Source: an uncultured virus (IMG/VR IMGVR_UViG_3300034061_003767) (lineage: Duplodnaviria; Heunggongvirae; Uroviricota; Caudoviricetes). Taken from it: a DNA stretch of 64,000 nucleotides. Position 1 is the first letter of the stretch. Each line of letters begins with the position of its first letter. The position numbers were made by a program, and so were the translations under genes. The stretch lies in IMG/VR virus record IMGVR_UViG_3300034061_003767; one strand, 5' to 3'. Below, piece by piece: positions 1 through 64,000 of the stretch. The notes under the pieces are model-generated. The model was not told where the DNA came from and did no database searches. It worked only from the letters and a program-made list of their open reading frames with translations.

Positions 1-76
1 CCAATAGCCCATCATCTGCATAAAATAAAGACAGACATACCCAGCGAATGGAAAGTATATTTACCAGAATCTTACT

Positions 77-460
77 ATGCCTAATTATTCTTATCATTGT
101 GAACATTGCAATACAGACTTTGAGCTTTTCTTTTATATTAAAGATTATGTTTCTCAACCAAAATGTATCAATTGCGACAGTAAAAAAACCACAAGAAACT
201 ATATTGCTGATGTGGTTACACAATCTTCTAACGTTAAAAAATCTGATAGTGAATTAAAAACTATTGGAGATTTGGCCTTAAGAAATACAGAGAGAATGAG
301 CAGTGATCAAAAGGCTGAACTATATCATAAACATAATGATTATAAAGAGAACAAGGAAGAAACTAAGCCATTGCCACAAGGTATGAAAAGAATACAAAAA
401 CCACCCAAATTTAAATGGACAGAAAAGGGCAATATTAAACAAAGAAGGAAATTAAAATGA
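77..460 (+). CDS. FmdB-family zinc-ribbon protein
   Basis: MPxYxYxCxxC...PKCxxC N-terminal pattern; ATGA overlap with the next gene. Confidence 0.75.
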   Translation: MPNYSYHCEHCNTDFELFFYIKDYVSQPKCINCDSKKTTRNYIADVVTQSSNVKKSDSELKTIGDLALRNTERMSSDQKAELYHKHNDYKENKEETKPLPQGMKRIQKPPKFKWTEKGNIKQRRKLK

Positions 461-849
461 AAGCTGAAAATTGTATCTTTACGCAAGATAAAACCAAAGC
501 AGTAGACCAAAAAAGTTCTACAACAGAATACTATTCTTTATTGGGGGATCACGATTTTATTGATACTAATAATAAACCTAGAACTAATATAGAAAATAAA
601 TCTACACTAGCTAAATGTGTAGTAGACGATTCTAGTAAAAAATTCTATATCAAAACTGGAACATATGGGAAAATCTATAATCCTATGGGTATGTTTAGCG
701 AGGGCAAAAGCGAAAAGTTTCTATCAAAGATAGGTCGTAAAGAGTATAATTTTAAACAGGTAAATCAAGAGATATTTGATATGTATTTAAATTTTCTATC
801 TACTAAAAACATAGCATGGTTAAACAATGCGGAAAGAGAGATGGTCTGA
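457..849 (+). CDS. hypothetical phage protein
   Basis: 130-aa ORF coupled to both neighbours (ATGA / TGATG). Confidence 0.6.
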   Translation: MKAENCIFTQDKTKAVDQKSSTTEYYSLLGDHDFIDTNNKPRTNIENKSTLAKCVVDDSSKKFYIKTGTYGKIYNPMGMFSEGKSEKFLSKIGRKEYNFKQVNQEIFDMYLNFLSTKNIAWLNNAEREMV

Positions 850-1175
850 TGCCTAATAAAAAAAGAACCAAAGAAACAGAATACGCTGTTAAATATTTAC
901 ATGAAATGAAGAAATTATCAACTAAAAATATTTCTTTAGAACTGGGTGTTGCGGAAGCTGTAGTTGATGGTATAATCAATCAACCCAAAGAAGATAAGCC
1001 TCGTAAAGTTAGCAAAAGTCAAAGCTTAATGGGAAGACATACCGCTAGCAAAAAAACTAATAATGTTAGCATTATGACTGAATCAGCCTCACAACTGAAT
1101 GATGAGTTAGTTAGAAATTTTGGACCAACCAAATCTAGGACTAGTACAAACGCTATATTTAGACCTAATGGCTAA
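849..1175 (+). CDS. hypothetical protein, possible N-terminal HTH
   Basis: Start re-assigned to ATG 849 (TGATG overlap); STKNISLELGVAEAVVDGII looks HTH-like. Confidence 0.5.
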   Translation: MPNKKRTKETEYAVKYLHEMKKLSTKNISLELGVAEAVVDGIINQPKEDKPRKVSKSQSLMGRHTASKKTNNVSIMTESASQLNDELVRNFGPTKSRTSTNAIFRPNG

Positions 1176-1596
1176 AAAATATATATCTAAGTATTCAAAC
1201 AATAAAGAAGTAGGCGCGGCACAATATATCACCGAACTTATTTGTGAGAATAAGGCTCAAAAAGATAAGCTAGATTTGCATTATAGATTTTGGCTCAATA
1301 AAGAATGGGCTCTATACTATAAAAATCAAATAGCGTCGGCTTATAAATTAGTAAAAAAATATAGTGATATTGCTATAGTAAGAGCTTTGAAGAATCCCAA
1401 AGCGGCAAAAATTTATTCTCTGCGAGCGCCACATTTGACGCCTATTATAGAAGAAGAACAAAGAAAACTAGATGCTGAGAACAAAAGTCTTACCCTAGAT
1501 CTAACTAGAATAGACAATGTAAAATTCGGCACTAAAAATAATAAACAAACCAAAAATATATTTTCCAAACTAAAGGATATAGACGATGAGTGTTAA
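1168..1596 (+). CDS. hypothetical phage protein
   Basis: ATG at 1168 (MAKKY) overlaps the upstream stop; lies directly before recA. Confidence 0.55.
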   Translation: MAKKYISKYSNNKEVGAAQYITELICENKAQKDKLDLHYRFWLNKEWALYYKNQIASAYKLVKKYSDIAIVRALKNPKAAKIYSLRAPHLTPIIEEEQRKLDAENKSLTLDLTRIDNVKFGTKNNKQTKNIFSKLKDIDDEC

Positions 1597-2602
1597 AGAA
1601 GATGTTACAAAAACTTTTGGCGAAGATATTATCCTTAGTGGTAATGCTGTTGTTGATCGCAAATCAGTTATTATACCGGTCAGTCCATCTTTAGATATAG
1701 TATTAAACGGAGGAATACCCGAAGGAAGTTTCGTTGTTTTTACCGGACAACCAAAATGCGGCAAAACAACCACATCATTAGACTTTGCCGCAACGGCTCA
1801 AAAACCAGAATATCAGGGAGATCTTAAATCAGCAAGAGAAGTGTACTACCTAAATATTGAAGGTAGATTGAAGAAAAGAGACTTAGAAGGAATACCAGGA
1901 TTAGATCTATCTAGATTTCATGTTATAGGTAGTCAACAGGGAAAAATTCTACACGCCGAAGAATATCTACAAATAGCAGAAAAAATTATCAATGAAATTC
2001 CAGGATCAGTAGTAATCATAGACTCATATTCAGCACTATGTACAGAAGCTGAAATTACTAGCGAAATGGATAAAATGCAACGAGCAGACGGAGCAAAGTT
2101 ATTAGCAAAGTTTTGTCGTAAAGTTGCGAACGTTATTCCGGTAAATAAAAATGTAGTTATTGGTATTACTCACTTAATGGGTAATCCAACAGGATATGGT
2201 GCGGAGTTTAAGGAGAAGAGTGGTCAGGCTATTGCTTACCAAACAGATATTAAGATAAGAGCTAAAACTTTTAAACCTTGGGTTTTGAGTGCTGATAGTA
2301 GCCAGATAGGACAAGAAATAGAGTGGCAAGTAGCCTGTTCTGCTCTTGGTCCTCCTGGTGGTCAAATTACTAGTTATATCAGATACGGTCAAGGTATAGA
2401 TAAATATATGGAAGCAATATGTTTAGCTTCAGATATGGGATTAATTAATAAGGGTGGTGCATGGTACACATTAACGACCCTGCCCGATAAACCTAAATTT
2501 CAAGGCACAGAAAAGGTAAGAAACTTTTTATTAGAAAATCATAAAGCTTATCAAGATTTAGTTTCTTCTATTAAAGACACCATGGGAATTAAATGCAAAT
2601 AA
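1586..2602 (+). CDS. recA: RecA/UvsX-like recombinase
   Basis: SLDIVLNGGIPEG, Walker A GQPKCGKTT, Walker B VVIIDS, C-terminal GAWY and KFQG motifs. Confidence 0.9.
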   Translation: MSVKEDVTKTFGEDIILSGNAVVDRKSVIIPVSPSLDIVLNGGIPEGSFVVFTGQPKCGKTTTSLDFAATAQKPEYQGDLKSAREVYYLNIEGRLKKRDLEGIPGLDLSRFHVIGSQQGKILHAEEYLQIAEKIINEIPGSVVIIDSYSALCTEAEITSEMDKMQRADGAKLLAKFCRKVANVIPVNKNVVIGITHLMGNPTGYGAEFKEKSGQAIAYQTDIKIRAKTFKPWVLSADSSQIGQEIEWQVACSALGPPGGQITSYIRYGQGIDKYMEAICLASDMGLINKGGAWYTLTTLPDKPKFQGTEKVRNFLLENHKAYQDLVSSIKDTMGIKCK

Positions 2603-3000
2603 AAGATTTAGACGGGACGAATCATAATTGGCAGTTGACAGGAAATATGGCTCGTGGTAAGATTAATAATCGCTCTAGTTTTCATTTGCAGGCTAGAGAA
2701 TTAATTACCAACACCTTTCCAACCCTACAAATTTTAGAAGAAGTTCCTATCCCACTAAGACGTAGCGAAACTTTATATTTAGATTTTTATTTACCACTTA
2801 AAAAGCTATGTATAGAAGTTCACGGAGAACAACACTATAAGTTTGTACCATTCTATCACAATAATATGTTATCATTTTTAAAGTCTCAGAAAAGAGATAG
2901 AGAAAAAGAAGAATGGTGTGAGATAAATAATATCAGATATATTGCTTTACCTCATTATGAAGATACAAATAAATGGCAAGAGAGATTAAACGATGCATAA
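2593..3000 (+). CDS. DUF559/Vsr-like PD-(D/E)xK endonuclease
   Basis: LDFYLP...CIEVHGEQHY...D..K..WC motif. Confidence 0.75.
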   Translation: MQIKDLDGTNHNWQLTGNMARGKINNRSSFHLQARELITNTFPTLQILEEVPIPLRRSETLYLDFYLPLKKLCIEVHGEQHYKFVPFYHNNMLSFLKSQKRDREKEEWCEINNIRYIALPHYEDTNKWQERLNDA

Positions 3001-3481
3001 ATCTACTAAAGAAGAAGTTAAATACTGGGATGATATCTTAGACGAATATGAACAGTCTGTTGGTTTGCCTCAGTACAAAAATGACATCTTTCCAGAAGAT
3101 GAACTTAATCAATATTTAACTATGAATAGAGATGCTATAGAAAAACTTAATCCAGAAGATTGTGCTCAAATATCATATAGACTAGGACAATTTTCATTTC
3201 ATATTCAACGCTCTATAAATAGAGAATTAGCTAGATATAATTGGGCTGAGGAAATTACGAAAGAAACTATTGCGGATGAACTAAATAACTATAAAGGCTA
3301 TGGATATGTTGAAAAATCTATTCAAGCTATTAAACACAACGATAAGGCGCAGTCTCTCAACAAGATTAAAAACTATGCTAAGCAACGTAGCGATAGACTA
3401 TCTTATCTAGCTAATGGTATTAAAAACTTATCAGATATTCTATTATCAATACAAAGAAATAAGGTGAAAAATGGCTCTTGA
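2993..3481 (+). CDS. helical protein, possibly a UvsY-like recombination mediator
   Basis: All-helical 162-aa ORF between recA and dnaB; function inferred from context only. Confidence 0.35.
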   Translation: MHKSTKEEVKYWDDILDEYEQSVGLPQYKNDIFPEDELNQYLTMNRDAIEKLNPEDCAQISYRLGQFSFHIQRSINRELARYNWAEEITKETIADELNNYKGYGYVEKSIQAIKHNDKAQSLNKIKNYAKQRSDRLSYLANGIKNLSDILLSIQRNKVKNGS

Positions 3482-3827
3482 TAAAGAAGATATCAAACAA
3501 TTAATAGCTATCCTCCAAAAAGGACTAACGGACGATGTGGAAGAAGATCCTCCAAAAATTAAACGCAAATCTGGTGGTACAAAAACTAAAAACAATAAGA
3601 AAAAATATCAAAATAAATTCGAAGCTATGGCCGAAGCTAGTATGCACAAAGATGATGTTGAAATTGATAGAAAACTGAGAAAACTCCCTCCAACACAACG
3701 ATCTAGAAATTATCAGCCATTAAAGGTTCGTTGTCGAGCTTGCGGAAAAGAAGAGCTTGTAAATCCTTCTCTTGTAGAATCTATAGATAGATATAAATGT
3801 AATAAGTGTTCAACTTCAGCAGGGTGA
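3471..3827 (+). CDS. small zinc-finger protein
   Basis: C-terminal CRAC...CNKC. Confidence 0.55.
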   Translation: MALDKEDIKQLIAILQKGLTDDVEEDPPKIKRKSGGTKTKNNKKKYQNKFEAMAEASMHKDDVEIDRKLRKLPPTQRSRNYQPLKVRCRACGKEELVNPSLVESIDRYKCNKCSTSAG

Positions 3828-3830
3828 AAA

Positions 3831-5297
3831 ATGATATTGTGTGATCCGGCTTCTGAAAGAGCGGTTTTGGCTGGCATTTGTAGATATGGAGAAGATGCAT
3901 ATTTAGATGTAGCAGACATTGTTCAAGAGTCTTCTTTTACGATAGATAGTAATAGCATTATATATAAGTGCTTAAAATATTTATGTGAAAATGAACAAAA
4001 ACCATCAATAGATGTAGCCTCCATATACGCTGCTGCCCAAGATATTGGTGTTTCAAATATATTCTCCAAAAAAGAAGAAGCTCAACACCTTAAAGCTATT
4101 ATTGATTTTCCTGTAAGCTTAGAGAATGTACGCAAGTTTGCTGCAAAAATAAGAAAGCTTGAAATAGCTAGATTATTGCGTAAACAACTGGAACAAGCAG
4201 GAGACAAATTACTCGAAATTAATGGTACTGAGCCAATAGCTTCTATCTTAGGGGTGGCGGAGGATGCCGTTTTTAATTTTTCATCACTACTAAATGATAC
4301 TGATAATAATCCTATTAGTATTGGTAAAGATATTGATGATTATATTAAAAGCTTAGAAGAAAACAAAATTGATCAAATTGGTATTCCTACCGGTTTTCCT
4401 ATTTACGATAAGGCTATTGGCGGAGGATTAAGAAAGGGAACGGTTAATGTAATTGCTGCTAGACCCAAGACTGGTAAAACTCTTTTATCAGATAATATAG
4501 GTTTTCACATTGCACATAAACATAAAATACCAGTGCTCAATATGGATACAGAAATGAACACTGTGGATCATATTAATAGGGTTCTTGGTATGATGACAGA
4601 AGTAGAAATTAATGCTATTGAAACCGGGAGGTTTGCCGAATCAGCAGACACAAAAACAAAAATAGTCAATGCCGCCCAAGAGTTAAAGTCCACTCGATTG
4701 TTTTATAAAAGTATTGCTGGTAAGCCTTTTGAAGAACAATTGGCTATTATGAGACGATGGATTCTTAAGGAGGTAGGACTAAATGAAGACGGAACAGCCA
4801 AGCAGTGTGTTATTTTTTATGATTACCTAAAACTCATGGATAGTCAAGGTATGAGTCAAGACTTAAAAGAATATCAAGTATTGGGTTTTATGATGACTAG
4901 TTTACATAACTTTGCTGTAAGATACCAAGTACCAATAGTTGCTTTTATTCAGCTTAATAGGGATGGAATAACAAAAGAAAGTACGGATACTGCTAGTGGT
5001 TCCGACAGGATTATTTGGCTATGTAGTAATTTTAGTATTTTCAAAAGAAAGAGCGACGAAGAAATAGCAGAAGATGGACCAACAAACGGCAATCGTAAAC
5101 TCTTACCCTTAGTAAGTCGGCATGGTGGGGGTCTAGACGATAATGACTATATAAACTGCTATATGAAGGGATGGTGTGCAAAAATTACGGAGGGTAAAAC
5201 TAGATTAGAAATATTAAATAATACAAAAAATGAAGACGAAGGATTTATTGTAGATGAACAACCAAATGACAATGAAGAACAAATACCCTTCGATTGA
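3831..5297 (+). CDS. dnaB: replicative DNA helicase DnaB
   Basis: N-terminal SERAVL, IPTGF..D..IGGGL, Walker A AARPKTGKT, DTEM, FYDYLKLM, QLNR. Confidence 0.93.
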   Translation: MILCDPASERAVLAGICRYGEDAYLDVADIVQESSFTIDSNSIIYKCLKYLCENEQKPSIDVASIYAAAQDIGVSNIFSKKEEAQHLKAIIDFPVSLENVRKFAAKIRKLEIARLLRKQLEQAGDKLLEINGTEPIASILGVAEDAVFNFSSLLNDTDNNPISIGKDIDDYIKSLEENKIDQIGIPTGFPIYDKAIGGGLRKGTVNVIAARPKTGKTLLSDNIGFHIAHKHKIPVLNMDTEMNTVDHINRVLGMMTEVEINAIETGRFAESADTKTKIVNAAQELKSTRLFYKSIAGKPFEEQLAIMRRWILKEVGLNEDGTAKQCVIFYDYLKLMDSQGMSQDLKEYQVLGFMMTSLHNFAVRYQVPIVAFIQLNRDGITKESTDTASGSDRIIWLCSNFSIFKRKSDEEIAEDGPTNGNRKLLPLVSRHGGGLDDNDYINCYMKGWCAKITEGKTRLEILNNTKNEDEGFIVDEQPNDNEEQIPFD

Positions 5298-6417
5298 TCA
5301 GGCTAAACTCAAAGTTCTATGTGATGATCTGTGTGATAATATAGAAACTTTGTTAGATAGTTTTGGCTTAGATTATAAAAATAATGCTAAGATGATATCT
5401 ATGAATTGTCCTATTCACGGAGGAGATAACCCATCCGCTCTCAATATTTATCCAGATGGGGATAATTATAGAGGCAACTGGAAATGTAGAACACACAATT
5501 GTGAACAAGAATTTAAATCCTCGGTTATTGGTTTTGTTAGAGGAATTATCTCTCATCAAAAATATGGATGGACCGAACCAGGAGATCAAGGTTGTTCTTT
5601 TAAAGAAGCCCTGGATTATGTTCAGGCTTTTTTAAATAAAGATTTAAATAGTATTAAAATTTCTAAAACAGAAAAAGAAAAAAAGAATTTTACAAATATA
5701 GTCAATTATATTAATGCTAAAGTTGAAAAATCTGAAAGTAGAATCACTAGAAAACAAATAATTAAGGCTATAGAAATCCCAGCACAATACTATATAAATA
5801 GAAATTATTCACAAGATATACTAATTAAATATGATGTGGGTTTATGTAATAACTCATCCAAACCTATGCATAATAGGGTTGTAGTTCCAGTTTATGACAT
5901 AGACTATAAATATATGGTTGGATGCACCGGACGGAGTATTTTCGAAAAGTGTGCTAATTGTTCATCATATCATGACCCCGTTAGTTCCTGTCTCTCTGAC
6001 GAAAATAAATGGTTGTGTCCTAAATGGAAACATAGCTCGGACTTTAAAAGCCAAAACTATCTATACAACTTCTGGTTTGCCAAAAACCATATATATGAAA
6101 CTGGTATAGCGATAATAGTAGAAAGTCCAGGTAATGTTTGGAGACTAGAGGAAAACGCTATACATAATAGTGTAGCTATTTTTGGATCATCACTAAGTGA
6201 TAGACAGAAGATTTTATTAGATAGTTCTGGAGCTATGACACTAATATTATTAACAGATAATGATGAGGCTGGAAAAAAAGCAGCACAGCAAATTAAAAAT
6301 AAATGTCAAAATACATATAGAATATTTGTGCCACAAATCTCTAAAAACGATGTTGCTGAAATGACATCACAAGAAATTAATGACGAAATAAAAGAATATA
6401 TTAAGAGGATCATATGA
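5254..6417 (+). CDS. dnaG: DNA primase (CHC2-like zinc finger + TOPRIM)
   Basis: CPIH..DNPS...WKC..HNC; RVVVPV; IVES...DNDEAG TOPRIM; KNDVAE. Confidence 0.85.
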   Translation: MNNQMTMKNKYPSIDQAKLKVLCDDLCDNIETLLDSFGLDYKNNAKMISMNCPIHGGDNPSALNIYPDGDNYRGNWKCRTHNCEQEFKSSVIGFVRGIISHQKYGWTEPGDQGCSFKEALDYVQAFLNKDLNSIKISKTEKEKKNFTNIVNYINAKVEKSESRITRKQIIKAIEIPAQYYINRNYSQDILIKYDVGLCNNSSKPMHNRVVVPVYDIDYKYMVGCTGRSIFEKCANCSSYHDPVSSCLSDENKWLCPKWKHSSDFKSQNYLYNFWFAKNHIYETGIAIIVESPGNVWRLEENAIHNSVAIFGSSLSDRQKILLDSSGAMTLILLTDNDEAGKKAAQQIKNKCQNTYRIFVPQISKNDVAEMTSQEINDEIKEYIKRII

Positions 6418-7007
6418 ATACCATAGTAGCCTTTGCGGGAAGAAAACAATCTGGCAAAACAACATGCTCAGAATTTGTAGCCAAATATTTTAATGGAATA
6501 ATAGAACCATTCAATGGTGCCAAGATATATAATTTTGCAGACCCATTAAAAAAAGATATATGTATGAATATTTTAGGCTTAACATATAATCAATGTTATG
6601 GAGAAGATATTGATAAAAATACCTTAACAGATATAGAGTGGGAAGGTAAAAAATTAAATGCTAGAGAAGTTATGCAATTTGTGGGAACAAATATATTTAG
6701 GAAAATGAAAAACGACGTTTGGTCTGGTGCTACTATCAATAAGATTAGAAATGAAACACCAAACTTAGCTATTATTGCGGATTGTAGATTTCCTAATGAG
6801 GTCGAAGCTGTAAAAAATGCTGGCGGCATAGTTATTAAACTTACGAGAAATCCTTATAATTCTAATCACGAAAGCGAAGTAGCTTTAGATGAGATAAATT
6901 ATTCTAATAGCAACTTTGATTTAATAATTCATAACGAATCACTAACCATACCAGAACAAAACGAAGTGGTATTAAATTTTCTCAAAAAGAAGAAGGTGTT
7001 ATCATAA
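6414..7007 (+). CDS. deoxynucleoside monophosphate kinase
   Basis: AGRKQSGKTT P-loop, FADPLK, REVMQFVGT, IADCRFPNE. Confidence 0.88.
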   Translation: MNTIVAFAGRKQSGKTTCSEFVAKYFNGIIEPFNGAKIYNFADPLKKDICMNILGLTYNQCYGEDIDKNTLTDIEWEGKKLNAREVMQFVGTNIFRKMKNDVWSGATINKIRNETPNLAIIADCRFPNEVEAVKNAGGIVIKLTRNPYNSNHESEVALDEINYSNSNFDLIIHNESLTIPEQNEVVLNFLKKKKVLS

Positions 7008-8050
7008 TTATAACATACTTAAGAAGTAGCTCTTATGGTACGCACTCTATGTGCGAGCAACAATATTTTCTTGAATATAATTTAGGCATTAGAAGTCCAT
7101 CAAATAAAAAAGCTGATAAAGGCACCATAGTACATAAAGTATTAGAAATTTTAGCCGGTATTAAGCAAAGCGAGCAAAATAATAGCCCTAAGTATATTGA
7201 TGATATTTTAGGAGATATTGATATTCATGGTTATAATTTAGACCACATTGTGGAAAAGGTCTATGAGTATTATACCTCTCAGTTTAAACACCACGAGTGG
7301 TTGCCAAAAGATTTAAAAGACGCCCGTTTGTGGGTCAATAAGGCTATCGCAGACCACAATGGTATGTTTGATCCACGCTCTAGGGATATAGTACAACCAG
7401 AACAACATTTTGATATTGTTATAGATAAGCCTTGGGCAGAATATAAGTACGAAACAAAAGAGGGTGTGATAGAAGGAAAATTGGCCATAAAAGGCACTAT
7501 TGATCTTATTACCAAAGTTAACGATTCTACGTTAGAAGTTATAGACTGGAAAACTGGCAAAAGACTAGACTGGGCTACGGGACAAGAAAAAACATTAGAA
7601 AAGCTATATGTGGATCCTCAATTAAAAATCTATCATTATGCTTTAAGTAAACTTTATCCAGAATATGATCACATAATTATGTCTATTAATTTTATTAATG
7701 ATGGTGGCGCTTTTAGTATGTGTTTTGATAAATCCGATCTATTAGCTACTGAAGATTTGATACGTCAAAAATTTGAACAAATTAAAAAATGTATCAAGCC
7801 CAAATTAAGTAAAACTTGGAAATGTACCAAATTATGTTATTTTGGAAAAAACACTTTTGAAAATCATAAAAGCGTATTGCCAATACTAGAATATAGAGAT
7901 AATCAAGTTTGTACAAAGGGCTCTTATATGACTATGTGCGAACAAATTAAGCACGACACCGAATTGAACGGCATGAAAAATGTAGTTGACACCTACACGG
8001 TGGACGGTTATAGTGTTGGTAAGTACAAAAGCCCAGGTTCCGTAGAATGA
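7004..8050 (+). CDS. PD-(D/E)xK exonuclease, Cas4/AddB-like with a predicted Fe-S staple; probable non-canonical ATA start (first ATG is 7049)
   Basis: RSSSY..H..C, GTIVHKVLE, PEQHF, GTIDLI, VIDWKTG, QLKIY, C-terminal Cys cluster. Confidence 0.8.
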   Translation: MIITYLRSSSYGTHSMCEQQYFLEYNLGIRSPSNKKADKGTIVHKVLEILAGIKQSEQNNSPKYIDDILGDIDIHGYNLDHIVEKVYEYYTSQFKHHEWLPKDLKDARLWVNKAIADHNGMFDPRSRDIVQPEQHFDIVIDKPWAEYKYETKEGVIEGKLAIKGTIDLITKVNDSTLEVIDWKTGKRLDWATGQEKTLEKLYVDPQLKIYHYALSKLYPEYDHIIMSINFINDGGAFSMCFDKSDLLATEDLIRQKFEQIKKCIKPKLSKTWKCTKLCYFGKNTFENHKSVLPILEYRDNQVCTKGSYMTMCEQIKHDTELNGMKNVVDTYTVDGYSVGKYKSPGSVE

Positions 8051-9918
8051 CAAAGTATATTCCTCTGCATCTACATTCTCATTTTTCTTTATTAGATGGG
8101 CTTAGTCAGCCTGAACAAATAGCAGAAAGATGTAAAGAAATTGGAGCCACTACTTGTGCATTGACCGATCATGGGAATATAGCAGGATCGGTAAAGTTTT
8201 ACATGGCTATGAAAAAGGCTAATATTAAACCAATACTAGGTTGTGAACTTTACGTTTGTGAACAAGATCCAAAAATACAAGAAAAAGAAAATAGATCATT
8301 ATCTCATTTTATAGTTTTAGCACAAAATTATAATGGGTGGAAGGATCTAATTAAGATTGTATCCGAATCAAACAAGCCAGAACATTATTATCATAAGCCT
8401 CGGTTGGATCTAAAAACAATAGCTAATTTAAATAGTGGTAATCTCATAGCTATTACTGGACATTTAGGGTCCACACTATCTGATATGATCCTTAATGGAT
8501 ATGAACTAAAAGATAATTGGCTAGACATCGGCAAACAACATGTGTCATATTTAAAAGAAATATTTCAAAACAAAGTATTTTTAGAAGCTCAGTTAATAGA
8601 TAAAGATAATTTGCCGGTGCAAGAAATTCTAACAAATGCTATCAGAAAAATAGGTCAAGAGACTAATACAAAAATTATTTGCACTCCAGACGCACATTAC
8701 TGTAGAAAAGAAGATGCTATAGATCAAAGAATATTATTATGCAATAATCTTAAAACAACTTTCCCAGAAATTAGTCGTAAGATTAGTAATGATGAAGATG
8801 TGGCTTTGTCTTGTTTTTTTACATCAGAAAATTATCATATACCATCTCAAGAAGAAATGAGAGAACTACATACCTCTGAAGAAATAGAAAATACTAATTA
8901 TGTAGCTAATCTTATAGAAGAATATAGTATACTTAGCAAGCCAAAGCTTCCGCCTTTTCAATGTCCTAATAATCAAAATCCAGATGAATATTTAAGGCAA
9001 TTGTGTAGAGACGGATGGAAAGACAAAATAGCAAATATAATAGCAAAAGAAGAGCAAGAACAATATGTTGATAGAATTAAATATGAATTAGAGGTATTAC
9101 AAGGTGCTGGATTATCTAGTTACTTTTTAATAGTTCAAGATATTGTTAATTTTGTACGAAAAAATGAATGGTTGCCAGGACCAGGTAGAGGTAGCGCTGC
9201 TGGTTGTTTAGTTTCATATTTAATTGGTATTACTAGCATAGATCCAATAAAATATAATCTATTATTTGATAGGTTTTATAATGCTGGTCGCAATTCTGCT
9301 GATCATATTAGTATGCCAGATATAGATGTAGACGTACCAATTGATAAAAGAGAAGCTATCATAGAATACATCAAAAATAAATATGGACACGATAAAGTTT
9401 CACAAATGATTACTTTTAATACCATCAAGGGGAGAGGAGCCTTAAAGGATGTATTAAGAGTATATGGTAATATTAGTTTTGATGAAATGAATAAGATTAC
9501 CAAAAATATACCAGACGAATCTAAAATTGCTGATGAACTTCAAGAAATGAAAGAGGAAACCGGGGAATCTTCTATTATCCGCTGGGCATTAGAAAATAAT
9601 GTTGACAAACTCAAAGAATGGTGCTATATTGATGATAGTGGACAATTGCAGGGTCCGCTGGCCAAAAGATTTGAACAAGCTATTAGGCTGGAGGGAACAA
9701 AATCAAATCAATCTAAACACGCAGCAGGAATAGCTATTAGTTCTGAGCCATTAAATGAAATTTGTCCTATGGTTTATGATAGTAAAAATAAACAACTAAT
9801 TGCTGGCATGGAAATGCAAGACTTAGAAAATATTGGAATTATTAAGTTTGATATTCTTGGTGTAGCAATGTTAGATAAAATTATGACGATTAGATTTTTA
9901 TTACAACAAGGAGTATAA
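8047..9918 (+). CDS. dnaE: DNA polymerase III alpha, N-terminal part (PHP + palm/thumb)
   Basis: LHLHSHFSLLDG, ALTDHG, DAHY, GRGSAAGCLVSY, MPDIDVD, SKHAAG, KFDILG; ends just after KFDILG. Confidence 0.93.
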   Translation: MTKYIPLHLHSHFSLLDGLSQPEQIAERCKEIGATTCALTDHGNIAGSVKFYMAMKKANIKPILGCELYVCEQDPKIQEKENRSLSHFIVLAQNYNGWKDLIKIVSESNKPEHYYHKPRLDLKTIANLNSGNLIAITGHLGSTLSDMILNGYELKDNWLDIGKQHVSYLKEIFQNKVFLEAQLIDKDNLPVQEILTNAIRKIGQETNTKIICTPDAHYCRKEDAIDQRILLCNNLKTTFPEISRKISNDEDVALSCFFTSENYHIPSQEEMRELHTSEEIENTNYVANLIEEYSILSKPKLPPFQCPNNQNPDEYLRQLCRDGWKDKIANIIAKEEQEQYVDRIKYELEVLQGAGLSSYFLIVQDIVNFVRKNEWLPGPGRGSAAGCLVSYLIGITSIDPIKYNLLFDRFYNAGRNSADHISMPDIDVDVPIDKREAIIEYIKNKYGHDKVSQMITFNTIKGRGALKDVLRVYGNISFDEMNKITKNIPDESKIADELQEMKEETGESSIIRWALENNVDKLKEWCYIDDSGQLQGPLAKRFEQAIRLEGTKSNQSKHAAGIAISSEPLNEICPMVYDSKNKQLIAGMEMQDLENIGIIKFDILGVAMLDKIMTIRFLLQQGV

Positions 9919-9919
9919 G

Positions 9920-10102
9920 ATGAAAACAGTACAGTTTAAAGATGTTCCTGTAGACAGTAATTTTAAAATGAATGATACAGAATACAAAAAAATCCAGGAA
10001 GAAAGAGTTAGTTGTTGCAGATTTAACAATGCTTGCTTGGCGAGCGACGCTAACCAAAAAACTGGAATTAAGCCACTAACAGAAGTACAGGTAGATGATT
10101 AA
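9920..10102 (+). CDS. small Cys-containing hypothetical protein
   Basis: AGGAG RBS upstream; 60 aa with SCC...C; coupled to neighbours. Confidence 0.6.
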   Translation: MKTVQFKDVPVDSNFKMNDTEYKKIQEERVSCCRFNNACLASDANQKTGIKPLTEVQVDD

Positions 10103-10781
10103 TTATAATAAAATTTGCGTATTTGATTTTGAAACCGACGGTTCCGATCCCAAAACCTGTAGTCCTGTGCAAATTGCTGCTGTGATTATAGATCCTATTA
10201 AATTAGAAATTATACCCAATTCAGAATTTAATATTAATTTCAAACCAGAGGTACTGGAACAAAACGATGATTATGTTTATACCACAGATATTTTAGATTT
10301 TCATGGTAAGGTTAAAGGATGTTCTAAAGAAGACGTTCTAAATGAATGGAAAAACTATCCAAAACAACAACAGTCTTGGAATATGTTTGTGAATTATCTA
10401 GATAAATATCATTCAAGATCTTCTAAGAAAAGTCAATTTAGTGCTCCGATAGCGGCTGGTTATAATATTCATAGATTTGACCTAAAAATTATTGATAGAT
10501 TAAGCCAGAAATATGACAATGTAAATAAAGAAAATACATCAGACATTTTTTATCCTAGAGATATTATAGATGTTATGAATTTAGTTTTTTATTGGTTTGA
10601 GCATAATCCTGATCTAAAGAGCTATAGTATGGATAATTTACGAGAATATTTTGGTATAGATAAAGATGGCGCCCATGACGCTATCAAAGATGTTAAAGAT
10701 ACAGCAGATATTATGATTAGATTTATGAAACTACACAGAAATGTAGCCTCTAAAGTTAAGTTTAAAAACTCATTCAAATGA
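10095..10781 (+). CDS. dnaQ: DEDDh 3'-5' exonuclease (DnaQ/epsilon-like)
   Basis: ExoI FDFET, ExoII AGYNIHRFD, ExoIII AHDAIKD. Confidence 0.88.
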   Translation: MINYNKICVFDFETDGSDPKTCSPVQIAAVIIDPIKLEIIPNSEFNINFKPEVLEQNDDYVYTTDILDFHGKVKGCSKEDVLNEWKNYPKQQQSWNMFVNYLDKYHSRSSKKSQFSAPIAAGYNIHRFDLKIIDRLSQKYDNVNKENTSDIFYPRDIIDVMNLVFYWFEHNPDLKSYSMDNLREYFGIDKDGAHDAIKDVKDTADIMIRFMKLHRNVASKVKFKNSFK

Positions 10782-12394
10782 AAAAATTCAGTTATAATTG
10801 TGGTTGTTGTTTTGATATATTGGACGAATCTAAAAAAAGCATTCAATTTGATCCATTTATAGAAAATATTAATTTGGAATGTTCTAGAACATGGGATCTA
10901 ATTAGCGAAGGAAATACTAAAGGAATATTTCAATTAGAATCACGCTTAGGAAGATCTATCGCTAAAAAACTCAAACCTGAAAATATTGAACAACTCTCTG
11001 CTTTAATTAGCATTATGCGTCCCGGTTGTCTTGAAGCAATTCGCGGAGGTAAAAGCGTAACCAATCACTATATAGACAAAAAAAATGGTGAGGAATCTCT
11101 TGATTATTTTCATCCATCGTTAGAACCCATATTGAAAACAACATATGGAGAAATGATATATCAAGAACAGGCTATGGAAATTGCTAAGAATATTGCTGGG
11201 TTCAACTTGCAAGAGGCTGATATGTTGCGTAAAGCTATCGGCAAAAAGAAACCAGAAGAAATGGCAAAGATTAAAACTAAATTTTTAGATGGAGTAGCTA
11301 ATACAAAAATAGTTAATCAATCAGAAGCAGAGCAAATCTTTGGTTGGATCGAAAAAAGTCAAAGATACTCTTTTAATAAGTCTCATAGCGTAAGTTATGC
11401 CGTTAATGCTTACCTTTCTGCATACGCCAAGGCTCATTTCCCCAAAATCTTTTTTGCCTCATATCTAAGATTCGCCAAAGACAAAATAGATCCTCATGAA
11501 GAGATTAAAGCCCTGGTTCAAAACGCAAATGAAATGGATGTTAGTATTAAAACTCCAGATCTTAGAATTATGAATGAATTTTTTGTTTTAAAAAATAATG
11601 ATATTTATTTTGGTTTAACAGATATAAAGGGCGTGGGTTCGTCGGTCTTTGTAAAATTAAAGAAAATAGTAGAAGCATTAAATCAACCACTATCAGAGAT
11701 GTCCTGGCCTAAAATATCTTTTATGATATTATCCAATATAAACTCTACTGCCGCTAAAGCTTTAATAGAGAGTGGGGCGACATCCTTTATTAAAAAAACA
11801 AGAACCTGTATGCTTTTTGAACAAGAGCTTGTCTCTTTATTAACTAAAAAAGAATCATCCTACATAATAGATAATATTAACAAATACGCAACTGTTAAAG
11901 AAGCTTTAGAAGACTTACTATTAAACAGTAAGATTAATAAAAACAGAAAAAAAGTAATCTCTGATGCTATTAATATGATACAAAATCCACCCTACTCTTT
12001 AGAAGACAGTCCGGAATGGATAGCGGATGTTGAGGATACTAATCTAGGTTGTGCAATAACGTGTTCTAAAGTGGATATGTATGATATCAGTATGACAAAT
12101 GCCACTTGTAGAGATTTTAAAAATGGTATTAATAACAATAATTTAATTATGGGCGGAGAGATAGATTACATAAATATAACAAAAACTAAAAATGGACAAA
12201 ATCCGGGCGAAGAAATGAGTTTTGTTACTATGTCTGACGGAACCGGATCTGTTGATTCTATCATATTTTTTCCAGAGATATATAAGAAATATAAGTCTAT
12301 ATTATTTTCTGGTAATGTGATTATTGTTTGTGGTAGTAGGTCTAGATCCAAAGACAGCTTTGTAGTAGAAAAGGCTTATGTTGCAAAAACTTGA
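10778..12394 (+). CDS. dnaE: DNA polymerase III alpha, C-terminal part (fingers, HhH, OB)
   Basis: GNTKGIFQLES, RPG, TYGEMIYQEQ, ADMLRKAIGKK, YSFNKSH, GLTDIKGVG, MSFVTMSDGTG. Confidence 0.92.
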   Translation: MKKFSYNCGCCFDILDESKKSIQFDPFIENINLECSRTWDLISEGNTKGIFQLESRLGRSIAKKLKPENIEQLSALISIMRPGCLEAIRGGKSVTNHYIDKKNGEESLDYFHPSLEPILKTTYGEMIYQEQAMEIAKNIAGFNLQEADMLRKAIGKKKPEEMAKIKTKFLDGVANTKIVNQSEAEQIFGWIEKSQRYSFNKSHSVSYAVNAYLSAYAKAHFPKIFFASYLRFAKDKIDPHEEIKALVQNANEMDVSIKTPDLRIMNEFFVLKNNDIYFGLTDIKGVGSSVFVKLKKIVEALNQPLSEMSWPKISFMILSNINSTAAKALIESGATSFIKKTRTCMLFEQELVSLLTKKESSYIIDNINKYATVKEALEDLLLNSKINKNRKKVISDAINMIQNPPYSLEDSPEWIADVEDTNLGCAITCSKVDMYDISMTNATCRDFKNGINNNNLIMGGEIDYINITKTKNGQNPGEEMSFVTMSDGTGSVDSIIFFPEIYKKYKSILFSGNVIIVCGSRSRSKDSFVVEKAYVAKT

Positions 12395-12418
12395 CATAGC
12401 ATCGCGCTATGTTATAAT
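12391..12418 (+). promoter_or_regulatory. sigma70 consensus promoter for ssb with an internal inverted repeat
   Basis: TTGACA (12391) - 16 nt - TATAAT (12413), with extended -10 TG; AAGGAG RBS before ssb. Confidence 0.75.
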
Positions 12419-12462
12419 ACTGTTAGTTTGGTTACTTTTTATTTTTTAAGGAGCTTATATAT

Positions 12463-12834
12463 ATGAATATTGTTATGTTACGAGGTAATCTTGCACGAGA
12501 TCCTGAGCTAAGAACCGTTAATATTGGAGATAAACAAACTTCTGTAGTTAATTTTACAGTTGCTACATCTCGTGAATTTACCAAGGCTAACGGAACACAA
12601 GATAAGATTACATCTTTCATTCAGTGCGAGGCTTGGGACAGTGGAGCCGAAGCGGTGGCCTCGTCTTTAAAGAAGGGCGATTTGGTCATGATAGAAGGAA
12701 GTCTAAGGAATGATAGTTGGGAAAAGGACGGGGTTAAGCATAGCACTCTTAAGGTTAGAGTAAATAATTTTGCTCCAATTGTTAAGGCTAAGAAATCTAA
12801 AACCAGTAATGAAACAGAAACTGTGGCGTTCTGA
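12463..12834 (+). CDS. ssb: single-stranded DNA-binding protein
   Basis: GNLARDPELR, FTVAT, FIQCEAW, KKGDLVMIEGSL; acidic C-terminal tail ending in F. Confidence 0.95.
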   Translation: MNIVMLRGNLARDPELRTVNIGDKQTSVVNFTVATSREFTKANGTQDKITSFIQCEAWDSGAEAVASSLKKGDLVMIEGSLRNDSWEKDGVKHSTLKVRVNNFAPIVKAKKSKTSNETETVAF

Positions 12835-12849
12835 TAACTTCTAATGATA

Positions 12850-12875
12850 GAGCCCCTAGCAATAGGGGCTTTTAT
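12850..12875 (+). terminator. Rho-independent terminator after ssb
   Basis: AGCCCCTA-GCAA-TAGGGGCT followed by T-rich sequence. Confidence 0.75.
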
Positions 12876-12895
12876 CATTTTAGGACTATTAAAAT

Positions 12896-14539
12896 ATGAA
12901 AAAAAGAGTATTCATTGTTAACGATGCTAGCTTTTTGAATACAGGTTATTCTATTTATGGAAAAGAAATCTTAACTAGATTACACAAAAATCCTAATTTT
13001 GAAGTAGCGGAACTTGGCTGTTATTGTGATATTTCTAATTCTCAAATAAAAAATATTCCTTGGAAATTTTATCCAAATGCCGTCACTTCAAATGATCAAA
13101 GAAGTAATGAATACAAATCCAATATGCTTAATAGATTTGGATTATGGAGATTCAATAGGTGCGTAGCAGACTTTAAGCCCCATATAGTTTTTGATATTAG
13201 AGACTATTGGATGTTTGCATATCAAGAAAATAGTCCTTTCAAAAAGTATTTTCACTGGGTGATAATGCCAGCAACAGATTCATCTCCTCCTAAAATAGAA
13301 TGGTTATATACCTATAACAATGCTGATGTTGTTATTCCATATACAGACTGGGCTAAAAAAGTATTGTCTGAACATTGTGGTTCGCAAATTAATTTATTTC
13401 CTAAGATAGCAAATGCTGGGATAAATCCAGAGGAATTTTATCCATTAGAAAATAAAAAGCAGCATAAAATAAATTACTTGGGTGAGGATCTTAGCGTTGT
13501 TGGTTTGGTAATGAGAAATCAAAAACGCAAATTATTTCCAGATATAATGCTGGCATATAAAAAATACTTAGAAAGATTAAAGTCCTCTTCTCAAACAGAA
13601 CTATATCAAAAAAGCTACTTATATCTACATACTTCTTATCCAGAAGATGCCGGTTGGGATATACCTGGGCTTTTACTAGAATATGGACTACTTGATAAAA
13701 CTTTTTTGACGTATGTTTGTAGAGAATGTAAAGAATTTTTTCCCTCTAAATTTCAAGGACCAATAGCAAAATGTATACATTGTAACAATGGTACGGCTAC
13801 TATTGCTAGTTCTTCTGTTGGAGTAGATACTAAGCAATTAAATCAGATTTACAATTTTTTTGATCTATTTGTACAATATGCTATCTGTGAGGGCTTTGGT
13901 ATGCCTCAAGTTGAAGCGGCAGCTTGTGGTATTCCTATAGCGTCTGTTGATTATAGTGCCATGACAGAGATAGTATCTAAGTTAGATGGATATGCTATAC
14001 CAGTTAATAGAGTGTTTAGAGAATTAGAAACCAATGCAGACAGAGTGTATCCTGATATAGATGCTACAACGGATATAATGTATAACTTTTTTGTTAATAC
14101 AACTGAAGAACAGAGAAAAGCTAAAAATATAGAAACTAGACAAAAATGCATATCGTATTATACTTGGGATAATGTTTATTCTGTGTGGGAGGAATGTTTC
14201 AATAGCATAGATATCACTAAGAAGCTATCTTGGTCATCACAACCTATGCCTCAACCGTCTCATAAGTCTATCAAAGTGCCTAAAAATCTCAGCAATACTA
14301 ATTTTGTAGAATATATATGTCATCATGTTCTGAATAATCGTGATCTTTTAAAGACCGCTAATATACAATCGTTAATTAGAGATTTATCTAATGGTATAAT
14401 AGCAAGAGATGGCAATATGACAATGATAAATAAAAATCAAGCTATAAATATTTTAGAATCATATTTAAATAATCAAATTAGTTGCGAAAAAATGAGATCA
14501 GAACCACAAGCTATACCCAAAGAAGATTTTATACAATGA
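12896..14539 (+). CDS. GT-B glycosyltransferase (GT4-like) with a zinc-ribbon insertion
   Basis: TGYSIY, MRNQKRK, YNFFDLFV...EGFGMPQVEAAACGIP; inserted CREC...CIHC. Confidence 0.85.
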   Translation: MKKRVFIVNDASFLNTGYSIYGKEILTRLHKNPNFEVAELGCYCDISNSQIKNIPWKFYPNAVTSNDQRSNEYKSNMLNRFGLWRFNRCVADFKPHIVFDIRDYWMFAYQENSPFKKYFHWVIMPATDSSPPKIEWLYTYNNADVVIPYTDWAKKVLSEHCGSQINLFPKIANAGINPEEFYPLENKKQHKINYLGEDLSVVGLVMRNQKRKLFPDIMLAYKKYLERLKSSSQTELYQKSYLYLHTSYPEDAGWDIPGLLLEYGLLDKTFLTYVCRECKEFFPSKFQGPIAKCIHCNNGTATIASSSVGVDTKQLNQIYNFFDLFVQYAICEGFGMPQVEAAACGIPIASVDYSAMTEIVSKLDGYAIPVNRVFRELETNADRVYPDIDATTDIMYNFFVNTTEEQRKAKNIETRQKCISYYTWDNVYSVWEECFNSIDITKKLSWSSQPMPQPSHKSIKVPKNLSNTNFVEYICHHVLNNRDLLKTANIQSLIRDLSNGIIARDGNMTMINKNQAINILESYLNNQISCEKMRSEPQAIPKEDFIQ

Positions 14540-15288
14540 ATAATCAAATATCCTCAATTCATACCCCATGTAAACAGTGTGTTTTTGCGAAATACATAGA
14601 TAATACACAAACTGACTGTTATCTATCATATATAGATCTTTACAAACAAAATAGTGTGGAAGTTCTCGAAGCATATGATCATGATAAAGAGTTCTTTATC
14701 ATTAATAATAAAAAATGTATTGGCTATAGAGAAAATAAATGGTTTGAGAAGAGGGGCATGTCTAACTCTTCGATAGAAGATAAAATAGAAGCATATCGAA
14801 AATCAAATCATGCACACTATGCTGCGATTATAAGTCTTAAAACTATAGATATAAATCAATTAAACAATATATGTGAAATGCTTGATCATAGTGATATTAA
14901 ACCAAAAAAAATTATTCTTATAAGATATCCAGATAATAAAGAGTTTCCTTATCAAGCTATAGAAAATATTTTTAAAGAAAAAAACATATCGTATCCTTGG
15001 CGTATACAAACTATGTTAGATAGTGATATGCCGCATGAACATATATTATATGATATTATTAAAAATAACAAATCTTGTAGGTTTATTTTATCCATAAATA
15101 CTGATACTTCAAAAATTAATGAAATAATTAATTATGCAAATGATTTGGTTTATAATGGCCTGGGTAGCTTCTATGCTTGTGGGGACTCTACTAAAAATGT
15201 TGTATTATATAGTTCTACAGTTTTGAGGCATTCGTTAGAGACAGGCAAAGATATTCTAAATGATGAGGAGCTATATAAAATTATATGA
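14536..15288 (+). CDS. hypothetical protein (Cys-rich N-terminus, possibly a degenerate GT-A fold)
   Basis: Start re-assigned to ATG 14536 (ATGA overlap); PCKQCVFA...C. Confidence 0.5.
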   Translation: MNNQISSIHTPCKQCVFAKYIDNTQTDCYLSYIDLYKQNSVEVLEAYDHDKEFFIINNKKCIGYRENKWFEKRGMSNSSIEDKIEAYRKSNHAHYAAIISLKTIDINQLNNICEMLDHSDIKPKKIILIRYPDNKEFPYQAIENIFKEKNISYPWRIQTMLDSDMPHEHILYDIIKNNKSCRFILSINTDTSKINEIINYANDLVYNGLGSFYACGDSTKNVVLYSSTVLRHSLETGKDILNDEELYKII

Positions 15289-15914
15289 ATGTTGTGATCC
15301 TTGGCGATAAATTTCAAAAAGGTAAAAAAACCAAGGGTTGCTCCGGCTTGTTTAAGGTTAAAAATACATATTTAATTCTTAAACAGTATAGGGCTATAAG
15401 GGCGGCGTTTCCAAAATCTAATATAGTATATGTCTGTGGATTCGAATATAAAAAGTTATTATCTACTATAGATGATTATGACGAAATAGTAAAAAATATA
15501 AATTTTATCATTAATGAAAATTATAATAAATATAATTATGGATACAGTTTACAACTTTTAAAAGAGTATATTACACAAAAAACTTTGATATTATTTGGAG
15601 ACAGTATTATAGATTATAAAATTTTGAATACTTTTGATTGTCAAAACAATGTATCTCAAATCGTATTAAACAAAAAAAGTACCAGTAGTTTAGGATGTGT
15701 TATAAACAATAAAAAAATACATAACATTTTTTATGATTTAGATAATAAAATAGAAGAAATGTATTTTATCGCTAATAAAGATATAGGCAAATTAAAAGAT
15801 ATACTTGATCAACCAATAAAAAATATGTTCATATTTGAAATTATAAATAAGATGATAGATAATAATGTTTCATTTCAGCCACTAAAAATAGAAAAAGTGA
15901 ACTATGTTGCCTAA
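15285..15914 (+). CDS. sugar/choline-phosphate nucleotidyltransferase-like protein (LicC/MobA fold)
   Basis: VVILG..., VYVCGFE, INENY...N.GYSL, LILFGD. Confidence 0.6.
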   Translation: MNVVILGDKFQKGKKTKGCSGLFKVKNTYLILKQYRAIRAAFPKSNIVYVCGFEYKKLLSTIDDYDEIVKNINFIINENYNKYNYGYSLQLLKEYITQKTLILFGDSIIDYKILNTFDCQNNVSQIVLNKKSTSSLGCVINNKKIHNIFYDLDNKIEEMYFIANKDIGKLKDILDQPIKNMFIFEIINKMIDNNVSFQPLKIEKVNYVA

Positions 15915-16272
15915 AACACTTGCAGTATATTTAGATAATGACTTGTCGGGCGACCACTATTTAGACATTCTTTATAATTACTTTAAAAATAGTTACGAGG
16001 ATTTTGTTGTCATCTCTGACGAGAATAGTCTAATTAAATCAACATATGCTGTAATTCCATCTTTATATTTAAAGTTTTTTAAAGGAGATGTTATATTTAT
16101 GAGCGCAGCTACATTTTTAGAAAAAGAAGATATATTAGCAAATAAAATATATTTATGCGCTTCTATTAATGAGTTATTAGATAATAATATATGTAAAAGT
16201 CGTTTGAAAAACGTAACACTTATTGATATTAAACAATCTGCTATAGAGGTATTTAAAAATGATTGCGTATAA
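15904..16272 (+). CDS. hypothetical protein
   Basis: 122-aa ORF overlapping both neighbours. Confidence 0.5.
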   Translation: MLPKTLAVYLDNDLSGDHYLDILYNYFKNSYEDFVVISDENSLIKSTYAVIPSLYLKFFKGDVIFMSAATFLEKEDILANKIYLCASINELLDNNICKSRLKNVTLIDIKQSAIEVFKNDCV

Positions 16273-17041
16273 ACAGTTGTCGGATAAACAAAAAAAAGAC
16301 TTGCTAATCAAAGAATATGAAATTAATAAAAAAAGTTTTGGACATATCGCTCAAGAACTTGGGACATATGCTAATCAAGTGCGTCGTGATGCTATCAAAT
16401 ATAATATCAAAATTAGAGATAAGAGCGAAGCACAGAAAAATGCTTTAAGTAGTGGTAAAATTCAACATCCAACCAAAGGCAAAGAAAGATCAGAAAAAAC
16501 TAAGAATAAAATAGGACACAGTGTGCTAAAATCTTGGGAAAATTTATCTGAAAAAGAACTCAAACAAAGAAAAGAAAAAGCCAAATTAAATTGGGATAAT
16601 AAAACGGAAGAAGAAAAAGAATTTATCCTAAGAGAAGCTAATATAGCAGTTAGAGAGGCTAGTAAGAAGGGGTCTAAATTAGAAAACTTTTTATTCCAAA
16701 AATTATTAGCAAATGGGTATAATGTGGATTTTCACAAAGAACAAAGCATACTAAATACTAAGTTGCAGATTGACCTTTTTCTACCCAAACATAATATAGC
16801 TATAGAGGTTGATGGCCCTAGTCATTTTGAGCCGGTGTGGGGGGATGATAGTTTAAAAAGAAATAAAAAGTATGATGATAAAAAAACCGGACTAATTTTA
16901 GGCAAAGGCTTATACTTGATCCGAATCAAACAAAGTAAGGATTTTTCAAAAAGTAGAGCATTGTTAATTTTTGAAGAACTAGATTCTACTATTAAAAATA
17001 TATCAAATAATAATTCCAAAGTAATTCATATAGGAGATTGA
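16259..17041 (+). CDS. DUF559/Vsr-like endonuclease with N-terminal HTH/NUMOD3-like DNA-binding segments
   Basis: IAQELGT HTH; GKERSEKTKNKIG; IDLFLP..NIAIEVDGPSHF. Confidence 0.7.
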   Translation: MIAYKQLSDKQKKDLLIKEYEINKKSFGHIAQELGTYANQVRRDAIKYNIKIRDKSEAQKNALSSGKIQHPTKGKERSEKTKNKIGHSVLKSWENLSEKELKQRKEKAKLNWDNKTEEEKEFILREANIAVREASKKGSKLENFLFQKLLANGYNVDFHKEQSILNTKLQIDLFLPKHNIAIEVDGPSHFEPVWGDDSLKRNKKYDDKKTGLILGKGLYLIRIKQSKDFSKSRALLIFEELDSTIKNISNNNSKVIHIGD

Positions 17042-17048
17042 AAACTTT

Positions 17049-17774
17049 ATGCCAAGACCCAAAAAAGAAACTATTGAAACTGATAGCTCATTAGAACAAG
17101 CTGAAACTAAACAACCTACCCCAAACGATATTGAATGGACAGATTATGTTTTAAGCTTACTTTCTGATGATGAAAAAATAATGGGAAATCCTACTACTGA
17201 TGGTTTAAGACGAATATTTGAGAACGCTTTAGATTGTGTGGTTGTGGAAGCTACTAGCAATGTTATTCAAACTCCGGACATTAGTAATGAAAAAAGAGCC
17301 ACAGTAACTCATACTCTTAGGTATGTTTTAAAAAACTATGATACCAACAGTCAAGATTTAAAAAACAGGGTAGTGAGTGGGTCTGCTGACGTTTACTGGG
17401 GCAACTGTGACAAGATCTATAGAAACCACCCAGTGGCTGTAGCGGAAACAAGAGCAGAAGGACGAGCTTTAAGAAGAGCTTTAAAACTACGAAAAGTTGT
17501 GGCCGCTGAAGAATTGGCCAAAGATATTGAGGATCATCCTGATCATGATACTGTAACAAAAATAACTAATAACCAGTTAAATTTTATGGATGTTTTAGCT
17601 AAAAGATTAGATGTTAATATGAGTAAATTATTGGAGAAACTTGCATTATCATCGACTAATATTTATAATATATCATATTCTGATGCTGTGGATATAGTTA
17701 CAAAACTAACACAATACCAGCAGCAAAACAATGTATCCGAAGATATATTGGGATATGAAAGCAACTGGAAATAG
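17049..17774 (+). CDS. Rad52/Sak-like single-strand annealing protein
   Basis: RATV...SGSAD...AVAETRAEGRALRRAL; helical C-terminal domain. Confidence 0.55.
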   Translation: MPRPKKETIETDSSLEQAETKQPTPNDIEWTDYVLSLLSDDEKIMGNPTTDGLRRIFENALDCVVVEATSNVIQTPDISNEKRATVTHTLRYVLKNYDTNSQDLKNRVVSGSADVYWGNCDKIYRNHPVAVAETRAEGRALRRALKLRKVVAAEELAKDIEDHPDHDTVTKITNNQLNFMDVLAKRLDVNMSKLLEKLALSSTNIYNISYSDAVDIVTKLTQYQQQNNVSEDILGYESNWK

Positions 17775-17781
17775 GTGAGTT

Positions 17782-18102
17782 ATGAAAGTTAAATATAAGA
17801 TTGGTGATAAATTAGAATTTGAACTAGAGGCTAGTGGTCAAAAAGAAATTTTCAAAGAACTAGCGCTAATTCAAGAAATCTTTAGTGAAGAAAAGTGTGC
17901 TTTGTGTGGTAGTACTAATCTTAGGTTTGTGGTGAGAACAGTAGAAGGAAACGATTTTTATGAACTTAGGTGTGCTGATTGTGGTGCCATATTAGCTTTT
18001 GGTCAACACAAAAAGGGTGGCACACTATTTCCAAAGCGCAAAGATGATGAGGGAAATTATTTACAAAATAAGGGTTGGCATAAGTGGAGTAAGGATAAGT
18101 AA
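17782..18102 (+). CDS. zinc-ribbon protein
   Basis: CALC...CADC; GGTGA RBS. Confidence 0.6.
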   Translation: MKVKYKIGDKLEFELEASGQKEIFKELALIQEIFSEEKCALCGSTNLRFVVRTVEGNDFYELRCADCGAILAFGQHKKGGTLFPKRKDDEGNYLQNKGWHKWSKDK

Positions 18103-18686
18103 TGAGTCCTCTTTTTACATACAACGGTAAATTATTGGTTGTTGATGGAAAATTAGCAGCTAATGAGAACTGCTGTTGTGGGTGCGATTGTGATGCTTGT
18201 AATATAGAGTCTGAAACAGTATATTATGGCGCCCTTAATGGTAATTTTTTATCGCTTAATGGAGATGCTTATCCCGTCTGTAATTTTACCTTTGAACCGC
18301 CAGAAATTATTACTGGCACAATACAACTATTAAAACCGGATTTATGTAGAGTTAAATTGAGATTTTGGAGAAATATTTTTAGTAATTGCAATGGTGATCA
18401 ACCGGCTGATATAACAGAAGAAAAAGTTACAATAAATTGTACTGATGGTAGAATTTTAGTAGAAAATCTTGGTACAAATACTAGAAAAACATTAAATAAC
18501 GGAGATAATGTTATTTATGATAGTATAGGTTTAGACCCAGAACAAGGTCCTGTTCCAGAAAGTTCTGCTGGAGATACTATCGTAATTTGTTTAAGAGGAA
18601 CAGAAAGCGCCACTTTTACTGTAGAGGCTAAACTCAACTGGACTACCCAAAGGGATCATGATTTATATGGCAATATCTCATGCTAA
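18102..18686 (+). CDS. Cys-rich beta-rich hypothetical protein
   Basis: NGKLLVVDGKLAANENCCCGCDC N-terminus; TAATG overlap with the upstream gene. Confidence 0.55.
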   Translation: MSPLFTYNGKLLVVDGKLAANENCCCGCDCDACNIESETVYYGALNGNFLSLNGDAYPVCNFTFEPPEIITGTIQLLKPDLCRVKLRFWRNIFSNCNGDQPADITEEKVTINCTDGRILVENLGTNTRKTLNNGDNVIYDSIGLDPEQGPVPESSAGDTIVICLRGTESATFTVEAKLNWTTQRDHDLYGNISC

Positions 18687-20304
18687 TAAAATAAGTCTAG
18701 TAACAGGTATCTGGGATCTAAATCGCGATCAATCAAAGCCAGGATGGCAAAGAAGTTTTGATCACTATAAAAACCACTTTATACAACTACTAAAAGATTT
18801 ACACTCTTACAATTTGATTGTCTTTATAGATCCTAGTCTTGAGGATATGATATGGGAATATAGAGATCGTAAAAATACAAAAGTATACCATCATACCAAA
18901 AATGACTTCTCGGGAAGTTTTTTTCCATTTTTTGACCAAGTTCAAAATATAAGAAAAGATCCTAAATGGTATAATCAAGCTGGATGGTTAAAAGATAGTA
19001 CTCAAGGATCATTAGAGTATTATAATCCAATGGTGATGAGCAAAATGTTTTTGCTACACAACGCTAAATGCTATGACCCATTTAATAGCGAATATTTTTA
19101 TTGGATAGATGGCGGGTTAACCAACACTATGAGTTTGGGTTATTTTAACAATCCAACCGTGATTGATAATCTAATTAAATTAAGTGATAACTTTTTATTC
19201 ATTGCTTTTCCATACGAAACATCTAGTGAAATTCATGGATTTTGTATAGAAGGTATGAAAAAATATGCTAAAAATAATGTTGTAAATAGAGTTGCCCGTG
19301 GAGGGTTTTTTGGGGGACACAAAGATAGTATATCAAATGCTAATCAGCTATACTACTCGTTATTACAGGATACGTTAAGTGATGGATATATGGGTACAGA
19401 AGAGAGTATATTTACACTAATGACGTATCTTGATCCGTCTACATATCATCATGAAATGATAGAAGATAATGGTTTAATTTATTATTTTTTTGAACAACTA
19501 CAAAAATCCAATCATAAATTTAGTAAAAAAAACTCTACTAGTTTGTATTTAGTAACATTCAATAGTCCAGAACAAGTAGAGATGGTACTATCTTCATTTA
19601 AAAAATATGATAAAAATTTTATAGATAAAACAGATAAGATCCTAATCAATAACTCTACAGATTCCTCCACTTTTGAGGCTTATGAAAAAATTGTAAAAGA
19701 TTACGGCTTTACAGAAGTTAGGCGTGGCAATCTAGGCATTTGCGGCGGTAGGCAATTAGCAGCAGAACACTTTAAAGATTCTGATTCTGATTTTATGTTT
19801 TTCTTTGAAGATGATATGTTGTTAGATTATGATGGATTGTGTAGTTTTGGTTTTGCTAAATATGTAAAAAACCTTTATGGTACACTATTAAAGATAATGA
19901 CCAAGGAGAATTACGATTTTTTAAAGTTTAGTTTCAGCGAATTTTATGGAAACAATGGGGACCAGTGGAGTTGGCACAATGTGCCTTCTGCTCAAAAACT
20001 AGAATATTTTGGAGACATATCCCATAAACCATTAACCAAATTTAATTATATAAAAAATTTAGACGGTATTCCATATGCCGAGGGTGAGATTTACTATTCT
20101 AATTGGCCTCATATTATAAGTAAAATTGGTAATCAAAAATGTTTTATAGACACTAAATGGAACCACCCGTTTGAACAAACCTGGATGAGCCATATTTACA
20201 CATTAACTAAACAACAAATAGTAAAACCCGCCATTCTTTTAGCTAGTCCCATAACACACAACAGAGTACATCACTATCATGCAACAGACAGAAGAGAAAA
20301 TTGA
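18658..20304 (+). CDS. HtrL/YibB-family glycosyltransferase fused to a GT-A (GT2-like) domain
   Basis: LVTGIWDL.R, SKMFLL, DPFNSEYFYWIDGG, GGFFGG, GTEE; second domain NLGICGGR...FFEDDM. Confidence 0.75.
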   Translation: MIYMAISHANKISLVTGIWDLNRDQSKPGWQRSFDHYKNHFIQLLKDLHSYNLIVFIDPSLEDMIWEYRDRKNTKVYHHTKNDFSGSFFPFFDQVQNIRKDPKWYNQAGWLKDSTQGSLEYYNPMVMSKMFLLHNAKCYDPFNSEYFYWIDGGLTNTMSLGYFNNPTVIDNLIKLSDNFLFIAFPYETSSEIHGFCIEGMKKYAKNNVVNRVARGGFFGGHKDSISNANQLYYSLLQDTLSDGYMGTEESIFTLMTYLDPSTYHHEMIEDNGLIYYFFEQLQKSNHKFSKKNSTSLYLVTFNSPEQVEMVLSSFKKYDKNFIDKTDKILINNSTDSSTFEAYEKIVKDYGFTEVRRGNLGICGGRQLAAEHFKDSDSDFMFFFEDDMLLDYDGLCSFGFAKYVKNLYGTLLKIMTKENYDFLKFSFSEFYGNNGDQWSWHNVPSAQKLEYFGDISHKPLTKFNYIKNLDGIPYAEGEIYYSNWPHIISKIGNQKCFIDTKWNHPFEQTWMSHIYTLTKQQIVKPAILLASPITHNRVHHYHATDRREN

Positions 20305-21559
20305 TACTATTTTTATTCAAATTGCTTCCTATAGAGACCCTCAGTTATTACCCACGCTAGCAGATTGTATAAATAAAGCTAAATATCCATCAAATTTAAG
20401 ATTCTCTATAGCTTGGCAGCACTGTGATAATGATATTTGGGATAATTTAGACCCATATATTAATGATAGTAGATTTAAAATTCTAGATATAGACTACAGA
20501 GATAGCAAGGGTGTGTGTTGGGCAAGAAATCTTGTTCAGTCCTTGTACGCTAATGAAGAATATACTCTTCAACTAGATAGTCATCATAGATTTGTGCAAG
20601 ATTGGGACGCTATACTTATAAATATGATAAAAGATTTGCAGTCTAAAGACTTTAAAAAACCGTTAATTACTGGATACATACCCAGTTTTGATCCAGATAA
20701 TGATCCCGAGGCCAGGATTCAAGAACCTTGGAAAATGACTTTTGATAGATATATACCAGAGGGGGCGGTCTTTTTTTTACCAGCTTCATTTAATATGGAT
20801 ATAGATAATATTAATGAGCCTTTAATGGGGCGATTTTATAGTGCCCATTTTGCATTTAGTCTAGGAGTATTTGCCAAAGAAGTACAACATGATCCCAATT
20901 ATTATTTTCATGGTGAAGAAATTAATGTTGCTGTACGAGCTTTTACTCATGGATATGATATATTTTATCCTAATAAAGTCATATGTTGGCATGAATATAC
21001 TCGTAAAGGACGAAGTAAACAATGGGACGATGATAAAAAATGGTCAGATAGAAATTCTGTTTGCCATTCTAGAAATAGAAAACTATTTAATATGGATGGA
21101 GAAATAAACGATATTGATTTTGGTAAATATGGATTTGGCAATGTAAGGAGTTTAAGAGATTATGAGAAGTATGCTGGTATGAGATTTAGTACAAGATCAA
21201 TCACACAAGATGTACTAGATCATAAACCACCAAAATTGGACAATATAAATATATCTGATGATGATTTTGAAAAGAGTTTATTGCATATATTTAAACATTG
21301 TATAGATATAGGCTATGATCAAGTTCCAGAAAATGACTATGATTTTTGGGCAGTTGCATTTAAAGATGATCACGGAAATGATATGTTTAGACAAGACGCT
21401 GATGTTGAAGAAATATGTCGTATGAAAAAAGATCCTGATGGATATTGTAAAGTTTGGCGATCTTTTGAAACTTTAAAAATCCCATCTAGCTGGATAGTAT
21501 GGCCCCATAGTGAAAGTAAGGGTTGGCAAGATGCTATTACGGGAAATATATGCAAATAA
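20279..21559 (+). CDS. GT60/Gnt1-like protein O-GlcNAc transferase
   Basis: IFIQIASYRDP, SKGVCWAR, EEYTLQLDSHHRFVQDWD, FHGEE..AVRAFTHGYDIF. Confidence 0.82.
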   Translation: MQQTEEKIDTIFIQIASYRDPQLLPTLADCINKAKYPSNLRFSIAWQHCDNDIWDNLDPYINDSRFKILDIDYRDSKGVCWARNLVQSLYANEEYTLQLDSHHRFVQDWDAILINMIKDLQSKDFKKPLITGYIPSFDPDNDPEARIQEPWKMTFDRYIPEGAVFFLPASFNMDIDNINEPLMGRFYSAHFAFSLGVFAKEVQHDPNYYFHGEEINVAVRAFTHGYDIFYPNKVICWHEYTRKGRSKQWDDDKKWSDRNSVCHSRNRKLFNMDGEINDIDFGKYGFGNVRSLRDYEKYAGMRFSTRSITQDVLDHKPPKLDNINISDDDFEKSLLHIFKHCIDIGYDQVPENDYDFWAVAFKDDHGNDMFRQDADVEEICRMKKDPDGYCKVWRSFETLKIPSSWIVWPHSESKGWQDAITGNICK

Positions 21560-22536
21560 TTATTAGACATTTATTTAGAGACTTAAGAAATTATTATGTC
21601 ACTAGTTTTTTTGATCTGTTTTTTCAAAAACTTGTAGAAAAATTTCCTGATCACCATTTTGATGTATCTAATGATGCATCTTATGAACACAATGGATATG
21701 GCAGTATATATAGCTGCATGAATTTTTCTATCATAAATCCAAGCAATAAAAAGTATATTCTTATATCGTTTTTTGATAATTGGAAATATCATTTTATGAA
21801 GCATCTTGGTTGGAATCCATCAAATATGGTACAATTTTTTTATCCTGGTGGTTTTAATTATTTAGATTATTTTAATTTTAGAAATTACGAAAAAGATAAC
21901 AAAGATATTGATTGTCCTATAAATATTAATGAAATTTATCGTAGTTTTTTTTATGGCCCATATGAAAAAAATAATCTACAACACATAAAAAATATCTATA
22001 ATAATTATCAGATTCTAAAAACACAACCATCTTTATATTTTAGAGGCTATATGTGGGATTTTAGAAAAAACATGGTTAAACACATAAAAGACCAATCTAT
22101 ACTAGTAATTGATAAAAATAGAGAAAATAATAATTTATCTTATGATAACTATCTAGTAGATTTGTGTTTATATAGATGTGCGTTAAGTCTGCCGGGAGGC
22201 ACAGAAGTTTGTAACAGGGATATAGAGTGTTTTAGCGTTGGAGTTCCTGTTATACGTCCGTATCTTAATATAGAGTATCCTGACCCATTAATAGCTAATT
22301 ATCATTATATAAGCTGCTATAATGATTGTAAGTATTGGGATGGCAATCCTAGCTACTTATCTTATAAAGATTTTGCATATAATTTGGAGGATTGTTGGAG
22401 TCGTGTAAAAAATAATTATGATTATTTGCAATTTATAAGTAAAAATGCTAGAAATTGGTTTCTTAAAAATTGTACTCTAGAAAATAATGTACAATATTTA
22501 TTGTCTCAAATTAATATGGAGAAGTTATATGGTTGA
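21550..22536 (+). CDS. glycosyltransferase (exostosin/GT90-like GT-B)
   Basis: LYFRG...Y..DL..YRCALSLPG...CNRDIECFSVGVPVI...ISKNARNWF. Confidence 0.65.
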   Translation: MQIIIRHLFRDLRNYYVTSFFDLFFQKLVEKFPDHHFDVSNDASYEHNGYGSIYSCMNFSIINPSNKKYILISFFDNWKYHFMKHLGWNPSNMVQFFYPGGFNYLDYFNFRNYEKDNKDIDCPININEIYRSFFYGPYEKNNLQHIKNIYNNYQILKTQPSLYFRGYMWDFRKNMVKHIKDQSILVIDKNRENNNLSYDNYLVDLCLYRCALSLPGGTEVCNRDIECFSVGVPVIRPYLNIEYPDPLIANYHYISCYNDCKYWDGNPSYLSYKDFAYNLEDCWSRVKNNYDYLQFISKNARNWFLKNCTLENNVQYLLSQINMEKLYG

Positions 22537-23143
22537 TGGAGGATATGCTTATGGCTATTTGTTTATGTCACAAAACAAAGAAGCAGAATACGTGTTTAAA
22601 GAATTACTTAATGAAATTAGACCATCTCGCATTCTAGAAATTGGCACATTTCACGGAGGTCTAACTCTAATGCTAAGAGATATTTTAGATTCATACAATC
22701 TACATAATAGCACTATTAAAACCTATGATATTAATAATCAAGAGTTTTTAAGACCTCTAGTAACAAATAGGAAAGTAGAAGTTATTACAGATAATTTATT
22801 TAATGGCGACTACAGCGATTTCAAGAACGAATCTAAAAAAAATGAAATATTAAACTTTATTCAACAAGAAGGTTGTTCGCTAGTGCTGTGTGATGGTGGG
22901 TGTAAAAGGTGTGAATTTAATTTGATAGCTCCATTATTAAAAAGTAATGATATCATTATGGCCCATGACTATGCTCCAAATAACGATTACTTTCAACACC
23001 ATATAAGGGGTAAAATTTGGGATTGGATGGAGATACAAGATAGCGATATTTATCAAGCTATTGTAGACAACAATTTCAAATCATTTAAAGAAACGTTAAC
23101 TCAACAAGCCGCATGGTGCTGTAAAATTAAGTCTAGCAGTTAG
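22529..23143 (+). CDS. class I SAM-dependent methyltransferase (CmcI/Methyltransf_24-like)
   Basis: ILEIGTFHGG, TYDI, LCDGG, IMAHDY; GGAG RBS before ATG 22529. Confidence 0.75.
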   Translation: MVDGGYAYGYLFMSQNKEAEYVFKELLNEIRPSRILEIGTFHGGLTLMLRDILDSYNLHNSTIKTYDINNQEFLRPLVTNRKVEVITDNLFNGDYSDFKNESKKNEILNFIQQEGCSLVLCDGGCKRCEFNLIAPLLKSNDIIMAHDYAPNNDYFQHHIRGKIWDWMEIQDSDIYQAIVDNNFKSFKETLTQQAAWCCKIKSSS

Positions 23144-24806
23144 GTGAATAACAGTATGTTGTACCAGTAACTAAACCGGTATTGCTACTATTGTCATTAA
23201 ATGTTGCATCTCCATTTACTTCTTCACTATTATATGAGATATCATAAAAGAATGCATTTCCATAAATAGATCCAGCATTACCAGAAGTATTGTAAAAAGA
23301 TACATTTCCGGTAATAGATCCAAAATTATTATAGGCTCCGCTTTTAAATATAGCATTACCAGTTATTGAACCATAACTCAAAACAGAGTTTGCATCAAAA
23401 ACAGCTGTTCCACTAATATTTATAGTGATACCAACATTAATAAATGGGCTAACATACATATTACCTACTGTTGGAGTACTACCAGAATTATAAAAAATAT
23501 TACTATTTAAAGTAACATTATTAGAGCTGGTTGGTAGTGCTACAGCTTGAGTTGTAGAAGAACTATCTTGCCACCAATTATTAATATTGTTCCAATCTTG
23601 ATCGTAAGATGGGCTTGGTCCAGTATTGTCATTGAAGTATAGCATCGTTAAGGTAGAAGACGATGATGGAGTAACGCTAATGGTCGGAGTTAGTGTTGGA
23701 GTAACGCTAATGGTCGGAGTTAGTGTTGGGGTTTCGCTAATTGTGGGCGTTAAAGTACTGGTTGGTGTTGGAGTAGGTGTTTCGCTAATACTAGGAGTTA
23801 AACTAATAGTAGATGTTCTGGTTGGTGTTCTAGTTTGTGTGGAGGTTCTGGTTGGTGTTCTAGTTTGAGTAGGAGTAGCAGAAGGTGTTCTGGTGGGGGT
23901 ATTGGTCTGAGTAGGAGTATTTGATATTGTTGAGGTTACTGTTAATGATGGAGTTACTGATATTGTGGAGGTTCTGGTTGGTGTAGAGGTTACGGTTGAC
24001 GAAGGTGTATTGCTAATAGTTGTGGTGGATGTTCTGGTTGGAGTAGGCGTTGCTGTTAATGTTCTGGTGGGAGTTGGCGATTCTACCGGAGTTAATGAAG
24101 GAGTTCTACTAACACTTATTGTTGGGGTAATGGTTAGAGTGTTTGTGGGGGTTTTAGAAGGAGTTCTGGTATTAGTAGATGTAAAAGACGGAGTATTAGT
24201 AACTGTAGAAGATGGGGTAGAAGTTTGCTCAGGAGTAACTGATCTTGTTAATGATGCTGAATTAGTGGGTGTTTTTGATGGTGTTTTAGTAGGAGTTAAT
24301 GATGGAGTAGCGCTAATAGTCGGAGTGGGTGTAGGCGTAGAGCTTCTGGTTCGAGTAGGGGTTCTGGTGTGAGTTGCGCTATTAGATATAGTAGGAGTAT
24401 TAGTAGGATTTGGCGTATTTGTAATAAATGTAGGAGTTAACCAAGATTCAAAATTTACAGGAGATTTAGTTAGAGTACGAGATGGACTAACTGTTGGTGT
24501 TCTAGTTAGCGTAGGAGTTCTTGTAAGAGTAGGAGTTTGAGATATACTTAATGTTGGAGATACTGTTTGACTCACAGAAACAGTAGGAGTAGTAGTTGGA
24601 GTTTGTGTAGCGCTATTGGTAACAGTTCGAGTAATAGTTGGAGTTGGGCTAGGGGTCACACTCTTAGTAATGGTCGGAGTAGGAGAACTCGTGCTTGTAC
24701 GAGTTGGTGTGTTAGTTTTAGTAGGAGTACGAGTAACAGTAATTGTTGGAGTAGAAGTTTTAGTTGGTGTTCTTGTTTGCGTACTAGTTGGCGTTGGAGT
24801 TGACAT
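23133..24806 (-). CDS. mucin-like Thr/Pro/Ser-rich protein with a C-terminal beta-helix-like domain (putative virion fibre)
   Basis: About 385 aa of TPTxTxT repeats, then DWNNINNWW and ITGNAIF/ITGNVSF/IYGNAFF/VNGDATF repeats. Confidence 0.75.
   Translation of the reverse strand: MSTPTPTSTQTRTPTKTSTPTITVTRTPTKTNTPTRTSTSSPTPTITKSVTPSPTPTITRTVTNSATQTPTTTPTVSVSQTVSPTLSISQTPTLTRTPTLTRTPTVSPSRTLTKSPVNFESWLTPTFITNTPNPTNTPTISNSATHTRTPTRTRSSTPTPTPTISATPSLTPTKTPSKTPTNSASLTRSVTPEQTSTPSSTVTNTPSFTSTNTRTPSKTPTNTLTITPTISVSRTPSLTPVESPTPTRTLTATPTPTRTSTTTISNTPSSTVTSTPTRTSTISVTPSLTVTSTISNTPTQTNTPTRTPSATPTQTRTPTRTSTQTRTPTRTSTISLTPSISETPTPTPTSTLTPTISETPTLTPTISVTPTLTPTISVTPSSSSTLTMLYFNDNTGPSPSYDQDWNNINNWWQDSSSTTQAVALPTSSNNVTLNSNIFYNSGSTPTVGNMYVSPFINVGITINISGTAVFDANSVLSYGSITGNAIFKSGAYNNFGSITGNVSFYNTSGNAGSIYGNAFFYDISYNSEEVNGDATFNDNSSNTGLVTGTTYCYSPNC
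23667..23729. repeat. perfect 30-bp tandem duplication within the mucin-like gene
   Basis: TGGAGTAACGCTAATGGTCGGAGTTAGTGT at 23667 and 23697. Confidence 0.9.
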
Positions 24807-24815
24807 ATATCAAGC

Positions 24816-25139
24816 CTATTCTTCTGTGCCGCTACAAGCAGTAAGTTCAATATTTGGACAATCATCGATTGCTTCAAAATCTTTTAATACAACAATAGAC
24901 CTTCGTTCGATTTTTAATTCTGTCTCTTCTAATCTAATGCAAGTTACGACATTCAAGCATTGATCTATAGTTGCCCACTGTAAGCCTCCGTTTGGTCTAT
25001 GAACCAATATTTGTGGAACATCATTCTGGTGTCCAGGTATTTGCTCTATTGGTTGATTAAAAAATCTATATTTTCTATTATCTTCTGGTGCGCCAAAAAT
25101 TTGCTCTACATTTGTACATTGGGAAGCTGGGTCGGCCAT
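24816..25139 (-). CDS. small tail-tip-associated hypothetical protein
   Basis: AGGAG RBS; lies after the tail-tip genes. Confidence 0.55.
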   Translation of the reverse strand: MADPASQCTNVEQIFGAPEDNRKYRFFNQPIEQIPGHQNDVPQILVHRPNGGLQWATIDQCLNVVTCIRLEETELKIERRSIVVLKDFEAIDDCPNIELTACSGTEE

Positions 25140-25156
25140 ATTTTTCTCCTATTAAA

Positions 25157-28100
25157 TTATTCTGGTGGCTTACCTGTGCCTATAACTATATATTTGTAAT
25201 TACATTTTGGATGTCCTGCTTCAATAACAGACATATCTGAGCCCACAAAAACTCTTTGTATTGTAACAAAATCTCCAATTTCTGCTCCGTGGCCCATAGG
25301 ATTAAAAACATTGCCCTGTAATATGGTACCCATTGGCTCTCTGTCTGCATCCTGACAAGATGGAAGTATATTAGCCAAAGCATTTTCAAGATTAATACCC
25401 TTAGTATCTTTTGGAGTAAATTTGCTTTTAGCTTTACATGTCATAATAACAGGAGCTTCTTGAGCATATATAATTTTATATTCACAGTTTTCAACTGCTC
25501 CATTGTCATCTTCGTATTCGTCCCACGACGCAATTATGAAAGATGTATCATATGTCATCCACTGTTGCCCATCGAGCATGGTAATAATCGGTTTTTTATC
25601 ATTGGGGATAGCATTTGGTTCAAGACCATCCCAGAAGGTGTCTGATTCGCTGCTTATCTTTCTAGCTTCTAAGTCATCAAAATCTGGACAACCAAATAAT
25701 CCAGGATTACTGACATCCAAAGTTCTCTGTGCAATATTTGCTATTTCGCTTTTAGTAACTATAGTATATATTAAATTTCCACCAACAGTAATTCCTGTTA
25801 ACTGACTCATACCTCTACAGCCAACAATAATTTCAGCAGTCTTGTGGTCGTTATCAACAACCCCGCCATTCTGTAATTGTGTTTTGTCATAATGATTTTT
25901 ACTTCTAACAGAATCCCACATAAATCCATGTAAAAATTGTCCCTCTATGTAAAGTGGATCATTAAACTCCACATCCTCACCCTTGTTTAATTTATTACCA
26001 TAGTCTTGATTTTTAATATGATAACTACAGGTTAGTGCTGAGGTTTCGCATTCAATAATGTCATATACTAGATTTGTAGTAGTTGAAAATTCATTATCTA
26101 ATGAAGCGATGAATCTACATCCATCAATATCGTTTATAACGTTACCAGCATTAGCGGGATTATCAACCTTGTCGCCGATCATAAAAGTATGTCTACCAAT
26201 AAAATCTTGTAAATTTTGTCTTATAATTACATTTAAATTATTTGGTAAATTCCCGTGACCTCTTCCAACAGGTATAACCCCTTGTCTGTGACCAGCCCTA
26301 CCTCCAAGATAATATCCATTAAAACTATTAGTAACCGTACCAACTTTACCAGTAATAATTTTAGCAAAGTGCTCTAGTGTTATAATTTCATAAATAGTGT
26401 TATTAACTTGGGCTTCTGACTGTTGGGCGTCTATCCCGGCGCTGTGTTTTAATGCATATCCAATAAAGGGTCCTATGTTTGCGTATTGATTAGAGTATCC
26501 GTCCGATAAAACTATGCCATTAATATGTTCATTTAAATTTGCCGAACCTAATGCTGGACCAAAAGCAGTCAATTCACCCGGAATACCACCACCGGCTAAA
26601 AATGGGTCTTTTACAGAAATAATATTTTGATTAAAATCATTTTGATCAATCACACGAGTTTTACTGTCTTTTCTTACTGGATGTCCATTTTCATCCACTA
26701 AGATAGCTTGTGCTTCTGAATTACTTACATTTTTATCTTGTACCAAAGCAAACTTTACAACTTCTGATACGGCATCTTTTAGTGAGTTATATATAATATA
26801 TTTTTTTCTATTTTCATCAAAAACAGCTAAAACCCTATCTCCATAATTTAGTCTAGCAAAAGGATTTCTCTCTTCGTCTGTGTCTTTGAACGGATCAAAT
26901 ACTCTAAATTCTATCTCTTGTAATCCACCATTATTATTTTTATAGAATTTTGGCTCTCTACCATTTCCTGGATCTCCATAATATTGTAATATTGTTGCCG
27001 CAGCATTGCCTTCTGGATCCATTGTTTTATATTCATCCCCAGGATAGTCTCCAACATTTGAGTAAAGTTTTTGTGTAAGTTCACACTCTACAAATCTAGA
27101 ATAATGATCTAAAAAGATTATATCATAAGATTCATACTGAGGATCTACAACAGAACATTGAACTCCTTGTTCTCCTAAGGTACAGGTGTTTTCAGCTTCT
27201 GGATCACACAATAAACCAAATCCTGTTGCTGCCTTTTGCTTCCATTCGTTGAACGCATTAGCTCCACCATTAACATCAAAAGCGGCATAAGCAGCACCAA
27301 ATTGGCCACAAGTATCAAAAAGATTAATAAAAATACTTTTGCGTTTTTCTGGATCATCATCTAATATGTCATTATGATTGATAGGCTCTCCTTTGTTATC
27401 AATCGTATCTCCTTCACAATTGATTCGTATTCCTAAAATGTGATTGTTAGGAAATTTATCTCCATATCCCGCATATTGAGTCCACATATCTCCATAATCT
27501 GGCTGTACAGGAGCACTTTCGCATAAATCAATAATTCTAAATCTTACACTTTGTTTTTGTTTTGCTTCTAATATTATATACTCACAATTAAAAGTGTCAT
27601 AATAACAATAAACTCTGGTACCCGTACTATATTTTTGTCCTAATCTATCTACTACTTTGATGATAGCTTCACTATCTTCTTTTTCTGTAGCGGTAACTTC
27701 TTCTCCGTCCTTATTAAAAATTTTGGGACCAAATTCCTTATTGTGTTCTGTATCTCTGTTTATTAGTTGTGCCTCTGCTGTTTCGTAGGGTTCTAATTTT
27801 TCTTTCAATTCTGCTACGACAACCTTATATCCTGGCGGACTAACCCATACTCCTCTTTTTCTATCGAATCTAAAGTCTATAGGAGCAACAGGCCATGTCG
27901 CTGGTTTACCCAACCAATCAGTCAAAAATTTATCTTTTAACTCTTCACTCTTAAAATCACCCTTTTTAGTATCGTCCTCAATATCTGCGTCATTTGGTAT
28001 AGGTTTGCCTTGAGTGTCATACCCCCAACTGTGCAACAGTATGGGGCCTCTCATTCCCAAAAATCTATAATCTTCCGAATATCTATTGGCATCGTCTGGT

Positions 28101-29536
28101 TTATAAAAATTTGTGATAGCTCCGTCTTCAGTAACTTCTGATCCTCTTCCCACCAGATCGATAACATGACCTCTTCCTGGTCCATCGTGATGATGTTCAT
28201 CACTACCAAAATTATTTGTTAAAGGATCTAGGTACTGTTGTGTTATTTCGAGATTGTGTTGATCAAGACCATTTTCAAAAGTACTCGCTTCACTACTGCT
28301 AGCAATTGCAAAAGGAGGTATTGGCTCTTCTGGAGAAGCTTTATGGCAACCAGCTTCAAAACTAGCATACTGTGGTAATCCACCATCCCCATCCTTAGAT
28401 ATTGGTCCAAATAATCCATCCAAACTCATGTAAGCTTTTTTATCATAGTCATAAACCATTTCTCCAACACTTTTATTTAAAGTATCAATTCCTACAATTG
28501 TTCTTTGTCCATCGTTTTGCCAATTATAAATTTCAGACGCTAATACTCTTTGTAGTGATGCTGCTCTGTTTGGTCCTTGGTTTTGCGCATCTTTTTTAGC
28601 TGGAAACTTTTGATTGAACTTTTGTATTTTTCTAGTAATATTATTTGATGATACTTGTTGATTACGTAAAAATCTTAACTGTTCGGTTCTATTTCTAGAT
28701 ATATCTTTTATTCTATCAATAAGATGTCTATTTAACCCTCCAAATTTTGGAGTATATGTTCTAAACTCGTAACTTGTGCTTATGCCGCCACTACCATAAC
28801 TAAAATTCATGCTAGATAGTGTGGCTCCACCAGCGCCTAATGCTGTTCCCAAAGAACTAAATTGAGATATTGGTAATCCCGGAATAGTAATAGCGCCAGT
28901 TTCTGCTTTAGTTAAACCAATAGATGTAGATTCTACTATAGATTGTCCAGCGTTATTCATTGATTCTATTGATCCAAAAACCCAAGGAGCTAAATCTGTA
29001 TTAACATCAACCTGAGTTCCTCCACAACTTGATCCAAAATTACTAGAAGCATATGGACCGTATGTTCTAACATTGCTTCTCATAGGAACAACGGCTGCTG
29101 ATGGTATAACAGCAGTTCCTTGAAATCCCATAGCGTTGATAGATCTTATATCTAATGCTCCTCGTCCCTGTTCTAGTTTATCTTTGTTCTCGCCTGATAC
29201 TACTCCGTCTCTAATGGTATTGGCTTTTCTATCTCTGCCGGTGTCTAATGATCCAGATTCGCTTTCGCTACCTTCGTCTTCTCCACCATCTTGACAATCT
29301 AATATTTGAGCATTTTCTACAGCTCCCAATAAATTTCTGGGAATAGGATCTTTATCCGTACACATTCGTGCTATACAAGCATCATTAAATTTAATAACAA
29401 CACAAGGTTTATCTTGATATATCCAAATTTTTTCTTCTACATCAGCCTTAACCCATACTTTATTTCCAATGGTAACGATATTATCGTACCCCATCTCAGA
29501 TATATCTAATTTTCCACAGCCAGCTAATCCTGCCAT
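25157..29536 (-). CDS. large tail-tip / central fibre protein
   Basis: 1459 aa downstream of the TMP; hub-like GAITIPG...MNFSYGSGGISTSYEF followed by a coiled coil; repeated VVAEL/VRF/VVKFAL modules. Confidence 0.6.
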   Translation of the reverse strand: MAGLAGCGKLDISEMGYDNIVTIGNKVWVKADVEEKIWIYQDKPCVVIKFNDACIARMCTDKDPIPRNLLGAVENAQILDCQDGGEDEGSESESGSLDTGRDRKANTIRDGVVSGENKDKLEQGRGALDIRSINAMGFQGTAVIPSAAVVPMRSNVRTYGPYASSNFGSSCGGTQVDVNTDLAPWVFGSIESMNNAGQSIVESTSIGLTKAETGAITIPGLPISQFSSLGTALGAGGATLSSMNFSYGSGGISTSYEFRTYTPKFGGLNRHLIDRIKDISRNRTEQLRFLRNQQVSSNNITRKIQKFNQKFPAKKDAQNQGPNRAASLQRVLASEIYNWQNDGQRTIVGIDTLNKSVGEMVYDYDKKAYMSLDGLFGPISKDGDGGLPQYASFEAGCHKASPEEPIPPFAIASSSEASTFENGLDQHNLEITQQYLDPLTNNFGSDEHHHDGPGRGHVIDLVGRGSEVTEDGAITNFYKPDDANRYSEDYRFLGMRGPILLHSWGYDTQGKPIPNDADIEDDTKKGDFKSEELKDKFLTDWLGKPATWPVAPIDFRFDRKRGVWVSPPGYKVVVAELKEKLEPYETAEAQLINRDTEHNKEFGPKIFNKDGEEVTATEKEDSEAIIKVVDRLGQKYSTGTRVYCYYDTFNCEYIILEAKQKQSVRFRIIDLCESAPVQPDYGDMWTQYAGYGDKFPNNHILGIRINCEGDTIDNKGEPINHNDILDDDPEKRKSIFINLFDTCGQFGAAYAAFDVNGGANAFNEWKQKAATGFGLLCDPEAENTCTLGEQGVQCSVVDPQYESYDIIFLDHYSRFVECELTQKLYSNVGDYPGDEYKTMDPEGNAAATILQYYGDPGNGREPKFYKNNNGGLQEIEFRVFDPFKDTDEERNPFARLNYGDRVLAVFDENRKKYIIYNSLKDAVSEVVKFALVQDKNVSNSEAQAILVDENGHPVRKDSKTRVIDQNDFNQNIISVKDPFLAGGGIPGELTAFGPALGSANLNEHINGIVLSDGYSNQYANIGPFIGYALKHSAGIDAQQSEAQVNNTIYEIITLEHFAKIITGKVGTVTNSFNGYYLGGRAGHRQGVIPVGRGHGNLPNNLNVIIRQNLQDFIGRHTFMIGDKVDNPANAGNVINDIDGCRFIASLDNEFSTTTNLVYDIIECETSALTCSYHIKNQDYGNKLNKGEDVEFNDPLYIEGQFLHGFMWDSVRSKNHYDKTQLQNGGVVDNDHKTAEIIVGCRGMSQLTGITVGGNLIYTIVTKSEIANIAQRTLDVSNPGLFGCPDFDDLEARKISSESDTFWDGLEPNAIPNDKKPIITMLDGQQWMTYDTSFIIASWDEYEDDNGAVENCEYKIIYAQEAPVIMTCKAKSKFTPKDTKGINLENALANILPSCQDADREPMGTILQGNVFNPMGHGAEIGDFVTIQRVFVGSDMSVIEAGHPKCNYKYIVIGTGKPPE

Positions 29537-29542
29537 AATATT

Positions 29543-31168
29543 TTATTCTCCTGGAGATGGACCTTCTGGACCATATTCTGATTCTTCTGGATCTTGAGAA
29601 TCATCTTCGCCGCTAGTTTCTGTTTTGTCTTCTTCGCCCACATCATCATCATTTATTGCAAAAACTGCAAAACAAGATATTCTATCATCTGTTTCTCTAA
29701 AAGTTCCTAGGTCTGGGTCGCTTAAGCCTAAGACGGGAGTGCCAGTATTTACCCATCCTCCAGCATTAGTTGGATCAGAACTAAAAATCTTTTCTTGAAA
29801 ATTTTCTCCTTTATAGTAACATATTTTTTCATTTAATGGAGTAAAAAACTGTTTACCATAATAAGTATTACCCAAATTCTGAACAAAACTATGTATATTT
29901 TGCAAATCCTCTTGAAATGCATCTGCTATTGTTTTAGCTTTTGTGGGACAGTTAAAGATATCCGTAAGAGCTTTGTATCGAACAGCGTCGTCTATAGATT
30001 GATCTTGTTTAACGCTCTCAAATACTTTTCTTACTCCTTCGTCATTTAAATTATAATTATTTACAACGGCTTTATTAAGTCCCCCTTTAATATTTTTATT
30101 AGTAACTCTTGTCCACCAAGCCTCATAAGAAGCCATAGCCGCTTTAATATCTTGTTCACTTATAGTATAGGGACCATTTCCTGGTATTGGTTTATTTAGT
30201 GTAATATTTAGATCCTTGATTCTTTTTCTAATCCAGAAACCATAACATTCATCAAATTTGAATGGAATAACAGGAATAAAATCATTACCATCCCACTCTT
30301 CTCCAAAATAATAATTAAATTTATGTACAGGACTTAGATAGTGTTGTTTTTCTCCAAATAATACTGCTTTGGTAACTTCATTTCTTAGTTCTTGTCCATA
30401 CGACAAGTCTGTAGCAGTGCCATCAAATTCATCAATAATATTTCCAAAAGATGTTGGTGGGATTTTAAGATCAATGGTTCCAATCTTAATTACAGCCCCA
30501 ACATCCATATATACATAAAATTCTAATCCTAATACTCCACAAACGTCTTGTAGTAATTGCAGTATACTAATACTAGGTCCGGGTATTCTGTAATACTCAG
30601 GAGTACCAGCCGGAAAAGAATTCCAATCAATTGTAAAATTATATCCTGTGGGACTACACAGTGTTGGATTTAATTGTTTTAATTTATTAATAATTTTTGT
30701 ATACGGAGTTCCTTTTTCAGTTGATCCAGATGATCCGAAAGTGTCGCAATTTCCTCCTAATACTCCTCCTTCATAAGAAGCATAAACATTACAATAATTA
30801 ACTCCTATTGTTGGTGGACCAAGATAAGAATCAATAATAACAACAAAGTTTTCTAATAACTGTCTAGGATCAACAACTTTAACATTAAATGTTCTACCAG
30901 AACCACCCTGGGTACCTGTCCAATTGGTCAACAATCCATTAAAACTAAAACCTGATCCATCAAGAAGACCAGTAGAAAAATATACAGGAGCGCCAACTTG
31001 CGCGGAATTATCTCCTGTGGGTGGCAAAAATACATCTCCAACATCACAGTCTTCTACTAAATCAACATTAAGACTACTCTCTTGTGCAGATCCTAAGCCT
31101 AGGGTTGTGTTGAAAGATAGTACCGTGGCTCCTAAAAATTTTATTGGAGATGTTATTATATCAGCCAT
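29543..31168 (-). CDS. baseplate hub / tail-tip protein
   Basis: FLGATVLSF...FSFNGLL...FNVKVVDPR...SILQLLQDVC...YGQE; position in the tail module. Confidence 0.55.
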   Translation of the reverse strand: MADIITSPIKFLGATVLSFNTTLGLGSAQESSLNVDLVEDCDVGDVFLPPTGDNSAQVGAPVYFSTGLLDGSGFSFNGLLTNWTGTQGGSGRTFNVKVVDPRQLLENFVVIIDSYLGPPTIGVNYCNVYASYEGGVLGGNCDTFGSSGSTEKGTPYTKIINKLKQLNPTLCSPTGYNFTIDWNSFPAGTPEYYRIPGPSISILQLLQDVCGVLGLEFYVYMDVGAVIKIGTIDLKIPPTSFGNIIDEFDGTATDLSYGQELRNEVTKAVLFGEKQHYLSPVHKFNYYFGEEWDGNDFIPVIPFKFDECYGFWIRKRIKDLNITLNKPIPGNGPYTISEQDIKAAMASYEAWWTRVTNKNIKGGLNKAVVNNYNLNDEGVRKVFESVKQDQSIDDAVRYKALTDIFNCPTKAKTIADAFQEDLQNIHSFVQNLGNTYYGKQFFTPLNEKICYYKGENFQEKIFSSDPTNAGGWVNTGTPVLGLSDPDLGTFRETDDRISCFAVFAINDDDVGEEDKTETSGEDDSQDPEESEYGPEGPSPGE

Positions 31169-31185
31169 ATTTTTAAGCTCATTGT

Positions 31186-33045
31186 TTAATTAAGTTTAGG
31201 TAAAATACATCCGTCATCACAAATATAAGCCAAACTTATACTAAAGGAACCATCAACTGGATTTTTAGTATATTGTTTTTGTGTTAGTATAAAATTTCCG
31301 CCCAATGGTAGTTTAATAGGAAAATCTCCATCATCCTCACAAGCTCCACAGCTAATTAATGTATTAAAATCTATTGCTTTTGGCTTGCCTTTGCATGACG
31401 GGTCTGTTCCAGAAATATTCAAAGTCACTGTTTTAGTCGTATAAGTTCCCAATTCCTGTATAATAGGACATTTTTCACTGTTAGGCACATTAAAAGTTGC
31501 TATTACTTTATTTGGTTTACTAGTTTGTATACTAATTTGAGTAAATTTAGCATTGTTGCCACTTTGACAGCTCGCGTTGTCGCTATTATATTCTACACTA
31601 TATGATATAGTACCACTATTATAGTCGTGTGTCAAGTTAAAAGATGCTGGATGGGGAGGGTCTGGTATTATACAACCATCTTCTGGAGGACAAACCGGGT
31701 CTGGTTTGACTTCATCTGATGTAGACAGGGCTTCATTATCGATACCCAATATGCTTTTGTATTGTGATTTTAAATCTCTTTTTCCACATTCTCCCAATCC
31801 TCCATTATAATCTGAGCTACTATATATTTTATCTAATACTATTTTAGCATTATTATATTTATCATCAGAACTACTATTAAGCAAAGTTATGGCTCCGCTA
31901 TTGGGTAGTGTAATAGCCTTATTAGTTCTAATTAATCCTCCTTCTATAAAACCTTCAATATTTCCTTCTATAGAAATAGTTTTAGAAATTTTACCATTAG
32001 TATCTCTAGTGGTTTGTATAGATTTACTAACAGAGTGCTTAGCTGCTGGATCTCCCCAATTTGAATTACCTAAAGTACTTTTCACTATAGCAGAATAGCT
32101 TGCAGAAAAAGATCCTTCTGATTCAGACACATCGCATGTAATTTCTTCATTATATATTTTATATGACGAATCCCCCAAAGAAGATAAAAGACCAGTGCTT
32201 CCAGGCAAATGAATATCATTTAATCCATCGGAGCTAGTGCAAGGGGTGTATGGGTTCTTAAGAACGTTACTAATTAAGCTCATTACTTGTTCATATAGTC
32301 TATATTGTACAAAATTTTTAGCTTGTTCCCAGGCTGGTAATAATGTAGCATTATTTCCGTCGTATATGTAGTGGTGTTTGCCTGTGGCATTTATAGAATA
32401 TTCAATATTAAATGTGGTGTTATTTAAATTTAAATTACCCCCAGAATCAATTGTTTCAATTCTGTCATAAGATTCATTTTCTCCAAAAGTAAAACTCCAA
32501 CTGTCGCTAAAGTTTTTGATTTTGAAACTATTAATATCTACTATGCCTGGTTGACCGTCAGGAAAAGAAGTAGGATCTAAGAATACGCTACCACACGATT
32601 CTGTAGATGACATAAAGTCTACTTCTGTAAACTCTAGAGATGCTGAATAAGTAGCAAAGTGTGTCCAGTTGTTATTAGATTCATCAAAACTAAAGGATCT
32701 TAAAATGCCCCCACGAGCTTCTAAAATAGTAGCATCTGTTTCTCCATTTACTATGCGTAAAACATTTCCATTATTGCTAAGTATCTTTCTTAATTTATTG
32801 ATATGATCAACAACTGCTCCAAGATTATAGTTTGTTGGATCTGTGTATTCATCTCCGTAATCAAGATTTCTTAAATCTAATGCTGTAGCTGATCCAGTTA
32901 AATTAAATATATAAGAATATCCTATAATAGTATCGTTACTATAAGTATATTCTGTAGAAATGGTAATATCTGGTGCTGGAATTAGTCTGTTTTCATCAGA
33001 TATCGAACCGTAATATATTTTAATATCTGGTTTATATGTGTTCAT
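31186..33045 (-). CDS. distal-tail-like protein, paralog 2
   Basis: Collinear similarity with 33049..34809 (RLxPAPxITIS, LxPAWxQAK, PIIQxLG, DGSxSISLxYxC). Confidence 0.6.
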   Translation of the reverse strand: MNTYKPDIKIYYGSISDENRLIPAPDITISTEYTYSNDTIIGYSYIFNLTGSATALDLRNLDYGDEYTDPTNYNLGAVVDHINKLRKILSNNGNVLRIVNGETDATILEARGGILRSFSFDESNNNWTHFATYSASLEFTEVDFMSSTESCGSVFLDPTSFPDGQPGIVDINSFKIKNFSDSWSFTFGENESYDRIETIDSGGNLNLNNTTFNIEYSINATGKHHYIYDGNNATLLPAWEQAKNFVQYRLYEQVMSLISNVLKNPYTPCTSSDGLNDIHLPGSTGLLSSLGDSSYKIYNEEITCDVSESEGSFSASYSAIVKSTLGNSNWGDPAAKHSVSKSIQTTRDTNGKISKTISIEGNIEGFIEGGLIRTNKAITLPNSGAITLLNSSSDDKYNNAKIVLDKIYSSSDYNGGLGECGKRDLKSQYKSILGIDNEALSTSDEVKPDPVCPPEDGCIIPDPPHPASFNLTHDYNSGTISYSVEYNSDNASCQSGNNAKFTQISIQTSKPNKVIATFNVPNSEKCPIIQELGTYTTKTVTLNISGTDPSCKGKPKAIDFNTLISCGACEDDGDFPIKLPLGGNFILTQKQYTKNPVDGSFSISLAYICDDGCILPKLN

Positions 33046-33048
33046 ATT

Positions 33049-34809
33049 TTATCCTTTGCAAGTATATTCTAATGATATACTATATGATCCATCTAGCTTA
33101 TTGGATGTATAGTCTTCTTTAGTTTTTACCCAACCCTCATTTTCTTGTATTAGTTGATCAAAATCTTTTATGTAAAATTTAGGTAAATTATCGCACACAT
33201 TAAAACAATCTTCACTAAATGAAGTGATACATTCTTTATTTTCTGAAGAAGCTCCGTCTATATTTATAGAAACAGTACGAGATGTTTTCATACCTAGTTT
33301 TTGTATAATTGGACCACCAGCCCTGCCGGGAATAACGAACTCTTGAATAATTTCTACTGGATCATTTCTTACAATTGAAATATTAGAATATCCTTTTTTA
33401 TTGCCATTAGTTGATGCTGTTTGAGTATCATATGCTGCGGTATATCCAACAGTACCAGCATATCCATGATCCAGAGTAAAAGAGGATGGCTTAGGAGAAC
33501 TATCATCCTCTTCTTCTCCTTGACATGCTGTATTAACTAATAGTTCTGCTTTAGTAATATTTAATTCAGACTTAAAATCTTCTAATAGATCTGTATCTTG
33601 TCCCACTTTGGCTTTATAATAGGCTAATGCGTTAGCATATTTAGTTTCTGCACTATCTATTGTAGAAATAAATAAACCATTTTTTGGCAAATCAAAATCG
33701 TTATTATAATATATAAAACCGCCCCTAACTAATCCTTGAATAGTGCCTTGTATATTCATAGTAACATTTTTAGATTTGTTGTCTGTAGAAATATTATGAG
33801 TATATGTGTGTAAAGCGGCATTTTCTGCTGGATTTACTTCGGGATTGTTTTTTTTAAGAGTAGCATTATATGTTATAGAAAAAGTACCGTCTGCTTCTGA
33901 TGTAGAACAATTAACTGTTTCATTATATACATCATAATTAGCGGTTCCATCTCTTAAAGTATTTCCACCAGTAAATAATCCATCTGTTCTTGGTGAAGCG
34001 GTATCAACTTGATGCAGGTCAGTGAGAGGCTCTACTGGGGAACATCCGTCTTGGTTGCTTGGTAGTATTTGTAATACTCCATTAATCAAGGCTTTAACCT
34101 GATCGTAAAGTTTATCTTGCACAAACATTTTTGCTTGTTGCCATGCTGGTACTAGATTATCATTAACATAATAATTTTTACCAGTAGCCGATAGATTATA
34201 TGAGACTCTGAATATATTATTATGAGTTCCATTATAATGCTCATATATTTGATTGTCAATAGTGAAAGACCATTTATCATTAAACGTTTTAATTTTATAT
34301 TTATTGATATCTATCAGATTTGATGATAGGGCAGAAGCGTCAAAAAACGAACTATTGCAACCTATTACTGCGTTGTTAGAGCAACCAATAAAATCTATTT
34401 CATTAAATTCTAGTTCTATAGTAAATGGAGCATAATTAACCCATCGATTTTCTGATTGATTAAAATTTATGCTTTTTATAGTACATCCTTTGGCCACTAT
34501 AACATTATTTCCACTTTGTTTTATATATAAATTGCCTCCGTTAGTATTAAAAATTTCTCTTATATCACCCATATGTTGAACGGTGTGATTCAATCCATAT
34601 AAGACCGATCCAGAGTCAACTTCTTTACGTAAAGCATTAGCGTAGCCATTTAATGTAACGCTGTATGTATAACCAACAATACTATCATTAGTATAATAAA
34701 TTTCTGGACTAATTGTGATAGTTGGGGCGGGGGCTAATCTGTGCGACGAGCCGGGTGTTTCACTTTGTTTGCAATAATAAACTTCTGTTGTTGCATTATA
34801 TCCTGGCAT
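33049..34809 (-). CDS. distal-tail-like protein, paralog 1
   Basis: Directly downstream of the TMP; beta-rich; paralogous to the next gene. Confidence 0.6.
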   Translation of the reverse strand: MPGYNATTEVYYCKQSETPGSSHRLAPAPTITISPEIYYTNDSIVGYTYSVTLNGYANALRKEVDSGSVLYGLNHTVQHMGDIREIFNTNGGNLYIKQSGNNVIVAKGCTIKSINFNQSENRWVNYAPFTIELEFNEIDFIGCSNNAVIGCNSSFFDASALSSNLIDINKYKIKTFNDKWSFTIDNQIYEHYNGTHNNIFRVSYNLSATGKNYYVNDNLVPAWQQAKMFVQDKLYDQVKALINGVLQILPSNQDGCSPVEPLTDLHQVDTASPRTDGLFTGGNTLRDGTANYDVYNETVNCSTSEADGTFSITYNATLKKNNPEVNPAENAALHTYTHNISTDNKSKNVTMNIQGTIQGLVRGGFIYYNNDFDLPKNGLFISTIDSAETKYANALAYYKAKVGQDTDLLEDFKSELNITKAELLVNTACQGEEEDDSSPKPSSFTLDHGYAGTVGYTAAYDTQTASTNGNKKGYSNISIVRNDPVEIIQEFVIPGRAGGPIIQKLGMKTSRTVSINIDGASSENKECITSFSEDCFNVCDNLPKFYIKDFDQLIQENEGWVKTKEDYTSNKLDGSYSISLEYTCKG

Positions 34810-34820
34810 AATTATTTATC

Positions 34821-37800
34821 CTATGAGTTCGGGGAAGCGCCCATAGCTCCACCTGTTTTATCCCAAATCTTGCCCATTGCCTTCTTAATTTCTGATTGCA
34901 TCATAGTCTCAAAATCTTTCTTTAAGCCTTCAAATGCTGCGGCTCCACTAATTCTCACATCAACAACGTGATTACCCCTCATTTCTATAACATCAGGGAT
35001 TGTTGGAAATTCAAATGTTACTAATTTATCCACATAACTAGCAAAATTAGTATTAAATGTATTTAATTTTTCAATACTAGTTGGATCTATAGTAAGTAAT
35101 TGACCTTCTGTTGGTGTTGTTGATGGTATTTGTTGTGTTGTGGTTTGTTGGTTTATAAATGACGCTTGAGGAGGCATAGTAACCGGAACAGGAGCGGATA
35201 CTACTCGATTAGCCGCATTAGCATTAGCTAGTTCCAATCTGTTTGGAGTAATAGGCTTATCACTTACTTGAGGTTGAGGAGTAGCCATGTTTTGGATAGC
35301 GCCGACCGCATTACCCGCAACATAGCTACCCAAAGCTCCCGCAGGACCCATAGCTGTTTGTAAGGCTTGGCCTGTACTCATTTCAACTCCAAAAGCTCCC
35401 GCTATTGCTTTGATAGGGGTTGCTATAACGTCTAATGCTGTGGCTATCACAGGAGAAATAGCATTAATTGGCGCTAATAGTGCGGATACTCCTGCGGATA
35501 CTTGATTTATTGCTGGAGTAAATACTGAAGCAATAGCTGCTAGTGTTGCATCTTTGGTATTTATACCCTCGGATAATGAGGCGATAGCCATTTGTTCTAA
35601 TGCGGCGAACGGAGCTTGTAGGTTGTTCAATGCCTCTAAAACTTTAGCATCACTAACAGCTAATCCTGGTTCTCCGCTAGCAAGAGAGCCAAGGGTATTC
35701 ATAGATTCTAATAGAACATCTAGTCTTTCTTGTAATCCAACATCATGAGTATATATGCTTCCGCTTTGTAGTGCTGCTGTTGCCATTTGAGCAACTAGAT
35801 CTAGAGGACTTTGTAATTGGGCTACTGATGTTTGAACTCCTTCTGTGGCCGATTTAACTTCTGTGTCGGTTTTTCCTTCTGCTACTGGACCAGATACCTG
35901 AGCAGCATCTAGAGGAGAAGGTTGACTAGTTACTTGACCTTGTTTTTCTTCTGCTGTTTTACTTTGTTCGGCTAATATTTGTTTTTGTTTTGCTAGTTCT
36001 GCTTGTTGAACAACTAAAGCCTCCTTAGAAGCATCTAAGCTACTTTGTGCTCCTAAAACATTTGGGTTAACAACTTGTCCACTCTTGTCTTTTAAAGTTC
36101 CAGCTCCCATAGCAGCAATTCTGGCTGCTTTTAATTTATTTTCTCTCTTAGCAATTTCTTTTTGTCTATCTGCTATTAGGGGTTCTAAATTTTTAATTTC
36201 TGCGGCAGCAGCTTTTTTTGCTTCTTCTTTTTGTCTAGTAGCTTTATCTTTGACCGGTTGTTCAGTACCCGGGGCTGGAGGAGCTTGTATGGGTGCTTTT
36301 GGAACACCGGCCACTTCTACTTTTGTTTGTGATGGAATAACTACCTGTGCTGATGGCTTAGCAACAGTACCAGCGGCTACTCTACCACTACCATCAGTAG
36401 CTACTGGCCTACCACCCTCTCTGGTTTGTACAGCGCGATCAATAGCATCTTGTGCTTTAACTTTGTTTGCTTCTGTTTGTTTAGTTTTTTCTTCTGCTTT
36501 TGCCCAATATGCTCTTTGAGCCTCTAGTGAGGTTTCCATTTCTCTAACCGCTTTATCTTTTGCTGCTAATGGGCCAAACTGACTAACAGTTTCTTTTCCT
36601 CCAGCTATCATTTGTTTAGCTTTTCTTTCTTTAGTATTAACAGCTCTAACTTCTTCTGAGCTAGAGAAGTATCCTAACTTATCTCTATCTTTCTTTGCTT
36701 CATTTAATAGTGTTTGACCTTGATCTATTTGTGCTTGTCCTTCTGATACTCTTGTTTCAGCATACGACGGTTCTGGTGGTTTTTTCTCCGGTTTAACTTC
36801 TGGTTTTGTTTGAGCATCCGTCTGTGCGTTGGCTGCGGCATTCGCCACAATATTTGGAAAATCTTCTGTTAGTTTTTTCCCTAAATCCATCATAGCTGCT
36901 GCTAAAATTTCTGATTGTGTCTGATATATTTTTCCTAATTCAATGTTTGCTTGAGCTTGTATTTCTGTTGCTTCTCTATAGGCAATAACATTAGGATCGG
37001 TTTCGTCAATGCCTCCTTCTAATCTTTTAGTTAATTCATCTAATGTTATATCTTTGCCAGCAATATTTTTAACAACATCTGTTCCTTTAAACGCTTGGCC
37101 AGTAGCTGGATTGATTTGAGATTCAAAACTTTTTCTAATCAATGAGGCTCGTGTTTGATTATACTCATCTTTAGTCATAAATCCACGCTCTTGTTCTAAT
37201 CCAGCAAAAGCATTTTGTCTATTTTGTCTACTCTCAAAAAATTCTGGACCAGATACTTGAGCAGCATTAAGGGCTACCGCTTGAAGTTCCATCTTGGCTA
37301 ATTCTTGAGGTTCCGCAGTAAATACCTTTTGTGCAAAGTCCGCAAAACCTTCTATTGCTTGTTGTTGCTCCTGAATTTTGCCTAAAGCATTCGCGGCCTT
37401 AGTGCCATCATTAGCCAATTTTTCTAATGCTTGGCGACCTTCTGCGGATGCTACCGTTAACTCTCCTACAGCTTGAATATTTTCTAATTGAGCTTGATTA
37501 AGCTGTTGTCTTAATGGATCTCCTGCTGGACCAGCAGGAATATTAGCTCCTGCTGCGGTTAATTCTGGGCTAGCTTTTTCTATTGCTTGTTTTCTTTTTT
37601 CTGCTGATGTAATTGCTGCGGCAATAGCTGTGGGATCAGATGATGCTCCAGCAGCAAGGTCTCCAGACTGTACTAATCCACCAGTTAGACTAGATATTTC
37701 CGCATCAAATGGTTTATTTAGTTCTTCTAAGCTAGGACTTCTACCAAGAGCTTTAGCAAGATCTAATTCTGCATTTAATCTAACTTGATCAGCCTTCCTG

Positions 37801-40800
37801 AGATATGATCCACTTTCTAAGATAGCTTTATTATAATCTGCTTGGAATTTTCTAGCTTGTTGTAGCGTATCATTGTATTTTTTAGTAACATTTTGTAGCT
37901 GTTCCAAACCTTTACCAACTGTGGAAAATGATTTTGTTACCGTGTCTTGTAGTTCAGCTTCTGATAAACCTTGTCCTTTAGCCAATTCATTTTTGAGATC
38001 TCCCAATATGGTATCTATAGCTGAACCTTCTAATCCTTGACTACTTAGTAAGTTTTTAACAGCCTCTAGTGCGTTATCTTGAGCGTCTGTATCTTTTCCT
38101 GCTGTTCTAAGCAAAGCTGGAATTTGATCTTGAACAAGTTTTTGTCCTACTGCTTGATTAGCAAGATTTTGTGCTTCTGGAGTACCTCCTAAAAATCCTG
38201 CTGTTGCGTTTGCTGCTGCTCTTACTTCTTCGGTTGAATAAGCTGAAACGTTGCCTAATACTTGTTCATTTGTTCTATTGACCTCTCTAGTACTAGTATC
38301 TCCACCCAAACCAGAGACAAGAGCATTTACGTCAGAACTAAACTGGTCCAATTCATCGCTATATCTTTGAGCTTCAGCGCCTATTCTTCTATAAACATCT
38401 AATAAGCTTTCTGTAGCTATAGCAACTTGTTTTGTGGCTTTAGCTAATAAATCTTGTTTAGCTGCTAATTCTCCTTGTGTTTTTAGTGCCTCTTCACCTT
38501 CTTTTTGTGCTGCTCCTCTGTTGCTAGAAATTTCTTTAGCTATCTGCTCATCTGTGGCGCCAGATTCTTTACGCTTTTTCATATAAGCATCTAAAGCTGC
38601 TCGTTCTTTGGCCTGAACAGTAATGCTTTTTGTTTGTTCTGCTGTTAGTTGTTTTGTTCCATTAGCAGCTTCTGCTGCTTTTAATGCTCCTTGAATATAT
38701 TGTTCTGTTATGGGGTTCAATTCGCCCGTACCAGTTTTAATATTATCAAATATTTTACCTACTTCTTCTGTGGATTTGAATTTTAATCCAGATTCGGCGA
38801 GCCTAGCAGCAGATTCATTTCTTTGACCGGCTCCTCCAACCATAGATCCTATAGCTTCTGTTCTTTGTGCTTCACTAGGAGCACTAAAATAGTCAACCAA
38901 TAAACCTCCTCCAGTAGCGCCAAAAGCTGTTTGTAGTCCTCCTAATACTATCTTACTAATATCTCCTTCGGCAAAACCAGTGGATACCTTGTCTACGCCT
39001 CCAGTAAAAGTTGATCCTATACTTTCAACTCCAGTTTTACTGAACGCTAAATCTTCTATAGGTTGACCGGCTGCTAAAACATCTCCAAAAGCTTTTTGAG
39101 CATTTTCAAGATTAACAGCACTAGCTTCTGATTCCAGTTTTTTAAATGCTTGATCTAAGTCTCCAGTAGTTTTAGCAATATTCTCTAGAGCGTTGGTAAG
39201 TATGGCTTGATTTTTACCACTAAAGAATCCTTGAATACCTCCGATAATTGCTCCTCCAACACCACCAATAAGTGTTCCTATCGGCCCAGCAAAGCTACCC
39301 AATTGGGCTCCTATCGCCGCTCCGCTACCAGCGCCTCCTAGAGCCCCTAATGCCCCAGCAGTATTTGGGTCACTTGTTACGCTCTTTGGTAGAAATTGTT
39401 TAAGAGCTTCCGCACCTGTTGCTACTCCAGCACCAATGCCAGTAAATCCTCCAGCACCAGCAAAAGCTCTACTTAACTTGCCACCCTTACCACTAATAAA
39501 ATCAGCTCCAGCTCCAAGACCTTTGCCGATACGAGTTTTAGAAAATTTTTCTGTTAATCCAGGAGCAAATTCTGCTAATCCGCCAAATCTTTGACCTTCT
39601 TTACTAGATATAAATTGTTGTTCTTTAATTTTTTGTGGAGAAATTTCTGCTCTTAAAGATTGTTCGCTTAATCCTGCTGCCTCTGCCACTCTTTTAAAAG
39701 CTTCGTCTAAATTTTGAGTTTCGGTAAATGTTTTATTAAATACTGCTTGAAGTTCGCTATTAGCTTCTATGATTTGTTTAACTGACTGATCTCCTTTTGC
39801 CAATCCTTCTGCCAATTTTGTTGCTGCTTTTCTAGCTTCACCCAAGCCTAGGTTAGGATCCACTTTACGCAAACTGGCTGCAAATTCTTCTATAATGTTT
39901 TGAACCTTAGATGCTTCTTCTCCAGTTGCTCCTTCTGCTGTGGCTTTGGCCACATCAACACCCTGAAGCTCTCTTGCTCTACCAGCAAATGTTGTTTGCG
40001 CTTCTGTTTTTGCAAATTGTCTTTCTTGTCCGATAGCGTATGCCTGAGTTCCTATTTGTTTGGTTAAATCTTGTCTAAAGCCACCAACTGTTTTTCCAGC
40101 TTTTTCTGCTTTATAAGCAAAAAATTGTTGTTGTTCTTGTCTAATTTGTTCGTTTACTTTTGGCATTCCAGACATTCCTGTTGCTGAAGCATCTGCTGCT
40201 TTTTTAGCGTCATAGAACGGGTCTGCTGCTCTAGCTTTAGTTTCCCTTAGTTGTTCTACCTGTTGTCTTTTTGAAGTTGCTATTTGTTCAGGGACTTTCG
40301 CTTGTTCTGTTTTTATTTCACCGGTTTGAGCCGCTTCTATACTGGCTTTGGTATCTGCTATAGCAGATCTTTGTTGTTGTATTAAATTGGCTTCTTCTTT
40401 AGAATTTTTACCAGCAGCAGCTATTCTCGTAGCATAGAAAGCTCTAATATTATCGACTTCTGTTTGTAATATATCTTGATATTTTTGAGTAACATTTTTA
40501 CGAACTTGTTCCATAGCATCGGCAACTTCTTGATCGGCAGTTTTTTGCAAATCTGATTTTGCTTTTTCTTTATTGGCGTCAGGAGTATTAGTCGATACTG
40601 TCGCTGCTTTTTTTGCCTCCTCTACATCTACTGCTTTTTGTCTAGCCTCTGCTACCTTGTTTGTAGCTTGCGATTTTCTTGATTGTGTTTCTCCTAGTTG
40701 TGTCTCCGCTGCTTTTACTGCATCTTTTGCTGTTTGTCTTTCGGTTTGAGTTGAAGATTTTCCAAGGTTTTGTTTTCTTTTTTTAGCTTCTTCTAATTGT

Positions 40801-43800
40801 TTTTTTGCAGCGTCTTGAGCTTCGGTAGCAGCTTTCAGTTCGTCTAAAGCAGCTTTCTCCTGTTTTTGAGCTGATTCTTCTCTGTATTTTAGAACTTTAC
40901 TAGATACAGGGTCAATAGTTGATGATCCACCAAAATCTTCTCTAACCACACCGACAGCTCTTGCTTCTTCTCTTGTTAGTCCACCTTCTCTAGATTTAGC
41001 TGTATATGCTTCTTTTCTTTTTTTGCGTTCTTCTTTACTAAGCCTACCTTCTTGTTGTGGTTTTGGTTTTTTTTGTTTATCATTTGGTGGATCTGGTGGG
41101 CTTGGTGGAAATACAAAAGATGGTCCAGATGGTGGAGCTGGTGGTAAACCAGATGGTGGAATAATTGGTAATGGAGGTTGTGGTTTAGGTGTAGATGCAG
41201 AAGTGTCTATGTCGGAAGCTTCTAGTCCAGCATATGTATATCCGGTTTCTCCTAAAGTCTTAGCCAATTCTGCCATTCCGGTTTTAGCGTCGGTTGTAGA
41301 GGTTATAATTGCCCTAACTTCTGGACTAGCTTTAGCAAAAAACTCTGCAAATAATTCTTTACCACGTAATAAATAATCATTTATTCTATTACTACTTTCT
41401 CCAGCTGCTATAAATGCTTCTTCCATTTGTTTTCTAATTTTAGCAACCAATTCGAATTGAAAGGTTCCTTCAATTTCACTAGCAGCTTTACCCCCACCCA
41501 ACTCAAAGTCTGCTAAATGACCAGTTTCATGAGCTACTGTTTCTGTTGTTGCTCCACCTTTTTTACCGGTTATTTTTAAGCCTATAGCAGCGGCTGATTC
41601 TGAGGAGGCAGCTTGTCCTCTTGTATTTTCTGTAAAAGCTGGGGTACCACCCATTAAACTCTCGCCCGGCTCTAAATCTTTTAATCCTTTAAATTTTTTC
41701 AATAAAACTTCTCTTATTTGATCCGGTAACTGAGCCATTATTTGTGCTAAAACAGCGCCAGCTTGCTCTACATCCTGTAAGATTTCTCCTTGTGCTCTTT
41801 TTGCGTCTTTTTTGTTTTGTCCACCTTTAAAGAATTTTCTAACTCCAACACTACCCCCTTTATTTAATCCCAAAGCCTTAGTAGCTTTTTCTCTTATAAC
41901 ATAGCTACCTGTTGGTAGTCCTATGGGACCAATACTATCACTAGTTCCACTACCTGGCCCATTAAATACGCTAATACCACCACCGGCAAATCCTTTCATT
42001 CCGTTGCGATCAGCTTGATTCATCTTATCTAATTTAGCGTAACCAATTTTCTTAGCTACTTTTGGAGGAACAAAAGCTTCTCCATTACTAACCATAGCTG
42101 GAACAGTGCCAGAACTTCCTCCACCAGCAAGTTTTTGTACTAAGTTTGGATTATTAATATCTGATGGACTTTTACTATATCCACTTTGTAATATCCATGC
42201 TGGGTCTGTAGCTGATGGCCAAGTATCTGGTGGGCCATATAATTTTTCATCTAAAAGTCTACTATTACTGACCCAATTCTCGGGGTTCAAAGGCGTTTTC
42301 TTAACATCAGATCTATTATTAAAATAGTAAGCCCATACACTCTTAGCAGCATCGCTTACTGTTCTTCTGTCTGACGTAAGCATACCACCAGCGGCTGTAG
42401 CAGCCTCCATAACAATATCATAAAGTTTTGGACCATACCCCTTTGTGGCAGAAGATGATTGCACAGCATAGAGCCCACCTCCTATGCTATCGGCAATAAC
42501 CTGTCCAGATCTTGCTGCCGCTGCTTCTCCCTCTTTTATGTATGTGGCTTGTATTCTATTTCCTGTTCTTAAAGCAACTTTACCAAAATTCTTTTGTGTT
42601 TGGCTTGATGTAGATTGAACCGGTTCGGCTAGTAAGCCACCAGCCGCTAATTGTTCTGGATTCATTAACTTAGCGGCTAATTTATCAGAATATGCTTGTA
42701 ATTGTTTGAGATTTCCTGGCTGTTGGAAATTTAATCCACTGTCACCAGATAAGCCACCCTTTGATTTAAGAGCGCCCATTAAGTTGTAACCGAAAGCGCG
42801 TTTTCGTTTGCTGATTCTGAATTGTATTTCTGGATATTTATCAATTATCTGTTGTTTAATTTCTTCAAATCCTGGACCATCAGCTTTGCCTCCGAAAGCA
42901 AAATTTTGAACTATATATTTTTGAGCCTCTGCCCATAATCTACTAACAGCACTACTATCATTAGTGCGCTTAGTATCTGTTGGCATCTTGGGATCGATTC
43001 CCCATGTATTAGCAGCATATCCTAAGCCACTAGGATAGTCTATAGGTCTAAGAGGATTAGCGTCATCCGAAGAAATTCCAATCCCTAATTGTTTAACAAT
43101 TTCTTCCAGACCATAACCTTCCATAGCAGCTATTGCTCTGTTTGAAGACTGATTAGCAGCACTTATATTTTGTGGTTCTCTATAAAGATAACCCAATTTA
43201 CCAGCACCTGTAACGGCTCCGATATTTTCTAAATTATCATCTACTAAAGTTTCCAATTCAGCAAGATTATCTACTTTATTCAATCCTCCACTAACTCCTG
43301 TGATCTTACTCTCTGGTATCGGTAATCCAAGAGAGGATAATTTTGATGCTAAAAGCGGAGCATTACTTTGTGGTCTGGCTGTTAGTACTCGTATTTTATC
43401 CATTAATTCTGGATAATCTATTAATCTTTTTGCTAGTTCTTTACCCAATAGTGTTAGCTTAGAGTTTTGCAGCGAGTCTCTAACTTTTTTCAAGTCACTA
43501 TAGTCTTCATTTTTCTTACCAGGAATATCTGCATCTTTAACAAGAGTTTCATCAAAATCAAAAGCTAATGGACCAATCGCTCCAAATATATCTGTATATT
43601 GAAATTGTTCTGCTCCTCTGGCTGGCAACCCAGCAATATCTTGTTGTATTTTAGATACAGCGTCAGCGTATCGTGTTGGTAAACTTTTACGAACTAGCTG
43701 TGTTAAATATTTTGTGCTTCCATCCTTACCTAATAATTCTTTTGCACTAGTAATATTAGAGTATCCAAGTTCTCCATTAGGTCCATATAAACTAGCTAGT

Positions 43801-46800
43801 CCAAACTTAAGACCTTTTCCCGTAGCAGCTTGTTCATTGAGTTGTTTTTGTCCTGCTTGTTGTGCTTTCTCAGCCTCTTTTTTTTCTTCTGCTTGTTTTA
43901 ATAAAGGTTCAATAATTTTTTCTAATAAGGAACCATTATCTAAAGATTTTAATGAGGGAAGTGTTAATAGTTGTTTCGCGGTGCCTACTTTTGGCATCAC
44001 CGCTCTAGCTTTTGCTACGGCTTTTTGAATTTCATCATAAGAAACATTTGCAGTAATATAACCACTACCACCAACTTTTTGTATTCTATCAAGAATTTGT
44101 TGTGAAATTTTTCCAACAGGAGTTTCTACACCACCAACTGATCCGGCCATAAATTTTTGTACTAATCCGCCATTAGCAAAATTTTTAGATTCTGGAATAG
44201 CTTGTCTCATAGCCCAAGCAAAATGAGATGCTCTACCAGTAACGGTTGGAAGAATATCTTTTTGATAATCTTTAGCTTCTTGTATAGCATTGCTAGCTTT
44301 TACAATTTTATCAAGAACGCTCTTGCGAAGTTTCTCGTCTTGAGTTTCTGATAACTCTTTTTCTAAAGATTTTCTGAAAGCAATAAGTCTCTCTGGAATA
44401 TCTGGAATTTCATCTAGTAATGGTTTACCAGATATAAACTCTCCACTTTTAGCAGATTGTTCAAATCGTTTTAAGAATCCGCCTTTTGTACCTGAATCTT
44501 TTTGATATCTGGCTATGGTTGCTTCTAAAACTTCCTTCGGTGCTCGCGGAGCTTGTTCAGCATACTTTAACAAGACATCCATAGGGACATTTTCTAAGCT
44601 AGATGAATCAACTCCGCCTGCTGTAGCAACCATTTTGCGCAAAGTTCTGGCGTCCATCTTTCTATGTACAGAGGCTTTAATTTTTTGTTCAGAGGCGAAC
44701 GGAGATATTTTTTCTCTCCAAAAGCCTTTTTTGCCTAAATAAGTTGTTAATTCAGATTCTAGTTCTGGTACTATTCTTTCTTGTGGTACTTCAACAAACT
44801 CATTCCCGATAACCATACCAGCACCAGCAGTACTAAATATATCATATGCTTGATCCTTAGCGTATCGTATTAGATCTTCTGTGCTAAGTTTATAGATTTC
44901 TTCTTGTGTTAATTCTTTGAACTTGCTACGAGCGCCCCGGGCTCCAGTTTTACCTCTCCCTTTACCGCTAGGAACATTAACGCCACCGACCGATCCAGCC
45001 ATAAATTTTTGTACTATCCCACCCAAACTTAATGGAACATCAAAAGATGTATCTTCTCCTTCTTCAAATACTACTGCTCCGAAATTTTTTCTATTTTTTT
45101 CTCCCCCTGTAGCGCGATCTAGATATTTCTGAATTTTAGGTTGAAATAATTCTGGAGTTGCTCGATTTTTAGATAGTCTGGCATCTGTTGGCAAACCTAT
45201 CAATTTGGTATTATCAAAAGCAGGAACATTACCTGGCCAATTACTATAATCGAAAGTTCCTCCAGCGCTTTCTTTAGTACCTCTTGGTTTAGACCTTCTA
45301 AGAGTTTGTTCTAATAAAGAACCTTTAACACTTCTATATAATCTAAAGTTTTGAATAGAGGATTTTGTTTCATCTATTCCTTTTTTACCAGGAGGTAAGA
45401 ATTGTGATTTACCTTTATTTACTATGTCTGCTAATCCTTGGTCAAGATAATCTGTATTAATAAATCCTGGCTCAGCATAATCGACAAAGACTTTTGCCTT
45501 ACCTCCTTTAGCTAGTTTATTCATTTTAGCTAAATTGCCTCTTCCGTATTTTTGAGCAGCTTGGTTGTTGATCACAACCTCTCCGGGTTCTAGCATAGCA
45601 GGAACCTTATCTCCCTTTCCACTGCCTGGAACAATACCCCCCTTATTAAATCCTAATACCTTACCCCCACCTCTCAGAGTTGATGATCCTCTAGATCTCA
45701 TGGTACTATCTAAACTTTGTACTGCTGATGTTAATGTTTTTAGAGCATCTGTATTTAATCTAATAGCATCTGCTGCTTTTGCTGTTACTTCTGCTCTTTG
45801 CTTCTCTTTAGCCCCACTTAAACTTTCTCCAATATTTTGACCAGCACCACCAGCGCCACCACCCTTTTTCAGACCGCCAAAAAAACCTGTGGCAAATTGC
45901 CCGATGGCGCTTACTCCTTTAATAGCTCCAAATACAGCTAAGATTGGCAATATTGGCTTAAATGCGCTCGCAAGACTGAGCAAGCCGCTAGTTAAACCAA
46001 CCACGATTTTGAAAAATCCTTGAAAAACAGTGCTTTGCCCAACCTCACGAATCAAACCTAAAAATTGTTCACGAACTTTTGCTATTTGATTAGCTAAGCT
46101 TTGTTGTGCTTTTATCTGAGCGTCTGTTAAGCTGCTTTGTCCTCTTTGAGCAACACCCAAAGCTTGTTGTGCTACTGCAAATTGTTGAATTAAAGGAATG
46201 ACTTTACCGATTTGTCTAAATCCACCAAGTTCTTCTACTATTGTTGAAAATCGAATATCTCTGGGATCTAATTGATTAAGAGCATCACTAAGTCTTCTAA
46301 TAGCTTCAAACGGACCAACGAACTTGCCTTCAAGATCTTGTAGTTCCACACCAAATTGTTTTAGTTGTTGGATAGTGCTACTTCTTTGAATTCTTGTAAA
46401 AATTGTTCTTAAGCCGGTAGCAATAGTCTCTGCACTTTCACGAGTAGTTTGACGAACACTAGTAAAAATAGCAATAAACTCATTTAGAGCATCGGTACCT
46501 TCGCTAACTCCTTTACTAGCACTAGCGAACACACCACCAGTACGCTGAATAGCAGCAATAATATCTCCAGATTCAACAGCGAACGCTGCTGCAACAGCAT
46601 TGATACTACCTAGTGCTGCTTCTAGCTCTCCTGCTTCTAATCCGAACTGTCTAATCGCAGCAATGGCACCTTCTGTGGTTTTAGTTAGGCTTTCGAAAGA
46701 TGGAGCCAGTTCTGTCTTAGCCAAAGCTTTAAGCGCTATTCTGGTTTCTTCCACACTCAAACCCGCCTGGGCTAATGTTGAGGTAACTTCTAATAGTGCT

Positions 46801-47390
46801 GTGCTACTCACTCCCAAACTTATTGCTAAATTTGTAATTTCGTCTTGTAGAATTTTTACACCCGTTGCTCCTCGACCAGTAACTTGTTGTAGTCTCACAA
46901 GTTCTTTGTCAAAATTTATAAATTCTTTAAAAGCACCAGTGACAGCATTTGTTAAAGCAAATATTCCTGTAGTAACCACAGAGAACGCCGCAAAACGACG
47001 AATAGCAAGAGCACTCTGCTTACCAAATTCTTCCATTTCTGTTCTAGCTACTTTAATGTCTTTAGCAACCTTTTCAATATTTTGAGAAGTTTTTCTAACG
47101 CCTCCAGCAGCAGCATTACTAGATGTTTGTACTGATCCCAAAGAACTAGACATATCTCTCAATGTTTGATTTAGACTAGTGGCATTACTTCTTACACTAA
47201 CTAATACTTTATTCATAGCAGCAAGTCTATTAGTAGCTGTATCTATAGACTTCAGTGCTTTATTATCTATATTAAGAGAAATATCAGTATTAACAGAACC
47301 TAGCTGTTTTCTAATTTGACTAACAATCGGTTTAAGATTTGTTGGTCCTCTTAAATTAATTTGTGCAGTAAGGTTGAAAGGTGATGCCAT
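34821..47390 (-). CDS. tape measure protein (4189 aa) with internal enzyme-like modules
   Basis: TP901-type core (FDKELVRL...LAQAG...RESAETIATGLRTIFTRI), long Ala/Gln-rich helices, Gly-rich hydrophobic segments, position after tail tube and chaperones. Confidence 0.9.
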   Translation of the reverse strand: MASPFNLTAQINLRGPTNLKPIVSQIRKQLGSVNTDISLNIDNKALKSIDTATNRLAAMNKVLVSVRSNATSLNQTLRDMSSSLGSVQTSSNAAAGGVRKTSQNIEKVAKDIKVARTEMEEFGKQSALAIRRFAAFSVVTTGIFALTNAVTGAFKEFINFDKELVRLQQVTGRGATGVKILQDEITNLAISLGVSSTALLEVTSTLAQAGLSVEETRIALKALAKTELAPSFESLTKTTEGAIAAIRQFGLEAGELEAALGSINAVAAAFAVESGDIIAAIQRTGGVFASASKGVSEGTDALNEFIAIFTSVRQTTRESAETIATGLRTIFTRIQRSSTIQQLKQFGVELQDLEGKFVGPFEAIRRLSDALNQLDPRDIRFSTIVEELGGFRQIGKVIPLIQQFAVAQQALGVAQRGQSSLTDAQIKAQQSLANQIAKVREQFLGLIREVGQSTVFQGFFKIVVGLTSGLLSLASAFKPILPILAVFGAIKGVSAIGQFATGFFGGLKKGGGAGGAGQNIGESLSGAKEKQRAEVTAKAADAIRLNTDALKTLTSAVQSLDSTMRSRGSSTLRGGGKVLGFNKGGIVPGSGKGDKVPAMLEPGEVVINNQAAQKYGRGNLAKMNKLAKGGKAKVFVDYAEPGFINTDYLDQGLADIVNKGKSQFLPPGKKGIDETKSSIQNFRLYRSVKGSLLEQTLRRSKPRGTKESAGGTFDYSNWPGNVPAFDNTKLIGLPTDARLSKNRATPELFQPKIQKYLDRATGGEKNRKNFGAVVFEEGEDTSFDVPLSLGGIVQKFMAGSVGGVNVPSGKGRGKTGARGARSKFKELTQEEIYKLSTEDLIRYAKDQAYDIFSTAGAGMVIGNEFVEVPQERIVPELESELTTYLGKKGFWREKISPFASEQKIKASVHRKMDARTLRKMVATAGGVDSSSLENVPMDVLLKYAEQAPRAPKEVLEATIARYQKDSGTKGGFLKRFEQSAKSGEFISGKPLLDEIPDIPERLIAFRKSLEKELSETQDEKLRKSVLDKIVKASNAIQEAKDYQKDILPTVTGRASHFAWAMRQAIPESKNFANGGLVQKFMAGSVGGVETPVGKISQQILDRIQKVGGSGYITANVSYDEIQKAVAKARAVMPKVGTAKQLLTLPSLKSLDNGSLLEKIIEPLLKQAEEKKEAEKAQQAGQKQLNEQAATGKGLKFGLASLYGPNGELGYSNITSAKELLGKDGSTKYLTQLVRKSLPTRYADAVSKIQQDIAGLPARGAEQFQYTDIFGAIGPLAFDFDETLVKDADIPGKKNEDYSDLKKVRDSLQNSKLTLLGKELAKRLIDYPELMDKIRVLTARPQSNAPLLASKLSSLGLPIPESKITGVSGGLNKVDNLAELETLVDDNLENIGAVTGAGKLGYLYREPQNISAANQSSNRAIAAMEGYGLEEIVKQLGIGISSDDANPLRPIDYPSGLGYAANTWGIDPKMPTDTKRTNDSSAVSRLWAEAQKYIVQNFAFGGKADGPGFEEIKQQIIDKYPEIQFRISKRKRAFGYNLMGALKSKGGLSGDSGLNFQQPGNLKQLQAYSDKLAAKLMNPEQLAAGGLLAEPVQSTSSQTQKNFGKVALRTGNRIQATYIKEGEAAAARSGQVIADSIGGGLYAVQSSSATKGYGPKLYDIVMEAATAAGGMLTSDRRTVSDAAKSVWAYYFNNRSDVKKTPLNPENWVSNSRLLDEKLYGPPDTWPSATDPAWILQSGYSKSPSDINNPNLVQKLAGGGSSGTVPAMVSNGEAFVPPKVAKKIGYAKLDKMNQADRNGMKGFAGGGISVFNGPGSGTSDSIGPIGLPTGSYVIREKATKALGLNKGGSVGVRKFFKGGQNKKDAKRAQGEILQDVEQAGAVLAQIMAQLPDQIREVLLKKFKGLKDLEPGESLMGGTPAFTENTRGQAASSESAAAIGLKITGKKGGATTETVAHETGHLADFELGGGKAASEIEGTFQFELVAKIRKQMEEAFIAAGESSNRINDYLLRGKELFAEFFAKASPEVRAIITSTTDAKTGMAELAKTLGETGYTYAGLEASDIDTSASTPKPQPPLPIIPPSGLPPAPPSGPSFVFPPSPPDPPNDKQKKPKPQQEGRLSKEERKKRKEAYTAKSREGGLTREEARAVGVVREDFGGSSTIDPVSSKVLKYREESAQKQEKAALDELKAATEAQDAAKKQLEEAKKRKQNLGKSSTQTERQTAKDAVKAAETQLGETQSRKSQATNKVAEARQKAVDVEEAKKAATVSTNTPDANKEKAKSDLQKTADQEVADAMEQVRKNVTQKYQDILQTEVDNIRAFYATRIAAAGKNSKEEANLIQQQRSAIADTKASIEAAQTGEIKTEQAKVPEQIATSKRQQVEQLRETKARAADPFYDAKKAADASATGMSGMPKVNEQIRQEQQQFFAYKAEKAGKTVGGFRQDLTKQIGTQAYAIGQERQFAKTEAQTTFAGRARELQGVDVAKATAEGATGEEASKVQNIIEEFAASLRKVDPNLGLGEARKAATKLAEGLAKGDQSVKQIIEANSELQAVFNKTFTETQNLDEAFKRVAEAAGLSEQSLRAEISPQKIKEQQFISSKEGQRFGGLAEFAPGLTEKFSKTRIGKGLGAGADFISGKGGKLSRAFAGAGGFTGIGAGVATGAEALKQFLPKSVTSDPNTAGALGALGGAGSGAAIGAQLGSFAGPIGTLIGGVGGAIIGGIQGFFSGKNQAILTNALENIAKTTGDLDQAFKKLESEASAVNLENAQKAFGDVLAAGQPIEDLAFSKTGVESIGSTFTGGVDKVSTGFAEGDISKIVLGGLQTAFGATGGGLLVDYFSAPSEAQRTEAIGSMVGGAGQRNESAARLAESGLKFKSTEEVGKIFDNIKTGTGELNPITEQYIQGALKAAEAANGTKQLTAEQTKSITVQAKERAALDAYMKKRKESGATDEQIAKEISSNRGAAQKEGEEALKTQGELAAKQDLLAKATKQVAIATESLLDVYRRIGAEAQRYSDELDQFSSDVNALVSGLGGDTSTREVNRTNEQVLGNVSAYSTEEVRAAANATAGFLGGTPEAQNLANQAVGQKLVQDQIPALLRTAGKDTDAQDNALEAVKNLLSSQGLEGSAIDTILGDLKNELAKGQGLSEAELQDTVTKSFSTVGKGLEQLQNVTKKYNDTLQQARKFQADYNKAILESGSYLRKADQVRLNAELDLAKALGRSPSLEELNKPFDAEISSLTGGLVQSGDLAAGASSDPTAIAAAITSAEKRKQAIEKASPELTAAGANIPAGPAGDPLRQQLNQAQLENIQAVGELTVASAEGRQALEKLANDGTKAANALGKIQEQQQAIEGFADFAQKVFTAEPQELAKMELQAVALNAAQVSGPEFFESRQNRQNAFAGLEQERGFMTKDEYNQTRASLIRKSFESQINPATGQAFKGTDVVKNIAGKDITLDELTKRLEGGIDETDPNVIAYREATEIQAQANIELGKIYQTQSEILAAAMMDLGKKLTEDFPNIVANAAANAQTDAQTKPEVKPEKKPPEPSYAETRVSEGQAQIDQGQTLLNEAKKDRDKLGYFSSSEEVRAVNTKERKAKQMIAGGKETVSQFGPLAAKDKAVREMETSLEAQRAYWAKAEEKTKQTEANKVKAQDAIDRAVQTREGGRPVATDGSGRVAAGTVAKPSAQVVIPSQTKVEVAGVPKAPIQAPPAPGTEQPVKDKATRQKEEAKKAAAAEIKNLEPLIADRQKEIAKRENKLKAARIAAMGAGTLKDKSGQVVNPNVLGAQSSLDASKEALVVQQAELAKQKQILAEQSKTAEEKQGQVTSQPSPLDAAQVSGPVAEGKTDTEVKSATEGVQTSVAQLQSPLDLVAQMATAALQSGSIYTHDVGLQERLDVLLESMNTLGSLASGEPGLAVSDAKVLEALNNLQAPFAALEQMAIASLSEGINTKDATLAAIASVFTPAINQVSAGVSALLAPINAISPVIATALDVIATPIKAIAGAFGVEMSTGQALQTAMGPAGALGSYVAGNAVGAIQNMATPQPQVSDKPITPNRLELANANAANRVVSAPVPVTMPPQASFINQQTTTQQIPSTTPTEGQLLTIDPTSIEKLNTFNTNFASYVDKLVTFEFPTIPDVIEMRGNHVVDVRISGAAAFEGLKKDFETMMQSEIKKAMGKIWDKTGGAMGASPNS
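44131..45016. repeat. 34-bp imperfect direct repeat flanking a TMP module
   Basis: 44131-44164 and 44983-45016, 31/34 identical, both encoding VQKFMAGSVGG. Confidence 0.85.
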
Positions 47391-47404
47391 TTAATTTGTC
47401 CTAT

Positions 47405-47444
47405 TAAAAAATATCCCCACAATACCATAAGTAGAGTGGGGATA
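47405..47444 (-). terminator. terminator-like hairpin upstream of the TMP
   Basis: Minus strand TATCCCCAC-N15-GTGGGGATA followed by a T6 run. Confidence 0.55.
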
Positions 47445-47470
47445 ATATATTATATACACAATAATGTTGG

Positions 47471-48340
47471 TTATTCTGACTTAGCAGATTCTTCTGATTG
47501 AGTTTTGGGTTCATCCTTTTCCTCAGTCTTTTTGCTTGATTCATTTTCAACAACAACTGGTTTTCCATTATCGTCTAAAAATGGACTAAACTCAACAACA
47601 TAATCACCCTTATCATCAACTAAATTACCATTTTTATCAATGAATTGTCCTTTTTCGTTGATAAATCTGCCATTTTCATCTATTAGTCTGCCTTTTTCAT
47701 CAACCAATTTGCCTTCACTATTAATTAGTCTTAACTTGCTATCAACAAACTTATACTGCTTTAAGAATTTATTCTCTGGCAACTTTTCTTCGTAATCATT
47801 TTCCAAACCATACAACATACCGGCTAAATTTTGTGCTGCTAATAGAGCCACAGGATCTGCGGATCTATTATTATAATCCTCATAATTTTTAAAATATGAT
47901 TCTTTACTATCATTATACACCGTACAGGCTGAAACCAAGTAATTAAATCTAGCATTATCAGCTTGACCTTCTGCTGTATGAGTATCTAAATTAGTTTTAA
48001 CAGATATTAGATCTCTAACTTCTTCTCGGGTTTTTCTCATCTGTAAAGCAAGTTCTTTGGCCTGTTTTAGAGGTATACCTCCTTTGGCTAATTTTCTTTC
48101 ATTATCTAGAATTTGATTTTGTAGTTCTGTGAACTTAGCCTGTTTTTGATTATCCCATAATCCTTGATCTACTAAAAGATCGTCTAGTTTTGCTCTAACA
48201 ACAGCTTTAGCTTTTAAGGCTTCGCTAAAACTTTGATTATAGATTTTAGACGCTTCTCTTTGATCTTGTAAGGATGGAGACCTGACCATGAACTCGACTT
48301 CTTTATTATCAATAAACGCTTTGAAATTTCTAGTTTTCAT
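47471..48340 (-). CDS. putative tail assembly chaperone
   Basis: Directly upstream of the TMP; GAGGA RBS; C-terminal 7-aa repeats. Confidence 0.5.
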   Translation of the reverse strand: MKTRNFKAFIDNKEVEFMVRSPSLQDQREASKIYNQSFSEALKAKAVVRAKLDDLLVDQGLWDNQKQAKFTELQNQILDNERKLAKGGIPLKQAKELALQMRKTREEVRDLISVKTNLDTHTAEGQADNARFNYLVSACTVYNDSKESYFKNYEDYNNRSADPVALLAAQNLAGMLYGLENDYEEKLPENKFLKQYKFVDSKLRLINSEGKLVDEKGRLIDENGRFINEKGQFIDKNGNLVDDKGDYVVEFSPFLDDNGKPVVVENESSKKTEEKDEPKTQSEESAKSE

Positions 48341-48630
48341 AATTGTTCCTCGTTTCTATTATTTCTCTGATTAAATTTGTATTTATATTTGATGGTAGAG
48401 TGACCAAGATCTGAAATAGCTTTTCGCAATTGATTATTGCCATTATTTAATATTTGATTTCTAACCATATCCCATCTATCTAAAAAATCTAATTCTTTGT
48501 CTGTTAATTCTTGTTCGTTTTTATCTTGACCCCACAAATATCCAAATGCTTTTTCAAACTCAAATAAGGCTCCTATCATTGTTGTTTGAAACCTTTTAGT
48601 TAATATTAATTTTTCTATATCTGTCATCAT
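48337..48630 (-). CDS. hypothetical protein (tail module)
   Basis: 97 aa with ATGA overlaps on both sides. Confidence 0.55.
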   Translation of the reverse strand: MMTDIEKLILTKRFQTTMIGALFEFEKAFGYLWGQDKNEQELTDKELDFLDRWDMVRNQILNNGNNQLRKAISDLGHSTIKYKYKFNQRNNRNEEQL

Positions 48631-49679
48631 GATTTCCTAGAATTTTTAAATTGTTGATTAGATTGGACTACTAGATTTCTTCTAACGTCCGGGAGTTCTG
48701 TTTCGTTTAGCTCTTTACCCGTTTGTGCTAATATGGTTTGTCTTTCTTTAATTGTATGTCTGGCATTTGGATCATTAAGGTCAAAAATATTACTAGCTTC
48801 TTCTTTAGATTTTGCCATAACAAAGATTTCACCAGCTTTATCTAATTTTTTACCCTCAAGTAATTTTTCTGTTCTGTTTTTATTTCTAAGTTTTTCATTT
48901 TCTTTACGCTGAACAATCATCCATCCGTCAAACATATCATCATCTTCGAACACAGAATCTGGTGGACATTCTGGATGCTCCATAGCAGCATCATACATTT
49001 TGGTTAAAATGACCAGAGTTCTTTGTTCGTCCGTCCAATTTATTGTTGATCTATCAAATAGATTTTCTTTATTTGCAGACCAAAAGTTTTTCCACACATC
49101 GCTTCTAGCTATGCTCCTAAACACACTAACATCAATTATGTTTTCTGATATAGCTAACGATAACTCATTTAATGATCTATAATCAGCATCCTCGTAGCAA
49201 GAAAAAATTTTATTATTTTCACAATCAAATATACTATTTACAAGTATATAATTATTTTTAACCGACTGAATAAATCCTTCTACCGTATATTGATCTAGTG
49301 AGTGTCTAATACTATATAATTTATTATATGAGCCAACAGTATTTAATAGTGTTCTTTTTATACTTTTAATTTTAGATGGATTTAAAAAGTTTTTATATAG
49401 ATCTATTTTCAAATTATCTATTTGTTCCTCTAGCTTTTTAAGATTATCATCTCCTCCATAAGACCATAATCCTATATTAACTAAATAGTCTACTATGTCT
49501 GATTCCTGGATCCATTCATTAAATTTATTTTTATCAAATTCTTCTTGAGCTAATAATTCTGCTTGATACTTTATATCCGTATTTGGATATATAAGTTTAT
49601 ATTTAATATTATTATATATAAATATGTAATATCCAGATAGTATTCTAGATACATACATACCAAGCAATCTTTGATCCAT
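48627..49679 (-). CDS. putative tail assembly protein
   Basis: Between tail tube and TMP; helical. Confidence 0.45.
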   Translation of the reverse strand: MDQRLLGMYVSRILSGYYIFIYNNIKYKLIYPNTDIKYQAELLAQEEFDKNKFNEWIQESDIVDYLVNIGLWSYGGDDNLKKLEEQIDNLKIDLYKNFLNPSKIKSIKRTLLNTVGSYNKLYSIRHSLDQYTVEGFIQSVKNNYILVNSIFDCENNKIFSCYEDADYRSLNELSLAISENIIDVSVFRSIARSDVWKNFWSANKENLFDRSTINWTDEQRTLVILTKMYDAAMEHPECPPDSVFEDDDMFDGWMIVQRKENEKLRNKNRTEKLLEGKKLDKAGEIFVMAKSKEEASNIFDLNDPNARHTIKERQTILAQTGKELNETELPDVRRNLVVQSNQQFKNSRKS

Positions 49680-49718
49680 AATCCTATGTATTAATCCGTT
49701 ATCCGATTATTGACTAAA

Positions 49719-50831
49719 CTAAGCTGGAGTATATGTACTATTAGCAAGACTAGCGTAGAAACCGGCATCTGAGCCAGAATGTGCAACAACAAAGTCATTA
49801 AAAGTACTATAACTATAAGTTACGCTAACATTACCACCGCCGGTGTCTCCACCAGTGTAATTAACACTTGTTAACTTATTCTTTGTGCCAAGATAAATTC
49901 TTGTACCTTCGCAACTCTCAATAAAGATAGTTTCGTCAACAAGATTATGACGAGCATTGCACTGTGCGGTGTTTGTTGGGGCCACAGTGGTGCCTGTCAA
50001 GCCTAGGTAGTAACCGTCTTCTGTAGCATTAATCATATCCCCAGTAATAGCAGCAACTTCGAATTCGCAAGTAACTTCGACTGGGAATGTAACATAACGA
50101 TGATAAGGAGCGTATGTGCCTAGTTCGTTGATTGCTTCACGACCAAAATCACAACTTACTGTGATATTTTGTAAATGTGCAGCAAAACCACTACCGTTAC
50201 CTATAGCGTTGTTTGTACCACTACTACTAATACCAGGAATTTGTGTTGGAAAACGACAGGCACTCATGTTGAGATACTTTCTACGACCAACACCACTTGC
50301 AGATTCGGGTTCGTCTGTGTTATCAAACGCACCAGATGAAGTAGTTCCCCAAACCTTGTTATTGCCCACTAGTGTCACATCTTCTGTAAAATTACCATCC
50401 ACAGGAAAAGTATAACTAACACTACTAACATACATACCAGAGCATACTAGATCAGTAAAAGATGTTCCACTAGCACTAATGTTGGTGTCTGGGAAAATGG
50501 ATAATCTCATATCTGTACGAGCATTTTGACGGCCAGGAATGGTGGGATTAGAAGCAACTAATCCAGCGCCCACACTAGAGCCAGTTTCTGTAGCTAAGGT
50601 ATAGATTAATGGATAACCGTCTAATACTTTATTAAGAGTAACCTCAATATCTGGTACTTCTTCAACGTTTTGATAAATAGCAAGTTGACCCATTTCGAAT
50701 ACTTGCTCTAGATTAAAATTAGTAGTAATTCCTAATGTTTGAAGGCCGTGAATAGGAGTTTGGGTAGCAGCATTAGCAGCGGGGCCTACTTTAACTTGTT
50801 GAATTGCGTAGTAAATACGATTATTAGCCAT
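49719..50831 (-). CDS. major tail (tube) protein
   Basis: IHGLQTLGITTNFNLEQVFEMGQ; two similar beta-rich halves; GGAG RBS; high-expression codon usage. Confidence 0.7.
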   Translation of the reverse strand: MANNRIYYAIQQVKVGPAANAATQTPIHGLQTLGITTNFNLEQVFEMGQLAIYQNVEEVPDIEVTLNKVLDGYPLIYTLATETGSSVGAGLVASNPTIPGRQNARTDMRLSIFPDTNISASGTSFTDLVCSGMYVSSVSYTFPVDGNFTEDVTLVGNNKVWGTTSSGAFDNTDEPESASGVGRRKYLNMSACRFPTQIPGISSSGTNNAIGNGSGFAAHLQNITVSCDFGREAINELGTYAPYHRYVTFPVEVTCEFEVAAITGDMINATEDGYYLGLTGTTVAPTNTAQCNARHNLVDETIFIESCEGTRIYLGTKNKLTSVNYTGGDTGGGNVSVTYSYSTFNDFVVAHSGSDAGFYASLANSTYTPA

Positions 50832-50896
50832 AATTAATCTCCATTTAAACTATATGTATTTTCGGGCTATGTTCTTATACACCCAATTTTTTAAAA

Positions 50897-51850
50897 TCAT
50901 GTAGAAATTATTTCCAGAGTTAGTCTAGCTGCTCCTTGATGCAAATTGATATGTTTAGAGTCTAATTCTATCAAATTAATATTTTTAATAAAACATTTTC
51001 TCCAAGAATATTGAGATATTAAGTCTGGATACATTAAAGCATTATTTTTAATATCTCCATTATAATCTAGAGGAAAATCATCATTTTGACTAACGCTATT
51101 CGTATCAAATAAAGATAAAGTACTATCTTGTTGGAGTCGGATTATATCTAATAACTTATTTCGATCATTTTTATTTTCGCTTAAAATATATAGCACTATA
51201 TCTTGTTCTAGCCATAAAAGACTATTGCCTAGTTCATACGGTCTTGATCTAGATGATGGAATACTCTCTATTATTATACATGGGAGTTGTATTCTGTGGT
51301 AGGAGCCTATAGACCACTCTCCTGATTCATTCTGATTTATATCCAAATTACCAGTATTAAAAGAGCTATATTGTATAAGATTAAACCAGGGTGATTCTGA
51401 TGATCTTAGTACTTGCACAAATCTATAGCTATAATCTAATTCTACATTAGCGTTTTTAGATATAGGAGTATAGAATATTATTCTGCCATTTGGATAGTCT
51501 ACAAAAAAATTATTATTTTTATTTACAACCGATCCATTCACTAGAACACTACCTATAGAGATAGGACTAGTAGAGTTGTAAAAAGAACCAGTTTCCCAAA
51601 CCCAATCCTTTCTGATACTTTGCCAAACAGAACCATCTGGATAAGATGGGTCTTCTACGTGACGAAGCTTATAGTGGTTATTGGTTCCGTATAGTGTTTC
51701 TTGAGGTTTAACAACATCAAACCAAGATCCTATCTTGAGAAAAGACCAGTCTAAATACATTTTAAAATTAGCTTCTAAAATATTAAGCAGTAGGTCTTGC
51801 GATATATTGTCTACTCCCTTAAAACAACTATTAAAATCGCAACTACTCAT
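50897..51850 (-). CDS. tail terminator / neck protein
   Basis: QLPCIIIE...YELG...RNKLLDII; VDYPNGRIIF insertion; lies just before the tail tube gene. Confidence 0.55.
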   Translation of the reverse strand: MSSCDFNSCFKGVDNISQDLLLNILEANFKMYLDWSFLKIGSWFDVVKPQETLYGTNNHYKLRHVEDPSYPDGSVWQSIRKDWVWETGSFYNSTSPISIGSVLVNGSVVNKNNNFFVDYPNGRIIFYTPISKNANVELDYSYRFVQVLRSSESPWFNLIQYSSFNTGNLDINQNESGEWSIGSYHRIQLPCIIIESIPSSRSRPYELGNSLLWLEQDIVLYILSENKNDRNKLLDIIRLQQDSTLSLFDTNSVSQNDDFPLDYNGDIKNNALMYPDLISQYSWRKCFIKNINLIELDSKHINLHQGAARLTLEIIST

Positions 51851-52482
51851 GATAAACTCTTTTCTAAGGTAGAATATATTTGGTCTTTAACAGAGTCTAG
51901 GCTTCTTGTGATCCAGTTATCTGCTTCTGTGCCGCTATAAGTGGCGGGCACTCTCCAAGATCTATTGGATGGCGTCATAACAGCAAATCCAGTTCTAGAG
52001 TTTCTATTATTACCAAACAATACTTCATAATTACTAACTAATGTTTTATTACCTTCTAATAATAGCCATCTTAACCAAGGTAAGGAATATCCTCTTTCAT
52101 TATCGGTTACAAAACTAAATTCCTGATATAGCACGTCACTAAAATCAGCTTTTATCATGTTAATACTAAAAAAACTTTTAATTTGGTTATTATTAATAAA
52201 TGGTTTATTATATGTTATTTGCATATTGGTAATCCAATAGTTTAATAAGTTATTAACTTTAGTGTTAGCATCTGGAATACCAAGCTCATATCTTAATTGA
52301 CCGGCTAATAAAGCGTTATATTCTGGAGCATTTAATATACTATTTTGTACAATTAAAGGGATTTCTTGTTTTAATTTGGAATAGGCATCTTTCATTAAAT
52401 TTTCCACCGCTGGCAATAAAGCGTCAAGAATTCTATTATAGATATCTTGATTAGACTCTAATAGTTTAAGAGATATATTCAT
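51847..52482 (-). CDS. neck / tail completion protein
   Basis: LPWLRWLL.EG, SRTG.AVM, GT..DNWITR; synteny. Confidence 0.5.
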   Translation of the reverse strand: MNISLKLLESNQDIYNRILDALLPAVENLMKDAYSKLKQEIPLIVQNSILNAPEYNALLAGQLRYELGIPDANTKVNNLLNYWITNMQITYNKPFINNNQIKSFFSINMIKADFSDVLYQEFSFVTDNERGYSLPWLRWLLLEGNKTLVSNYEVLFGNNRNSRTGFAVMTPSNRSWRVPATYSGTEADNWITRSLDSVKDQIYSTLEKSLS

Positions 52483-52502
52483 TTTTATATTTTGTTAAAA
52501 AC

Positions 52503-53189
52503 TTATAGTGTTGGGGTCGGGGTTGGTGTTAATGTGGGCGTGACACTAACGGTCGGTGTTATAGTTGGCGTAGCTGTTGGAGTAATAGTTGAGGTGGGAG
52601 TAATTGTTCTGGTCAACGATATTGTTGGAGTAGGGGTAGCAGCCGTAGGACTAGGTAGTGGTGTTTTTCTAGGCTCAGAATTAACTCCTATCTTTTCCCA
52701 CATGCAAAATAAATAATTATTATCACCAAGTCCAGCAGGATTGGGTTCTCCGTAGAGTCTAAAAACAGGATTAGATCCTTCAGTATTATAAATAACCGTT
52801 ATATCTTTACATTGCTTGATAGAAGATAAATAAGTCTTATCACATATAGTTTGAATAAAACCTTCTGGATTATTAATATTAGGAGGAGGATTAATCCATT
52901 TTTTATAATCCCATATAATAGCTAAATAACCAGTAGAAGACGTTATTTCTCCATAGAAACCTATGCCATTACAATAAGGACAAATTTTACCAAGACTAAA
53001 AACAATGGGACCCCCAGCTTTATATTTACCAGAGGATTTTTTTAAGCTTACATCATAAATACAATTAGGACATATTATTTTTTTACTAATACCAAAATTA
53101 AATTCACACTCTGTGCTGAGGCCAGAGCTAGCCAATAACATGTCCATTTGATTTTTGTAGACAGTTTGTAACTTATTAAAGTCTACCAT
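52503..53189 (-). CDS. head-closure-like protein with a zinc finger and a C-terminal Thr/Pro tail
   Basis: CPNC...CPYCNG.G; last ~45 aa are TPT repeats. Confidence 0.55.
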   Translation of the reverse strand: MVDFNKLQTVYKNQMDMLLASSGLSTECEFNFGISKKIICPNCIYDVSLKKSSGKYKAGGPIVFSLGKICPYCNGIGFYGEITSSTGYLAIIWDYKKWINPPPNINNPEGFIQTICDKTYLSSIKQCKDITVIYNTEGSNPVFRLYGEPNPAGLGDNNYLFCMWEKIGVNSEPRKTPLPSPTAATPTPTISLTRTITPTSTITPTATPTITPTVSVTPTLTPTPTPTL

Positions 53190-53197
53190 ATAAAATC

Positions 53198-53734
53198 CTA
53201 TGAATAAAAGTCATTACTATTAGTGCTTCTAAAAGATCCTCTTAATAAATATCTTGGATCAAAATTATTACCCACAAAAGGACTAAGCACAGCACTAACA
53301 GCAGTAGCATTACCTATATTATGATCTAAGATCAATTGCTCGTAGAGTTTGCACGGCCCTTGGTCTTGGTCTAGTATCATTTTATATCCTGCTATATTAC
53401 CACTAATACTTAAATTAGCAGACCCTAAAGCTGTTTTAATGCCTTCTAGAGCGGCTTTGGTTCTGAATGTACTTTGATCTAAAATACATGCACTTTTCAA
53501 AGCTATCAAACCAATAAAATCAACATCTCTAGAATTAGGATCGCTAGGATCAGGAGATATAGTTTGATTAACAATATTGATAGTATAATTAGTAGTTAAG
53601 TTAGCATCTTTGGCCACATACTGAGCAGCAACTGTGGCTAGTTGCTGTATTCTATCATCAGAGTATGTTGGAATAGTTTCTAAGTCATTGATCAAAGTTC
53701 TTACAATAATAGGAATTTCAATTTGCCAGTACAT
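53198..53734 (-). CDS. head-tail adaptor
   Basis: VRTLINDL...YSDDRI; first gene after the major capsid gene. Confidence 0.55.
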   Translation of the reverse strand: MYWQIEIPIIVRTLINDLETIPTYSDDRIQQLATVAAQYVAKDANLTTNYTINIVNQTISPDPSDPNSRDVDFIGLIALKSACILDQSTFRTKAALEGIKTALGSANLSISGNIAGYKMILDQDQGPCKLYEQLILDHNIGNATAVSAVLSPFVGNNFDPRYLLRGSFRSTNSNDFYS

Positions 53735-53784
53735 ATTGTCCCTTTATTTTAATAAAAAAGATATCTATTAGTTATAATACACCT

Positions 53785-53816
53785 AAAAAAAAAGGCCGGC
53801 GACAAGCGCCAGCCTT
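53785..53816 (-). terminator. Rho-independent terminator after the major capsid gene
   Basis: Minus strand AAGGCTGGCG-CTTGT-CGCCGGCCTT plus a T run. Confidence 0.85.
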
Positions 53817-53841
53817 CTTTTCTAAGAGCATTAAAAACCGA

Positions 53842-54846
53842 TCAGAGAGAACCAAGTAGAACTCTACGATTATCAAGAACAGCAAAACCCTGTTCAGCCC
53901 AACCATAGAAGCCAGCTCGCTTTTGGCGATGTAGTGTATCGTCCTCGAAGATTTGAACTTCTTGACGCACTGGCATAATGAAACTATCTCTCTTGCGAAG
54001 ATCAAGACCAACGACTAGTTCAACGTCAGTAGCTGGAAGGCTAGCATTTAGAACGTTTTCATAGAATAGTTGATATTGTTGATCTTCACCAAGCTCATCA
54101 AGATCGTGTAGATTGACGCCGAATACTCTGTTAAGAGTACCATCAGCAGCAACATAGATCTCACGACGAGTGATTTCATCAACTTGATCAACACCCCAGT
54201 TGCGAATGTCTTCCATAGCTTCTGGACTAACATAAAGATCAGTTAATAAACCACGGTTGTTACTAGCGCTGTTACCACCACCATTTCTGCGCATAACAGT
54301 CTTCATAAGACTAACTAAACGCTTGGTGAATTGACCAGCATCAGCATCACTATCGTATACTACGATGTTGCGATCAACACCAGCAGCTAATAGTGTGTGC
54401 CAACCATCGTCATTCATCTTCTTGACAAATTGAGCTTCGAGAACTTCCATAGCACGACCAACAACGTCCCAACGGGCGTCACGAGCATACTTTAGAAGAT
54501 AATCAATACTAGCGCCAATGTCATAGGTTGGAACCATGACATAATCGCCTTCAACATGACGCTGTGGAATATAACCATGATTTGGAATGGTATAAGCCAC
54601 AAAGTCTTTTTCAGTACCTGGAGCAAGAAAGTCTAGTGGAAATTCTGGAGTAGCACTTTGAGCTAATACGATTGGCTCAAAAATACCATCAAGAATATCA
54701 CCATTTAGAACACCTTGACGAAGAGGAAGTTCTAGGGCCTTAGCAAACTCTGCATTAGCACCTAAAGCTACTTCCTTATTTAGCGAACCAGAACGAACAA
54801 GAAGATCTGTTAATTCTGGAGTTGCTTCAAAACGTTTATTGGCCAT
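53842..54846 (-). CDS. major capsid protein (HK97 fold)
   Basis: Follows portal, protease and decoration genes; RVFGVNL, GFYGWAEQGFAVLD; AAGGGAGA RBS before ATG 54846; strong codon bias; terminator downstream. Confidence 0.85.
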   Translation of the reverse strand: MANKRFEATPELTDLLVRSGSLNKEVALGANAEFAKALELPLRQGVLNGDILDGIFEPIVLAQSATPEFPLDFLAPGTEKDFVAYTIPNHGYIPQRHVEGDYVMVPTYDIGASIDYLLKYARDARWDVVGRAMEVLEAQFVKKMNDDGWHTLLAAGVDRNIVVYDSDADAGQFTKRLVSLMKTVMRRNGGGNSASNNRGLLTDLYVSPEAMEDIRNWGVDQVDEITRREIYVAADGTLNRVFGVNLHDLDELGEDQQYQLFYENVLNASLPATDVELVVGLDLRKRDSFIMPVRQEVQIFEDDTLHRQKRAGFYGWAEQGFAVLDNRRVLLGSL

Positions 54847-54860
54847 ATTTTTCTCCCTTA

Positions 54861-55316
54861 TCATGTTATATTAATGTCTACTTTTACATAACCATCTGCA
54901 TCTAGAGTGCTGAGGAATCTACCAACCTTAGTACTATTTGTACTTGTTATTGTGAGAACTCCATTAACACCATAGTAAGCATCGGCACCGATTGTTGGAG
55001 TACCACTAACTACGTTAGTAACCACTTGGCCTTGACGTAGTAATGTTACTTTACTGCCAATCTGAACTTCATCTTTATGCCAGTTGATGTGCTGTCTTGT
55101 TAGATCAAGATCAACAACATCATTTAGCAATAAGCCAGCGGGCTTGGTGCCGGATTGATTAGCGGCATATTCTACAACAGCGTTAGCATCATCCATACTA
55201 ACTCCGCTGCCACCACTAACATGCACAACTATACCACCACGTTCACCTGTTTCGTTCATGAAGAACGAGATATCTGTATATGCTTCGATACGATCTGGTT
55301 TTAAAGCCATGTTCAC
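54861..55316 (-). CDS. capsid decoration/cement protein
   Basis: PAGLLLNDV, KVTLLRQGQVVTN, GRFLSTLDADGYVKV; immediately before the capsid gene. Confidence 0.65.
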   Translation of the reverse strand: MNMALKPDRIEAYTDISFFMNETGERGGIVVHVSGGSGVSMDDANAVVEYAANQSGTKPAGLLLNDVVDLDLTRQHINWHKDEVQIGSKVTLLRQGQVVTNVVSGTPTIGADAYYGVNGVLTITSTNSTKVGRFLSTLDADGYVKVDINIT

Positions 55317-55987
55317 TCTCCCTTATTTAGTTTTTTACCTAGTCTGTTATACACAAAATCAACTAAAGCAGCTCTTGTGTTTTCAGCTTCAGAAACTGTT
55401 TCTTCGCTACCAACACTAAGATCAATGGTTTCTTCTGTTTCTGCTGTTTCTAAAACATCGGCAGTTTCTTCAGAAGCCTTTTTCTTCATCATCATTGCTT
55501 CTTCTTCCATTTTCTTTTTCTTCATTGGCATCATAGCAGCAAAAACTTCTGTCATGCTGTCAAAAGAAGCATCGTCAAGACCTTCAAACTTTTCAACTGT
55601 GCTTGTAGCAAGCTCGGTTTCAAAGCCGGTTTCAAGAAGAGTTGCCATTCTTTTCATTTTCTTTTCTTTTTTCATCATTTCTGCTTCTTTGTCTTTATAG
55701 GCAGCGAGAATTTCATTAGCAGCATCAAAATCTGCTTTCATCTTTTGCATTTCTTCGTCTTTTTTCTTCATATCTTCTGCCATCTTTTTAGCAGCTTCTT
55801 CTTTTTCGACAACAACAGTTTTGACTTCAGATAGTTCTGTTTCTGTGGCTTGGAGCTTAGCAGAAAGTTCTGCGTTCTTACTTTCTAGATCAGAAGCTAA
55901 GCTTTTTACTTCAGCAATAGCGTCTTTGCATTGAGACATAGCTTCGATTTTTTCTTTAATTTCGACAACTTCTTTTTCTAAACTCAT
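55313..55987 (-). CDS. nested in-frame scaffold protein (internal start)
   Basis: AAGGAGA RBS 5 nt before an in-frame ATG (MSLEKE); GTGTAT motif 33 nt upstream. Confidence 0.6.
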   Translation of the reverse strand: MSLEKEVVEIKEKIEAMSQCKDAIAEVKSLASDLESKNAELSAKLQATETELSEVKTVVVEKEEAAKKMAEDMKKKDEEMQKMKADFDAANEILAAYKDKEAEMMKKEKKMKRMATLLETGFETELATSTVEKFEGLDDASFDSMTEVFAAMMPMKKKKMEEEAMMMKKKASEETADVLETAETEETIDLSVGSEETVSEAENTRAALVDFVYNRLGKKLNKGE

Positions 55988-56827
55988 ATCATTCTCCTTT
56001 AGGTTGGCTTGATTTGAAAATACACCTATATTTTCAAAAGTATCTTTTTTTTCTTGTTGTAATTCTAGCTCGCCAATATTTTTTTGAATTTTTAGACTAT
56101 TTTGAGTAAAAATAACACTTTCTGGGTTGGCTGGTTTATCAACAAAACCCTTACCAGAGAATGTTATTTGTCTTAAAACTCTACCAATTTTATGGTCTTG
56201 ATATTCACCAACACCACCATATGCTCTAAGATGTTTTGTTAAAAATGCTGTATCCTCTGCTCTGCTAAGAACTTTGTATTCTCCAGTGCTTTTATTTATT
56301 AATCCATAATCAAAACCTTTAAAAAAACATTCCATACTAACATATTTAGTTCCATTTTCAATTTCAGCAATTAATTTTTGTGATCTTTCTTTGAGGTCTG
56401 GTTCTGTATATCCTACATAAATAACAGATCCGGTTAATATATGATATTTATTAGGTAAGTTTTCTAAGGGAGTAGATTGATCTATCAAAATTCCATCATC
56501 TGTAATAGGCCAATTAGATGTAATGTGACCCACGATAATACCTTCATTATGCTCTAAATTAGTAGGTTTATGAATTGGGGTATTTTTAGCTGCCCAAACC
56601 TCATCCTTATCAAAAATATCATCATTTTTATTCCAAGAAGTAGTAACTAATATGGATTGAGTATAGTATAAGTCTTTATCCTCCAACCCAGCTAAAGCTT
56701 TTATATCATTTATTTTTATGCAGGAATTGCTTGTAGATGGTTCTGCTAAAGAGGCGTAAGTTAAAGAAGCCTGGGCGGATAGTGCGTTTTCTAGTCCGTC
56801 ATTTAATTCTGCTTCAAAAATTTTCAT
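55313..56827 (-). CDS. prohead protease fused to a coiled-coil scaffold
   Basis: NKNDDIF, KPTNLEH, IVGH, VSMEC, FSGKGFVDKPANP; charged coiled-coil C-terminal half. Confidence 0.75.
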   Translation of the reverse strand: MKIFEAELNDGLENALSAQASLTYASLAEPSTSNSCIKINDIKALAGLEDKDLYYTQSILVTTSWNKNDDIFDKDEVWAAKNTPIHKPTNLEHNEGIIVGHITSNWPITDDGILIDQSTPLENLPNKYHILTGSVIYVGYTEPDLKERSQKLIAEIENGTKYVSMECFFKGFDYGLINKSTGEYKVLSRAEDTAFLTKHLRAYGGVGEYQDHKIGRVLRQITFSGKGFVDKPANPESVIFTQNSLKIQKNIGELELQQEKKDTFENIGVFSNQANLKENDMSLEKEVVEIKEKIEAMSQCKDAIAEVKSLASDLESKNAELSAKLQATETELSEVKTVVVEKEEAAKKMAEDMKKKDEEMQKMKADFDAANEILAAYKDKEAEMMKKEKKMKRMATLLETGFETELATSTVEKFEGLDDASFDSMTEVFAAMMPMKKKKMEEEAMMMKKKASEETADVLETAETEETIDLSVGSEETVSEAENTRAALVDFVYNRLGKKLNKGE

Positions 56828-56853
56828 AAATACTTTCTTTGTAAAGTGGTCTA

Positions 56854-59055
56854 TTAAGATAGATACACCAGTTGATACAAATAAGATTTTGTATACTTTG
56901 TTTCTTCTGCGGTGAGTGGTCTATTCAATTCTCTATTTATTGCCTTATTAAATTGTTGGTACTGATAATATTTAGTATTAATTTCAATACTATTGATAGT
57001 ATTGAGTTTTGATAAAACTAACTCTGTCGTGACTTCCGCAAACGGTTCTATTGAAAAAAAGATTTTAGCTTTGGTTGCTTCTGCTTCTTCATATTCTGTA
57101 TTGGCTAGACTTCTCATATTTTTTTTATTATAAAATTCTAATAAGATAGGATTAACAATATTAGAAATTTTGTCTTGTGTATCCAACGACCAAATATTTA
57201 AAGAAGCACCGGTTTGTGGGGAAAATTCTTTAGTTTTCCTTTTGTTAGAATCTTTGCTGTTTCTAGGTCTTCCTTGTTGGGGTTGTCCCGGTAAAGACTT
57301 AGAAGAATTATCTCCTCCTAATGGAGAGGTTTTGATAGGAGGAAACTGTGTTTTGACCTCTATAGCATTCATCTCTCCTTTTTTCTTTTTGTCTAAATCT
57401 ATTCCTATTTGTGATGGAGTAGCTAAACCAAGCTGCATAGCCATTTTCTTAGCAGTATTTTCAAAGTTGGCATCAAAAAATGGACCAGCTTTATTGACCA
57501 TTCTTTTATTTTTTCTTTCTCTGTTTTCTCTATTAAGTCTAGTTTTCTCCGTTTCTGGATCAAAACCAAAGACTCTTTGAATTAGTTCGTCAGAAACTAT
57601 GTTTCTATCGGCTAGTTGAATTAATAATGCTTTTTCTGCTTCTTCATTACTTAAGTCCATTCTATCGAATTCTATCTTCGCAGGAAATCTGAAACCCATA
57701 GCTTTTTGTACCATAGCAATTTCTTTTTTCCAAAATGCCATTAGTACTTTGCGACCATACTGTAGTCTTTGAGTTAATGTTTTTAGGCTGATAAAATTAT
57801 TTGTAGTTCCAGCAGCGCCATATGTGCCAGTTAGGGTTGGAGGAATACCGAGTCCTGCATAAACGCTATTTAAATGTGGAGTATACTTTCCTTCTCCTAA
57901 AAATTGATGAACATTAGTTTTGCTTTCTAACATTTCAATATCTGGACCCCAAACTAAATCTATGGTTCCTCCGCCAACATTATTTTGTAAAATACTACTT
58001 AGTTTACTAGCGGCTGCTGGAGTAGGCGCAATTTTATGCTCTAAACTACCTAACTTGAAAATACGAATATTACTAATAGCACCATCTAATGCTGCTAAAT
58101 CTGCTAGTTTTAATTTTTCAATAACATTAATATCATCCATGATACTATAAATCATAGGATATGCCCAAGTCTTCCAATCATCTTTTTTATAATGAAAAAC
58201 CAGAGTCTTTTCAGGATCTAAAACATATGGCTTCTTAGTTTTGGCCGCATCTATAATTGCTAAAGGTAGCTGATCAATAATTTTTCTTTCAGCATCATTT
58301 TTAGGACTGTTAATAATTTTGCGTAGTCCTGCTGGAATAACAATAGAATAAGTTTTATTTTGAACGAATGATGATAGTGATCCTCCAATAACATCTACAT
58401 ATATAGGATCAATAAAAGTATATTTCCAAGGAATTTCTCTTTTTTCTACTTTGGGTTCGTTTTGATTAATAATTAAATCTGGACTTCCGACACTCTTATA
58501 TAGGCTATCTTCAACTTTTACACTAATCTTAGCAGTTTGTCTATTGATAACAACATTACCAACACGATATAAATTATTTAAAAATCTTTCGCTTCTTTCT
58601 TCGCCACTAACTTTATCAAACCAATTTCTATAAAATCTTTCTATTCTTTTATTTGGATGAACCAATCTAATCCCTTGACAAGCAAAATCTCCCATAAGAT
58701 CAATAACATTTTTTACTAATCCAACTCTGTTATAAACGACATCTGCTTTATTTAGTATTCCTTTAATGTGGGTAGGAATACTTTCTTCTGGTCTAAAATA
58801 GTCATAATCACTACGTGTTAATCCAGGACGCCCACTAGTTGGTCCGTCAAGATTAGAAAAATCCAAACGATACCTACTGTTGTTGGCGGTACTTTTATCT
58901 ATTACGGTAAATTCATCTAAAGCTTTTGATGCTTCATTTAATGCTGCTCTTTTATCATCTAGATTTTCATCTCCCCATGTAACATATGCTTGTTCTGGAG
59001 GTAGTATTTCAGCGTTTGGAATGGCCGCATTAGTTTTGTTTGGATTATCTGTCAT
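56854..59055 (-). CDS. portal protein
   Basis: Between terminase and protease; YNRVGLVKNVIDLMGDF, VYAGLGIPP. Confidence 0.8.
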   Translation of the reverse strand: MTDNPNKTNAAIPNAEILPPEQAYVTWGDENLDDKRAALNEASKALDEFTVIDKSTANNSRYRLDFSNLDGPTSGRPGLTRSDYDYFRPEESIPTHIKGILNKADVVYNRVGLVKNVIDLMGDFACQGIRLVHPNKRIERFYRNWFDKVSGEERSERFLNNLYRVGNVVINRQTAKISVKVEDSLYKSVGSPDLIINQNEPKVEKREIPWKYTFIDPIYVDVIGGSLSSFVQNKTYSIVIPAGLRKIINSPKNDAERKIIDQLPLAIIDAAKTKKPYVLDPEKTLVFHYKKDDWKTWAYPMIYSIMDDINVIEKLKLADLAALDGAISNIRIFKLGSLEHKIAPTPAAASKLSSILQNNVGGGTIDLVWGPDIEMLESKTNVHQFLGEGKYTPHLNSVYAGLGIPPTLTGTYGAAGTTNNFISLKTLTQRLQYGRKVLMAFWKKEIAMVQKAMGFRFPAKIEFDRMDLSNEEAEKALLIQLADRNIVSDELIQRVFGFDPETEKTRLNRENRERKNKRMVNKAGPFFDANFENTAKKMAMQLGLATPSQIGIDLDKKKKGEMNAIEVKTQFPPIKTSPLGGDNSSKSLPGQPQQGRPRNSKDSNKRKTKEFSPQTGASLNIWSLDTQDKISNIVNPILLEFYNKKNMRSLANTEYEEAEATKAKIFFSIEPFAEVTTELVLSKLNTINSIEINTKYYQYQQFNKAINRELNRPLTAEETKYTKSYLYQLVYLS

Positions 59056-59107
59056 ATTTTAATACAATTATAATGTGATTGTTAATACTATTGATTAGTA
59101 TACACAA

Positions 59108-61147
59108 TTATCTATAAATTCCTTTATATATATCATCGTTAGCTGCTCCTGTAAACCAAGTTGGTCCTTTATATAGTTCTCCGTTAGTACTCTTTTTAAA
59201 ATCATCACGTAAATTTGATCCTATAATATCAAATGTCACTGGAGTTAAACATCTATTTATTTGCCTTGCTAACATGTTTGCTATGATTAGAGCGCTATAT
59301 CTATCTTTTCTTAACTTGCCCTTTTTACCATTAGGAAGTTTAACTTCTGGAGTATCCCATCTATCTCTTCCTCCTGAACCTGTACTTGTTTGACTCATAA
59401 CAATAGTTGTAAGCTCGTTTTTTAGTTCTTCTATTTCTAGAATACAATCGCTTTGATTATCATATATATTATTAAAATCTGTTTCCATAATATCTTTATT
59501 TTCTTTGTCCAAAGCTAAAGCTAAACTAATTTGGTCAAATCTTGGAAATAATAAAACTTTATCTTCTAAATCTTTCCTAAGACCATGATTAGCTTGACTA
59601 GTCCAGTCTGCTCTAGCAAATTGAACTAATTCTAAAATGTGAAGTCCTGGCTGATCATCTGTATCTTTTGGTTTGTTGTTATCTATAGTTGGCCAAATTA
59701 AAGATTCTCCGTCTTCTAACTTACCAGGATCGTGTAAGGCTTCTTCTATGGCTACTCCTCCACCCTGAGCATCCATGCCAATTTTGGCTGGTGGAAAAGT
59801 TTTCATAAGATTACGTATTTTTCTAGCACAAAATCCATAAAAATCATATTCATTAACCAGTCCTGTTTTTTGTCTATCTTTAAAATTATTTCGATTGGTG
59901 GTCCAACAGTATACTATCCGAGAATGATCAGGATGTATTTCTAAAACCACTATACTAAAATTATCTTTCTCTGAAGCTGGATCTATTCCATAAACATATT
60001 CTAAGTTGAGATTTCCTGTTGTGGACGAGTCGAATACTACAGTTTTACCATTTATAATGATAGGTTTAGTTTCGCTAGCAATACAGCTCTCTATAAGACT
60101 GCGTCTAAAAAATCCATCGCTATCTTCTGTAAAACATGCTGCGTATTCCATGTTGTATATACCGGTATGTATTGTGGCCTTAGCTCGACTAACTTGTTTA
60201 TCATCCATAAAACCTTTAGGAATAAGTTCATATGGTATACGCACAATACTGTAGTCTTGCCAATTAAAATTATCTGGTACTTCTCCTTTAAAAATTTCTT
60301 CTAGTTTGTGTTTGTCTCCACGACTTTCGATAATTGTTTTGTATCTTTTCCAGTAACTAGCAAAGTGTTTAAAGGCGTAGTCTGCTGTGCCGGATATGAT
60401 CGCCTGATTACCTTTTTTGATTTGGACTGCTTCTAATTCATCATTCCATAGTCCTGCTTCTGATAGTGCTTTCTTTTTAGCTTCTTCTTTAACGTTTTGG
60501 ATTGGATTGGCCGACACGGCTGCGAAGCCTGATACTACTGTTTCGTAAATATCTGGTGATATTGATGCGAATTCGTCTGCGATGATAATATGCGCTCTTA
60601 AGCCTCTAATCTTGCTACCATCACCCATAGGAACCGCTATTGTCCAACTTTCACCTAGTCTAATAGTGCATCTATCAACATCTCGACGCGGACCATCATT
60701 GTTTCCTGTGAAGATGCTTCGTAATATGGGACTATTTCGCCACAACGTTTCCATATATTCAAATATGATTTTACTCTGTCGAAAAGCAGCACCCACAACC
60801 ACGATTTTTGTTCCTGGCACAAGCATACAACGTAACACACAATATAGTGCCATCAAAAAGCTTTTACCAAAACCGCGAGAGGCTATAAACATAGGAAATG
60901 GTCTTACCCAAAATTCTTGTAAGATAGCTATTTGAATTGGATGAAGCTCTATATCAAATAACAATTTACAAGTACTACCAAAATACTTAGGATTTCTAAG
61001 CAGTCTTAACAAATGAAGATCAGGATTTTCTATATCTTCCTTTATCCTTCCGATCATAGGATTAGTATCAACTATGATTTTGGAAAGATCACCAAGACCA
61101 AGCCAAGCGTCCTCAAAGATTTTTTTATTTTGTATGATACTGTTCAT
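59108..61147 (-). CDS. terminase large subunit
   Basis: LHPIQ, Walker A SRGFGKS, IRGLRA.IIIADE, RNase H-like GIDPA..D and KDRYSAL. Confidence 0.9.
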   Translation of the reverse strand: MNSIIQNKKIFEDAWLGLGDLSKIIVDTNPMIGRIKEDIENPDLHLLRLLRNPKYFGSTCKLLFDIELHPIQIAILQEFWVRPFPMFIASRGFGKSFLMALYCVLRCMLVPGTKIVVVGAAFRQSKIIFEYMETLWRNSPILRSIFTGNNDGPRRDVDRCTIRLGESWTIAVPMGDGSKIRGLRAHIIIADEFASISPDIYETVVSGFAAVSANPIQNVKEEAKKKALSEAGLWNDELEAVQIKKGNQAIISGTADYAFKHFASYWKRYKTIIESRGDKHKLEEIFKGEVPDNFNWQDYSIVRIPYELIPKGFMDDKQVSRAKATIHTGIYNMEYAACFTEDSDGFFRRSLIESCIASETKPIIINGKTVVFDSSTTGNLNLEYVYGIDPASEKDNFSIVVLEIHPDHSRIVYCWTTNRNNFKDRQKTGLVNEYDFYGFCARKIRNLMKTFPPAKIGMDAQGGGVAIEEALHDPGKLEDGESLIWPTIDNNKPKDTDDQPGLHILELVQFARADWTSQANHGLRKDLEDKVLLFPRFDQISLALALDKENKDIMETDFNNIYDNQSDCILEIEELKNELTTIVMSQTSTGSGGRDRWDTPEVKLPNGKKGKLRKDRYSALIIANMLARQINRCLTPVTFDIIGSNLRDDFKKSTNGELYKGPTWFTGAANDDIYKGIYR

Positions 61148-61589
61148 ATATTCTTTTCATTAAACTAGCAGAAAATTTTTCCGCATTATCAGAATCTCCG
61201 CAAAATACTACTTGTATGTTATATTTTAGTTGTATTTCAATTAGTCTTTTGATAATATAATTACCACTAATACGCAATTTGTCCCATAGCTTTTTAGGAA
61301 TATCACTACCAACTGGAAAACTGTATACTTCATCTAAAGAAAATTCAAAGACCATATATGGATGTTTAATTTTACTTAATCTATCTAAAACATCCGAGAA
61401 TCTACTTTCGCTCAAATTAGTAGCTATTTCGCTAACACTCTTTTTTCTTTCTATAGCTAGTATATTTTCAAAACCTTCTATAGTATAATCTCCGGTATCT
61501 AGCTTTTTTTTAGCCGTATTATGGAAACCAAACTCCCAAGGAATTTGTTCTCTTGTATCAATTATAATTGTAAAAGGGTCTTGATTCAT
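61125..61589 (-). CDS. ERCC4/XPF-type nuclease
   Basis: IIIDTREQ, LDTGDY, IERKKS. Confidence 0.82.
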   Translation of the reverse strand: MNQDPFTIIIDTREQIPWEFGFHNTAKKKLDTGDYTIEGFENILAIERKKSVSEIATNLSESRFSDVLDRLSKIKHPYMVFEFSLDEVYSFPVGSDIPKKLWDKLRISGNYIIKRLIEIQLKYNIQVVFCGDSDNAEKFSASLMKRIYEQYHTK

Positions 61590-61843
61590 TTTAATAATAA
61601 TTTTGTAAAGAATTCTCTATAACTATCTTCATCATTTTTTATGAGCTCGTGATGCAGTCTACAGAGAGTTATACCGTTTTGAGGATGATATCTTAGACCG
61701 GGGAAATCGGCCCATCTGTATATGTGGTGGGCTTGTAATTTTTTAGTATTAGTACAGTTTGGCCATTGACACTTGTGATTGTCTCGAGCATATATTTTTT
61801 TGCGCCATTCTTTATATTGGGGGTCTTGATAATTTCTAGTCAT
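61586..61843 (-). CDS. HNH endonuclease (packaging-associated)
   Basis: RDNHKCQ..C...AHHI...NGITLC..HH. Confidence 0.85.
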   Translation of the reverse strand: MTRNYQDPQYKEWRKKIYARDNHKCQWPNCTNTKKLQAHHIYRWADFPGLRYHPQNGITLCRLHHELIKNDEDSYREFFTKLLLK

Positions 61844-62645
61844 CTAATACTACGCTTTCATGATTTAAGAATGGGCGATCTACAGTATTGTCTTGGTAGT
61901 TGTGATAACCAAATAAATCTTTTTGATATTTTTGTGTGGCCATATGTAAAATTTCCATTTCTTTGCCCTCTTTTTCTCTTAATTCTTCGTCTTCTAGCAT
62001 TCGTATTAGTCCTACCCAGCTACTTTTTCCGTCTTCTATTCTTTTTATTCGTTGTTCTCTAGTAGCTTTTAAATCTTTTCCTATTTTTTGTTGTTCTCCT
62101 AAAAGTTTAGAATATTCGTTAGTATAACTACTAATACTATTTCTAGCAAAACTTAATTGGGTTTCTAGATTAGCTAGTCGTGGAATATCTCTTTGATCTT
62201 CGGGTTTTTCATATTCTTTATCTACTAATTTTTGCAGTTTTTCCGTTTCCGATATGTGTCTTTTTCGCTCTTTCATACTACGATTAATTAGAATATCTAT
62301 AGTAATAAATTGTTTAATTTGAATTTCTTCAGCGGGTAAAACATCCTCTCTAAATTGTTTAATTAATCCTATCCAAATACTTTCAAAATATTCTAGTTCG
62401 CCGCTTTCTTCATCGAATTGGCGCTCTATTTCGTACCAAAAACTTTTACTATGTAGTTTTCTTAAAAGAACTTCATTTTCACTTTTTTCTTCTGTAGAAA
62501 ATAATCTATTTTCATCAATATATCTATTGATAGGGTCTATATTTCTATTTAAACTATTAGCAATTTGTTCTATGCTTAGTTGACCAATGCTATCTCGTAT
62601 GAATTTTTCTTCGTCTAAGCTTAATTGTCCGCGTTTTTTTGCCAT
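61836..62645 (-). CDS. HTH + coiled-coil protein, candidate terminase small subunit
   Basis: N-terminal LSIEQIANSLNR HTH; coiled coil ending LKATREQR; upstream of terL. Confidence 0.45.
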   Translation of the reverse strand: MAKKRGQLSLDEEKFIRDSIGQLSIEQIANSLNRNIDPINRYIDENRLFSTEEKSENEVLLRKLHSKSFWYEIERQFDEESGELEYFESIWIGLIKQFREDVLPAEEIQIKQFITIDILINRSMKERKRHISETEKLQKLVDKEYEKPEDQRDIPRLANLETQLSFARNSISSYTNEYSKLLGEQQKIGKDLKATREQRIKRIEDGKSSWVGLIRMLEDEELREKEGKEMEILHMATQKYQKDLFGYHNYQDNTVDRPFLNHESVVLDD

Positions 62646-63238
62646 AAAATTTCTCTTATATGACTTAGTAATCTATCTTTGTCGCTTTTGGGTACTTTAC
62701 TGCCATTTTTAAGTTTGAGATAAATTAGCCGAAATTCCCCATTAAGATTTTCATCTAGTATTTTTAGTATTTCTATATTTTCTAAAGAATTAGTTCTATG
62801 ATCTAGAAAAATATTACTATAATCTTTAGTTTCTTCTAGAGTGGTAAGATGCATCAAATTCTTTTTATTTTCGTTTCTTTTGCTCCATGTTTCGTATAGA
62901 TCACAATCATATTTGTTACTATATTTTGTGCAGAGAGAATTTTTCTTGTCGAAAAGAGGACAAGAGTAACAGGGTTTGTCGGGCCTTTGATAGTTATCTC
63001 TTTTGTAATTAAAAAGTCGATTGCGAACGTGGGTCCAAAGAAAGTTTTCTAGGGGCCTTTTGTGATCATAATTTTTTAACCCTTCCAAAGCAAAAATGCT
63101 TATCTGTTGCTTCATATCTTCTATATCATGATAGCCAAATTTAAATTTGTAGGCTAATTTTTTAGTAATAATATCTATAACTTTTAATAGTTCGTTTTCA
63201 TCAATCTGGGGATTCGGTCTTTTTTTCTTCTTTTTCAT
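62621..63238 (-). CDS. phage-encoded sigma70-family factor
   Basis: Region-2-like DIEDMKQQ..IFALEGLKNYD..RPLENFLWTHVRNRLFN; Cys insertion. Confidence 0.7.
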   Translation of the reverse strand: MKKKKKRPNPQIDENELLKVIDIITKKLAYKFKFGYHDIEDMKQQISIFALEGLKNYDHKRPLENFLWTHVRNRLFNYKRDNYQRPDKPCYSCPLFDKKNSLCTKYSNKYDCDLYETWSKRNENKKNLMHLTTLEETKDYSNIFLDHRTNSLENIEILKILDENLNGEFRLIYLKLKNGSKVPKSDKDRLLSHIREILWQKNADN

Positions 63239-63353
63239 TAAGAATTTCGCCTAGAGTTTTTTGGGGATCTTCAACATTAAGGTCTTGTGAAATGTCCAAA
63301 TGTGAACTAGCAACTACTTTTAGCTCGCTCGGAATAATATTCTCAATTTTCAT
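63201..63353 (-). CDS. 50-aa acidic hypothetical protein (not in ORF track)
   Basis: AAGGA RBS, ATG 63353, MKIENIIPSELKVVAS...TESPD, TGA at 63201. Confidence 0.5.
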   Translation of the reverse strand: MKIENIIPSELKVVASSHLDISQDLNVEDPQKTLGEILNEKEEKKTESPD

Positions 63354-63390
63354 AATTTGTCCTTGCGTTAAGTGAACAATGTTGTACTAT

Positions 63391-63419
63391 ATAATAAGTT
63401 ATTAGTACACTTTTGTCAA
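63391..63419 (-). promoter_or_regulatory. sigma70-like promoter for the sigma/terminase operon
   Basis: Minus strand TTGACA-17 nt-TATTAT; spacer contains GTGTAC. Confidence 0.55.
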
Positions 63420-63434
63420 AAAGGAACAACTATT

Positions 63435-63659
63435 ATGGGTAATTATAAAAAGTGGAGTGATGCAGAGTTGGGGTTTGTTAGGGATAATATTGAAGTTTTG
63501 AGTGATAGTGAATTGGCCAATAAGCTGAAAGATATGACGGGTGAAAATATTACTACGGGAATGGTAAGACGTCAAAGACGCAAGTTGGGTATTGCTAAAG
63601 CTCGTGGTCGTAGAAAAAAGATCAAAGATACTGCTCCACAGTTACATTCAGAAACCTGA
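63435..63659 (+). CDS. small HTH DNA-binding protein
   Basis: AAGGA RBS; KKWSDAE..F..DN...SDSELA...VRRQRRKLG. Confidence 0.7.
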   Translation: MGNYKKWSDAELGFVRDNIEVLSDSELANKLKDMTGENITTGMVRRQRRKLGIAKARGRRKKIKDTAPQLHSET

Positions 63660-63687
63660 AACAATAATTGTATTCGGTATTCTAAAG

Positions 63688-63717
63688 AAGCATCAGATTC
63701 GTCTGGTGCTTTTTTTT
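63688..63717 (+). terminator. Rho-independent terminator
   Basis: AAGCATCAGA-TTCG-TCTGGTGCTT plus a T run. Confidence 0.85.
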
Positions 63718-63802
63718 GTTTGGTTATGGGGCTAATAAGAAGGTTTAGGTAATACATTTTAGTTATGAGGGGCTTATTGAGTTTGGACCACCGCCGCGTT
63801 TT

Positions 63803-63855
63803 GGGGGTTATACCCCCCATTGGTGGCAAAACAGAAAAACCCCCCATAGGTGGGG
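63803..63855. repeat. GC-rich direct and inverted repeats
   Basis: ACCCCCCATWGGTGG at 63812 and 63839; GGGGGT-TAT-ACCCCC hairpin. Confidence 0.75.
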
Positions 63856-63864
63856 AAAGGCTAT

Positions 63865-63880
63865 AGCAAATCCTGTGCCA
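63865..63880 (-). promoter_or_regulatory. sigma54 (-24/-12) consensus site
   Basis: Minus strand TGGCAC-AGGAT-TTGCT. Confidence 0.55.
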
Positions 63881-63934
63881 AAAACTCGAAAACTTACAAT
63901 GTCGATAGAATATGGTTTCGACTATTTTTTTTAG

Positions 63935-63962
63935 TTGACAATGCCGATACTAAATGTAGGAT
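63935..63962 (+). promoter_or_regulatory. sigma70-like promoter for a gene beyond the window
   Basis: TTGACA-16 nt-TAGGAT; GGAGA RBS-like site at the window end. Confidence 0.5.
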
Positions 63963-64000
63963 AGTGGCATGATTACGATGGAAACCCACAATGGAGATAG

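Follow-up and report, generated by a model that had tools for sequence, protein, structure and literature searches.

The tape measure gene and its layout

The window, that is the whole stretch of 64,000 nucleotides of an uncultured virus that was analysed, carries a single very long open reading frame, P0001, with residue i encoded from window base 47390-3(i-1) onwards (Table 1). The segment 41090-45670, in which a sequence-only reading had placed enzyme modules within a tape measure protein (TMP), corresponds to aa 574-2101. The assignment as a TMP was confirmed by the PF10145 PhageMin_Tail match (Pfam, aa 183-376, E 6.6e-21) and by four tape-measure families of PHROG. The conserved core ends with a hydrophobic stretch (aa 455-499, hydropathy scan). 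P0001 was compared with 72 giant relatives, forming together a family of 73 proteins; the relatives were picked by similarity to aa 560-2100, so that the apparent sharing of modules is inflated. At the proline-rich spacer the coverage by the relatives falls to 8-14/72.

Table 1. Features of the tape measure gene in the window; n/72 is the number of relatives.
Feature	aa of P0001	Window coordinates	Strand	Basis or remark
Whole tape measure gene		34821..47390	-	single ORF, 4,189 aa (P0001)
Conserved N-terminal TMP core	1-506	45873..47390	-	covered by 64-70/72
Glycine-rich stretch, 48% Gly	500-522	45825..45893	-	directly upstream of unit U1
Joint unit U1 (GGIVPGSGKGDKVPAMLEPGEVV...LAKGG)	578-631	45498..45659	-	unit profile, i-E 1e-25
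Module A	631-786	45033..45500	-	27/72
Short joint 1 (LSLGGIVQKFMAGSVGGVN)	787-805	44976..45032	-	motif listing and joint comparison
Module B, composite (B1 806-915, B2 ~965-1066)	806-1070	44181..44975	-	homology
Short joint 2 (FANGGLVQKFMAGSVGGVE)	1071-1089	44124..44180	-	joint comparison
Module C2, HAD-type phosphatase/nucleotidase-like	1235-1415	43146..43688	-	motif conservation
Module D, between FAFGG and LAAGG	1502-1580	42651..42887	-	30/72
Module E, autonomous domain family	1586-1753	42132..42635	-	39/72
Tandem joint units U2 and U3	1752-1797, 1798-1858	41817..42137	-	unit profile, i-E 9e-17 (U2) and 4e-16 (U3)
Module F, zincin-like metallopeptidase signature	1858-2065	41196..41819	-	HETGH 1954-1958, ELFAE 2012-2016
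Proline-rich spacer	2066-2110	41061..41195	-	precedes long C-terminal half

The joint motifs and units

All the 11 [FL]xxGG motifs listed in the sequence-only reading were found again (LRGGG 572, FNKGG 581, LAKGG 626, LSLGG 787, FANGG 1071, FAFGG 1497, LAAGG 1581, LAGGG 1754, FAGGG 1801, LNKGG 1842 and FFKGG 1853), together with both FMAGS variants (aa 796 and 1080), and two motifs were added to them (LKKGG 507 and FELGG 1962). The 13 motifs in aa 507-2100 compare with 2.29 +/- 1.50 in 2,000 shuffles (maximum 8). They are all confined to aa 507-1962, and none was present in the other 2,595 aa, where 2.07 were expected; F or L stands at -3 of GG in 13/33 cases inside the motif region and in 0/26 outside. 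Over 900 instances of the motif, position 0 is F, L or Y in 92%, and V, A or I is found at +6.

The three units of the PGSG..VPAM..GE type were likewise recovered, at window positions 45579-45635 (U1), 42078-42110 (U2) and 41904-41960 (U3), and the six-frame translation of the window gave no fourth match to the unit profile. U1 is kept in 68/72 and the U2/U3 tandem in 64/72 relatives. A full unit is approx. 55 aa long, the same hxxGG element opens and closes the units, and two short joints of the form GG[IL]VQKFMAGSVGGV also part modules. The joints are copies or fragments of this glycine-flanked unit. The DNA of the two short joints is 75% identical over 63 nt, with an identical core of 15-17 nt in common. 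Since 8 common residues of these joints differ synonymously in their codons and the Gly codons are free to vary across 18 joint instances, the conservation of the joints is at the peptide level. Selection maintains the joints as peptide.

The cargo modules

The module sizes proposed earlier (approx. 155, 265, 410, 80, 165 and 205 aa) coincide with those obtained here, but two of these modules proved to be composite. B1 occurs in 29/72 and B2 in 20/72 relatives, and B1 homologs are also free-standing (P0151 and P0156, 125-127 aa). The 410-aa module C (aa 1090-1496) consists of C1 (1090-1198), C2 (1235-1415) and C3 (1421-1496), present in 36/72, 34/72 and 50/72 relatives, respectively.

The expectation that several modules bear catalytic signatures held for two of them, and no others are clear. 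In case of C2, a HAD-type phosphatase, D1278 (34/34), D1280 (34/34), T1282 (32/34), T1337 (34/34), K1372 (28/35) and both D1384 and D1385 (35/37 each) are conserved among the relatives. Comparison with the nucleotidase of Lactococcus phage 949 gave an hhalign probability of 68.6% (E 4.6e-5), the library matches were weak (TIGR01681, E 0.041; phrog_8630, E 0.047), and free-standing homologs of C2 exist. In module F, the zincin HExxH...E residues are H1954 (22/23), E1955 (23/23), H1958 (22/23), E2012 (22/23) and E2016 (23/23). The module occurs in 24/72 relatives, every time directly downstream of U3. No Pfam match was obtained for it, and its AlphaFold model, of low quality (mean pLDDT 55.8), gave no Foldseek match at E <= 0.001; PF07737, present in 17% of one Atlas cluster, can be taken as a lead only. 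Module E recurs in many viral proteins that stand alone (115-260 aa), and 28 of its residues are at least 95% conserved. Its profile search of the PDB gave 0 matches, and Acetyltransf_1, in 13% of the members of one Atlas cluster, is again only a lead.

In modules A, B2, C1 and D not a single residue reaches 95% conservation among the relatives, and no family match was obtained (for A, in Pfam, NCBIfam or PHROG), thus the term "enzyme" is unsupported for these four. An ADP-ribosyltransferase domain (PF03496, E 1.3e-7) was detected in the cargo of one relative. This domain and the HAD phosphatase of P0001 look cytoplasm-directed.

Exchange of modules and the position of their borders

Comparison of the relatives bore out the proposal that the cargo is swappable. 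Among the 72 relatives 56 distinct patterns of module presence were found, and the order of the modules is permuted in four of them (P0020, P0027, P0029 and P0043). On the tree of the N-terminal core (67 proteins) the minimum number of changes per module is 11-18, as compared with 16-23 with shuffled labels. P0006 is without exactly aa 805-1073 (module B) and has one joint there, which aligns with either of the two in P0001, while P0002 is without exactly aa 1505-1596 (module D). Module C1 is preceded by a joint of the joint 2 type in 39 relatives, whatever the upstream sequence. Each family protein carries 2-7 units (73/73), with 243 to 2,584 aa of cargo between the first two, and in viral contigs 14 TMPs are complete, every one of them with two or more units and cargo in between. 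These comparisons support the view that the TMP is a cassette-built carrier whose modules are gained, lost and reordered among relatives.

The claim that the motifs mark the module borders could be upheld in part. Besides the exact B and D indels between joints, an excess of HSP edges within 12 aa of a motif argues for it, both on P0001 (166/307 vs 18% background) and family-wide (3,246/7,670, 42%, vs 13%). Against it, well-populated breakpoint clusters lie at motifs in only 8/19 cases on P0001, and clusters family-wide in 204/622 (33%). When the sequences were cut at the motifs, 22.7% of the segment pairs matched end to end, well over the 1.5% for random cuts but scarcely more than the 20.5% for cuts shifted by -40 aa. 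The homology borders at aa ~915, ~1200-1235, ~1419 and ~2061 are motif-free, the 410-aa module is composite, and FELGG 1962 is not a border, being situated inside the zincin module directly after HExxH. The joints appear, from the alignments, to be the main though not the sole sites of module insertion, deletion and reordering.

The joint unit in other phages

Many cultured-phage tape measures were matched by the unit profile, among them those of lambda (gpH 732-785, 29 bits, i-E 4e-11), a Nitrincola phage (8e-22) and S-SM2 (1e-21), and U1 aligns with the units of these three. Ordinary tape measures, lambda gpH included, carry the unit once, near the C-terminus. In gpH the same order of hydrophobic stretch, glycine-rich stretch and joint unit is found as in P0001, and residues 732-785 align with the window units column for column; PF09718 (Pfam) covers gpH 627-701, outside the unit. 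Lambda gpH is matured to gpH* and gpHC by a cut in the glycine-rich C-terminal region, the exact site and the enzyme of which are not established (PMC12617516). gpH differs from P0001 in carrying no cargo and a single unit, which is followed by ~70 aa of tip-binding tail. P0001 contains three full units and the short joints, ~1,300 aa of modules between and after them and ~2,000 aa more downstream.

The T5 tape measure pb2 is cut after R1127 into pb2* and pb2C, between the hydrophobic stretch and a metallopeptidase-bearing piece that remains in the tail (PMC10038345). By eye, pb2C starts with AEGG..PG..GE.G.EVV. Homology of this region to the unit was not supported (no HMM match at E <= 100, hhalign probability 0.2%), and the spacing from F to GG in pb2 is unlike that in [FL]xxGG. 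The unit profile gave no match in pb2, nor in gp96 of the Thermus phage P23-45, the latter at E <= 10 and with HExxH likewise absent. This gp96, a TMP of 5,002 aa with a fused virion RNA polymerase that works after ejection, resembles P0001 as a giant enzyme-carrying TMP, but has a single N-terminal cargo rather than an array (PMC10770324). An embedded cell-wall enzyme is also present in the tape measures of P1 (Sit), T5 and TM4 (PMC9024508), and that of Gordonia phage Howe has four units, two of which flank an SLT domain (aa 1573-1663 of the sequence part covered). These four have one wall-degrading domain each, in contrast to the multi-module array of P0001.

Polyvalent proteins (Iyer, Burroughs, Anand, de Souza and Aravind 2017) also unite numerous unrelated domains in a single polypeptide that is delivered, the commonest being a zincin-like peptidase, but their cargo is head-packaged or conjugation-delivered; the paper contains the term tape measure 0 times and describes no conserved joint peptide (PMC5512222). 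The Sle1-type effectors of actinobacterial contractile injection systems (Nagakubo et al. 2026) have a TMP-derived scaffold with exchangeable domains. They differ from P0001 in that they have a single C-terminal functional domain and are part of a bacterial nanomachine, not of a phage tail; a joint motif is absent from the abstract (PMC13277306).

Discussion

The sequence-only reading had compared the joints with the sites of LxGG-cleaving viral proteases. In that case most or all of the [FL]xxGG joints would be cut, in tail maturation or after ejection, and separate effectors would be freed, which we regard as rather doubtful; that cleavage takes place at joints is plausible. Cleavage remains alive because gpH has a homolog of the joint, its single unit, within the fragment that lambda removes (PMC12617516), although that unmapped cut is estimated to fall around aa ~690-710, before the unit. 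Similarly, the T5 TMP is cut just upstream of its enzymatic C-terminal piece (PMC10038345), but in a region with no homology to the unit detectable by the searches above. Whatever its neighbours, the joint is conserved to either side of GG, and in peptide rather than DNA, which would suit a processing site. Self-processing by zincins was proposed for polyvalent proteins by Iyer et al. 2017 (PMC5512222), and HExxH is found in 37/73 family proteins, with about 0 expected; since the other 36/73 are without any, the zincin cannot be the universal processing enzyme. The likeness to LxGG-cleaving proteases was not supported: the zincin module is limited to a third of the relatives, and a search of 5 related phage records (4 complete) gave no Prok-JAB, C39, C48 or NlpC/P60 peptidase. 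Only a ClpP-like gene was present in 4/5 of these records, and in G002, where the coordinates were compared, it is distant from the TMP gene. P23-45 gp96, of the cargo-carrying TMPs the one studied best, is full-length in virions, though it is a TMP without the unit (PMC10770324).

The same gp96 is the precedent for uncut joints, which would then be linkers, flexible hinges or small beta-hairpin clasps between modules that fold on their own while the chain packs in the tube, and which would be swap points because insertions are tolerated there. We give this possibility somewhat less than an even chance. The glycine-flanked, hydrophobic-anchored motif with hxxGG at both unit ends agrees with it, as does the failure to find a dedicated protease in the related records, and lambda gpH ~690-817, including the unit, is not resolved in cryo-EM, which fits a flexible segment (PMC12617516). 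However, 15-19 residues are kept between unrelated neighbours and in phages as far apart as lambda, Gordonia phages and cyanomyoviruses, which a mere flexible linker would not require. It is quite improbable that the joints are short homologous DNA tracts driving cassette exchange between co-infecting phages, with a peptide that has no role. Indels whose ends coincide with two joints, one of which is kept, and the identical core in both window joints, would be expected of such tracts, but the identity of these joints is limited, their codons differ at common residues, the Gly codons vary freely, and protein conservation of the unit extends to very distant phages. The trend here is, moreover, that synonymous-site conservation in the joints is no higher than in the flanking modules.

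We consider P0001 to be a cargo carrier in the form of a giant tape measure protein, with a probability of approx. 0.8. Its N-terminal part has the ordinary TMP layout of PF10145 core, hydrophobic stretch, glycine-rich stretch and one joint unit. After U1 follow ~1,100 aa of modules, each exchangeable on its own, then the tandem unit pair, the zincin-like module, the proline-rich spacer and the C-terminal half of ~2,000 aa. Such a TMP would lie in the tail lumen until infection and, on ejection, bring the HAD-type phosphatase, the zincin and several further domains into the host, where they would have to fold and become active after ejection. In this cargo carrier the joints would serve as seams separating modules that fold separately, and the lambda-like seam at aa ~500-630, if no other, may double as a maturation cut site.

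Genomic setting of the tape measure gene

The tape measure protein (TMP) P0001 is encoded by a single ORF, in which residue i starts at window base 47390-3(i-1). The interval 41090-45670, where the sequence-only reading had placed a polyprotein whose [FL]xxGG motifs are processing sites releasing effectors, thus corresponds to aa 574-2101. PF10145 (PhageMin_Tail) was found on aa 183-376 with 75.5 bits (cut-off 33.2), which identifies P0001 as a TP901/PhageMin_Tail-type TMP, and its N-terminal part was matched by four PHROG tape measure families. The gene sits within a minus-strand structural block: terminase (phrog_2), a cement protein (PF22758) and a virion protein are encoded 5' of it on the same strand, and the large ORFs downstream are without family match. 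Internal promoters and terminators were not above chance in the TMP gene, and no tRNAs were found. A locus from a viral contig (L003) shares 21,920 nt of identical sequence with the window. Megablast and tblastn searches of the TMP region against 50,697 phage records gave no match at 1e-5, and the N-terminal core recovered only distant SPbeta-type TMPs from the phage records. The window TMP has no close cultured relative.

Genes for RecA, DnaB, primase, Pol III alpha, SSB and glycosyltransferases lie in the plus-strand half of the window. The DNA polymerase III alpha is split over two ORFs, one carrying the PHP and NTPase core and the other the finger, HhH and OB part, with an RNase T-type exonuclease gene between them (8047-9918, 10095-10781 and 10778-12394, plus strand). 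Adjoining the replication genes, glycosyltransferase genes (GT1, HtrL/YibB-like, GlcNAc-transferase) are clustered with a methyltransferase gene (12896-14539, 18658-20304, 20279-21559 and 22487-23143, plus strand); the cluster may have a role in DNA or surface modification. Directly 5' of the terminase, genes for an ERCC4-type nuclease, an HNH endonuclease and a sigma-70 region-2 protein were observed (61125-61589, 61586-61843 and 62621-63238, minus strand).

Features of the tape measure gene and its product P0001
Feature	Position	Strand	Remark
TMP gene P0001	window 34821-47390	-	single ORF, 4,189 aa
Joint unit U1	aa 578-631	-	copy of ~55-aa element
Joint unit U2	aa 1752-1797	-	copy of ~55-aa element
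Joint unit U3	aa 1798-1858	-	copy of ~55-aa element
Short-form joint	aa 787	-	LSLGGIVQKFMAGSVGGV
Short-form joint	aa 1071	-	FANGGLVQKFMAGSVGGV
Module A	aa 631-786		
Module B	aa 806-1070		B1 806-915, B2 ~965-1066
Module C	aa 1090-1496		C1 1090-1198, C2 1235-1415, C3 1421-1496
Module D	aa 1502-1580		
Module E	aa 1586-1753		
Module F	aa 1858-2065		

A recurrent joint peptide in P0001

All 11 of the [FL]xxGG motifs listed in the sequence-only reading, as well as both FMAGS variants, were recovered in P0001, together with two further ones (LKKGG at 507 and FELGG at 1962). The 13 motifs all lie within aa 507-1962. When aa 507-2100 were shuffled 2,000 times, 2.29 +/- 1.50 motifs were obtained with a maximum of 8; the other 2,595 aa of the protein contain none, 2.07 being expected. 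Phe or Leu stands at position -3 in 13 of the 33 GG pairs inside the region and in none of the 26 outside.

The three units described as PGSG..VPAM..GE do exist, and all of them proved to be copies of one element of about 55 aa. A profile of this unit, run against the whole window in six frames, scored only at U1, U2 and U3. Besides the two short-form joints, minimal forms are present at FAFGG 1497 and LAAGG 1581. The short joints have 16 residues in common, 8 of these being encoded by different codons, and are 75% identical over 63 nt; the Gly codons of the joints likewise vary over 18 instances taken from relatives. Since the shared residues are written in different codons, it is the peptide and not a DNA tract that is conserved, and in view of the codon differences and the 75% nucleotide identity a DNA-level repeat or recombination signal was rejected as the main cause of the conservation. 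Single-sequence searches of the joints against PDB gave nothing.

Motifs and module borders

A search with P0001 aa 560-2100 yielded 72 giant relatives (2,398-6,061 aa), every one of them carrying 2-7 units. As far as aa 630 P0001 is covered by 64-70 of the 72, and at aa 631 by about 27. Steps in coverage, upward or downward, occur at ~1071, ~1421, ~1500 and ~1600; over U2-U3 the covering relatives again number 62-68, with further drops past ~1860 and at ~2061. Within aa 600-2120, 166 of 307 HSP edges fall at most 12 aa from a motif, compared with 18% of positions. Edges gather in 19 clusters of at least three, and the 8 clusters located at motifs include those of 48, 41, 40, 25, 19, 18 and 12 edges. 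When all pairs of 68 cargo regions were compared, 3,246 of the 7,670 internal edges (42%, against a background of 13%) and 204 of the 622 edge clusters (33%) were near [FLYM]xxGG. Cutting the cargo at the motifs gave 22.7% of segment pairs aligned end to end, random cuts gave 1.5%, and cuts shifted by +40, +80 and -40 aa gave 15.2%, 9.1% and 20.5%, respectively.

Individual relatives illustrate such borders. The protein P0006 is without aa 805-1073 (module B), and its one joint aligns with both joints of P0001; P0002 is without aa 1505-1596 (module D). In 39 relatives the same joint stands upstream of module C1, preceded by quite different sequences. The proposal that the motifs mark the module borders is upheld by the exact losses of B and D and by the 166 motif-sited edges, but it fails at ~915 (12 edges), ~1419 (12 edges) and ~2061 (16 edges), where edge clusters stand away from any motif. 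Module B divides at ~915, and the supposed single module of 410 aa is instead a composite of C1, C2 and C3. The motifs bound the modules largely, but not always.

Cassette behaviour among relatives

Among the 72 relatives, module A was present in 27, B1 in 29, B2 in 20, C1 in 36, C2 in 34, C3 in 50, D in 30, E in 39 and F in 24, figures which overstate module sharing because the relatives were chosen by cargo-region similarity. These combine into 56 distinct presence patterns, and in four proteins the module order is altered; the region is thus swappable, as had been proposed, and not invariant. The cargo between the first and second unit ranges from 243 to 2,584 aa. All 14 complete TMPs from viral contigs (1,958-3,827 aa) have two or more units, with cargo in between. 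A FastTree tree was made from the conserved first 560 aa in 67 proteins; on it each module requires 11-18 changes, against 16-23 when the labels are shuffled. The motif-delimited segments of 70 cargo regions fell into 81 clusters, 40 of these being singletons. Shorter proteins were sought by a word-based search, which returned TMP fragments only. The cassette architecture is well supported, and so is the identity of the joint.

In four relatives (P0011, P0012, P0056 and P0065) the long C-terminal half contains 2-4 extra units of the GTDTVPAMLTPGEFVVN subtype, about 800-1,600 aa apart; the C-terminal half of P0001 is without any.

Cargo modules

The sequence-only reading had seen catalytic signatures in several modules. 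This was borne out for C2 and F, while A, B2, C1 and D contain no residue conserved at 95% or more. In C2 the HAD motifs I (DxDxT), II (T/S), III (K) and IV (DD) occur in order, and their residues are kept in the relatives: D1278 and D1280 in 34/34 each, T1282 in 32/34, T1337 in 34/34, K1372 in 28/35, D1384 and D1385 in 35/37 each. By hhalign C2 matched a Lactococcus phage nucleotidase with a probability of 68.6%; no HAD family was obtained from Pfam at E <= 10, and the matches to curated models were all under the cut-off (TIGR01681, 14.7 bits against 35.75; phrog_8630, E 0.047).

Module F, which always follows directly after U3, bears a zincin-like metallopeptidase signature, an HExxH motif and a downstream ELFAE, with H1954, E1955, H1958, E2012 and E2016 kept in 22-23 of 23 relatives. 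A predicted model of low confidence (mean pLDDT 55.8) places helices at both sites and found nothing in Foldseek at E <= 0.001. Module F had no match in Pfam, NCBIfam or PHROG and none in a PDB profile search at E <= 0.001; the one Atlas lead was PF07737, in 17% of one cluster, and no free-standing homolog of 114-364 aa was found. A second HExxH class, YHE[LM]THQL, which differs from module F, was observed in the cargo of P0064, P0065, P0068, P0070 and other relatives.

Module E represents an autonomous family: many of its viral homologs are free-standing proteins, and 28 residues are conserved at 95% or more; an acetyltransferase hint in the Atlas is the only lead. Set beside the polyvalent proteins (Iyer et al. 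2017), in which several unrelated effector-type domains share one virion-delivered polypeptide, P0001 has two modules with catalytic signatures, this one autonomous family and four unassigned modules. An ADP-ribosyltransferase exoenzyme-type domain, PF03496, is present in the cargo of P0064 (aa 1538-1653). Single modules gave only sub-threshold matches in Pfam, NCBIfam and PHROG, none of 30 small proteins homologous to E, C2 or B1 had a Pfam match above the cut-off, and PDB-sequence profile searches with E, C2, F and B1 gave nothing significant.

The joint unit in other phages and the question of cleavage

The family unit profile matches lambda gpH at aa 732-785 (29 bits, i-E 4e-11), and in alignment A8, with this stretch included, the invariant columns are GG, G, G, GE, V, A, G, L and G. 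The Pfam lambda C-terminal family PF09718 falls on gpH 627-701 instead, and so the joint unit is without a name in the Pfam and NCBIfam libraries. With U1 as query, tblastn matched 256 phage records at E <= 1, and among the matches listed most were annotated tape measures. The TMP of Gordonia phage Howe (NC_070817, 1-6513) contains four units, at aa 985-1040, 1267-1333, 1652-1703 and 1992-2050 as counted within the examined part of the protein, and between two of them lies an SLT transglycosylase domain (aa 1573-1663). In the T4-like cyanomyovirus Synechococcus phage S-SM2 (L045, 3984-6284), one strong unit (aa 333-383, i-E 1e-21) was found in an annotated transmembrane protein beside baseplate hub gp26, thus the unit is not confined to siphovirus TMPs.

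That the TMP is cut at most of its joints, as the sequence-only reading supposed, seems to us doubtful, though several observations speak in favour of cutting. The joint peptide is conserved, and it is homologous to the gpH unit, which lies within the fragment removed by cleavage in lambda; the order in gpH of a hydrophobic stretch, a Gly-rich stretch and the unit is repeated at P0001 aa 455-631, where the Gly-rich stretch has 48% Gly. The lambda cut is placed in a glycine-rich region, near aa ~690-710 (PMC12617516). In T5 an enzymatic C-terminal piece is separated by a cut (PMC10038345), and zincin self-processing is proposed for polyvalent proteins (PMC5512222). However, HExxH is absent from 36 of the 73 family proteins, and the 37 that have it represent at least two classes; gp96 of P23-45, which the unit profile did not match, is full-length in virions (PMC10770324). 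The likeness of the T5 cut region (FVPR/AEGG...) to the joint is by eye only, since a profile of 698 unit instances found no match in pb2 at E <= 100 and hhalign of an 18-sequence unit alignment with the last 125 aa of pb2 gave a probability of 0.2%; homology to the region of the R1127 cut was rejected on these grounds.

The comparison with LxGG-cleaving viral proteases gained no support either: among the families searched for, no cognate Gly-Gly protease was found. Searches with PF14464, PF03412, PF02902 and PF00877 for the Prok-JAB, C39, C48 and gpK-type NlpC/P60 peptidases gave no match to any of the four in five related records, of which four are complete; the positive controls matched. 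The S78 peptidase was likewise not found, and the 52 other ORFs of the window gave no peptidase family. A ClpP-like protease of 225-242 aa is encoded in all four complete related genomes (G002-G005, 153-238 kb; loci L048-L051), far from the TMP gene in G002, the only genome in which coordinates were compared; no such gene was seen in the window. Autocleavage through a conserved Ser, Thr or Asn before GG was rejected, because in P0001 the residue at -1 varies (N, K, L, F, A or G). In lambda, gpK combines JAB and NlpC/P60 domains, which are predicted to cut at a C-terminal glycine of gpI (PMC1779556); gpK might also cut gpH, which is our own suggestion. Processing at the lambda-like seam, aa ~500-630, is somewhat more likely than processing at most joints.

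Implications

By analogy with known tape measure behaviour, the modules would be delivered as cargo. The tail lumen would be, besides the capsid, a second route for ready-made enzymes into cells, with a plug-in architecture. In a broader reading, to which we give a probability of roughly one in four, the unit, present once in ordinary tape measures, would be a general maturation tag read by a tail-assembly or host protease; giant TMPs would have multiplied it and so made the ruler a programmable multi-effector polyprotein, which is cleaved into separate enzymes inside the tail or upon ejection. No published description of such joint-bounded TMP cargo was found in the full-text literature outside subscription journals, and the term 'tape measure' does not occur in the 2017 polyvalent-protein paper (PMC5512222). 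The joint also bears on the old question of the site and the agent of gpH cleavage in lambda, as it provides a conserved, testable peptide adjoining that cut, and cultured multi-unit phages such as Howe make the cleavage test practical.

Almost none of the 81 cargo-segment clusters in 70 proteins is recognised by Pfam, and they therefore form a large pool of candidate early host-modifying or anti-defence proteins. If the maturation-tag reading is true, the cargo, with its dozens of module families, would be a fast-evolving arsenal for host takeover or anti-defence.
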